64,000 nucleotides of DNA, taken from Psammoneis japonica. Taxonomy: Eukaryota. Where the stretch lies: the NCBI GenBank assembly GCA_008632985.1, contig QPGO01000139.1, positions 124,001 to 188,000 on the forward strand, given 5' to 3'. The notes under the pieces were generated by a model that saw nothing but the letters and a program-made list of their open reading frames with translations, did no database searches and was not told where the DNA came from. Positions within the stretch are counted from its first letter, which is position 1. Each line of letters opens with the position of its first letter. Shown piece by piece: positions 1-64,000 of the stretch. Made by a program: the position numbers and the translations under genes.

Positions 1-472
1 TCCCATCTGTGCTGGGAGCCAAAAATGTGGAGGTGCCTTGAGTGTTTTGTCGTCTTTCTTCAATGGGGTCCCATCATCTGTGGGAACTCCAAATGTGGAG
101 GTGTGCTTTGAGTGCCTTGTTTCCCTTCAACAGGTTCCCATCTCTGTGGGAACCCACAATGTGGAGGTGCCTTGATTGAATTGTCTCCCTTTGACAGGCT
201 CCCATCTGAGGGAACCCAAACCCTGGAAGTGCCCTGCCCCCCCTTCAATGGGTTCCCATGTGAGGGAACCCAAAATGTGGAGGTGCCTTGAGTGCCTTGT
301 TGCCCTTTGACAGTTTCCCATTTGAGGGAACCCAAAGTGTTGAGATGCCTCAAGTGCCTTGTCTCCCTTTGACATGGTCCCATCTGTGGGGACCCAAAAT
401 GTGGAGGTGCCTTGAGTGCCTTGTCTCCCTTCAATGGGTTCATGTTTGAGGGAACCCAAAATGTGGAAGTGC
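1..472. repeat. Tandem satellite/minisatellite, ~62 bp unit, ~7-8 diverged copies (runs off the window start)
   Basis: Recurring unit GGGAACCCAAAATGTGGAGGTGCCTTGAGTGCCTTGTCTCCCTTTGACAGGTTCCCATCTGT starting near 15, 81, 148, 210, 265, 326, 388 and 450. No TpA seen in the array. Confidence 0.9.
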
Positions 473-1699
473 TTTTTTGAACAATTTATCATGTGGAATT
501 GTTCTGCAGGAGTTTGTGTGTTGAACACAGAATTTCAGTGACAATGTGGAGTTGATGTGTGCCAAGATGAGCTCACTTCTTGAAAACAGCAGCACAATGT
601 TGCAGCTTTTCTTTTAGTCTGTTCCCCCCAGTGCATGCCTTCACAGGGTATTTTGTTCACTTTGTCAGAGCCATTTGCCGCAAGTGGTGACAATGGCATC
701 AATGATTTCACTTGTGATTGCTTTGCAGCAACAGCTTTCATTCCACAGAGTCAGGGATGATGCACAAACATCTGCAAGCACAAGATGGTGCTCGTGCTTC
801 ATGAGTTGGTTGCTCCCAGACATAGTTTGACTGCAACACTTGTTGACAACTGCAGTGTCAAACACCATTCTGATGTGTCACATGGTGAACATGTGCAGAC
901 ACAGAGCACAACCCATGGATTTGGGGTGCCATTTTTACTCCGAAGTTGTCTCGGAGGCAACGCGTGAGTGATTTGAAATCGCTGGGTGACAATGTCATGT
1001 GTGGACTCAAATGTGACATGATGTCAGTTTCAGTCACTAAAATCATGTGTCATGTTCAGACACACTCACAAGTGGAACACAGTGAAAAGCAAGTGATCAT
1101 CTGGATCATGAGCTGCTCTCTCATGGTGGACTGAAAATGTGGCGAGGAACAAGGAAACCATCAGCGATTGGCGATTCATGTGCTGACGGCTGATGGTTTT
1201 CCTGTGCTGACCATTGATGACATCAGTTTGAAAAAGCTCTGCTCTCAAGCCACCCAGAAAAGATGGCAAAAGCCATCTGGCTTTTGACAAGATGAAGATG
1301 AAAGCGGAACATGGAGCCATGAGAATGTGATGGAGGATGGATGATGGGTCAGGGAAAAAGCACAGATGCAAAAACCTGACAGCAAAAAGAAAAGAAAAAG
1401 AAAAAAGGGGACAGTTCATTTTGAGCTTTGAATTGATTTTGGTGCCAACTCCATTTTGGATTGGGTGGAGAATGGTGCGGCATGGATTGTCGCATGGACA
1501 AAGGCTCACAGCCAAAGCCAATTGTCACATGTGTGCTTGCATGTCAGGAGAGCAGACAATCGGGCTTCGACAAGTGGATCTTGATGGACAGCATGAAACT
1601 GTGTGTTCACGTGACATGAGAATGACAGGCGGGACAGATTTTGGCTCGGTGCTTCATTTTGCAATGCTTGGACAGCAAAGACAAGATTTTCCAATCGTG

Positions 1700-3090
1700 A
1701 GATGACATGTGGTCATGTGTTTGCATGCCGTTGATGTGGTGGCAAAGTCAAATGGTCCATGAAGGAATGCATCTTGGTGATGAACACACACCCATTGGGA
1801 GAAGACAATGAGTCATTTGTCACATGCATGGCCAATTTCATTTGGGGAAGGTTTGAGCAGATGAAAGTCATTGTGAAGGACAAATCGTCCATTGAGCTCA
1901 CATGACATTCTTTCCAATGTCACTGATTTGGGGCATTGAATTGCACATCATGAGGGTGCCGTGCAAAAAAGTTGGTGCAGATCTTGCCACCAGAGAAGAC
2001 ATTGGGATTTTCTGCCATGGTTTGTTCAAGATTCACTTGAACGAGATTCCATTTGGTGCGAGTTGTGCCTGGTGCTCGACATGATGTGAAGAACAATTTG
2101 TGCTCACTCTGGATGATGCGAGCCATGAGCAGATTCAGATTTGGTGCCAAGTGGGATGGCTCATGGTTTTGCTGCACTGCAGGTGCTCCAATGTTGGGCT
2201 GAGGGCCAGTCAAGTTTGTGCTGTTGTTTGCACTTGATGTGTTGCCTTTGAGCACCTTGATGAATGCTTTGTTTGATGAGGGTTTAAGACAGTCCGTGAT
2301 CACTGGCAGGAATCCGTCTTTGGTGTGCACCCTGTCAAGTTCATTGTCAAGCTCAGCAAGAGCAGGAAATTGTGCAGCAGATTCAACACATGCCATGTTG
2401 GCCATTGATGGCAGAGATTGGGATGTCAGCACATTCTTCTGGCAATCAATGCTCCAGGTTCGGAGTGGCGCACAGGAGTCAATGCCGGCCTCCAAAAGTG
2501 GGTGTTTCTTGGTTCCTTGATTGATTTGCCACATGAATTGTCAGGTCCTGGGAGAGGTGGAAAAGGGATTAGTTCAGTGGGGCAGGGGGATGTGTGCAAA
2601 GCATGCCTTTTGTCTTCTGCATTCATCTTGCAGTTGTGGATGCGGTGCAAAGCTCCTGGCAGCTTCTCTCAATGATCTTCCATGGGCCTGCATGGCAACA
2701 CATTATTTTGTCAACTCGGTCACACTGAGCATCGGATTTGACCACTCTTTGGATGAAAACGAAGTCTCCGACAGAGCAGATGAGCGGTTCTGGTCGGTTG
2801 CCATTGACACATTTGCGATGCATTGCTCGATGCTCTTGGATGAGGACTCGAAATGCTTCCTGGCACTTTGGAAGTAAACGGCACAAGAGTTCGGCACAGT
2901 TTTCAACCAACTTTGCTGTCAGTTGCAGGTTGACATGGTTGGAGTTGGCGCAGTTGATTGGAAATCGACATTTGCGGCCGACGGCGATGAGAGATCGGCT
3001 GTGATCTGCACCCACGACTGGGGCAGAATTCCACGCATGCTTGCCCCATCCATGATTCAACGCTAGAGTTTCTCAAACACAACACCTAAT
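1700..3090 (-). mobile_element. Degenerate Ty3/Gypsy-like LTR retrotransposon remnant (integrase C-terminal region and downstream domain)
   Basis: Broken minus-strand ORFs (2623-3060, 2426-2650, 1920-2534) read AWNSAP...SRSLIAVGR..FPI, SVGDFVF, GPWKIIE and HALHTSPCPTELIPFPPLPGPD. These resemble the integrase tail of diatom Gypsy pol as I recall it. Frameshifted and TpA-depleted. Confidence 0.6.
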
Positions 3091-3454
3091 TCCAAATGCT
3101 CTTTCCAAATGAAGAGCAATGTTTCACCAGCGTGTGTCATCTGTAACAATGGCAAAGACAACGCCGTTGGGGCTCTTGGCGTCGCCGACCTGTGGTGCGT
3201 CATGGGGAAAAAATTTTGCGTGCGTCCAACCGCGCGAAAAAATCCGTTCTAATCCGTTGCGGTAAACAACAGCCACAAGGATTGTTGGTGTGCGCGTCGT
3301 GCGCTCAACTCATCGTGCATTCGTCACCATCCGTACCGTAGCCTACGCTGTACGCCTTGTGGTCGGTGGGTCATCATCATTTTCAAAAGGCTGTGAGACT
3401 GACCATATTATAGAGGACCAGCTTTGATTGTACTTGTTCCAAGTATCTCCTAAA

Positions 3455-3805
3455 ATGCCTTTTGTTCAAATTACCTGGCTTCCAAAAGCATGCCGAACAG
3501 CTGCCGTTCGAAAGGGAGTGGCCGACGCCGTCATCAAGGTGGGCAAAGAAGAAGAACCACTCACTCACATGATGTTACCTATTTGCTCATTCCCAACTCT
3601 CGCCTTTCTCATTTAATGCCATTCTTTTCAATTTATACAGGCCATGGTTTCGGTCGAAGGAGCCGATATTAGTCCCGACAACTTAGTGGTACGGTTTTCC
3701 GAGGCTGTTGACGGTTTCCCATTACCGGCCGGGCATAGCGAAAACCCCGCTTTGCAGGCCCCACAGAAACCTGGAGCCGAAGCCTTTTTGGCAGAGAAAA
3801 AGTAA
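3455..3805 (+). CDS. Small tautomerase-superfamily protein (4-oxalocrotonate tautomerase/MIF-like), 2 exons: 3455-3538, 3641-3805
   Basis: Splicing out the GT..AG intron 3539-3640 gives MPFVQITWLPKACRTAAVRKGVADAVIK/AMVSVEGADISPDNLVVRFSE...EKK*. Pro follows the initiator Met and the beta-alpha-beta pattern fits the family. Confidence 0.7.
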
Positions 3806-4168
3806 ACTAGTTGGCTATGCGACTAGTTTTAGCGTTGCTCGTTCCCACTGCTACAAATCAACAGAATGTGCATTGCTTTGGATGTAGGAGAGAGCGCTCG
3901 GCTATAGTCAGACAAGCTGTTGTACTGAGTCAATCATTGTTCCCCTTTCGGATGGTGTTTTGGTCGATGTGCGAAAAATAGTTCAGAGACACTATTCTTG
4001 AAAGTGCTGCCGTCTTTCCAGAGAGATGGGTCAGTAGCAAAGCACAACGGATGCAGAAGCAAGTCGTCTAGATTTTCTGCACAACTAAACGACCAAAGCT
4101 CGAAGGGCAGGTTCTTTCATCCATTGATCAACATTGCAAAGAGAGAAGATATAGTCTCGTCTGGGATG

Positions 4169-5249
4169 TTAGTCGTTGCGAAAACGTTTGCTTCCAGCCT
4201 TGTCCAAAATAATATCAGAATCGGCTGGTGGCGCACTGTCGAGAGAATTCGTTTCTTCAAGTTGTTCTCGCTCCATTCGTCGTTCATCCCGAAAGATTGC
4301 CGGTAATTGTATTGCATACGCGGCATATACCAGAGAAACGAGTTCCAACCCAATCGCAGACAGCTCTAGTGGACCAAACGACTCCACGTCCGTTGCTCGC
4401 TGAAACAAGAGTGCCACATAATGTCCAAACAAATCCAAGACCGTTTTCCCATACCCAATACCTTCTCCACCACCCTACTCGACTCCACGATTGACGACAC
4501 TGACCATGAGACAGAGAGCTGAACCCACACTCGACAGTGTTGCATAAATCAGCGCCTCGGATGCTTCTGCTGCCAACAACATGATGTATCCACGAATCCC
4601 CACCATGTACATGAAGCCCACCAACCCCACCACAAAATGTGAATTGACGGCAGCCCACGCCAAGTCACAATCTCGTTGCAACAAATCCCACACACTGTAC
4701 GCTGGTTGTATGACTGTTTCGGTCAATTGGTTCACGGCAACGGTGGCCCACATGACGGCCAACAATTCACTGCAAAAACTAATCAAAGTGACCATAATGT
4801 AGGCGCGTTTCAAATATGCAATGCGATGGAGCAGTTTGGGTTCATCTTGAACCGATGCTGGCAATGGAAAGGGAGCCAAAAAGACAATAGTAATCATACC
4901 AGCCACCAAGACTGTCAAGTAAACACAAAAATGGCAAGGTGCCAAATGAGATGCGATATTACTAGGTTGGGAACCAATGAGAAATTTGTGACTTACTACT
5001 TGCTGGAGTCTTCATGTTGTTAAAGAGAGCCGTGGCAGCCGGAGAGTAGTCAGCAAGACCATCTACTAGTAGTGGCGTCATAGTTCGTTGGGTACGGCTA
5101 CTGCTGGCCAGCTGCTTGGGTGACTGTGCGCTTGTTCTGTGACAAAGAACATTTTGGTAATTACGCAAAACAAACCCATGAGCCCCTTCCGAACAAAGAA
5201 GCGCTGCTACCAATAACGAGAGCAAAGAAACACAAAGACCTTGCTTCAT
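4169..5249 (-). CDS. Uncharacterised multi-pass membrane protein with signal peptide, probably plastid-targeted
   Basis: MKQGLCVSLLSLLVAALLCSEGAHG-FV looks like a signal peptide plus ASAF-like Phe. A probable intron lies near 4910-5000, followed by hydrophobic ORFs 4475-4945 and 4169-4438 with an apparent frameshift near 4480. The 3' end is uncertain. Confidence 0.6.
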
Positions 5250-5413
5250 TTCGCAGACATCAGAGCTAGCACTTGGGCCTTGCAACACTTATGCAGGGTT
5301 CTTGGCAGCAACAGGGTGAACTCTACGATGTGTTATTGGAAGATTTTTTGAAGATTGCGTTTGTTTCTTGAGATCTCGTGACAGAGACCTACCGGCACTG
5401 ACATTCTCCATAG

Positions 5414-5701
5414 ACTTGGGATACAACAATACACTGTGTAGGATGGAGAGTTCAGGACTCTCTTGAGGTTGTACAATACAACAGAGGATGATAAGAAGTA
5501 GGTTTGGGACAATAAGATACGCTAAAGATACGAATTGTGAGAAGATCTCACGAGGGATTGGAGATGACATTATGACCTAACGGTCGTGTGTGTCACTCCG
5601 ATTACTATCGCTAGAAGACTCAACGGACATTTCTTCCGGAAGAAGAGATCCATGACCGGAAGCGTCATCCGTGAATCAGATTCGGTTGTTGACTCGTGAC
5701 T
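5414..5701 (-). repeat. 3' LTR of the Copia element
   Basis: 283/288 identical to 12399-12686. Preceded on the minus strand by the polypurine tract TTGAGAGGGAG (5702-5712). Confidence 0.95.
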
Positions 5702-5737
5702 CTCCCTCTCAACCGAAAAGAGAAGGAGAACTATCAG

Positions 5738-8700
5738 TCACCAGCCCATGAGGGCTTTGCGACCAGTACGGAATAGATCAACAGTCAATCCTTTAGTAAA
5801 CTGGTCAGCAAGCTGTGCAGCTGAGCTCACAGGCTCAATTTTGATCTCCAAAGCCTCAACTTTAGTACGAAACCAATGGCAGGGAATGCCGATGTGCTTG
5901 GTTCGTGGGGATAATTTTGGCATGCGGGCGAATTGGAGGCAGGCAGCATTATCTTCGTACACAACGGATGCTGGGAGGTTAGTAGAGTCAATGGGAGAAT
6001 CCTCAGTTCCGTCGTTGGCGTGTCGGAAAGCCTTCGAATGTGTCGAAATGTCGGTCTGTCTGTCCGGCTGTCCGAAAACGAGCGCGTTGATTTCCTTCAC
6101 GATCTCGCGAAGGGGGATGAGATCACGCATCGCTTGGGAGAGGGCGACATACTCGGCTTCCATGGTAGAGAGTGCGACGAGGGTCTGTAACTTGGACACC
6201 CAGACAATCGGACATCCAGCACAATAAATGACATGTCCCGCACGTGACTTGACAGACGTGGGATCTTGTCCATCTTCAACACTGAAGAGTCCCGCGAAAT
6301 CAGCATCAACATAGCAGTCGAGTCGTTGATCGGCGGTTGGAGTTAGGATAAGTCCTTTGTCGGCCGCATCCTTCAGGTGACGAAGAATGCGCTTAATGGC
6401 CGCAGCGTGGGAGGCCTTGGGTGCGCAGGAGAACCGCGCGACTTGATGGGTCGCGCAAGCAATGTCCGGGCGGCTGTTGGACGCTAGACACATCAGCATG
6501 CCGACCACGGAACGGCAGTCATAAGGCTCTTCGAACGGTGGCCCTTCGGCATCGCTGCCAGCAGGAGTGGGCAAGGCAGGAGTGGGTGCGCCGTTGCACT
6601 CAGTCATCTGTGCGGTGCGGAGAACTTTCTCAATTGGGCCGGGTTGGGTCAGGAGGAATCGGCCATCTTCGAGCTTTTGAATCTTGACACCTAGAAAGTT
6701 ACCGACTTCGCCTTCATCACGTAGATCAAAGACATGGCGTTGCTCATCGTCAGAAATGCCCAACTTGGCAATCTCTGCTTCCAAGGCTTGGGCCGATGCG
6801 CCGGCGAACACGGCATCATCAACATGCACCACACACAACATGCCCTTTTTGAAATAAAGACAAGGGTCAATGGCGGATTGAATCCATCCTCTTTCGAGCA
6901 ATCCGTCCCTCAGCTTTTCACAGAAGCACTTGGGAGACTGGCGTAGGCCGTGTGGGCCTTTCAATAATTTCAGCACCAGATCGGCGCCCGATTTTGGTTG
7001 GAAACCCTTGGGAGGCTCTACATGGACCTTCTCCTTGACATCAGCTTGGCAGAAGGCTGTAGTGTAGTCCACTTGACGTGCAGTCCAACCTTCCTTGAGT
7101 GCCGTGGTGAGGAGAAGGCGCATGGACGACCATTGCACTGCCGGCGCGCAGGTCTCGAAAAAATCGATCCCGTGTTTCTGCAAATCGCCGCGAACGCAAT
7201 GTCGTGCCTTGCACTTCAAGGGCGCACCATCCGGGAGTCGTTTGAGTTTGAAAGCCCATGTGCCGGGTAGTGCATTCATGTCTGCCGTTCTTTGCACCAT
7301 TTCCCATGCACGTTGGTGGAGCAGCGCGTTGGTTTCAATTTTCACAGCCTTGGCCCACTCTTCGGATTCATCGCTGCGCATGGCCTCGTGCAAAGAAGGC
7401 ACATCGGGATCTTTTTGCTTTTTAGCAGTTGCACACACCNNNNNNNNNNNNNNNNNNNNNNNNNNNNNNNNNNNNNNNNNNNNNNNNNNNNNNNNNNNNN
7501 NNNNNNNNNNNNNNNNNNNNNNNNNNNNNNNNNNNNNNNNNNNNNNNNNNNNNNNNNNNNNNNNNNNNNNNNNNNNNNNNNNNNNNNNNNNNNNNNNNNN
7601 NNNNNNNNNNNNNNNNNNNNNTGTGGCTCCCTCTGAAACCCTTGCAGGAGAAGGTGCCAGGATCGTCGGAGGCGTCGGCGGAGCCGGTGGCGGAGGTTCA
7701 GGAGCGGCAACGGCAGGGGGCGTTTGTGCCTCTGGTGGCGGTTCGTCAGGTGCAGGGGCAGGAGCCACGACTGAAGGGTCATTGGGAGCAGCTGCAGGAA
7801 CGTCCGGAGGAGGTGGTTCGAAGGTGCTGCGTGTGCGGGAAGCCCATGCCAGCTCCCTCTGTTTACGTTGAAGTTCTTCCGGAGTCAACCAATCGTCTTG
7901 AAGATGAATCGACTGGTCTTTTTTGAGGGGCATCTGGACACTCTGGTCCAGGCATGACTCTTCCCAGTGGCTTGGCGGCTCACTCTCCCTCGCGATCGAA
8001 GAGACGGCAGCAAAGAGATCGTCAAACACGACATGGCACTGGGGAGTGACGCTTCCTGTCTGAAGATTAAGCACAAGGGGCACCTCGCTGGAGTGGATGC
8101 TGCTCAAGCCAAGGAAGAGACCACGACGAGTGCGGGGTTGCCAGCGGGGCAATTTCTTGCCTTCTTGAAGTTTCGGATCAAGGACATGGACCGGACAGCC
8201 CCAGACGTGGATGTCGCGAAGACGATGTCGGGGCACAGCAGTCCCGGTAAAAATGTCCGCGGGGCAGCAGCCTTGAGCGTTGGGAGTCACGCCACAAATG
8301 TGCGCGGCATGAGACACGGCCACAGGCCATAAAGAGCTGTCTGTGCCCCCCTTCCAACGGATGGATGCGTGGAGGAGCATCGCTCTCGCCATGTTGGAGA
8401 CGGAGCGAATGCCGCGTTCTGCGACGCCGTTCTGATGGTGGGCGTTGGTTCCGCAAAAACGCAGACGTTGTTCGTGCTGTCGNNNNNNNNNNNNNNNNNN
8501 NNNNNNNNNNNNNNNNNNNNNNNNNNNNNNNNNNNNNNNNNNNNNNNNNNNNNNNNNNNNNNNNNNNNNNNNNNNNNNNNNNNNNNNNNNNNNNNNNNNN
8601 NNNNNNNNNNNNNNNNNNNNNNNNNNNNNNNNNNNNNNNNNNNNNNNNNNNNNNNNNNNNNNNNNNNNNNNNNNNNNNNNNNNNNNNNNNNNNNNNNNNN

Positions 8701-11317
8701 NNNNNNNNNNNNNNNNNNNNNNNNNNNNNNNNNNNNNNNNNNNNNNNNNNNNNNNNNNNNNNNNNNNNNNNNNNNNNNNNNNNNNNNNNNNNNNNNNNNN
8801 NNNNNNNNNNNNNNNNNNNNNNNNNNNNNNNNNNNNNNNNNNNNNNNNNNNNNNNNNNNNNNNNNNNNNNNNNNNNNNNNNNNNNNNNNNNNNNNNNNNN
8901 NNNNNNNNNNNNNNNNNNNNNNNNNNNNNNNNNNNNNNNNNNNNNNNNNNNNNNNNNNNNNNNNNNNNNNNNNNNNNNNNNNNNNNNNNNNNNNNNNNNN
9001 NNNNNNNNNNNNNNNNNNNNNNNNNNNNNNNNNNNNNNNNNNNNNNNNNNNNNNNNNNNNNNNNNNNNNNNNNNNNNNNNNNNNNNNNNNNNNNNNNNNN
9101 NNNNNNNNNNNNNNNNNNNNNNNNNNNNNNNNNNNNNTGCACTCGAAATGAGTCCTCGTCTCCCTCATATTTTCCTGTCACGCCATGTTCCTTACTGTAG
9201 AGGCGTTGTGGGGATAGAAGACGTTGTCCGGCCTGAGGCACATGGTGCGCCATCGTCTTGACGACGAGCTCAGAGCCGTCCTCGTCATGGAAAACCCAGG
9301 AGACGGGTCCGATGCCGGCGATGGTTAAGCCATTTGCTAGACCCCCAAGCTTCAATGGGCCATCAGGGATCGTCAGGGGTCCGACAAAGTCGTTTTCATT
9401 GTAAGCAATGGCTAAGGATGCGCCAGCATCGCATGTGACGGTGTGGCGCTCATGTGCTGGGCTCAGCAAAGCTTGCGGGTCGGCGGCGAGTTGTGCTAAA
9501 GAACGTTGGCCTGTCAATACCTGCATAGAGGTATGAGTAGGATAGGCTTCGGTTCCGTCAGTAGCTGCCTGGAGAAGCTTCACAGGGTCTTGCCATGGAG
9601 TGGTGTCCACGAAACCAAACTTGGTGGACAGCTCGTCGAAACGAAAATAGTCCGGAGAGAGCTCCTCAACCGTGTCAAAGTAGTGGCTCGGCTCGGTCGG
9701 GAGCGGGCCGAGGGCTTCCTCTGAATCATAGGTGTCGAAGTAGGACTCGAGGTCTTCTAGAGCTGGAGGGATGCAGCGGCCTGGGGAAGAGCATACGTCG
9801 TTCTCCCAGAGCTGCGTGAATTTCTTGCTCAGACAATGGTCCGGATCGCGCTCCACAAATTCGGCAAGCACTTGTCGCGCCTTGATCCTGTTGCATTCCA
9901 CCAAACTGCCCGGATCTAACACTATCTTATCGTCTAGTTCTTCAATGATCGAGTAGACCTGAGAGCTAGCTTTGGAGAAGCGAGAAGGGACATTGGAGAA
10001 TGGACACGTGGGAAGCTGACCGTTGAAAACAGACGCCCAGACCATGACAGCTCCAGTCAGCACCATCCAGGTAGAGGGGAAACCGTGAATGGTTGGGATG
10101 AATGCCTTATGGCGTATACGACGAGGTAAGACAGGAATCGGCGCACAGCAAATGTGTGGCACCATTTCCCAGAACACAGCAAACAGCCAGAAAACTCGGA
10201 GCTTCAAGAAGTTCCAGAAAAGCTCAAGACGAGAGCTCGGCGTTGCCTCCTCGACGCTACAATCAACATCTTGGGGTTCGGGATCGTAAAATTCGAAACC
10301 GCGACACTGGGTGCTTGGAGGTAAGTGCTCGTAGCTGTCTTCGAAAGGTAGGATGCTTGCCCCGGAAACGAGATCGTCTAACACGTCGTCGGACAGACCT
10401 TCCACGTGAGTTGCGATCGTGTCATAAAACACGTCCGGATTTTGAATCTCGTGCATAGCACAGGCCGGAAAGAGCTCGATAGCTGACGGTAGGGAGTCAA
10501 AAGAGGAGTGAGCGTCGGAGTGCTCGGAGTAATCGTCAGCGTCTTCGGGGTCAACCGTTTCAACCAAGATGGGAGCGGGTTTGGCCATGGCAGTCTCCCT
10601 CTCGGCCGATGGAGCAGGAGTGAACGAGACGGTCGTAGTCACAGGAGTCGAACTCAAAGAGTCGTCCACAGGTGCACACCACATGCCGCAATAAACCAGC
10701 TCGTTAGGGTCAGAGGGTTCGTCTGTAGGCGGAGACGTCGTCTGCTCGGGAGGACCAAAAGGAATGCCCGAAGAGGGGTCCGACACAGCAGATAAATTTG
10801 CCGCAGCGGTGGTTTCGGTGTTGACAGACGGTTTCCCGGTGTGTTGAGCGGAGGAGTGGCCTTGATGCATGCCCTTCTTGCCCGTTTCCTTGTTCACACA
10901 CTTGTCGCACCAGTGCCAGGTCGTGCCTTTCTCGTCGGTGACAGTGGCACCTTTGTGAACGAAACGCCAGGCCGGCTTGGGTGGTTTCTTGGAAGGGTCA
11001 GTCTTCCGGACATCCGGAGGGTCATCCTTGGACTTGTCCGCCGTGCCCTTTTTGTCCTTCTTGCATTGCTCCTTGCAGGCGGGACACGTGCGTTTGGTGT
11101 GCCCAACCTTGCCACAGCCGCAGCAATGCTTTTCCGAGTTGTCCTTGGCGAGGTTGGATTCCGGGAGCTTGGCTGCTAAGGCAGGCCAATCTTCATCGCT
11201 AATGAGTTCGCCATGGGTCTTGGTGATCCAGCCAATGAGGCCAACAGGTCCAAGATCCGCACAGTCGGCATCCTTGGGGACTTCTGCCGGGTCACGCAAG
11301 CGACATTTGCGCTCCAA
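5738..11317 (-). CDS. Copia gag C-terminus/pol polyprotein (zinc knuckle, protease, integrase, RT, RNase H), carrying many missense lesions
   Basis: CxxCGKVGHTKRTC knuckle, DAGAS protease site, HHQNGVAER integrase, KARHCVRGD/HGLRQSP/HVDD RT, YVDADFAG...EAEYVALS...YEDN RNase H. Interrupted by N gaps at 7440-7621 and 8483-9138. Confidence 0.93.
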   Translation of the reverse strand: MERKCRLRDPAEVPKDADCADLGPVGLIGWITKTHGELISDEDWPALAAKLPESNLAKDNSEKHCCGCGKVGHTKRTCPACKEQCKKDKKGTADKSKDDPPDVRKTDPSKKPPKPAWRFVHKGATVTDEKGTTWHWCDKCVNKETGKKGMHQGHSSAQHTGKPSVNTETTAAANLSAVSDPSSGIPFGPPEQTTSPPTDEPSDPNELVYCGMWCAPVDDSLSSTPVTTTVSFTPAPSAERETAMAKPAPILVETVDPEDADDYSEHSDAHSSFDSLPSAIELFPACAMHEIQNPDVFYDTIATHVEGLSDDVLDDLVSGASILPFEDSYEHLPPSTQCRGFEFYDPEPQDVDCSVEEATPSSRLELFWNFLKLRVFWLFAVFWEMVPHICCAPIPVLPRRIRHKAFIPTIHGFPSTWMVLTGAVMVWASVFNGQLPTCPFSNVPSRFSKASSQVYSIIEELDDKIVLDPGSLVECNRIKARQVLAEFVERDPDHCLSKKFTQLWENDVCSSPGRCIPPALEDLESYFDTYDSEEALGPLPTEPSHYFDTVEELSPDYFRFDELSTKFGFVDTTPWQDPVKLLQAATDGTEAYPTHTSMQVLTGQRSLAQLAADPQALLSPAHERHTVTCDAGASLAIAYNENDFVGPLTIPDGPLKLGGLANGLTIAGIGPVSWVFHDEDGSELVVKTMAHHVPQAGQRLLSPQRLYSKEHGVTGKYEGDEDSFRVXXXXXXXXXXXXXXXXXXXXXXXXXXXXXXXXXXXXXXXXXXXXXXXXXXXXXXXXXXXXXXXXXXXXXXXXXXXXXXXXXXXXXXXXXXXXXXXXXXXXXXXXXXXXXXXXXXXXXXXXXXXXXXXXXXXXXXXXXXXXXXXXXXXXXXXXXXXXXXXXXXXXXXXXXXXXXXXXXXXXXXXXXXXXXXXXXXXXXXXXXXXXXXXXXXXXXXXXXXXRQHEQRLRFCGTNAHHQNGVAERGIRSVSNMARAMLLHASIRWKGGTDSSLWPVAVSHAAHICGVTPNAQGCCPADIFTGTAVPRHRLRDIHVWGCPVHVLDPKLQEGKKLPRWQPRTRRGLFLGLSSIHSSEVPLVLNLQTGSVTPQCHVVFDDLFAAVSSIARESEPPSHWEESCLDQSVQMPLKKDQSIHLQDDWLTPEELQRKQRELAWASRTRSTFEPPPPDVPAAAPNDPSVVAPAPAPDEPPPEAQTPPAVAAPEPPPPAPPTPPTILAPSPARVSEGATXXXXXXXXXXXXXXXXXXXXXXXXXXXXXXXXXXXXXXXXXXXXXXXXXXXXXXXXXXXXXVCATAKKQKDPDVPSLHEAMRSDESEEWAKAVKIETNALLHQRAWEMVQRTADMNALPGTWAFKLKRLPDGAPLKCKARHCVRGDLQKHGIDFFETCAPAVQWSSMRLLLTTALKEGWTARQVDYTTAFCQADVKEKVHVEPPKGFQPKSGADLVLKLLKGPHGLRQSPKCFCEKLRDGLLERGWIQSAIDPCLYFKKGMLCVVHVDDAVFAGASAQALEAEIAKLGISDDEQRHVFDLRDEGEVGNFLGVKIQKLEDGRFLLTQPGPIEKVLRTAQMTECNGAPTPALPTPAGSDAEGPPFEEPYDCRSVVGMLMCLASNSRPDIACATHQVARFSCAPKASHAAAIKRILRHLKDAADKGLILTPTADQRLDCYVDADFAGLFSVEDGQDPTSVKSRAGHVIYCAGCPIVWVSKLQTLVALSTMEAEYVALSQAMRDLIPLREIVKEINALVFGQPDRQTDISTHSKAFRHANDGTEDSPIDSTNLPASVVYEDNAACLQFARMPKLSPRTKHIGIPCHWFRTKVEALEIKIEPVSSAAQLADQFTKGLTVDLFRTGRKALMGW

Positions 11318-12225
11318 GCGCTTGACGGAGTCGAGCTTGGCAAAAACTTGACGATTGAAAAACTGGAGGATGTCTTTGACACCTTAGATAAAACAGCAGA
11401 CCCAGTTTCAACTGGCAACGCACAGTCCGTCTGCATGATCTTGAGCAGGCACAGAGCTTCGGTTGCAAGCTCGGTGCAGTCCTCGCCAGGGTGGTCATCC
11501 AGAGCCAAGTTGTTCAACTTTTCCTTGGCGGCCTTGACGTCAACCAGAGCACTGGCGTTGCAGGCATCCAGAGCCATCATAAATAAGACAGACCCCGGAA
11601 GATCCTTGTAGTTCTTCAAGTGATTAAACTTGGTTTCAATCTTTTCACGGAAGGTTTCGGTGATGCGCGACTTGACGATGAGTTGTGATGAGCCGATGTC
11701 ATCGATTTCATGCTGATCATAGCCTTCGTCACCTGTGGCCGCCACACGGGTCTCACATTCCTTCTCAAGGTCTTTGACAGTGAAGGCGTGAAGGTGATCA
11801 AAAAGGCACACGACCTTGCCGTCGACTTTCTTGAGATGGTAGAAAGTTTCTTGTCCGCGCGACTCGATTGAGTCCTGAATGGTCTTGACGAAGTGGTCTT
11901 TGTCCAGTTCAGCACTGGAACCATTGGATGACTCAATCTGGCCGTTGAACTTGGATGTGGTTGCCGAAGCGAGTTGATCTCTGAGAGATCGCTCGACAGA
12001 GTCGACAGCTTTCGGATGGCGACGTTGCGAGGCAAAACGGCAGGTGCGGGTGTCGGTCTGCTCGTGCTTGTTGTTCAGAGCCGAACCACCCAGACACACT
12101 CCATGAGAGTGGTGGATGCCGCCGCGAAGTGGCGTGGGGATCGTAGGAGGGTTGGTCAAGGTTTGCATCTTGGCGAAGGCCTCGGCAAACATCTTGACGG
12201 TGTCAGGATCCATGGACATGGTCAT
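11176..12225 (-). CDS. Copia gag N-terminal ORF (frameshifted relative to pol near 11330-11360)
   Basis: 349-aa ORF immediately inside the 5' LTR, overlapping the pol frame. The gag-like LPGSVLFMMALDAC region is present. Confidence 0.8.
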   Translation of the reverse strand: MTMSMDPDTVKMFAEAFAKMQTLTNPPTIPTPLRGGIHHSHGVCLGGSALNNKHEQTDTRTCRFASQRRHPKAVDSVERSLRDQLASATTSKFNGQIESSNGSSAELDKDHFVKTIQDSIESRGQETFYHLKKVDGKVVCLFDHLHAFTVKDLEKECETRVAATGDEGYDQHEIDDIGSSQLIVKSRITETFREKIETKFNHLKNYKDLPGSVLFMMALDACNASALVDVKAAKEKLNNLALDDHPGEDCTELATEALCLLKIMQTDCALPVETGSAVLSKVSKTSSSFSIVKFLPSSTPSSAWSANVACVTRQKSPRMPTVRILDLLASLAGSPRPMANSLAMKIGLP

Positions 12226-12398
12226 GGATGATTCGACACAGAGGATCGATCAGTGGGTGGGGATTGCGACACAGATGATCGCCGTTGGATTGCGATGTAG
12301 AAGATCGCCGTTGGATGGGATGTCATCTGTAACGAGACGAATGAGTGGCAGCAACTCCGTCACGAGTTGATGCCGGTGCGTGGATTGGGGTCGTAACC

Positions 12399-12686
12399 AC
12401 TTGGGATGCAACAACACACTGTGTAGGATGGAGAGTTCAGGACTCTCTTGAGGTTGTACAATGCAACAGAGGATGACAAGAAGCAGGTTTGGGACAATAA
12501 GATACGCTAAAGATACGAATTGTGAGAAGATCTCACGAGGGATTGGAGATGACATTATGACCTAACGGTCGTGTGTGTCACTCCGATTACTATCGCTAGA
12601 AGACTCAACGGACATTTCTTCCGGAAGAAGAGATCCATGACCGGAAGCGTCATCCGTGAATCAGATTCGGTTGTTGACTCGTGACT
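12399..12686 (-). repeat. 5' LTR of the Copia element
   Basis: Direct repeat of 5414-5701. Followed on the minus strand by PBS-like GGTTACGACCCC (12387-12398). Confidence 0.95.
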
Positions 12687-13889
12687 CATAGCACCCGAAC
12701 TTTCGTGCATGCTTTGTACTTTATTCTGTGTATCAGAAACGAAAAGGTGGCAGTCACGAGTCGAAGAAAGCCGTTTCACAAAAAGCGCACAAAACGCATC
12801 GCTTCATCAGCATGTGGCGATCATAGGTTTGAAGAGGCGTCGGAAGAACTCCATCATTGTATCCTCTTATAAGGAGCAAAAGCAAGAAAGACTGTGTTGA
12901 GCTTGTGTGCCAACAAACAGCCAGTGACGAGGACACAACACGCAACATCCTCTTTGTGGATCATCATCCAACACAATGGTCTTTCAACCGTCGTTGCTTT
13001 GAGTGTTGGTTCTGGCTTGTCTCATGGCAGCGTGTTCTTGTGGCAATGCATAATTGGGCGCTTCACTGAACGGCTGTGTCTCATTGTCTTCATTTACAAA
13101 AACATTTGAGGTGAAACATCAGATGCTTCAAACAACACAATGACGTTGCAGTTGTCAAAATGTCAAAGAGAAGGATGTCCGTGGTGCTCTTTTGCTTCAT
13201 TCAGACACTCATCAGCCACCAGCAAATCATGACTTCTTGACATCTGCACAAGTTTTGTGAAATGTTTCATCAGTGTCATCTTCATCACATGCCTCTCCAG
13301 TCAACTTGGCAGTGGCCCACAAATGGTTGGGTGCAACAGGCGGAGAGTGCACAATGTTGTGCAATGCATCATCATTGGCAACATGTTCTGTCTTGCACTT
13401 TTGTTGTCTCTTTGTGCTTTGTCGCCCAGTTCTTGATGAACTGACAAAGCTGAAGACATGATTTGGTGGTGTTTTCATTGTTCATTGTGGTCAGATGAGT
13501 CCTGACAGGCCAGCCATTCTCCTCTGGATTTTCATCATTTTTGCAACTGACTCTCATGGAAACATCTGAAAGTTGCAAACCTTGATCTGCCAGCAGAATG
13601 TTTTGTGTCAGCAAACACAGCAATTTCAATGAAACCCCAAACTGTGCCAAAGTCATTGCACTCCATTTCGCACACAAAGACCGCTTGCAAATTTGGTCAG
13701 TTTGAAAGTGGTCAGCCCCAAACCCCGACTTCATCTCACCTGTCTGTCTCCGGCCCGTTTGGGGTCAGTGCAGGGGGGAGACACACAGATGGACATGCAC
13801 TCACGAAAAAACACCAGCTAAAAAAATCGCACCGTGGCACCAAAATGACGCAACAGCTCTGGCGGGAAGAATCAAGGTTCTTCTCGCAA

Positions 13890-16800
13890 GGGTGTGAACA
13901 AGAAAAGAGGAAAAGGTCAAAATGGTGAAGCAAACAAAACAGTTGAACATGCCGACAAGGCTGATGATGAGGGCAACCAATTGGCGCAGACAATGAACCC
14001 CAGTGCTGATTCTGCACAAAATTCATGCACCAAGGAAAACAAGATGAAGGAGACAGCAGTCACCCCTCCAGCACATGGACATGAACACGCAGCAAAAACA
14101 AGAATGACAAGGACAAAATGGAGTTAGAAGAACAAACCAAAGAGCTGCAGATCATGAGTCAAGACCATGTGACAGAAGACAGTGCAGACAGCGATGCAGA
14201 AGAAGGAGAGAACTGTGACAACACACTCAACAAAGGATTCATTCAGAACACGTCAGTGATGCCAGACTGTGCTGAACCAGATGAACAAACAAATCCAGAG
14301 AAACTCAAGGAGAGCAAAGATGAACAATCAGAAGAAGGAAGCCCTCAAATGGACAAGGACACTGACATCAAAGAGGGAAAGGAAGATCCCACAGAAAACC
14401 TCATGAGCACCAACCATCAAGATGCATCCACAATGGAAGAATCAGAAGAAAAAGAAGAATCGTCAACAACACATTGGAGTGTCAGATGCAATGTGTGGCT
14501 GGCTGCCCCTTCAACAGATGAACCATTCAAGGAAACCGCGAAAATCCTGGCACAGGCTCTGGAGATTGTTCAGAATGTGCTGGGAGACAATGCATGCATC
14601 AGTCCATGGGGTCCAGATCTTTGTGACACGTGTGGTGATTGGACTTCTCCAGAAGACATCCCAGAAGGAAAGGCGCAAGACCGAGAACTCTTCAGCTCTT
14701 TTTTGGGAGCAGGGTGTTGCAACCCACAAGTGAATCAAGAACATGCAACACACTGTTCAATTCACTCAGTCATTGAAGGAGATCTGAAGTTTCACCCAGC
14801 AGAACTTGGCTCCAAACTCTGTGGGACAATGGAAGACATCAAGTGTGGGAAGTTCTCGGCAGCACAAAACCCCATCCCCTGCCAAGCAAAATGCGCCGAA
14901 TGCACAGGTTGGCTCCACTGCAGCAGCAAAACTGCAACAGAAGTCACACTGCATGACAATGTTCGACACTGTCTGGGCATCCAGAACTTGCAAGACCTTG
15001 GCCTGCAATGGAGGACCACATGCGGAACTGATGGCAGGTGACCAAAGTTTGACCGTGATGACCCAAAGAAGAACCCCATGGCCTTGCATGTTGACGTGGA
15101 GATTCATCAAGCCTGCAAAGCAAGAGCGCAAGCAGAGAAGATTTGGAGAGTTGGAGCAAGGAAGAAAATCTTTGGATCAATGCTCCAATTTGTTCCTTGC
15201 TTCTCTTCACAAGCCCTTCAATGTGCTCCAGATGACACAAAGAAGAATGTCACAGAACTGGCACAATGCCAACACTGCTTCACAGAACAGGTCATTGTTG
15301 CTGTGGACCATGCACTCTTCAAAGATCCAGACATGACTGCCAAGGATCACAAGGGAAAACCAACTAACATGCAATGCCATTTGATGAGGAAAAGAGAGTC
15401 GCTGACCCCACCTCAGAGAAGCACAAGATGACCCCCTTTTTCCACCACGTGGACTGCAAATGGAATCGTCCAAAGGAACATGTGATGACATTTCTGTGCA
15501 AAGCACACGTCGCAGTGATGCAGATCATCAACAACCTCATCCCAGAGGCATTGCACTTCCTCGGTCCAGAAGCTGCATCATGGTTCAAGGCAACAGGCAT
15601 GATTGCCATCTGCAAAGATGCAGTCTATGATCCAGACACAGGCACCACAACCTCAAAAGAGAATGAAAAACTTCTAGAAATTGTTGAAGACAACCCATGG
15701 GGAATCAAAGACAACTGGCAGTCCAATGTCAGTGCTGAACAGCAAGTGCAACAGAAGCGAGAATCATCCAAATCTACCCAAAAATCTAAAAAGGGAAGTG
15801 TCAAGCAGGCAAAAATGCTGATGGAACAAGTGGCGGCACGTCTGGAAAATGTGGATGATGTTGGTTCAGTTGGGACAGCTCGCAACAAGGATGACGACAC
15901 AACACACTCCAAAACCCAGGACAAGTCAGTCAAATTCCAGGGGATGGAAGCTGCAGGAGCAACACAAAAGAACAAAAATCTTTTGACAGTGCTTCCTTGG
16001 AGACCACTCCATCAACTTGAGCAAAGTCAGAGAAAGCTGAAGCAGAGCCAGCCAAGCAGCAGGCTTGCCTGGGGATGGAGGAAGACACCGACAGTCTGGC
16101 CTCACCAATGACACAAGAAGGAACATCGGCAGTGGAAGACACCACCAGTGCCCAGGCCAAGGGCACTGGAGGAGATCCCTGAACCACACCATCCTTGGCG
16201 GACATGTCGGCAACCGCCAAAGGAGGGTGTAAATTTGGAAAATGACAGCTGACACACAGATGAACAGCGGGGAGACTCCATTGAAATCAAAATGCAGAGT
16301 GCCTGCCGTTTGGCCTTCCATGACATTGGAGCAGGCCTCCCAGTGGAAAAAACCAAGCACAGCAAGCACAATGAAATCAAACAATGGATGACAAAGTGCA
16401 AGGTGGACTCCATGGGAATCATTGAGGCAAACCCAAACTTCAAATGGATTTCAAAAAACCAACAATGGAATGATTGTTGGTGCACACTCCATTGATTGCA
16501 CACCTCAGTTGCTGCCAACACTCACCACTCCATGTCCGGAAGAAGGCAACATGGAGGGGTGGGACAACTGGTCCAGCACACACTCAGCCATCACCTCATT
16601 TCAAAAGGAAGCGATCCAACTGGGCCAGGCCAATGGATTTGGGCCAGATTCAAAGGGAAGGAAGGGACACACACAAGAATGACATTGGCACACAGGCCAG
16701 TGCACTGCAGGACAGGCCACCCAGGAACAGTGTGCTCTCAGCACTCAGTTTTCCTGCTCTCAAAACAAAACATGCGGGACCCAAGAACAGCACTCCAACA

Positions 16801-19632
16801 GGATCTACATGCTCAGATTCAGAATGGCAAAAGGAGGGAGACTTGACAGTCCCGGGGGTTGACCTCAAGGAAAATGTGAGGAACACAGATGCAATCTTGT
16901 GGACAAAGTCTGTGCATCTGGTTGACACACTACGAATGACCCATCCGGACCTGGAACCAGCAGCCACTTGTGACCAGAACAAATCAGAGACACCAATGGA
17001 TGTGATCCACACGTCCCCAGTGCTCCCTGCATTGGGGCACCCAAGATCATTTCCACACAGGGCATTGTTTGCACCCAGGCAATGCAACGGTCTGGGTGTC
17101 CCAGACATCTGCACACTGCAAGGCCTGCTGAAGCTGGAAGCATGTCTGCAAGAAGGAGATGCTCTGTCTGTGACTGGGAAAGAACTTGCGGCAGTGCGGG
17201 AGAACATGCAGTTGGAGCTTCTTGGGGCACCTGGAGAAATCTGTCAGCTGGACCATGAGAGACCAGCTCTGCTGGTCACTGACACGTGGGTCATGTCACT
17301 TTGGGCCTTTTGCTGGGAACACAACACAGAGCTGGCATCACCAGAAATGCCTGTTCCACTGCAAAGGGAAGATGATTTGTTCCTGATGGAAAGGATCATT
17401 GCAAATGGATGTAAAGGTGAGCGCTTGCAAAAAATCAACCTGCACAGAATGTGGGTCAAGGCACTGCAAGTCTCAGATGTTGCATCAGGTGATGGGAAAT
17501 GCACTCTGCAGGAGCACTGCAATGGATTGAAGATGTGCGAAAGCAACTGCGACTGGCCAAAAGCAGGATTTCCATCCACGGCATGCTGGAGACTTTGGCA
17601 AGAAGCATTGGCAGCATGCCTTTTGCTGCCAGGAAGGAACCACAATCTACAACTGCGATGCGGTCTTGGAAAATGGACGATTGACGCTGGCTCTTGAAAG
17701 TGGTGTTGCTCCAGAAGCAAGGACAGAGCATGTTGCCTCCAAGAAGATTTAGTGCATCAGGCATTTTCTGTGCTTCCTCAATCCAGGAGAAGGAGGAAAA
17801 GACACCACCACCACACAAGTGACTCAATGTAGATTCCATGTGATGCTCATCCAACTCAGATGATTAGAAACCCGAGCTGCATCACACCAGCAGGCACCTT
17901 GGAACAAACTCTGCAACCCAGCATGTCGGAGGAGTTCAAGTGGCACCACATGCCTTGCAAACATGAACCACCAATGGCACCCCTGGTTCAGGGTGTCATC
18001 AATGGAACAGCGGCATGCACAATGGATGGCTTGTTCAAAGAATCCTTGGCAACAGCAGCCATGATGTTGCTCCCGTCCTTTGGACATGCTCGCAGATGCC
18101 GTGGAGTGAATCCAACACCGGGAAGAAAGGAGGATTGAATGGCCTGCTGTGGTGAATTGGGAGGAATCTATGGGCCACTCAGGCACCTGACTGATCTGTG
18201 CAAAGAGCCCAGCACACAGGAAGGATGCATCACTGTGGGTTGTGACTGTGATGCAGCTCCACACACTTGTTTTTACAATGAGTGCGACAACCCAAAACAG
18301 CAAAACCACAACCTGACACAACCTGTTTGAAAGATGCTCCAGGAACTCCCCATTCTTGTGATTCCAGAGGAAGCAGAGGCACATGAAGATGACAAGGTTC
18401 TGCTGCAGCAACTCACACCCATGGAGCAACTAAATGTGGAGATGGATCTGCTGGCCAAAGCACACTGGGAGGCCTTGAAGGCGACCGATCTTCAATGTCA
18501 TGACATGTCAGAGCAGAACAGGTGGCATGTCAAGCTCGGAGGAGAGACCATGAGCTGCTGGGATAAAAACAGGGTGATTGACCACATCTGTGGACCACCA
18601 GTGAAGCAGCATTGGTCGGAGAGGCTGCAGTCAGAACCTTCCAGTGTGGAGATAAATTGGGGGAAGCCTTGGGCAAGGCCAGGCAGCAAATCCCTGCCTT
18701 CCGGAAACTGGGGCAACCAAAGTGGTCAACAGGCTTTGTGGTGACTGATCAAAACCTTGAATGTTGGAAGATCACGAACATGGCAGCATGCCCCAGGTGC
18801 AGAGAAATGGAAAAGGGCATTGATCATGGGCTTCAATGTCTGGCAATGGCGGCACAAGAATTGTGGGACAAGAAAGCAGACAACCCAAACAAGTGGCTGA
18901 AGGAACAACACACAAACCCAGAACTGCACAAGGAAGAACTGCTCCATTGTCTGTTGCAATGGCAACAACAGGAACCTTGCAACCCTTCTGCAGGAAATCT
19001 GCAGGTGCGTGCATTGTCAGAGGAACAAGAAACATTGGGGAGCAATGCGCTGGCTGGAGGATTCTTCTCTTTGGGATGGACAGATGTGCAAAAAGCCTGC
19101 CACCGCCATCTAGATCACCATGACACAGGACTGAGATGGCTGTCCGGACTGATCCAACAACTGTGGAACACAGCCTGGGACATGTGGCGACACCACATGC
19201 GCATCTCCGAACTGCCCACTTCAGAATCAAAACTTGCAGAAAATGGTGTGCTGGACAATTGGATTGAAGAGGAATTTGCCTTCCAATTCAACCGGCCAAC
19301 CCCTCATTTCTCCCACTTGACCAGATGGTTCAACTGTTCCTTGGAATGCATCCAGACAGAGGACTTGGACTGCAAGAAGCAATGGCCAAAGGCTGTTGCT
19401 GTGGCAAAGAGCACTCTGGATCATCAGGTGGGTTGATTCACACATCAACTGCAACCGCACCAAAATCACCCCACAACTGACTCCGCGGCATTGTGAAAGT
19501 GCATTTGCACGTTGCTCTGTGCCCATCCATGGTTGTGGATTGTTGGGGCAAGCAGGCGTGACCAAGCTCACCACAGGTGGTGGCCCAAAACAAATGGGTC
19601 ATGCAATTTTTAGGATTGAATTGAATTGAATT
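13890..19632 (+). mobile_element. Degenerate non-LTR retrotransposon (Ambal-like LINE): ORF1, APE endonuclease, RT deleted, RNase H, CCHC, (TTGAA)n tail
   Basis: Broken acidic ORF1 at ~13.9-16.2 kb. Endonuclease-like GIIEANPN/GSDPTGPGQWIW/TLAHRP/GVDLKENV at 16.3-17.0 kb. Post-RT GLGVPD. RNase H-like TMDG..GELGGIYG..ITVGCD..AHEDD..LNVEMDLLAK at 18.0-18.5 kb. CPRC..DHGLQC. Ends in TTGAATTGAATTGAATTG at ~19616-19632. Confidence 0.75.
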
Positions 19633-19949
19633 GGCAGCATGTTCTTGTGGTGGCAATTCAATTGGTTCACTTGTTAGAGCAGTGACAACAACAACAACCT
19701 GTGACTTCTGTCTTCTGGTGCACCACAACAACAGTTCATCATGAACCAAAAGAAGAAGTCTCCCGTTGAAACAAGAATCAACATGGCAACAATGAGGACA
19801 CTGCAACGGAACATCTCCGTGATGATTTTGTTGATGACAAAAAGGGTGTTGCAATCAACAAAGATGACAACAACAAACCTCTCAACAACCAAAACAACAC
19901 AGTTGTTGTCAACATGATTGGTGTTGGCTCCAACACTTGACCCCACTTC

Positions 19950-21085
19950 CAGGATGTGCCCTGATGCACATTTGCACGACATTGGTCAGTGCGGCACTTT
20001 TGGTGAGCTGCCGAAGAGCAAGATGTTGATGCCACTTGCCCTCAAACCTTGACCGTGTCTGATGTGCAAGCCATTGCACAAATGTGTCACACCACACATC
20101 CCAAACTGCCCACACTGTCACACACTTTGCGTCGCATGATTTTTGTTGAAACAACAACAAGCCAATCCACCCGGTTGGTTGTGTGCACAGAAACGCCCTC
20201 TTGATGCCTTGCATCAATCAAGTGATGGAATGTTGCAAACAAAACAAGGATGCTCAGTTGCCTGACTGTTTGTTCCTCATGGACGATGATTCATGGTTTC
20301 ACATGGATGAGGTCTTGGACACGTTGCATGAGCAGTTGCCCAATGGAGCAGCACAGGTGGTGGTGGGGTGTTTGATTCAATCTCAATGCAATCTACACTT
20401 GAACTTGCATTGGGGAGGATTTGGAGTCATTCTGACCAAGGGAGCTGTGGCGCGATTGATGCAGCCGATTGAGTGTTCTGCAACTGCTGCTCTCCAAGTT
20501 GACAAGGACAACAATCAGGAATTTGTGCAACATGTGTGTCAACAATTGGAACAAGACCTGGTGGGTGAAAAGAGATTCTTTTGACCAGGCATGTCCATCA
20601 TGAACTTGATTCACGAGTGCAGTTCACAACAACCACACACCCAGCACCAGAAATGGGATCCTGCAGTGGGGCATTGCATGCATTCTGACATGGCGCTGGC
20701 CTGCTTTTTCAACTTTTGTTGCATTGCCAAGGCTTCTCAATTCATTGCAGATGGAGCCACGAGCCATCCTCTGTGGTTGGATGCCAAAGATGTGGCCGCC
20801 ACCACCAAGGAGGCAAAGGATGCCACTGCTGCTGCTCAGATGCTGCCCCACTGTGATCGCGTTCGAGCTTGCAATGAAACGTCAGTGCACTGGACCAAAA
20901 AGTGGAGCGGCAAAGTTTGCAAGTCCAGTGGTCATTGTTTGCACAAGATGCCACAGACCTGCACGACCGAGTTGCATTTGTGTCACTGGAGTCCATCCCA
21001 AAACAAGACCTGGCACAAATTGAGACCCGCCGTGGGTCGCAGTGCAAAAGGCGCACAGAATTTTCTTTTGGTCGAAAAAATTTGA
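19950..21085 (+). pseudogene. Fringe-like (GT31-type) glycosyltransferase pseudogene
   Basis: Fragments GWLCAQKRP, LPDCLFLMDDDSW (DDD motif), WGGFGVILTKGA and GHCMHSD, with frameshifts and a TGA stop. Tyr-free and TpA-depleted. Confidence 0.6.
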
Positions 21086-22259
21086 AAGGCATCGCGTTCG
21101 AAAGAGCGCAACAAGAGCAGTCAATTGCTGCCCTTTTAACCCTCAGAATCTTGGCCCTTGCGTGGTGCGGTCTAATCTCCAGTGCTCAAATCATGCACAT
21201 TTCTGCATGGGTCTTAAATCACGACCTTTGCATCAGCCTTGGCTTGTCAGACATTTTGGTTCACATGCTGAAACTCATCAACTGTTTGGATTTGAAAAAA
21301 AGCAAAGATTTTTTTATGACAAATTCAATGTGTTCTTTCATGTTCAGGCGTGCAATTCCAAAATGCGCAAACATTGTGGTGTCCACATGGGTGCAGATCT
21401 TGGGTGGGTCTCAATGTGTGATGGACTCCATGTTCCCAAATCGCACTTGCTGCAGTTGTTTGATGAGATCAATGTGGCCGTGTCACAACATCATCAGGCA
21501 AAGCACAAAGCAGAAGCACCGTGGTGATGAAGGAAGGTGGCATCTTGTTGTTTTGTTTTGCGGGTCTTTGTGGCAAAGGTGGAACAAAGACAAAGAAGAC
21601 ACAGCAAGACCAACAGAGGAGGTAAGATGAGTTGCCACCATGCAATGGCTCAAGCTCTGTGTCATGTCGAAAATGACACAGGAGCAGAATGAACATCATC
21701 ATGGGTTGTGGCAAAACAAGGGATGCACCAGACAGGAGCAGCTGCTGGAGTGTGCGTTCCTCTCCTCTGTCACTGACAAACATTCTGGATCCGGTGGCTC
21801 TCTCAAAAACAAAAAAAAATAGATGCATTTTGTCAAGCTGTTCACTGCAAACCACACAGTTGGAGAGAAGCACATTTTGTCATTCGATGCAATGGGGAGT
21901 CAACTGCACAACAGAGACCTTTTTTTGCAGACTACTGATGGACCATCGTGATGGTGCCAACTTGCACTCTTCAGACCGCAGAAGCCACAAAACATCAGAA
22001 TCAGCCACAATGACAATGACACCCCGGCTCACACTGCTGACCTCACCATGTCATTTTTTCATGATTTGCACACTGTCGAGGAAGCATCTGAGTTCCTTGA
22101 TGTCTCTGCAGCGGCCTCACATGTTGTGGAGCTGCTTGAGGGGGAAAGATGCTCCACCTCTGGATGCAACTGCCCTGCCATGCACCGCAACAAATCAAGA
22201 GAGGACCTGGGTCCAGCCACTTTTGGGTTCTTCACTGTCAAGGCTGGTTTTCCCAAAAG

Positions 22260-24200
22260 CTGATCAAGAAAGCAATTGTCAAGGGTGGGATCTCCATGGG
22301 TCTCAACATCTCTGTGATGAAAAAGTTGGTGACAAACAGAGTTGCTGTTGTTGCAAACGACAGCTGCTTGAAGATTGGCTGCTCTGCAACAAACATGCGG
22401 ATGCCTCGAAACAAGGAAATTTGGACCAAGATTGCAAATGCTGTGGGCAGTGACCTCTTGGATGCGGTCAAGGACAAGCTTCAAAATGAGCCTCATGTGG
22501 GACTGTGGCTGGCCCCTTGGCATTTTAAACCAGAAGAAAGGGCACACAATCCCAACACACAAAAGAGTGGATGATGAACAAGGCAGATGCTAAGAAGAAG
22601 TGTTGTGATGGTGACCGCTTTGTGTGGACTGGTTTTCCACCACCAAACTGCCTGCCTTCAAACTTCATTGCATGTGAACTGTCTGATCCTTCTTGGGAAT
22701 GACCAAGCAACTGTTGGAAATGGAGGAATGTGGCACCAGTGCAAGGTTCAGGCTTGCCATTGTGGGTTGCGGTGCACCGTTTGGTTGAACCACAAAGTGT
22801 TGGTGATCCCCAAACTCCCCTTGTGCATGTTGCATTGACAAAAACTCAAGTTGTTGCAAAGAAAATGACTTGGGATGGCTGTGTTGAAAACAGAAGAGTC
22901 AGAGAAGAAGGAAGAGGTAATTGCAAATCTTCACAGTGCCCTTGCACTTGCAAACCACAACAAGAAGGAGATGGAAAACACTGCAAAACAACTTCAGAAC
23001 AAACTGGAGTCATGTGAATTGGAGCTCAGCAAGTCCAAAGGGAAAATGCTTGAGTTGGAAAACAAGCTGGTGGTTCTTCATGGTTTGAATGATGATCGTC
23101 ATTTGACTTGTGATGACCTTGCACCAGGCAGTTGGCTGTCAAAGGCTGTGAGGACGCACACGCATTTTCCAAACTGTGAGGCAAATGAGGCCTTCCCACA
23201 AGTTCTGAATTGGGATGATGACACAGAGGGAGGTGGTTGCAACCTTGGTGATGGATTGTGTGTTGGATTTTGTCATCACAGCAGGGTTTCCACTGAAGAA
23301 CGACTCGGAGAAGTCAACGCAAGTGACCAGGAGTTTCCAACAAAACCTGAAGCAAGATCAAAAAACTGAAAGACTGAACACTTGATCTGTTCCATGCATG
23401 CAAAACTTGGAATCTCGTGTGAATTGATTGAGCCTTTGTTTGCCATCTCACCCAGTGTCATTGGCAATGTGGTGCACGCGTGGGCTCCTGTCTTCTTGAA
23501 TTGCTCTCTCTCTCTTGCTGTGGTTTCCCACCCCAACCAGATCACAAATGCTTCAGGCTTTCCCTGATTGATTTGTGTGGGCTTGTGGACATGCCCTTGT
23601 CTTCTTGCTTCTCGACGCAACAGAGCATTGGACGCAGACTGTGACTGGGAGTGATGCTCACTCAAGCATGCACAGTGACTGCAAGGTCATGATGCAACAA
23701 AAATGCTTGCGGACACAGATCCCATTGACTGTGCTCACAATGGATTGGCTGTGGAAGATGGGCACCCGGGTTCAATTTTAGATCCTGTTGCAACAAAGAT
23801 GAGCAAACTTTTGGACAATGTGCCATTCGGTCACACAACTTTAGACAACAAAGGACTCATGATCAACAGTTTTACAGTGCGGAAGGGAGTGGGGACCCAA
23901 CGACCTCCAAAAAAGATAAAGCTGCAGGTGAAGCAGTCAGAAGCGGTGGACACAGCTGCCATGCAAAAAGTTGGGAATCTTTGAATCTTCAACGAGATGG
24001 TGAACAGAGTGGCAAAGATGTCAACGCATTGTTTTGATTTGCCGGTGCCAATCCTCCAGCTTGGTCTTGCACCTTTGATGTTTCGAGTTGCATGTCTGAT
24101 GCAGAACTTTCATCCAGCATTGGTTCATGGGCAGACATCATCATTCGTTGATGAAAATGGCAAGGTTGCTCCAGTCAAGAAATTGACCACGCCGCGGTGA
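22260..24200 (+). pseudogene. ISL2EU/Harbinger-type DDE transposase (DDE_Tnp_4-like) with a possible N-terminal THAP-like domain, degenerate
   Basis: LLLDATE, HSDCK-GH, HPGSILD, NKGLMI, RPPKK, KVGNL*IFNEMVN..K and LMQNFHPALV follow the DDE_Tnp_4 motif order. There is an upstream coiled coil and an RMPRN..W...APWHF THAP-like segment. Confidence 0.7.
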
Positions 24201-24429
24201 GTTCCGATGGCATGGTGGGACAGATGAAGGTTTGTTGAACTGCAGAGGGCACATTCATCTTTGGGGTGGCATTGAAGAAGTTGAACAATTCACTTGTCTG
24301 AAAGAGGGGCATCCAGATGAGAGCCTTGTCAAAATGGGCAAGATGGCGTTGCAAGAGAAATGGGACAAAAAGCTGTGAGCTGGGCACACAAAGCATGCAG
24401 TGGGCAAGCCATGAACCATTGTTGTGACA

Positions 24430-24650
24430 GTTGGTGCAAATGCTGTTGACACAGCCACCCAATCAAATGCTGTCATCACAAGAGCATTGTTGCAACAGCC
24501 AACACAAATGCTGTTGATGCAGCCACCCAGTTGACGCAAATGCTGTCAACACAGCTGCCCAAACAAAAGCTGTCATTGCAAGAGCATCATTGTAACAGCA
24601 CTGTCAATGCAACTGCCCAAATGAATGCCATCATTGCAAGAGCAAATGAA
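24430..24650. repeat. Degenerate short tandem repeats (CAAATGCTGT(T/C)GACACAGCCACCC-like) between the two convergent transposon ORFs
   Basis: CAAATGCTGT-like units recur near 24437, 24464, 24505, 24537 and 24564. Confidence 0.6.
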
Positions 24651-24889
24651 AATTCTATTTTTGCAACATGGCCAATGTCATTGCAAACAAAATTACAACA
24701 GCCAGTTGCAACATGCAATGAACAGACCACTCCAGGACTCCTGCAATGTTTTGAAGAGATTTTTGATTGTGGCATGATCACCACAAAAGCAAGCTTCATC
24801 TGGCATTTTCTTGCATTTCGCCATGGTTCCATGAATCTCGCAGTTGGCTCCGACACCCTTTTGGACATTTCAGAAGGCATCTGAATCAT

Positions 24890-26995
24890 GTTTCATTGAA
24901 ACTTTCTTCTCTCCTTCCTCTGTGGTCCTTGGTGCTCGTGCAATCTGCATCTGTGAAACGCAAGTTGTTGCTCCAGTTTGAGGTTGGCTTGAAGATGGTT
25001 GGAGTCACATGCAAAGCCAGTCGTTGATGGCTTCTCTGCAAGCCGGTCTTCCCCCCAATGAAAGCACTGCAACCACATTGTCCTGGCTTTGTGACTGCAA
25101 CAGCCCAGTCCTGCAGTGCATGGGCCCACACAGAGTGATGCAACAATGCCTGTCATTCAACCAAGGTTGTGTTTGTCCTTGTCAAATGAAGTCTCCTCCA
25201 CTCGCAGCACAAGCAATGTCAGATGCAGCCACTGATGAGCATGTTCTCCAGGATCTGTCTTTCATTTGGTGCTGGAATCAGTGGTCATGGATGCTGGTTG
25301 TTTGGCCAAGACATGCAGCAGCTTTCTGTCCTCCAAGAAACAGATTGCATGACAATGCAGCTGTTTCTCCTCACACACATGCTGCAATGACCCCCCAACA
25401 CTTTTCTGATTTCATGTTTCCACCAATGTGAGCAAAGCATTGATGTGTTGTAAACTCAGGCAGTTCAGGGCTTTCAATGCAATTTTTGTCAAAGTCGTCA
25501 CTGAATTTTCCTCCAACAAACAAGTCACAGCAATCCTCAAGGTGTTTCTCAATGTGGCAGCTCCGTGGATCCAAAATGAACGGGTGGCTCAATTGATTGT
25601 CAAAGATTTGGAGAATGAATTCTTTGCTGTTGTCGCATTTGGTCTCAATTTTTTGAATGATCCACTGGTCTTCTTGTCTTGATTGCATGCATGTGACAGC
25701 TGGGGAATGCAAGAGCATGGGTTTTGGAAGCCTCCCACCAGCCGCTTCATTTCTTCACATGACATCGTGGATCCCATGTCATTTGCAGCACATTTCCACC
25801 ATGTGCACTCAAGCAGTCTTTCAATTCTGCAGCACTGCAATCTTCCACTCCCTTGTTCTTTGGCAGCAAGAAACTGGCTGTGTCATTGATCTCCTCTCTT
25901 GAACAATGCAGCAGCTGCAATGCACTCATTGCCTCAAGTGCTCCTCTCTCCTGCTTCGAAAATTTCTCGCACGTTCGTGGATCAATTGGTCCACACGAAT
26001 GCTGTCTTGTGCTTTCATTGGACAGCTCAATGATTTTGCCAGACTGCACAATGTTGCTGTTGCTGTTGCAATGACAACACTCTTCACAACACTTGACAAT
26101 GTCTCGAACATGCGTTTTGTGCGTTCCACAGCATGCAAGACCTCGTGGACATTTTTGTTGAGTTTGGAGTCAAGATGGAAAGCAAAGCTTGACACCAGTG
26201 ATTCAAGTGTCACATCTGGACAATTGATCATTGCACGGAATGTGTTGGTTGCCATTTTCTTCCCGGCACTGTGCACTCCACTTTTGTCTGGTGCACAATC
26301 ACATCCAAAACAAGCTCCACAAATCTGGAACACAATGCAGCCAAATTTCTTGAAAGAGTGCCAAAGGATCCAACAAGGATTGTTGGCTTCAAGCTCCAGA
26401 CTGTCTGGAATTGATGCAAGATTGAAGCATCAAAACTCCTCTCTTGAATGGCTGTCAACTGCCATGACACACTAGTGCCCAAGCATGAGGAGATCGCTGT
26501 CTCTGGTGATTGCAGCACACGGACGACTGTCATCGTCATTGTTGGTGCCAGTGAGGTGGCGTTGGCAATCTGCCTTTCCATGGGCAATGGTGGAATCAAT
26601 GCCAAGCTTGTTGCACACCCTCCTCATCACAGCTGTGAACAATGGGCCCACTTGACTGCTTGCGGCATTGCCTTGTTCAGCAGCTTCTCGGCGGAGGGCA
26701 TCGAGAGACGCTCATGTTCATCATGGCGTTTGTCAGCCAAGTTTTGACCATCAAAGACCACAAACATGTTCCACCAGCATGTGCATCACAAGTGACAAAT
26801 CTCACAAGCAAAATGTTGGAGCAGAATGGAGCAATCAACATTCTGGCTGGCACTGGATGTGCAAGACACAGTGCAGCTTCGAAGAAGGCCTGCCACATCA
26901 AACGAAACACGGTGTTTCCCAAAATTCAGATGGCGAAACGTCTTTGGCCTGTTTGGGGTTAAAGGCACCAGTGGTGGAAGTCCATAGATTCCCAT
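24890..26995 (-). pseudogene. EXO1/XPG-family 5' nuclease with C-terminal SWIM-like zinc finger, degenerate (probable second ORF of the transposon)
   Basis: MGIYGLPPLV start, VSFDVAGLL, FVVFDGQN (~26745), GIDSTIAHGKADCQ, AAITRDSDLLMLG, GCDC..GVHSAGKKMA (H3TH-like), and CVGPCTAGLGCCSH (SWIM-like, ~25090-25135). Confidence 0.75.
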
Positions 26996-27566
26996 GGGGT
27001 TGATCAGAGAACATCAGCACTTTGGCGAGCACACCTTGACGATGATGTGCGACGAGTGTTGAAAAGTTGAGATGAGAAATCCAGAAAAAAGCCAGCGCCG
27101 TCGATCACAAACAGCTGTTTTTGTCTGCCTGTCTTCCACCAAAAAAGGTCCATCTCCACTCTGGCCACCAGCTAGACCAGCAGCTAGAGCCACTCCACTA
27201 GCTAGCTAGAGTAGAGCCTGTCTATCTACTTCTGTCGACTGCAGCATCTGTGCCATCTCCACCGGTGTCCCCCGTCTATCACGGTAATGTGGTCTACGTA
27301 CAGTAAATAAACTTGGGTACGAAGAGAGGTCTGGCACAAAACGTGAGAAAGTGATGACGTGTTTGATGAGAACTCAAAATAAAAATCGCAGAGAAACACA
27401 AAGAAGAAAAAAGCGCGAAAATCGCCAAAACATCGCTGGTTGTTCCCTCCTAGCTACACATGACGAGGAACGAGTATTCCTCCAGTAACAACGCTGCGCA
27501 AAGAATCCAAATACATTGATGGTCTTGAGCAAGGCCCTATAATATTGATCCTATCCTCAGTGCGGT

Positions 27567-30500
27567 ATGCCTTCCCCTTCATCGATAATTGATTCGCTGT
27601 TTCCTACCCGAGATGGGAAAATCAGTTGTCCGTGTTCGTCGGTTCAATTCCATACAAGCGTCCCTGGCACCAGCTATGCTTTGATGGAACAGACAACAGC
27701 GCACTGTCACTGTAAAGATTGTCTTGGATTTGCTCGATCCTGTAAAAATGGGGAAGTTGTCATTGTAAACAACGCTACTCAATTTGTGCAGTTTTACAAA
27801 TCAGACATCAAGGCTATCAAGCCGACTAACGAGAATATTGGGCGAGTCAGGCTCCGCGAGGATTCTATCATGATTCGCTGTTATTGCAAAATTTGCGGGA
27901 CACCGATTGGAGCAGAAGTAGATGGAGCACCAGTCATGCTTGTCTATGCGCAATTGATTAAGTCGGGGACAGTTCACATATCCAATCTGATCCTGAACTT
28001 CAGAGATGCGGAACCTGGTACAAGAGACTACTCGAGGAGAGTCGTTGTTCGCAAAGGCATGTTTTGCCCTCTCTTTTTCGTTCGCCTCGTTATAAGGATC
28101 ATTATTGGTTTCCTATTCGGCAAGGGCAACGGTGGTTTTTTGAACGGCCAGTACGAAGATATTCCCGTTGGTTTGAAAAGCGTCGAAGAGAACAAGATTG
28201 ATTTGACGAAGAAGAGCGAAATGAACACCACAGAAGACACAATCATGTCCTTCGAAGAGACTGTGTCTGACGATGATTTTGTTTCAAAAGAGAAATCCGT
28301 GGAGAGGAAAGTTCTTGACGATGAGTCGACTATAGAGGATGAAGAAACGGCGAATGACTCGAAAGTTGCGGATGAGATAAACTCGATAGCTAGTGACAGG
28401 GAAGATGCGTCAGAAGCTTCCAAAGTCGAGGGTGTCGACGATATCGAGGATGCGAAAGATGCAGTCAAGTCATTTACGGCTGAGAGGTCCGTAGTGGAGG
28501 ATACGGAAAAGGACTCGGGAGACGATGCCAACTCCGAAGAAGTCACAGATGCGACAGAGAAAACAGAGACGTCTGATGATGATTTCGTTCTAAAAGATAA
28601 TACCGTAGACAGGAAATTGCTTGACGATGAATCGACGTTGGAGGATGAAGAGACGACGAATGACTCGAAAGTTGCGGATGAGATAAATTCGATAGCTGGT
28701 GACAGCGAAGATGTGTCAGAAGCTTCCAAAGTCGATGGTGTCGAGGATGCGAAAGAAAAAGTCCTGTCATTAGCGGCTGAGAGGTCGATAGTGGAGGATA
28801 TGGAAAAGGTCTCGGGAGACGATACCCACTCCGAAGAAGTTACAGATATGACAGAGAAAACAGAGACGTCTGACGATGATTTCGTTCTACAAGAAAATGA
28901 GGACGATGAGTCGACTTTGGAGGATGAAGAGACGACGAATGACTCGAACGTTGCGGAGGAGATATCGATAGCGGGTGACAGCGAAGATGCGTCAGAAGCT
29001 TCCGAAGTCGAGGGTGTCGAGGATGCGAAAGATACAGTCACGTCATTAGCGGCTGAGAGGTCGATAGTGGAGGATATGGAAAAGGACTCGGGAGACCATG
29101 TCAATTGCGAAGAAGTCACAGATGTGACAGAGAAAACAGAGACGTCTGACGATGATTTCGTTCTAAGAGACAATACCGTAGAGAGGAAAATACTTGACGA
29201 TGAATCGACTTTGAAGGATGAAGAAATGACGAATGACTCGAAAGTTGCGGAGGAGATAAATTCGATAGCGGGTGACAGCGAAGATGCGTCAGAAGCTTCC
29301 GAAGTCGAAGGTGTCGAGGATGCGAAAGATACAGTCAAGTCATTCACAGCTGAGAGGTCGCTAGTTGAGAATATGGAAAAGGACTCGGAAGACGATGCCA
29401 ACTCCGAAGAAGTCACGGATGCGACAGAGAAAATAGAGACGTCTGACGATGGTTTCGTTCTGAAAGATAATACCGTAGAGAGGAAAATACTTGATGATGA
29501 GTCGACTTTGGAGGATGAAGAGACGACGAATGACTCGAAATTTGCGGAGGAGATAAATCCGATAGCTGGTGGCAGCGAAGATGCGTCAGAAGCTTCCGAA
29601 TTCGAGGATGCGAAAGATACAGTCACGTCATTAGCGGCTGAGAGGTCGATAGTGGAGGATATAGAAAAGGACACGGGAGACAATGCCAACTCCGAAGAAG
29701 TCACAGATGCGACAGAGAAAACAGAGACGTCCGATGATGGTTTCGTTCTAAAAGATAATACCGTAGAGAGGAAAATACTTGACGATGAGTCGACTTTGGA
29801 GGATGAAGAGACGACGAATGACTCGAAAGTTGCGGAGGAGATGAATTCGATAACTGGTGACAGCGAAGATGCGTCAGAAGCTTCCAAAGTCGAGGGTGTC
29901 GAGGAGGTCGAGGATGCGAAAGATACAGTCACGTCATTAACGGCTGAGAGGTCGCTAGTTGAGAATATGGAAAAGGACTCGGTAGACGATGCCAACTCCG
30001 AAGAAGTCACAGATGTGACAGAGAAAACAGAGACGTCTGACGATGATTTCTTTTCAAAAGAGAATTCCGTAGAGAGGAAAATACTTGACGATGAGTCGAC
30101 TTTGGAGGATGAAGAAACGACGAATGACTCGAAAGTTGGGGAGGAGATAAATTCGATAGCTGGTGACTGCGAAGATGCGTCAGTTTGGAAGGGTGTCGAG
30201 CATGTCGAGGATGCGAAAGATGCAGTCACGTCATTAACGGCTGAGAGGTCGGTAGTGGAGGATATGGAAAAGGACTCGGGAGGCGATGCCAACTCCGAAG
30301 GAGTCACAGATGTGACAGAGAAAACAGAGACATCTGACGATGATTTTGTTTCAAAAGAGAAAGTCCTGGCAGATGAGATAGTAGGTAACGCGGGGTCGTT
30401 GAAGGATTATGAAGAAGCGATTAATAACTCGATTGGCTTGGAGGAGATCAAGTCGACATCTAGCAGAAACGAAGATGCTGCGGCTGCACCTGCTAGTTCC

Positions 30501-41800: not shown

Positions 41801-41870
41801 CTCAGATGACTTGAAACTCTATCTCGATGTGCTTGGTGGTGCCCTGAAAGAAAGCGGGGGTCCGGTATAG
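38837..41870 (+). CDS. Mitochondrial-carrier-family (phosphate-carrier-like) protein with a long N-terminal extension, probably plastid-targeted
   Basis: Carrier motifs PIDVCKTKIQ, PFEAVRIR and PADATISE. Signal peptide ending SHA-F. Intron 41301-41393, a probable short intron at ~40594, and apparent frameshifts near 39295, 40050, 40340-40380 and 41000. Confidence 0.8.
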
Positions 41871-42225
41871 AAGAGGTGTGGTTACCTTTGTTAAATTATC
41901 GTTTTAATAGACCTTAAAGACTCTAGAGAGGAAGCTACCAGAAACCAGGAAGTCACATACAGGAAACGACTCGGTATTCGGGATACAGTAGCGACACAAT
42001 CAAGTCGGCAGTCATTGAGCTCTTTTTTGGTGAGACCTCGTCGGTTTCGTGTGATGGATGCCCGTAGGAAGCCACGGCGATTGAGTACTGAAAGCACATG
42101 AACAAGAACACTTTCATTCCCACAAATTGAACTATTCTCGTTTTTCTCACAACATTTATGTGACATCTCAAGAACCACAGAACATTTATGGTGAAATCAA
42201 GAAACACCAAAACGCAGTCCATCAA

Positions 42226-43513
42226 ATGAAAGTTACATACAAAACCATTCTTGCTCTTCTTGCATTCTCTGGTTTAGTCCTCCCGACTGATGCGCAAAGG
42301 GTTAGAGGGAAGTGCGAAATCAGGAAACCTGATGAAGAGGCAGTGCCGCCAACAGGCGGAAGGGCAAGGGAGTCGAGTATTGCTACCCCTGACGACATTT
42401 CCGAGGAGAGTTTAATTGCTGGATATCAATTCACAGAAGCGTACAAGACAAGCAACAACCAGTGCAAGGCTGTCATTTTCGATGCGTGGGAAGCAAGTGG
42501 CACCACCCCCCTCGAGAGAGCACCAAACAACTTCATCGGTTTGGCACAAACTTACACACCCGTTGTGAGAGAGAACTATATTCGGATTCAAGTAGGATCG
42601 GGAAATACTGCGAAAAGCGCTACCGAAAAGATTTGGATGTGGTAAGCAATAGAAGTACTTAAGCAGCACTGATCGTTTTGAATTTGTAATTCGACTGACA
42701 GTTCCTCATTTCCTTTTTGACCTGAATAGGTTTGGGAGGACGAAGAAGATAGGTCTTTTGGGCTATTCCAACACAGCGTATCCATTTCCAGCCAACAATC
42801 TCATGAAATGGGACCTCAACTCCGTCAAGTGGTATCTCGAGACTATCGACACAGATGATTGGGATATGATTACGCTTACTAATCCATCAACGGATGGAAT
42901 TAAGATCAAAGACGTCAAAATCGTTCACTCTGGGGTGACCATTTTGGATTGGAAGAATGCTAACGTTTGGCTAGACAATTCAAAGCACGAGAGCCACAGC
43001 CACTTGGGGCTTTCTGCAAAGATCCTCGAACACAAGCTTAACATTCCTCAAATCAAACCGTACAATTGGATTACCCAGATACATTGGGCCGCGAGAGAGC
43101 TGGGAAAGACTGATGGCCAAAAGTATCAAGCATTGGGGACCAACGCATGGTGCAGTGAATTTGCGTCTTGGGTCTTACGCAAGGCGTTATGGAACACCCC
43201 AGACAATTGGGCACCGAATGGCATTGGTGATTCTCAAGAGATGGAGGACTACTTTGATAGCATTGGCCGCAATTTCCCACATTCGTCGCTCGTTGGATCA
43301 GGGTTCCACCGTCTCAAAGCAGGCGACTATCTGCGGTTCCAATGGGCAAGTGGTGGCCATCACAGTGGAATCTTTATTTCCTACAGGGACAGTTTAAACC
43401 CTAATCCAACGGATAGCACCAGGATATACACTATCGAAGGTAACACAGGCTCCAGAGTCGCTGTGAGGACTCGCAGGCTTGAGGACGTGATTTCCGCGGG
43501 GAACACGCAGTAA
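42226..43513 (+). CDS. Secreted protein with a C-terminal CHAP/NlpC-P60-like cysteine hydrolase domain; intron ~42642-42730
   Basis: Signal peptide MKVTYKTILALLAFSGLVLPTDA, then AWCSEFASWV, AGDYL.F, GHHSGIF and IYTIEGNT. Confidence 0.8.
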
Positions 43514-43947
43514 GAGCAAACGCATTTGGGAAAGCAGAGATCCATACTGCATTGGCGACGAGACGACTACAGTGTTACATTTTGCATGACAGAGAAACGA
43601 TGAGAAGAAGGCAATCGGAAGACGAAAGATTCACATTACATTGAGAACGAATGGTAATCGGGAGGAGGAGACATACATGTTTCATGAGGTTAGCGCAGGC
43701 GATTTCACACTGCAACTTAGAGCTTTTATTCGTCGCTTTGACTGCCGATGAAAGCCATTGCAAATGACAGGAGAAGCGATACGTGAGCAACCACGTAAAT
43801 TAAAAATGAAGTTCATTCAATTGAATCCGCTGTGTACGTCTTATTTTCATCTTTAATTTACAACAGCGTAGGTCAACGCTGTCGCTCTATTCAAAACAAA
43901 ACTATCCGAGATATCTCTCAAGTGTTGCATAGACAACGCCCATTCGT

Positions 43948-44235
43948 TTATCTATCCCAGGTGCGGATAATGGATTGACGCTTGGTACGGTCGGCACGTA
44001 CATCGGGGCAAGTGAAAAAGTGGTGGGCAATGTAGGCAGAGCATCCCGTAACGGCAATTCCCAAGATTGCAATGACGGGGTAGGCACCAACGTCTGAAAG
44101 CCAAACCTTGGTACCACCCATGGGGATTTCCTTTTCAGTGACAAGTGTTCCGGCGTTGAATCCACGGCGACCAGTCGTTCTGGTGGCAGCACTGTATAGG
44201 CAAGATAGAGGAGAAGAGAGATGTGTGCGAGGCAT
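43948..44235 (-). CDS. NDUFA4/B12D-like small mitochondrial membrane protein (5' exon not resolved)
   Basis: WLSDVGAYPVIAILGIAV...HFFTCPDVR matches the family pattern: YP, a transmembrane helix, then PDVR. Confidence 0.7.
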   Translation of the reverse strand: MPRTHLSSPLSCLYSAATRTTGRRGFNAGTLVTEKEIPMGGTKVWLSDVGAYPVIAILGIAVTGCSAYIAHHFFTCPDVRADRTKRQSIIRTWDR

Positions 44236-44975
44236 GTTTCAGGTTTGATAAATAATGGTATTGATGGATCAAGATTGCGTGGACAGACGGAAGGGACGCG
44301 AAATTGTGATGTTTTGTTCTTTAGTGGACTGAACTGGTGTCCACGTCGAAAAACGAAAGGCGATAGCGCCGTTGCATAGTGTGCACGATGCGCTCACTCC
44401 ATCAAGTCTTTCTTCCATCCAACATGTTTCAACATCCAAAAAGAACTTACCGTGGGACAGCAGAGAAGGCGGTACGGGCAAGAGCGTTCATGTTGATGGT
44501 GTCTTTGATGTGTCTGTTAAACAGGTGAGGAAGTTGTGAGAGGGATGAGAGGAGAAACTGGCAAGGAATTTTGTGAGCAACTTTTGCAATCCACGTCAGC
44601 TGCGGTGACGTGTTATTCAAATATTATTGAATGGATACATTTTAAAGGACGCTTGCTTTTCCGTTGGGGTCGTCATTCCATTTTGTCCTTCGATTTCTAC
44701 GACGAGCCATACGTGGTGCTTACAGTACGTATGTGCAGGCGTACTCTTGCTGGATGTATGACGTGGTTACGTAGTGTTGATGTTGAAGGAATTCGGAACC
44801 TGCTTTGGATAGATGACACCGTCGGTCCGTCAACAGAGAGTCATAGTGCATCATCTGCAGCTCACGTTTCTAAATCTCATAAACGAAGTATGCAACACCA
44901 AAAACAGAAATACCATACCATCAACACTGCATTGGCAATGGTATTGTCATCCTGCAAGCCTCCATCTGACTCACA

Positions 44976-46567
44976 ATGATTCGACGCGGAGAAGCCGAAA
45001 TATCATCACGAAATGGCTGGTCACAAGATGGTAATGACAATTTTCCCAGAAGACCCAACGGAGAGCAGCAGTCATCTTCGTCGTCTGACTGGCATCCCTC
45101 GCCTCCGCAGCTTAGCAATCGTCCGGTTCCGGGTCGGCCAAGAAAGCGTATGCCTGTCATTGTGACCCCGCCCATTTCAGGAGAAATATTGGGTTCGTCT
45201 TCGAGACGGAAACAGCGAAAGAATTTTTGTTCTCGATTTCTTGCGCAATTTTCAAGCGGAAAGACGAGAACGGAAGGTTTCTCGTCGCTGGTGTTGTTGG
45301 CGATTGTGCTGTGGTACCTTTTGGGAGTGATCAGCATTGGAACGTCGAAATTGCTATTGATGAAGCCTAAAACACATCAACTAGTCGGTAATGTCCCACC
45401 CGTGTTTCTTACGCTGCAACAACTGATAATTGGATCGCTCCTATTTCGGTTCTTGCTGCACAACAAAGCTCTAGGATCATCCGGACTGCAGCCGTGGCCG
45501 ACATCATCTTCTAAAAAGGCAAGACGACCTTCGCAGAAATCAAAGCAACCGCCCGGTAAATCCTCTGAGTTGGTATTGACGGGTTTGTTCTTTGGGCTGG
45601 GCTTTCTAACAACCAATTACAGTTTTCGTCACTCATCGGCTGCCTTTGTGGAAACCATCAAGGCCGCCGAACCCATTACAAGTGCTTTGGTGGCTGTCAC
45701 GTGGGGAATTGAAACGTTGGGAATAAATGAAGTTATATCCTTGGGTGCTATTGTCATGGGAGTTTTGATTTCCACCGTTGCCAATGGATCTGCAGGCACA
45801 CCGAGGTGAGCAGAGTGTTTAGAAGGCACAAACCCCGCCTTTGGCGTTGTTATCATGTTTGTGCACATCTCATTCGTTCACATTTAATCCTATTGCTTCA
45901 GTGATAGCTCATCGTCATCATTGAGTGCTTCTATCGGAGGTTGCTTGTTAATCATGGTGACCAACGTGTGCTTCTCCTTTCGTGGATTGCATCAAAAGCT
46001 CTTCCGTGCTTCGCCTCAAGGCACAGTTGCTGACGTGGATGATTTGAATTTGCAGTATCGCGTGCAACAAGTGGGTGTAGCACTGTTGATTATTCCCGTC
46101 ATTGTACTTGATGGGGTCAACATGTTTTCACGAGTGTGGCACATTTATTGGAATTTTGGTTTCTTTCAAAGTGGAGCATTGCTGCGATATATCGGGTTGT
46201 CTCTTGTGAATGGATTGGCCTTCGCAAGTTACAAGTGAGTGTCTTCACCTGCGGTTTGTCGTGTTATTCCTGATCATGATATTTTCTCGACTTATCTGGT
46301 ATTCTCGTTGCTACGTTGGAACGTAGTTTGGCTTCCACGTTTGTTTTATCCAGAATATCCGTAGTGCATCACGCGGCATTGAATTGCATTCGACGAATAT
46401 TTGCCATTATTGTTACATCTATTGCGTTTGGGTTGCCAATAACGTGGTTTGGTGCGTTCGGGATATTAGTCTCCTTCTGGGGCTTCATGTCCTTTACGCA
46501 CTTCAAAGCCAAACGGCACTCGCAACCGCGCCAAGTTTCGACTCTGTTGCCCATGAGTGCCGTGTAG
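44976..46567 (+). CDS. Triose-phosphate/nucleotide-sugar transporter family (TPT/DMT) protein, 3 exons
   Basis: LWY..G..SIGTSK, FVETIKAAEP, NVCFSFRGLHQK and SVVHHAALNCIRR. Introns at ~45806-45901 and ~46236-46327. Confidence 0.88.
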
Positions 46568-46847
46568 ATCCAAAAAGTGAGTTCACCAAGCAAGGAGAAA
46601 GCGTACTAGTATAGCGGTATAGAGTCTAACAAGTAATCGTGCAGCACGAAATCGCGAGAAGAACTTTTTCATGTGATGCGGCTTTCGTTTCGGATCAAAT
46701 CTCGAAACTAAAGAACGCTGCTCAGTTCTCTGACTGTACTGACTGCATCGGACTTCTCCCACTCCTCACCGACCACTCGAATCCCACCTCTTCCAACGCT
46801 CGAATCCTATCTGATGTCATTGGGCTAGACTTTTTATTACTTTTGCA

Positions 46848-48360
46848 TCAGTTGTAGTTACGACGTTGATCCTTGACCCAGAGTGCGAGTCTCTTGTTTA
46901 CCGAATAATGCTGCGGAACACGACAATGCCCATGGAAGTTGTCGAGAGCCGCTCCTCTTCGCGGCGCTGACCACTCAAATCCTGCGTCTTCCAGAGCTTT
47001 CAGACGATCCGGAGTCATTGAGCAAGGCTTGCTTTTGTTTTGATAATGCTTGTAGCTCCTGCGCTGTGCCATGACCCAAAGTGCGAGGCGTTTGTTATCC
47101 GAATAACGCTGCGGGACACGATAATGCCCATGAACAGCTTTGAACTCCAAAAGTTCATCGAGCATGCGCTTCCAACTGGAATTGTCGACATTCGGACCCG
47201 GTTTAAGTGACCACTCGAATCCCGCATCTTCCAGAGCTTTCACACACGATCTGGAGTCATTGGGCAGGGTTTGCTTTTGTTTTGACAACACTTGCAGTTC
47301 CAACGCTGTGTCCGGACCCAACAAGAGAGGCGTCCATTTTCCACGTAGTTGCCAGGCACACGGCAATGCCCATGAACGGCCTTAAATTCCAACAATTTGT
47401 CAAGCACACGCTTCCAATTACTCCCGTCGGAATCCGGACCCTTTTCAGGTGACCACTCGAATCCAGCATCTTCCAGAGCTCTCGCACGATCTGGAGTCAT
47501 TGGGCAAGGTTCAATTTTGTTTTGACAATGCTTGCAAGTCTTGTGCTGTCTCGTGACCCAAAGTGCAAGGCACCTATTTTCTGAACAATGCTGCGGGACA
47601 TGACAGTGGCCATGAACAGCTTTGAATTCCAACAATTCGCCCAGCATGCGGTCCCACCTGTCATTGTCGAGACCACCTCTTCTCGGCATTGACCACTCAA
47701 AGCCGGCATCTTCCAGAGCTTTCATGTGATCTTGAGTCATTGAGCAAGGTTTGCTTTTGTTTTGATGACACTTGCAGCTCCTGTGCTGTGTTGTGACCCA
47801 ATGTGCGAGGCGTCTATTTTCCGTGTGGTTGTGAGGTGCACGGCAATGCCCATGAACGGCCTTAAATTCCAACAATTTGTGAAGCACACGCTTCCAATTG
47901 CTCCCATTGGAATCCGGACCCTTTTTAGGTGACCACTTGAATCCGCATCTTCCAGAGCTCTCACACGATCTGGAGTCATTGGGCAAGGTTTGCTTTTGTT
48001 TTGATGACACTTGCATCTCCTGCGCTGTGTCGCGACCCAAAAGCAGAGGCGTTTGTTTTCAGAGTGACGACGCGGAACCCAACAGTGGCCATGAAGTTGC
48101 TTGAATTCCAACAGCTCATTAAACATGTGATCCCACTGATCAGTTTGTCCCGATGACTCGAAATTAAATCCAATTCCTCCAAGCTGTTCTTCCCAAGCAT
48201 CGGCGAGTGCTGATTTGCCATTTTGTAACTTTTTTTGGCATGCCCTTTGTTGTCTGATTGTCCAAGCACCCAAAGGAGTTCTTTGTGGGTGCGCAAAAGT
48301 CCCCATTTTTCTCATGAAACTCAACCAGTTCTTGGAATCGATTTTGCCACCGGGCCTCAT
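46848..48360 (-). pseudogene. Helicase-associated (HA) domain tandem-repeat gene, disrupted
   Basis: About 6 units with ~240-bp period: W...L.EL.EFK..HGHC.VP......LA.WV..QR......R.KALEDAGFEW. Frameshifts present, with Tyr->Cys/His increasing toward the 5' end. Confidence 0.88.
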
Positions 48361-48958
48361 GAGATTGCCCCTTCACAGCCCAGCACGTTCGATGCTGCTG
48401 GCGTGTGAACTGTGCTCTCTCCTTGCAGGCTCTGTTTTTAAAAGTCCATGTTGAACAACCAGAAAAAGCTGGACAGTTATTCACATTGTGAGTAAAAAAC
48501 AAGAATGCCTCACCATTTCCTGCGACGATGCTCAAAACGAACAGCACCGCGAACAGCGGCAACCCCATCAGCATGATCATTTGCGCAGCCAGATTCGGTC
48601 GGCATTTTCTGCGACAGATGAGGAGAAGGATTTACTAGCAGCAAATCAGTTGTTGTGGCTGATGTGGATCACGAAAATTGCTTATTCAAATCGTTTCGCT
48701 GTCGCAACCGTAAACTGTCAGTTGTCAGTTTCTGTTGAATGGGTGGCATCGTCGTCGGGGACAAAAATCTTCGGCATCCATAAAAATGTGGCTCTGAAAC
48801 GCGCGGGGCCGCGCATAACGTTGTGGCTTTTTTGTTGCGGCGAGCAAATTCGCGACGCAAATTGCTGATTGCTGTTGTTGCCGTCTTCTTTCGTCCCTAC
48901 GAGTACCAAAACTCTCTCGGACATTCAATCAAGGACTCGTTACGTTATCAGATAAGCC

Positions 48959-50141
48959 ATGTCACTATCTGGTAACTTCAAGTACGTTTTAATTCCATGT
49001 GATACAACGAAAGATATCGAGATTTGCGTGGGTAACAAATCTGGAGGACTGAGTGATGACTTTCTCGTCAAGGCTGCGAAAGAGTACTTTCAGAACCAGA
49101 GTGGAGGTAGCCAAGGTAAATACACACAAGAAGTTCTCTAGCGTATGAATGATACCTGCAATGTTCTCTTACGAATTTCACTTTCATGATCTATGTTTCA
49201 GCTGACGCATTAGCAGCAATTGATAGCTACAGTCCAGAACAGCGAAAAGAACTCGCTCAAAGCTTCCGACAGCAAATGATGTCCATGGCCCCAGATTCAA
49301 ACGAAGCCTTATCGAAAATGCCGGATGATGCTGTGTTGCAATATCTCAAGTACGTGGTCATACTCCGCTTGTTGCCTTGCGTCTGCATGGTGTCTGTGGT
49401 TTGTTTCTTACAGAGTTTCTCATCTCCTGTAATCACGGCAGAGCTACTCAGTCTGCCACGACATGCGAAATTATGGCCTTGACAGTTCCGACAAAGGAAA
49501 ATGATTACAGAGCCGTTAGTATGTACAGCGCTTCTGCGTCACACGATCAGCCGGTAAATATTCGCGCAACCAGTCTCCTGACAGCTTGTGGTCACAATGC
49601 TCCAACATCCGACAATAATGGCCCAGCGGGAGTTCGTGGAGATGTCTTTTTGGGAAGGTGCAAGGATAAGGAAGACACAGATGAATGGGTTCGTGAAGAT
49701 TTTCTTGTAGAGGATGCGTCTCCGGATGCACCGTGGATCAAGCAGGCCCGAACCAAGGGCGGCGGCGGGGGGAGTGGGGCTAGCTCCGGTGGTGCGGCCC
49801 CATCCTTGAGCGGAATCATGTCTCAATCGTTTCAGCAGCAGCAACAACAGCATCCCTCGTTGCAAAATTGTACATGGTCTCAGACAGACGAGGATGTGGA
49901 GTTGAAATTTGCGGTAGCATCGGGAACAAAAAGCAAACACATCAAGGTGAATTTTGCACCGAATCATCTGACTGTGAAACTGACAGGCCAGACCCTTATA
50001 AATGGAAAGACCGGAGGGGCTGTCAGCGTAGACGATAGCACATATACCATTCAAGATGACGGGAAAAAAGGACGCGAGCTATGTGTTACACTGGGAAAGA
50101 AGGTGCCCGGATCGACATGGCCTTGTGCTGTACAGCCGTAA
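48959..50141 (+). CDS. NudC/CS (p23-like) domain protein, 3 exons
   Basis: C-terminal TWSQTDEDVELKF...IKVNF...L.V...STYTI...L.VTL.K..WP CS domain. Introns at ~49116-49200 and ~49350-49441. Confidence 0.75.
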
Positions 50142-50225
50142 AGGTTTTTAAAGACCGGGGATAACTGATCGGGCCTGCGACACTACACTTTGTTTCTTTC
50201 GAACTATAGAGGGACTTATCGTTGT

Positions 50226-51191
50226 TCAAACCCGTCTAATGCGGGGCGCTGTTCCATCATTTTCGGGCGCTTTGCCCGTTACAACAAACCGTTTCAAGTC
50301 CTCCATTCCGTGTTGTTCATCTCCTTCACAGGAAGTTGATCCAAACAAGAGCTGGGCATGCTCCACCTGATCAAGATCCAGTGGTTTGCCGGCTGGCCAC
50401 CATTGCATGGCATCTTCTACGGATCGCACCTTGAGTAAGCGTTCCAGTTCCGTGCGTATTTGAATTTTGATGCGACGCCACTTTTTAGCGTTGCCTGCTT
50501 CCACCTTGTGGCATGCAACAAACACGGTTGGTGTGCCACTGATTTTGCCGGAGGCAGAATAGCTTAGAATTTGATACAGCACATCGGCAGCCGGTGCCAC
50601 GGGCTGGGTAGAGTCCAGCACCAATACCAATCTCGAAATTGTTTTTAATACTGTCAAGAGTTGTGGTGATTCCCACGAAGCATGGCCGGGGTAATCCATG
50701 ACTCGCACTGGCTTGAGTGAATCATTTTCACTGGGCATGATAAAGCCAACGTTTGCTCTCAAGCTCGTTACTGTTGCAACGTGTGCTGCATCGTGACATA
50801 AAGTATAAAATATGCGTGTCTTGCCCACTCCAGGTGGCCCGCATAAGAGCACTGTTTCGCCATATACGACTCCTTTGTCGTGTTTGCTAGAAGCCAAAAT
50901 AGCTTCGTCGTCATCGTCGATAATAGCTTTTCCTCTTCCCGACAGATTAGAAAATATTTTGACAATTTGCCACACCAACACTCCCACCAAGAGAGACCCA
51001 ACCAACGACACGGTGGCTTCGGGTCCAACATAAGGTTCCAAGACTGGGTCGACCGTTCGAATGGCCTTGACCACGGGCGGTGGCAGAAAGGGCGTCGCAC
51101 GTTCTCGTACGGTTGTCTGAAACAAAACCGGTGTTGCTTCCACCACCACAATGGGCTCTTCTTCTTCGTTTTCCTGCTCTTTATCGCTCAT
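50226..51191 (-). CDS. SRPRB: Signal recognition particle receptor beta subunit
   Basis: N-terminal TM helix, GPPGVGKT P-loop, TVTS, DYPGH, VLDST and IRTELERL. Confidence 0.88.
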   Translation of the reverse strand: MSDKEQENEEEEPIVVVEATPVLFQTTVRERATPFLPPPVVKAIRTVDPVLEPYVGPEATVSLVGSLLVGVLVWQIVKIFSNLSGRGKAIIDDDDEAILASSKHDKGVVYGETVLLCGPPGVGKTRIFYTLCHDAAHVATVTSLRANVGFIMPSENDSLKPVRVMDYPGHASWESPQLLTVLKTISRLVLVLDSTQPVAPAADVLYQILSYSASGKISGTPTVFVACHKVEAGNAKKWRRIKIQIRTELERLLKVRSVEDAMQWWPAGKPLDLDQVEHAQLLFGSTSCEGDEQHGMEDLKRFVVTGKAPENDGTAPRIRRV

Positions 51192-51609
51192 TGTATAGAA
51201 GCCACCTGTTATTAGTAATGGTGTCGATGCAGCAGCAGTTCTTTAGCCTGTTGCTTCTCTCTTCTCTTTTTTAGCGATGCTCGCCTTGCGAGTGCGGCGG
51301 TGCGGTGCTCCACGCGTTTGCCGTTGATGCTGATCAAGGATTTCAAATTCCGGAATTCAAAAATTCCCTCCAACAAATTTATTTTGATGCTTCGGGTTTG
51401 TATATAATAATAACAGCGATTCAGTCACGAGTCTCCACAACGAAGTCACGAGTGCAGCACCCTTCGAAAATCAATCATCGCCCAGGAATTTCCTCCCTGA
51501 CGAAACAGAACGCTTCATTAGACCTTATAAATGGACTTGTCCATGTCATTGTGGCTTTCTAAATGCTAAAGCAAAAGCAAAACCTTTTGTAGCGTGCAAA
51601 ATTATTTTC

Positions 51610-52691
51610 TTATCTTCGCTTATAGATGCAGGGTTTCGCCGTGAAGCTAACATTGGCATCCGGATCTTTACCATTCTTCTCCAATTCCAGCACCACAAAC
51701 ATTTTGTTTGACTTGTCTACCTTGTTACAAGAGAAACCCAGTGATCTTAGGACATTGATAAATTCTTGCAATTCATCCGTGCCATCGGTAGCAAATCTTG
51801 ATCGTACTTCGGCAATCACGAGTCGTCCATTGTCCTTGAGCACCCGATGCGCTTCTCGGACAAAGTCTGCCAAGTTTGTTCCCATGAGTGACAAGCAAAA
51901 AACACCCACGTCTACTGTATTCTTATCAATCGGTACGTTTGCCATGTCACAAGCTGTTACCAAATCACAAGAAGCCACCAGATCAAAGGAATGAATGACA
52001 AAGGGGACTTTATTGTTCTTTTTCGTGAGTTTTTTGGCGAGTTCCGCGTCACCGCAACCAAAATCAGCACAACGACACTCTTCTTCTTGTTTCTGTAGTT
52101 TGAAAGTATCCATTTGAAAATCACGTCAACAGGATTGACAGGCCATTGCTGAACTTGGTGTCGAAAGCCATCATGATACTGCTCATACATTTCTGGGCGT
52201 TCTGAAAACCGAGAAAAGGCCGCAGAAGAAGTTGTCGTGTACAGCTCCTACGACGAGAAACAACAAACAAAATAGGATTGAGGTCTGAAAGCTTTCTTGC
52301 TGGTGAAAGCAAGCATTTCTTTTTGGGCACTACAAACCTCATTGAGCTCACGAAAACGCGATCCAGAGAGCCTTGCCAGGAACGATTGCTGCAAAGATGA
52401 AGTTTTTCCTTTCTTGTGTTGCATCGTCGACTCTTCAGCAGACTTGGATATTGAGATTTCGTTTGCTGTTTCCTTTGCTGGCTTTGATTTTTTGGGGTTA
52501 GATTGACTTGGCTGGCTGCCACCGTCGTTGGCAGCTTTCTTGTTCTTCTCCTTGGCACGAAGCCGCCGCATTCGCTTCTTTTTGCTCTTGCTCCATACTT
52601 CCGTGGTATCAGACTTTGCTTTTTGATCTCGAGCCTCTAGTGATGAATTATCCGACGGCTTAGACGACTTTACCCTTTTTCTCTTCGCCAT
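51610..52691 (-). CDS. RRP8: rRNA m1A methyltransferase RRP8/nucleomethylin
   Basis: RLSGSRFRELNE, YHDGFRHQVQQWPVNPVD, ADFGCGDA, VFCLSLMGTN, AEVRSRF and KPCIYKRR. Intron at ~52248-52337; apparent frameshift near 52080. Confidence 0.93.
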
Positions 52692-52986
52692 TTTTTCGCT
52701 GTTGCTGTCACTTTTCTGCCGATACGTTTTGTGTTTTACTCTTTCATGAATTTGTGGCGGGAAACGGCGTCTGATGTCGTCCGTCGCATTGGACCCTGTG
52801 CTGGGGCTGGACCAAAAAGTCGCCGTGGTCTATCTCTCTACTCTAGGCTACTACTGTAGCTAGGCCTAGAGAGCAGAGAGGGTCCTCTCTAGTTAGACCC
52901 TACGCGTATGTTTCTCGCACTCTCTCAAATAGAGAGGACGAGATTGTATGGATGTCAACCTTTACTCACTTTTATCTTTGCGTTAT

Positions 52987-64000: not shown

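Follow-up and report, generated by a model that had tools for sequence, protein, structure and literature searches.

In ascomycete fungi, RIP makes C:G to T:A transitions, for the most part CpA to TpA, in duplicated sequence only, and leaves an excess of TpA, stop codons and AT-rich isochores, and it operates with a length threshold. To our knowledge, before 2026 no cellular process was known for targeted, dinucleotide-specific mutation of A:T pairs in DNA. The closest described system is that of the chlorarachniophyte Bigelowiella natans, for which a preprint (Mettrop et al., bioRxiv 10.64898/2026.01.13.699255, 2026) describes TpA-only hypermutation of integrated NCLDV/virophage DNA, with RT and DDE domains enriched in TpA-poor clusters. 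Mutation-accumulation lines in that work gave de novo TpA to TpG/CpA changes at ~6e-7 per site per generation, ~1000-fold over background and active in some lines only, and the preprint cites amphioxus and trypanosome ADAT2 DNA editing (bioRxiv 10.64898/2026.01.13.699255).

The present study analyzes a window of 64 kb (the whole stretch of DNA) from an intron-poor and probably diatom genome, unlike that of B. natans. Judged from its sequence, the window carries the same signature as the TpA-only hypermutation of B. natans, and the process is hence not undescribed, as the original prediction had called it; for diatoms, our literature search for TpA-erasing hypermutation found nothing. Common to both are a change of A:T to G:C only at TpA, giving TpG or CpA, and an effect on foreign or mobile DNA with the remainder normal, here within the 64-kb window. 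The two differ in saturation (TpA observed/expected, O/E, of 0.05 here and 0.45 in the B. natans NCLDV region) and in targets: viral inserts there, and here one LINE, one Copia element, a pseudogene of host type and an array of host genes. In the window's oldest blocks CpG has fallen along with TpA, whereas the preprint reports no CpG loss. The window's sequence reveals that a pyrimidine is preferred on the 3′ side and, through an LTR pair, that the process acts post-integration, while B. natans gives a rate from de novo mutations (bioRxiv 10.64898/2026.01.13.699255). The pattern observed in the window comprises TpA specificity, direction, both strands, post-integration action, confinement to elements, independence of CpG loss and a T-A-pyrimidine preference, and we put the probability of this reading at roughly 0.85.

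The main heavily converted block (13052..27170) was delimited by composition and by the loose ends of read-derived contigs at 13052/13053. TpA had been predicted to be nearly absent over ~14 kb with TG and CA abundant, and this is borne out: region 13051-26985 holds 46 TpA against ~498 expected at flank O/E (O/E 0.05; Poisson p = 3e-156) and 233 CG against 794 expected, and its dinucleotide balance against the flanks is TA -452 and CG -561 with TG +577 and CA +513, no other dinucleotide being more than 80 off expectation except GA (-174). AT, AA, TT, AC and GT are flank-like there; between main block and flanks, O/E is 1.165 vs 1.131 for AA, 1.22 vs 1.20 for TT and 0.91 vs 0.92 for ApT, i.e. 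no effect on ApT, and G+C is unchanged (0.48 vs 0.477). Binned at 1 kb over the window, TpA and CpG O/E set the blocks sharply apart from their flanks. The 14 successive bins of 13001-27000 contain 1-7 TpA each (O/E 0.01-0.10), with CpG O/E 0.19-0.46, TG 1.65-2.00 and CA 1.52-1.95, and the bins of 27001-47000 contain 26-52 TpA (O/E 0.43-0.75) with CpG O/E 0.77-1.51, mean ~1. Both edges are sharp: TpA is dense to 12870 and next found only at 13051, 13095 and 13819, and toward the right the last sparse ones are 26473, 26960 and 26985, before TpA turns dense again from 27173. A high-copy repeat ends at the left edge, and an element end is found at most 70 bp from the right edge.

Translations of this DNA lack tyrosine and are rich in cysteine and histidine, and neighboring genes are TpA-normal, both as originally predicted: 11 long block ORFs have 1 Tyr in 2795 residues (0.04%) vs 1.96% in 13 flank ORFs with TpA O/E ~0.54, Cys is 5.4% vs 1.5%, and His is 4.4% vs 1.8%. 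Long open frames run across all six frames of converted DNA, with 18 ORFs of at least 150 aa in 15 kb. A change of TA to TG or CA abolishes TAA and TAG and itself makes no stop, so that its product is a Tyr-free missense wreck with long open frames. Similar blocks had been claimed at 1-3.1 and ~61.2-63.5 kb, and both are alike in composition, with content that has no family match. The first (1..3064) continues past the window's left end and has O/E values of 0.05 for TpA, 0.32 for CpG, 1.69 for TG and 1.87 for CA (10 TA in 1-3060, O/E 0.048; CG O/E 0.32), and the second (61203..63798) has TpA O/E 0.05 and CpG 0.30 (2 TA in 61210-63500, O/E 0.014; CG O/E 0.24). A further block proposed at ~47.2-48.5 kb is weaker, with TA O/E 0.11 and CG O/E 0.64 over 47419-48439. 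Across the window, the affected stretches fall on the LINE, the Copia element, pseudogenes and repeats with no family match.

Conserved residues show the direction of change. Within the main block, homologue alignment and an Atlas lead identify a LINE (non-LTR) ORF2 remnant (16175..19448, plus strand) consisting of an APE endonuclease and then a C-terminal region with a zf-RVT-like end; it has no Tyr and lacks the RT domain region, which in homologue P0006 spans about residues 292-1042. Over 222 conserved columns, defined by at least 60% agreement among at least 10 of 31 long homologues, none of 6 conserved Tyr is kept (3 are His, CAY, and 3 Cys, TGC), compared with 170 of 216 other residues (binomial p = 9e-5); the copy also shows Leu to Pro four times and Ile to Thr twice at conserved columns. 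A full HMMER scan with the LINE ORF gave 1522 matches and a word-indexed protein search gave 0. Tyr-poor relatives number 1 among 150 LINE homologues (P0120, 0% Tyr) and 0 among 120 Copia homologues in the protein collections, and the clusters of 5 homologues yielded no informative name or taxon.

Evidence on when and on what substrate the change is made comes from a Ty1/Copia element on the minus strand (5414-12687). Its 3′ LTR (5414..5702) and 5′ LTR (12399..12687) form a 289-bp direct repeat of 98.3% identity, in which the 3′ LTR retains all 16 TpA and the 5′ LTR differs from it at 12408, 12415, 12463, 12477 and 12484. At all five of these places the 5′ LTR has TG (2) or CA (3) where the 3′ LTR has TA, the 289 bp being otherwise identical (p ≤ 1.7e-5 even with transitions as the sole mutations), and therefore it is DNA, already integrated, that is changed, and on both strands. 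All 5 differences fall within the 86 bp of the 5′ LTR that adjoin the element interior. That interior (gag-pol, 5738..12249, minus strand, with an open 1881-codon pol frame containing two N gaps) is converted in patches, with TpA O/E from 0.05 to 0.64 and CpG approximately normal, and the stretch 10687-9088 is normal. Recombination during reverse transcription could have passed on such patches from converted parents, as opposed to their being made in place. The TpA profile, patchy and not monotonic, speaks against a transcription-coupled gradient along the element. HVDD stands in place of the YVDD box (codon at 6952), and over 348 columns of the RT/RNase H region scored on 120 homologues only 3 of 14 conserved Tyr are kept, the rest being 4 Cys, 5 His, 1 Trp and 1 Phe. 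Over the same columns 18 of 19 conserved Arg are kept, and with most conserved Tyr codons gone this indicates that CpG loss is a separate, slower process. Among thirteen CpG-poor Copia loci from metagenomes, 11 retain TpA at O/E of at least 0.4, and CpG decay alone is thus insufficient. Older targets also lose CpG by this separate, slower decay, as expected of methylated cytosine. In one environmental Copia locus (L076) the five TpA left are every one an in-frame Tyr codon; the remaining TpA of the window's Copia show no enrichment by codon phase (21:31:34 vs 123:249:270 in flank genes).

Host-type sequence is affected as well. In an array of HA-domain genes on the minus strand, which has lost TpA over about 47130-48600, tandem units A-D (47199..48141) are lightly converted, with 1-4 TpA per 224-bp unit and Cys or His where units E and F carry Tyr, and units E-F (46759..47180), the TpA-normal part of the array, keep their conserved Tyr codons. 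One Tyr-Tyr site was resolved independently in different units: converted units carry TGT-CAT, CAT-TGT or TGT-TGT there, and an unconverted one carries CAT-TAT. Like the Copia element, the array has lost TpA without much loss of CpG. Neither strand is favored, Cys and His outcomes standing at 3:3 in the LINE and 4:5 in Copia and the LTR differences at 2 TG vs 3 CA. Dinucleotide balance, conserved Tyr losses and the LTR pair thus agree with the predicted change of TpA to TpG or CpA on either strand, and the further argument that neither RIP nor 5mC decay accounts for it holds in that TpA is erased and is lost also without CpG loss.

Sequence context is not uniform. Among the 59 TpA that the heavy blocks still contain, RTAY is found once (16.7 expected), YTAR 27 times (10.2) and mixed contexts 31 times (32.1; chi-square p = 5e-10); some survivors may be newly made by ordinary C to T change, which weakens the inference from context. 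TAY is reduced to 0.03-0.05 of flank frequency in the heavy blocks and TAR to 0.11-0.14, and in lightly hit regions TAY stands at 0.26-0.34 vs 0.54 for TAR. T-A-pyrimidine is therefore preferred 2- to 3-fold, and this narrows the candidate enzymes. A test for T-A-Y on the opposite strand by the base before Tyr to His codons found a purine in 5 of 8, which is not significant.

As a cross-check of the assembly, contigs were built from one public read set independently of the assembler. The read set may share sample and platform with the assembly, making a platform-specific error formally possible, and the window itself is draft sequence, scaffolded and interrupted by runs of N. Read contigs at depth 62-68 span 13719-21205, 24059-25184 and 26745-28380 with 0-5 differences each, the last spanning the right edge of the main block with 1 difference, and they reproduce the assembled sequence, on what is possibly the assembly's own platform. 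Eight single-copy differences between assembly and read contigs are listed, 7 of them CpG transitions, so the read contigs do not merely duplicate the assembly. Of 506 differing places 40 are listed, and the 32 within 12001-27170 include at least 18 between CpG and TpG/CpA, about 5 between TA and TG/CA, and 2 pairs between TG and CA; being mostly CpG changes among the places listed, they inform mainly on CpG decay. The read contigs also place 13.8-21 kb at single-copy depth at ≥85% likeness, with 12-13.8 kb and 21-27 kb multi-copy. The 289-bp Copia LTR is mostly spared although its element is high-copy, and together with conversion of single-copy DNA, which includes the glycosyltransferase-like pseudogene, this does not support the strict repeat targeting that was originally proposed.

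That putative pseudogene (20150..21082, plus strand) resembles Fringe/galactosyltransferases by Atlas scores of 0.93-0.94, a language-model lead only, and is without Tyr; its ORF has no Pfam match and 0 matches in a PDB sequence search. Among the element names first given, the LINE is upheld by its homologues, the glycosyltransferase stays a language-model lead, and the DNA transposon is not upheld, the lone relevant weak Pfam match being DDE_Tnp_4 at 23679-23981 with E = 0.13. Pfam searches of 19 and then 124 block ORFs, including those of block 1-3064, gave none at E ≤ 0.01, Rfam gave 0 matches, and self-BLAST of the window found no paralogous copies there of the converted blocks. A ~3-kb segment (24114..27104) is probably a nested insertion, missing from another copy or haplotype in which a read-derived contig joins 24113 to 27105; no convincing terminal repeats were found for it or for the whole main block. 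Two block ORFs, scanned against viral contigs, had no relatives among them, so nothing links the main block to a virus.

An alternative explanation could be a modified base at TpA in silenced DNA (e.g. N6-methyladenine or a thymine modification) that then deaminates or mispairs, and so would be to TpA what 5mC decay is to CpG. Each of these dinucleotides is a palindromic pyrimidine-purine step, and the heavy blocks have lost both of them to TG/CA within identical sharp edges, as would fit two maintenance-type marks on silent chromatin, but this account is unlikely given that Copia and the HA array lose TpA without CpG loss, uncoupling the two, and that ApT, which and not TpA is the known eukaryotic 6mA motif, shows no effect here. 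Pol-eta acts at WA during the second phase of somatic hypermutation in antibody genes, with a spectrum favoring A to G at TA, and mismatch or base-excision repair in methylated elements might recruit a similar polymerase to misinsert G opposite T; T:G mismatches should be frequent in heavy blocks that bear the CpG-decay signature. We nevertheless regard such error-prone patch repair as very unlikely, since ApA/TpT is not depleted though WA includes AA, TpA loss in Copia comes before any CpG decay, and B. natans changes are only at TpA (bioRxiv 10.64898/2026.01.13.699255).

ADAR-like A-to-I editing of element RNA, fixed by reverse transcription and insertion, would account for retroelements being two of the identified targets and could explain the patchy Copia by template switching between edited and unedited RNAs, and ADAR favors 5′ U according to the preprint (bioRxiv 10.64898/2026.01.13.699255). 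However, editing of sense RNA yields TA to TG only, against Cys to His ratios here of 3:3 and 4:5, and the two LTRs, identical at integration and differing at TpA only, contradict it; so does conversion of non-retroelement DNA such as the HA array and the glycosyltransferase-like pseudogene. ADAR prefers G as 3′ neighbor, whereas a pyrimidine is preferred here, and we judge the RNA route highly improbable. Finally, it is hardly credible that the pattern is an artefact of sequencing, polishing or assembly, or that the DNA arrived already poor in TpA through foreign origin or selection against TpA. The read set found may be the assembly's own and the draft is scaffolded with N runs, but block starts and ends are element boundaries, Tyr has become Cys or His at positions conserved across hundreds of homologues, normal-depth read contigs agree with the assembly, one across the right edge and with differences of their own, and we know of no chemistry that specifically converts TA.

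The preferred reading is a host process on chromosomal DNA that would turn A:T into G:C at TpA, a palindromic step, with TpG or CpA as the outcome depending on the strand hit, and that would act inside mobile-element and pseudogene DNA, ending at or near element ends, with repeated exposure stripping more than 90% of TpA. Its resemblance to RIP lies in dinucleotide-specific transitions in element DNA, sharp borders and missense-riddled coding sequence, and the mostly spared short LTR recalls the RIP length threshold. Unlike RIP, it erases TpA instead of enriching it, raises CA and TG, removes stops, leaves G+C unchanged and affects DNA at single-copy depth. CpG decay of 5mC fits the CpG half of the heavy-block signature (-561) and 7 of the 8 listed single-copy differences but cannot yield the TpA deficit (-452). 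APOBEC3 (on cDNA) and ADAR (on dsRNA) would be parallels as editing turned against mobile nucleic acids, but they work on RNA or cDNA intermediates, and the substrate here is chromosomal DNA, integrated and hit on both strands. Deaminases including TadA/ADAT2 and TadA-derived base editors share a 5′ T or U before the edited A. The natural tRNA substrate of TadA/ADAT2 is U-A-C in the anticodon loop, which the T-A-Y found here resembles, and a deaminase of this type that would convert adenine to hypoxanthine in DNA is the likeliest candidate, at somewhat less than even odds. That the process is a defense against mobile or foreign DNA we think rather likely, and the erasure of TpA is probably the mark of a DNA-editing genome defense. 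The chances are evenly balanced between one system shared with B. natans and convergence. More tentatively, and with the balance leaning slightly against it, there may be a widespread TpA-directed chromosomal DNA editing defense across the SAR group (stramenopiles and rhizarians), a mirror image of RIP that would recognize mobile or foreign DNA once integrated, one element at a time, deaminate T-A-Y on both strands, and erase Tyr without making stops. It would be ancient enough to have left its mark on whole transposon lineages, as in the environmental Copia locus L076.

The single prior report is a preprint on one chlorarachniophyte (bioRxiv 10.64898/2026.01.13.699255), and in the window the signature has reached saturation in another genome, probably that of a diatom. 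Added here are post-integration action, independence of CpG decay, the T-A-pyrimidine preference and the removal of stop codons. Converted elements with long ORFs and no Pfam match are expected to be mis-annotated as orphan genes, for which TpA and Tyr content would be a cheap filter. Some diatoms are genetically tractable, so that the question is testable, and if a natural DNA adenine deaminase should prove true it would be of interest both to genome-defense research and to base-editing technology.

Dinucleotide use, tallied as observed/expected ratios (O/E) per 1-kb bin along the window, confirms the original prediction that TpA is nearly absent from 12900-27170 while TG and CA abound. Between 13001 and 27000, each of the 14 bins holds 1–7 TpA (O/E 0.01–0.10), with CpG O/E at 0.19–0.46, TG at 1.65–2.00 and CA at 1.52–1.95, and the neighbouring DNA is TpA-normal as had been claimed, with 26–52 TpA per bin (O/E 0.43–0.75) and CpG O/E of about 1 in 20 bins spanning 27001-47000. 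The edges of this main block are sharp: on the left TpA is dense until 12870 and is then found just at 13051, 13095 and 13819, and on the right isolated TpA at 26473, 26960 and 26985 precede a return of density from 27173. With flank O/E as prior for the counts expected in 13051-26985, 46 TA steps were observed against about 498 (Poisson p = 3e-156) and 233 CG steps against about 794, and TG and CA numbered 1453 (+577) and 1629 (+513); the TA and CG deficits total -1013 and the TG and CA gains +1090. The remaining dinucleotides are at most 80 off expectation, with the exception of GA (-174), and G+C is the same as in the flanks. A like pattern occurs in two further heavy blocks, 1-3060 (TpA O/E 0.048) and 61210-63500 (0.014), where similar depletion had been anticipated. 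Segmentation on inter-TpA gaps also delimited TpA-poor stretches that retain CpG, at 7065-9168 (TA O/E 0.11, CG 0.91), 10793-11580 (0.11, 0.73), 11840-12298 (0.04, 1.04) and 47419-48439 (0.11, 0.64), the last bearing out the depletion expected at about 47.2–48.5 kb, with CpG kept.

Flank ORFs are ordinary eukaryotic genes, mostly in long unbroken frames, encoding a radical-SAM methylthiotransferase, a triose-phosphate-transporter-like protein, a CS-domain protein, SRP receptor beta, a DHX37-like helicase and a PPR protein; they are intron-poor, unlike the genes of Bigelowiella natans, which are intron-rich. A 163-bp unit is repeated three times in tandem at 57594-58091, between the helicase and PPR genes, at 97–98.5% identity. 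ORFs of the main block matched no Pfam family. The full HMMER scan with the ORF at 16474-17694 returned 1522 relatives, the best of which (P0006, 1836 aa) has Exo_endo_phos, RVT_1 and zf-RVT domains and therefore represents a LINE ORF2. By tblastn, the LINE endonuclease lies at 16175-17100 and residues ~1043–1890 at 17017-19448, so that in the copy at 16175-19448 the endonuclease is followed directly by 800 C-terminal residues and the entire RT region (P0006 residues ~292–1042) is missing, with a junction at about 17020-17070. The protein atlas clusters nearest to its C-terminal ORF are labelled Bacillariophyta, which, taken with the HA-domain array described below and the intron-poor genes, makes a diatom source plausible and speaks against B. 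natans. The ORF at 20150-20581 is similar to Fringe/galactosyltransferase clusters in the same atlas (0.93–0.94), a lead to a candidate identity. Outside the main block, a Ty1/Copia element occupies 5414-12687 on the minus strand, with LTRs of 289 bp and frames for gag and pol; the pol frame is open over 1881 codons, and the RT/RNase H part has ~60% identity to 782 metagenome proteins. A six-unit HA-domain tandem array lies at 46759-48141, also on the minus strand. A 1251-codon open frame at 27549-31304, Thr-rich (107 Thr), with CpG O/E of ~1.5 and no Pfam family, is built from internal repeats at ~300 bp offsets and 84–87% identity; it directly adjoins the main block and is itself unconverted.

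Translations of the block had been described as poor in Tyr and rich in Cys and His, and this holds: Tyr makes up 1 of 2795 residues (0.04%) in 11 long block ORFs versus 1.96% in 13 flank ORFs, Cys 5.4% versus 1.5%, and His 4.4% versus 1.8%. Across 222 LINE codon columns with at least 60% agreement among at least 10 of 31 long homologues, none of the six conserved Tyr columns is retained (three are CAY His and three TGC Cys), versus 170 of 216 non-Tyr columns (p = 9e-5 for the Tyr contrast), including 30/33 Gly, 26/29 Trp and 17/18 Pro. Four Leu to Pro and two Ile to Thr replacements fit the expectation of CTA to CCA and ATA to ACA, and Arg is retained in 7 of 14 columns, with losses including two His, two Cys and one Gln by the CpG route. 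In the Copia RT/RNase H (348 columns, 120 homologues), 3 of 14 conserved Tyr columns are retained, the others being Cys (4), His (5), Trp (1) and Phe (1), and the Tyr column of the YVDD box, conserved in 116 of 117 homologues, is His. Arg columns, on the other hand, are retained in 18 of 19 cases, so that TpA loss is well advanced in an element whose CpG decay has yet to start; these are two separable processes, with TpA loss the faster or the earlier. Within the HA array, the Tyr codons of the family persist in units E and F, on the TpA-normal side, whereas units A–D have Cys or His instead; at a Tyr-Tyr site A–D read TGT-CAT, CAT-TGT or TGT-TGT and E reads CAT-TAT, variants that represent one TpA resolved independently to TG or CA.

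The LTRs of a retroelement are identical upon integration, and the Copia pair (5' LTR 12399-12687, 3' LTR 5414-5702) therefore records changes made since. The two differ at 5 of 289 positions (12408, 12415, 12463, 12477 and 12484), at all of which the 3' LTR has TA and the 5' LTR has TG (2) or CA (3), with zero other changes; the chance of five TpA-only differences is at most 1.7e-5, even under a transitions-only assumption. An RNA or cDNA stage is thereby ruled out for these changes, and the TpA rate since insertion must have been far above background. All five fall within 86 bp adjoining the Copia interior, and the 11 other TpA of the 5' LTR are unchanged. Conversion of the interior is patchy, with TpA O/E of 0.05–0.24 at 12287-10688, 0.49–0.64 at 10687-9088, 0.11–0.13 at 8687-7088 and 0.35–0.41 at 7087-5888, and may reflect clustered in-place events or a mosaic from converted and unconverted parents.

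Conversion affects either strand, as the original prediction had it, and is balanced between them, with Cys:His outcomes of 3:3 (LINE) and 4:5 (Copia) and LTR outcomes of 2 TG versus 3 CA. The contexts of the 59 TpA surviving in the three heavy blocks are non-random (chi-square p = 5e-10): survival drops as the number of strands reading T-A-pyrimidine increases from none (YTAR, 27 observed versus 10.2 expected, survival ~22%) to one (mixed, 31 versus 32.1, ~8%) to two (RTAY, 1 versus 16.7, ~0.5%), with the caveat that part of the surviving TpA may be newly created by ordinary C to T changes. Counted on both strands relative to flank frequency, TAC and TAT stand at 0.05 and 0.03 in the heavy blocks versus 0.14 and 0.11 for TAA and TAG, and at 0.34 and 0.26 versus 0.54 and 0.54 in lightly converted regions.

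The simplest interpretation is an activity at the level of DNA, working on either strand of integrated element DNA, by which the adenine of 5'-T-A-(Y) would become G, and the core of the original prediction, a host process turning TpA to TpG or CpA in such DNA, is supported. The chemistry could be deamination of adenine to hypoxanthine by a TadA/ADAT2-type enzyme, which the 5' T and 3' pyrimidine would fit; the tRNA substrate context of TadA/ADAT2 is U-A-C. A modified base at TpA could be an alternative route to the same products. ADAR-type RNA editing, in contrast, is contradicted by the strand balance, by the result from the LTR pair and by the presence of non-retroelement targets, and mutagenesis at WA of the Pol-eta type by an unaltered ApA frequency. 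Decay of 5-methylcytosine had been judged insufficient to remove TpA, and this stands: among 80 metagenome loci coding for Copia relatives (median TpA O/E 0.66), 11 of the 13 that are CpG-poor retain TpA at O/E of at least 0.4, so that methylated-element decay of the ordinary kind does not erase TpA.

The TpA-loss signature was found in two of these 80 loci, L076 (TpA O/E 0.04, CpG 0.20, TG/CA 1.67) and L065 (TpA O/E 0.18, CpG 0.10). The L076 protein is ~42% identical to the Copia element of the window, its RT/RNase H has CVDD for the YXDD box and one in-frame stop, and the five TpA in 1789 bp (L076:1-1789) are every one an in-frame Tyr codon at a conserved position, a pattern that suggests a lineage purged of TpA with essential tyrosines still under selection. 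Tyr-free proteins numbered 1 among 150 retrieved LINE relatives (P0120) and 0 among 120 retrieved Copia relatives.

A public read set contains 0.91 of the words sampled from 24000-32000, although it may share its source sample with the assembly and is therefore not independent of the sequencing platform. Contigs built from it, with word depth 62–68, match the assembly with 0–5 differing letters per stretch over 13719-16420, 16403-17793, 17770-19184, 19163-21205, 24059-25184 and 26745-28380, the last spanning the right edge of the main block. They are not a mere copy of the assembly, since they differ from it at eight listed single-copy sites in the block; seven of these (14155, 14404, 16268, 17892, 19511, 25997 and 26653) are exchanges of CpG with TpG or CpA, so that CpG decay is still segregating in 13719-27170. 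Copy number, from summed contig depth at 85% likeness or more, is high at 12.0–13.8 kb (1500–4250), single at 13.8–21 kb (65–118) and 2–5 at 21–27 kb (130–370). Many contigs have loose ends at 13052/13053, indicating that a repeat family terminates precisely at the start of the main block. One contig connects 24113 to 27105 with 12 other letters in between, which implies a 3-kb segment missing from another copy or haplotype and places the end of an element less than 70 bp from the right edge; in that segment neither terminal repeats nor a transposase could be recognised. Block edges thus follow element ends, and genes between elements (3.1–5.4 kb) are unconverted. Targeting of repeats, as originally proposed, is not supported in a strict sense, because single-copy DNA is converted and yet most of a short LTR belonging to a high-copy family is spared; neither pure recognition of repeats nor simple domain spreading is shown.

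The process is also not undescribed, as had been proposed, and belongs to a kind described just months ago in B. natans (Mettrop et al., bioRxiv 10.64898/2026.01.13.699255). According to the accessible part of that preprint, two integrated viral regions hold 231 of 302 nuclear mutations in mutation-accumulation lines, 230 of the 231 being A to G or T to C and all 230 at TpA, at ~6e-7 per site per generation and in some lines only. The genome has 124 clusters poor in TpA and rich in CpA and TpG, reverse-transcriptase and DDE domains are over-represented among TpA-poor genes, and the authors put forward the same adenine-deamination idea. The window has the same signature and the footprint by which that study recognised such clusters, and the kind is therefore already known. 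Relative to what the accessible part describes, new features are the lineage, saturating conversion, identified targets, LTR-based proof of post-integration action, separation from CpG decay and the T-A-Y preference. Full-text literature searches returned no report of TpA-type hypermutation in diatoms, the B. natans paper being the sole relevant match.

These patterns have a consequence for annotation. Conversion of TA to TG or CA erases TAA and TAG and makes no stop, TGA in the block arising from CGA alone via the CpG route, and long frames therefore persist: 18 ORFs of at least 150 aa, in overlapping frames of both strands, lie in 13000-27200, all without a Pfam match, and the converted Copia pol frame likewise remains open. 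Gene callers are expected to list the long ORFs of the block as orphan genes.

What the first reader, a model, noticed from the sequence alone, without database searches (positions are those of the whole stretch)
46848..48360. Mutation gradient across HA-domain repeats, with one TpA resolved both ways
Seen: the unit nearest the TPT gene keeps Tyr (HGHYRVPQRYSD...RSYKHYQNK), whereas upstream units read CKCCQNK, CKHCQNK and CKCHQNK. The homologous site TA at 47044-45 is CA at 47286 and 47526 but TG at 47766 and 48005, as expected from A->G on either strand. Inference: a multicopy host gene family, not only canonical TEs, is targeted. The affected patch is only ~1.3 kb and fades toward active genes.
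Basis: seen in the sequence. Interest (0 to 1): 0.8.

Follow-up and report, generated by a model that had tools for sequence, protein, structure and literature searches.

The report
TA-erased patch in dead HA-repeat gene

Summary
The gene is broken by a +1 shift in U0, a +2 shift in U4 and an in-frame TGA in U6.

A TA-poor patch is real. At 47208-48750, TA o/e is 0.17 and CA+TG o/e is 1.50. Both lie outside 305 normal 1.5-kb windows (TA min 0.42, CA+TG max 1.35). The lost TA (38) plus lost CG (25) equal the gained CA+TG (65).

Short-read contigs of at least two paralogous loci differ from the window mostly at YpR steps. Seven sites are TG-versus-CA doubles, and one site reads TA, TG and CA in three copies.

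The unit alignment is no more TA-biased than a normal tandem array in an intact gene. The 'HGHY' Tyr is probably derived. U5 is not significantly depleted, so the 'gradient' is a plateau with two shoulders. CpG decay contributes about as much as TpA loss at single-step differences.

This scan has already noted the same TpA-to-TpG/CpA signature on other DNA of this genome.

Verdict: partly supported; a new target class for a barely described process.

The parts
46770..48408 (-). Tandem array of seven HA (helicase-associated, PF03457) units. U0 48408-48169, U1 48168-47930, U2 47929-47690, U3 47689-47450, U4 47449-47208, U5 47207-46968, U6 46967-46770 (short linker).
   Evidence: TRF finds period 240 (4.5 copies, 73% matches) and period 482 (81%). 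Pfam HA hits. Per-unit bits: U5 66.9, U1 62.8, U3 57.9, U2 53.2, U4 45.4 (truncated). Alignment and identities: U2-U4 0.85; U5 against U1-U4 0.71-0.75.
47208..48464 (.). Core of the TA-poor patch: 11 TA against 43.4 at the genic baseline. The deepest part is 47500-47800 (0-1 TA per 200 nt, CG o/e 0.41-0.51, CA+TG o/e 1.74-1.76).
   Evidence: The right end coincides with the end of paralogy seen in read contigs (loose end at 48464).
48465..48897 (.). Upstream shoulder covering the non-repeated 5' part and promoter side. It has 8 TA where about 16 are expected. Normal composition resumes from about 48800-48900.
   Evidence: TA positions; fine scan; 48409-48750 has 7 against 13.7, p 0.04.
46968..47207 (-). 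U5, the least changed unit. It has 6 TA (o/e 0.39), the shortest tree branch (0.11), and four Tyr against 0-1 in U1-U4.
47044..47045 (-). Focal site, family position 55: TAT in U5. Homologous sites read TGT in U4 (47286-87) and U3 (47526-27), CAT in U2 (47766-67) and U1 (48005-06), TGC in U6 (46846-47), and TAC in U0 (48226-27; a paralogue contig has C at 48226).
   Evidence: Family frequencies at this position: L 0.19, Y 0.14, F 0.11, R 0.08, H 0.07, C 0.00.
47104..47105 (-). Second both-ways site, family position 35 (Tyr 0.46). It reads TA in U5 (47104-05), U4 (47346-47) and U6 (46906-07). On the minus strand it reads TG in U3 (47586-87) and CA in U2 (47826-27) and U1 (48065-66).
47053..47054 (-). 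Family position 52 (Tyr 0.61, Cys 0.02). It reads TAC in U5 and U6 (46855-56), and TGC in U0-U4 (48239-40, 48014-15, 47775-76, 47535-36, 47295-96).
47122..47123 (-). 'HGHY' codon TAT in U5. Five of the six other units read TG(Y) = Cys, and U0 reads TTT. The family has Cys 0.64 and Tyr 0.02, so this Tyr is probably derived.
47047..47048 (-). Family position 54, the codon next to the focal one. It reads CAT (U5, U3), TGT (U1, U2, U4) and TGA (U6). All are one transition from CGN (Arg 0.12 in the family), so this is probably a CpG resolved both ways.
   Evidence: the ancestor is inferred.
46848..46850 (-). In-frame TGA inside U6. Homology runs on to FEWS at 46770, and the frame's next stop is near 46722.
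   Evidence: The window's own short-read contig covers it with 0 differences (record 1).
47240..47248 (-). +2 frameshift in the U4 tail: an extra GT in CGTGTGTGA creates a TGA.
   Evidence: No indel is listed there in the read contigs (depth 66.7).
48279..48280 (-). +1 frameshift inside U0. A paralogue contig lacks one base here and would read through. About 58 of 124 depth keeps the window's form.
47944..47945 (-). -1 frameshift in the U1 tail. It is doubtful: the only read contig at this place (depth 171) has an extra C after 47942.
48404..48405 (.). Three-state site among three copies: TG in the window, CA in one paralogue contig, TA in another.
44970..46567 (+). Flanking triose-phosphate-transporter-family gene with normal composition. 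Its 3' end converges on the HA gene.
   Evidence: Pfam TPT 4.8e-10 and 6e-07; composition.
48959..50138 (+). Flanking CS-domain gene, divergent from the HA gene, with normal composition.
   Evidence: Pfam CS 1.2e-11; composition. The start at 48959 was read from the sequence.

Best explanation
The locus is a dead, segmentally duplicated member of the HA-domain repeat family. Its central 1.3-1.5 kb was hit in place by the same mutational process that has almost emptied the window's transposon tracts of TA: TpA to TpG or CpA, i.e. A:T to G:C at TpA on either strand. A slower CpG to TpG/CpA decay goes with it. Exposure here was partial (about 69% of TA and 28% of CG lost, against 91% and 71% in the tracts). 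It is strongest in U2-U3 and falls off over a few hundred bases toward the two flanking active genes.

Shown: the patch, its mass balance, its outlier status, the broken frame, the existence of paralogous copies, and the YpR-centred differences between copies.

Inferred: the direction (TA older); that the enzyme is a polynucleotide adenine deaminase acting at T-A, the U33-A34 context of ADAT/TadA substrates (recalled); and that the trigger is silence and/or duplication rather than membership of the HA family as such.
For: (1) Composition. Patch 47208-48750 has TA o/e 0.17, CG 0.71 and CA+TG 1.50. The 305 normal 1.5-kb windows have TA 0.42-0.72 and CA+TG 0.90-1.35. The tracts have 0.05 / 0.29 / 1.78.

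(2) Mass balance. TA is 17 against 54.8 and CG is 64 against 89.2 (deficit 63). CA+TG is 287 against 222 (excess 65). The other 12 dinucleotides shift much less. The tract 13001-27000 balances in the same way (1022 against 1074).

(3) Protein level. Tyr counts are 0, 0, 0, 1 in U1-U4 against 4 and 2 in U5 and U6. Cys+His counts are 10, 13, 12, 8 against 4 and 5. Cys or His stands at family-Tyr positions 35 and 52, where the family has C 0.02. His stands at Arg positions 49 (R 0.92; U2, U3) and 68 (R 0.72; U2).

(4) Paralogue contigs. They have depth 59.9-65.8 against 61-67.7 for the unique flanks. Of 30 listed differences in 48114-48434, 28 are transitions. Of those, 23 fall at YpR steps, which hold 44% of positions (p 4.5e-5). 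Seven are TG/CA doubles. Three sites read TA against CA, and one of the doubles shows all three states TA/TG/CA.

(5) Same window, independent pair. The two LTRs of a copia-type element (RVT_2 3.5e-37) differ at 5 of 289 sites. All 5 are TA in one LTR against TG or CA in the other. All lie in the 86 nt next to a TA-poor patch, and none is a CpG change.

(6) Not tandem repetition as such. An 86%-alike 297-nt array in an open 1251-codon frame keeps 7-12 TA per unit.

(7) The gene is broken.
Against: - Unit-to-unit differences are mostly ordinary. In U3, 1 of 34 polarised changes is TA>TG, 6 are CpG-type and 15 are transversions. The majority rule used there is biased against parallel hits.
- The TA-context A<->G excess among U1-U5 (0.333 against 0.156, 2.1x) matches that of the undepleted control array (0.164 against 0.081, 2.0x).
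- U5 is not significantly depleted, so a graded fade is unproven.
- Among single-step paralogue differences, CpG-type (6) outnumber TpA-type (4). Most TG/CA doubles could therefore descend from CG as well as TA.
- The paralogue evidence is a difference table from short contigs of what is probably the source sample. The copies themselves could not be fetched (no genome held).
- No expression or methylation data were available.
Confidence: 0.66

Rival explanations
1. Ordinary decay of an old pseudogene. The units diverged long ago, selection relaxed, and methylated CpGs decayed to TG/CA. The TA shortage is a property of this HA subfamily or chance, and no TA-directed process acted here.
For: Most unit differences are not at TA. 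The TA-context excess equals that of a control array. CpG-type changes are plentiful.
Against: CpG loss (25) explains under half of the CA+TG gain (65); the remainder equals the TA deficit (38). TA o/e of 0.17 lies below all 305 normal windows, and the non-coding 5' part shares the shortage. U5, U6 and the flanks are at baseline. The usual G:C>A:T bias of neutral decay (general knowledge) would raise TA, not remove it. A TA-only before/after LTR pair lies in the same window.
Confidence: 0.1
2. The mutator is real, but the 'fade toward active genes' is not a property of its targeting. The step at U4/U5 and near 48464 marks the limits of the duplicated segment, or U5-U6 were later overwritten by gene conversion from unmutated HA copies.
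For: Paralogue contigs stop matching at 48464, where strong depletion ends. The U5 core has summed contig depth up to 1540, so many near-identical copies exist as possible donors. U5 is statistically at baseline, which fits a step rather than a slope. The big tracts have sharp edges of 200 nt or less.
Against: TA per 100 nt rises monotonically, 1.2, 2.5, 4.0, 5.0, from U4 to the 3' flank, and from 0.4 to 2.0 to 4.4 on the other side. The LTR pair shows spill-over of about 86 nt beyond a patch edge. The left limit of paralogy could not be placed.
Confidence: 0.3
3. Cys/His-rich units are an adaptive variant (for example metal binding) kept by selection, and the dinucleotide skew is a by-product of amino-acid choice.
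For: U1-U4 carry regular C/H motifs (CKCH, CKHC, CKCC) and still score as HA domains (45-63 bits).
Against: The frame is broken in U0, U4 and U6. Cys is 0.00-0.02 at these positions in 1145 family domains. A 0.92-conserved Arg is lost in U2 and U3. The shortage extends into non-coding DNA.
Confidence: 0.03

Closest known systems
TpA-restricted hypermutation of integrated giant-virus and virophage DNA in Bigelowiella natans (Mettrop et al., bioRxiv 10.64898/2026.01.13.699255; I read the abstract, outline and 12 passages)
   Same: TpA goes to TpG/CpA depending on strand. The long-term signature is low Rho(TpA) with high Rho(CpA+TpG) in clustered windows. Their 5% cut-offs are 0.43 or less and 1.52 or more; the patch core here gives 0.00-0.15 and 1.67-1.76, and the whole patch 0.17 and 1.50. 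They propose an adenine deaminase of ADAT2 type.
   Different: The host lineage differs: diatom-like according to earlier scan notes, which I did not test. The target here is a broken host-family gene copy, not viral DNA. CpG loss accompanies TA loss here, whereas the word CpG does not occur in that text. No mutation-accumulation evidence exists here.
Repeat-induced point mutation (RIP) of Neurospora and other ascomycetes (details recalled; mentioned in passages of PMC9998398)
   Same: Local, dense transition mutation of duplicated or silent DNA. All copies seem hit, each differently. There is spill-over into adjacent unique DNA, and working neighbours are spared.
   Different: The chemistry is opposite. 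RIP turns CpA into TpA and enriches TA; here TA is removed and CA/TG enriched. A tandem array 86% alike and 98%-alike repeats of 163 and 289 nt in this window are largely or wholly unmutated. Dependence on RID or on the sexual cycle cannot be tested here.
Methyl-CpG deamination decay of silenced DNA (established knowledge)
   Same: CG goes to TG/CA on either strand. It explains the His/Cys at Arg codons, the CGA-type stop in U6, and about 25 of the 63 lost dinucleotides.
   Different: It cannot remove TA. A TA-only patch with normal CG exists in the same window (10800-12399).
Strand-coordinated deaminase clusters (APOBEC kataegis, ADAR/ADAT editing; recalled; PMC4728370 seen only in a search listing)
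   Same: U2 differs from its sister U4 by transitions oriented 20:5 (purines 12:1). This is what deamination of A and C on one strand would give.
   Different: Only one of 15 unit pairs shows it (p 0.004 before correction). Paralogue differences show no net orientation (13 against 15). No enzyme has been identified.

Membership tests
HA (helicase-associated) domain family, PF03457 | Significant match to the Pfam HA profile above its gathering score (28.4 bits) | tested here: met
   143.4, 91.1 and 73.2 bits for three ORFs. Single units score 33-66.9 bits. The N-terminal piece of U0 alone scores 24.4 bits, below the cut-off.
TpA-to-TpG/CpA hypermutation (Bigelowiella type) | Clustered windows with Rho(TpA) of 0.43 or less and Rho(CpA+TpG) of 1.52 or more | tested here: met
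   200-nt windows 47500-47899 give TA 0.00-0.15 and CA+TG 1.67-1.76. The whole patch gives 0.17 and 1.50, just under the second cut-off.
TpA-to-TpG/CpA hypermutation (Bigelowiella type) | Changes almost exclusively A>G / T>C and all at TpA | tested here: inconclusive
   Unit alignment: not exclusive, with a 2.1x excess equal to the control. Paralogue contigs: 28 of 30 differences are transitions and 23 of 28 lie at YpR, but CG-type singles (6) outnumber TA-type (4). LTR pair in the same window: 5 of 5 at TA.
TpA-to-TpG/CpA hypermutation (Bigelowiella type) | Direction TA to TG/CA shown by de novo mutations | not testable with these tools
   No mutation-accumulation or population data. Direction is inferred from net composition, the family profile and U5/U6.
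TpA-to-TpG/CpA hypermutation (Bigelowiella type) | Target is foreign (viral or transposon) DNA | tested here: not met
   The target is an HA-domain array between a TPT-family gene and a CS-domain gene. No transposon domain was found in it.
RIP | C>T at CpA giving TpA enrichment and CpA/TpG loss | tested here: not met
   The trend is opposite: TA 0.17 and CA+TG 1.50.
RIP | Acts on duplicated sequence; all copies mutated | tested here: inconclusive
   At least two paralogous loci at full depth differ at YpR sites. But other repeats in the window are unmutated, and the copies could not be fetched.
Methyl-CpG decay | CG deficit matched by TG/CA gain | tested here: met
   CG is 64 against 89.2, and o/e is 0.41-0.51 in the core. 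This accounts for only part of the signal.
Pseudogene | Reading frame broken inside conserved domains, breaks confirmed by independent reads | tested here: met
   The +1 in U0, the +2 in U4 and the TGA in U6 are supported by read contigs. The -1 in U1 is contradicted. The runs are probably the source sample.

The most novel reading that the evidence does not exclude
This alga has a RIP-like genome defence with reversed chemistry that senses duplicated or silenced DNA of about a kilobase or more, whatever its origin. It deaminates A at TpA, and perhaps C at CpG, in strand-coordinated bursts. It would therefore also kill duplicates of host genes and limit how gene families such as the HA arrays can expand. 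This 1.5-kb island between two active genes would be an intermediate snapshot in which TA loss runs ahead of CpG loss.
Probability: 0.22. Interest if true: 0.9.

Novelty: new variant of a known kind. Interest (0 to 1): 0.6.

Why it matters
If the reading holds, the TA-erasing process is not confined to transposons or viral inserts. It can mark a kilobase-sized island of host-derived DNA inside a gene-dense stretch, with neighbours a few hundred bases away untouched. That narrows what the targeting signal can be.

The window also argues that tandem repetition alone is not enough. An 86%-alike array in an intact gene is spared, while a broken, dispersed-duplicate array is hit.

The patch sits at an intermediate stage (TA 69% lost, CG 28% lost). 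Together with a TA-only patch in a young copia element, it suggests two processes with different speeds.

It also offers a compact test locus for methylation, chromatin and de novo mutation assays. As a caution for annotation, TA erasure removes TAA and TAG stops and leaves long empty ORFs.

Tried and rejected
- Whole genome: none is held, so paralogues could not be fetched or aligned.
Polarity therefore rests on site patterns, a family profile and read contigs.
- Close outgroups: the word-indexed protein search found nothing at near lengths and 3 distant proteins (29-37% identity) at longer lengths. The exhaustive search gave 13083 relatives, the best only 41-45% identical.
- One scan of metagenome contigs with a degenerate 29-mer from the repeat found 0 matches.
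- RNA: no RNA holder was listed among the 3 runs. Expression is untested.
- Read contigs at the focal site: no difference is listed at 47044-45 or 47053-54 although the bin's summed depth is 1540. However, differences near contig ends are not listed and 8 rows were not shown, so I give this no weight.
- Earlier scan notes: a look-up by sequence gave one unrelated bacterial note. A look-up by place in this window gave nothing.
- Strand coherence as a general feature: rejected. Only U2 against U4 is skewed, and paralogue differences are balanced.
- Literature: searches found no description of TA erasure in diatoms or of HA genes as its targets. PMC9258296 (passages) was irrelevant.

Full report
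WHAT IS THERE

The region lies in a eukaryotic, intron-bearing, gene-dense stretch. Earlier notes of this scan call the organism a diatom; I did not test taxonomy.

On the minus strand, 48408-46770 holds seven tandem HA units, U0 to U6 (Pfam PF03457). A possible start lies at 48580.

That point is an in-frame TGA inside U6. Homology continues to the unit's FEWS at 46770, and the frame ends near 46722.

The gene is broken in several places:
- A +1 shift in U0 near 48279. A paralogue contig lacks the extra base; about 58 of 124 depth keeps the window's form.
- A +2 (GT) shift in the U4 tail at 47248-47240. No indel is listed there in the read contigs.
- The TGA in U6. The own contig agrees.
- A -1 shift in the U1 tail, which is doubtful. 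The only contig at that place has an extra C.

The neighbours are a TPT-family gene whose 3' end converges on the array (stop at 46567) and a divergent CS-domain gene starting at 48959.

THE OBSERVATION

TA counts for U0 to U6 are 1, 2, 3, 1, 3, 6, 8. The 5' part 48409-48750 has 7 in 342 nt, and the 3' flank has 10 in 202 nt.

Against a genic baseline (TA o/e 0.54), U0-U4 are each low (p 0.003-0.05). U5 is not (6 against 8.3, p 0.27), and U6 and the flank are normal. The picture is a plateau, deepest at 47500-47800, with a shoulder on each side. A true gradient cannot be separated from a step.

IS THE PATCH REAL?

Yes. At 47208-48750, TA o/e is 0.17, CG is 0.71 and CA+TG is 1.50. In 305 normal 1.5-kb windows, TA ranges 0.42-0.72 and CA+TG 0.90-1.35. 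The three large TA-free tracts (1-3000, 13001-27200, 61200-64000) give about 0.05, 0.3 and 1.75.

The books balance. TA is short by 38 and CG by 25, and CA+TG is up by 65. The other twelve dinucleotides shift much less. The 14-kb tract balances the same way (1022 against 1074).

TA loss is 69% here against 91% in the tract. CG loss is 28% against 71%.

DIRECTION

I aligned 1145 HA domains from the 150 best of 13083 relatives to U5.
- At family positions 35 (Tyr 0.46) and 52 (Tyr 0.61), U5 and U6 keep TAY, while U1-U4 carry TGY or CAY. Cys is only 0.02 in the family at these positions.
- Position 35 is a second 'both ways' site. It reads TA in U4, U5 and U6, TG in U3, and CA in U1 and U2.
- At the focal position 55, the family is hydrophobic or aromatic (L 0.19, Y 0.14, F 0.11, R 0.08, C 0.00), and U0 also reads TAC. 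TA is therefore the likelier older state, perhaps 0.8, but this is not proven.
- The adjacent codon, position 54 (CAT/TGT/TGA), is better explained by an older CGN.
- Conserved Arg codons became His or Cys by CG>CA/TG: position 49 (R 0.92) in U2 and U3, and position 68 in U2.
The family has Cys 0.64 and Tyr 0.02 at that position. None of the six other units has Tyr; five read TG (Cys), U6 outside the patch included.

THE UNIT ALIGNMENT IS NOT DISTINCTIVE

The tree is nearly a star. U5 has the shortest branch (0.11), against 0.23-0.31 for U1, U3 and the U2+U4 lineage. This fits extra change in U1-U4.

Polarised by the majority of the other units, however, few changes are TA>TG/CA. In U3, for example, 1 of 34 is, with 6 CpG-type and 15 transversions. 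This rule under-counts parallel hits.

The A<->G exchange in TA context among U1-U5 is 0.333 against 0.156 elsewhere (2.1x). An undepleted array of 297-nt units, about 86% alike, inside an open 1251-codon frame shows 0.164 against 0.081 (2.0x).

The array's internal alignment alone would therefore not establish the claim. The units are old, and hypermutation is an overlay of perhaps 40-60 changes.

PARALOGUES

No genome is held. Contigs of two DNA runs, probably the source sample, were laid on 46500-49000.

Besides the window's own contigs, variant contigs of depth 59.9-65.8 cover 47340-48464. The unique flanks have depth 61-67.7, so these variants are separate loci rather than alleles. One of them lacks two units (joint 47561>48071). 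Matching ends at 48464.

Of the 30 listed differences in 48114-48434:
- 28 are transitions.
- 23 of those 28 sit in YpR steps, which hold 44% of positions (p 4.5e-5).
- Seven are TG-against-CA doubles.
- Three sites read TA against CA.
- Six sites read CG against TG/CA.
- At 48404-05, one of the doubles, the three copies read TG, CA and TA.

This is the best evidence that self-complementary TA (and CG) steps were resolved independently on either strand in different copies. It also shows that CpG decay contributes about as much as TpA loss at single-step differences.

SAME-WINDOW CONTROLS

A copia-type element lies at 5414-12687 on the minus strand (RVT_2 3.5e-37). Its LTRs differ at 5 of 289 sites. 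All five are TA in one LTR against TG (2) or CA (3) in the other. All lie within 86 nt of a TA-poor, CG-normal patch at 10800-12399. The TA-specific process thus acts in this window, leaks about 90 nt past a patch edge, and can run without CpG loss.

Conversely, the 297-nt array and a 163-nt triplet that is 98% alike (57594-58091) are unmutated. Tandem repetition alone is not the trigger.

MECHANISM

Most likely (0.66), a silent, duplicated HA pseudogene was exposed to the TpA>TpG/CpA mutator, with methyl-CpG decay added. Intensity falls toward the two active neighbours.

The enzyme is inferred, not shown. The Bigelowiella preprint proposes an ADAT2-type adenine deaminase. From my own recall, the natural ADAT/TadA substrate A34 follows U33, which is a T-A context.

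A hint of one-strand action exists. U2 differs from its sister U4 by transitions oriented 20:5 (purines 12:1; p 0.004 in one of 15 pairs). Paralogue differences, however, are balanced.

Whether duplication or silence is sensed remains open. The strong patch ends where paralogy ends, which favours homology. The non-repeated 5' shoulder is also depleted, which favours a domain or leakage.

COMPARISON AND NOVELTY

The signature matches the Bigelowiella report in chemistry and in the Rho criteria. It differs in lineage, in the target (host-family DNA) and in the accompanying CpG loss.

It works like RIP in logic but fails RIP's defining chemistry.

My searches found no description of this in diatoms.

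This scan has already reported the signature on other pieces of this genome. What this locus adds is a new target class and an intermediate stage, not the process itself.

Noticed in passing
window 5414-12687: Copia-type LTR retrotransposon on the minus strand (RVT_2 3.5e-37, retroviral SH3-like domain), with two N gaps (7440-7621, 8483-9137). Its LTRs (5414-5702 and 12399-12687) differ at 5 of 289 sites. All five are TA in the first against TG or CA in the second, and all lie in the 86 nt next to the gag-side patch.
   Followed up: partly
window 10800-12399: Second partial patch: TA o/e 0-0.28 with near-normal CG (0.6-1.16) and CA+TG 1.15-1.49. It covers ORF 11179-12249 (-), which has no Pfam hit and is probably the gag end of the copia element. 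TA loss occurs here without CpG loss.
   Followed up: partly
window 1-3000, 13001-27200, 61200-64000: Large tracts almost free of TA (o/e 0.01-0.11), with CG o/e 0.15-0.5 and CA+TG 1.7-1.9. Edges are sharp (200 nt or less). Many long ORFs (up to 407 codons) have no Pfam hit, presumably because TAA and TAG stops were erased.
   Followed up: partly
window 28265-30358 (ORF 27549-31301, +): Array of 297-nt units, about 7-8 copies and 86% alike, inside an open 1251-codon frame with no Pfam hit. TA (7-12 per unit) and CG (17-22) are normal. I used it as the unmutated control.
   Followed up: yes
window 57594-58091: 163-nt tandem triplet, 97-98% alike, in normally composed DNA next to a PPR gene. It is not TA-depleted.
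   Followed up: no
window 47573-47574 and 47942: The only short-read contigs at these places disagree with the window (TT for CC; an extra C). These are either assembly errors or collapsed paralogues. The second would remove the U1 frameshift.
   Followed up: partly
window 47561 / 48071: A read contig of depth 63 joins these two points with three other letters between them. This indicates a paralogous copy of the array with two fewer units.
   Followed up: no
window 47690-47929 (U2) against 47208-47449 (U4): These sister units (85% alike) differ by transitions with a strong orientation. U2 has A where U4 has G at 12 sites against 1 the other way, and C where U4 has T at 8 against 4. On the + strand, CA/TG counts are 19/29 in U2 and 28/13 in U4. 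This may be one-strand deamination, but it is significant only before correction for 15 pairs.
   Followed up: partly
window 46920-47171: Summed contig depth reaches 1540, against about 65 for unique DNA. This HA subfamily's conserved core is present in some tens of near-identical copies in the genome.
   Followed up: no
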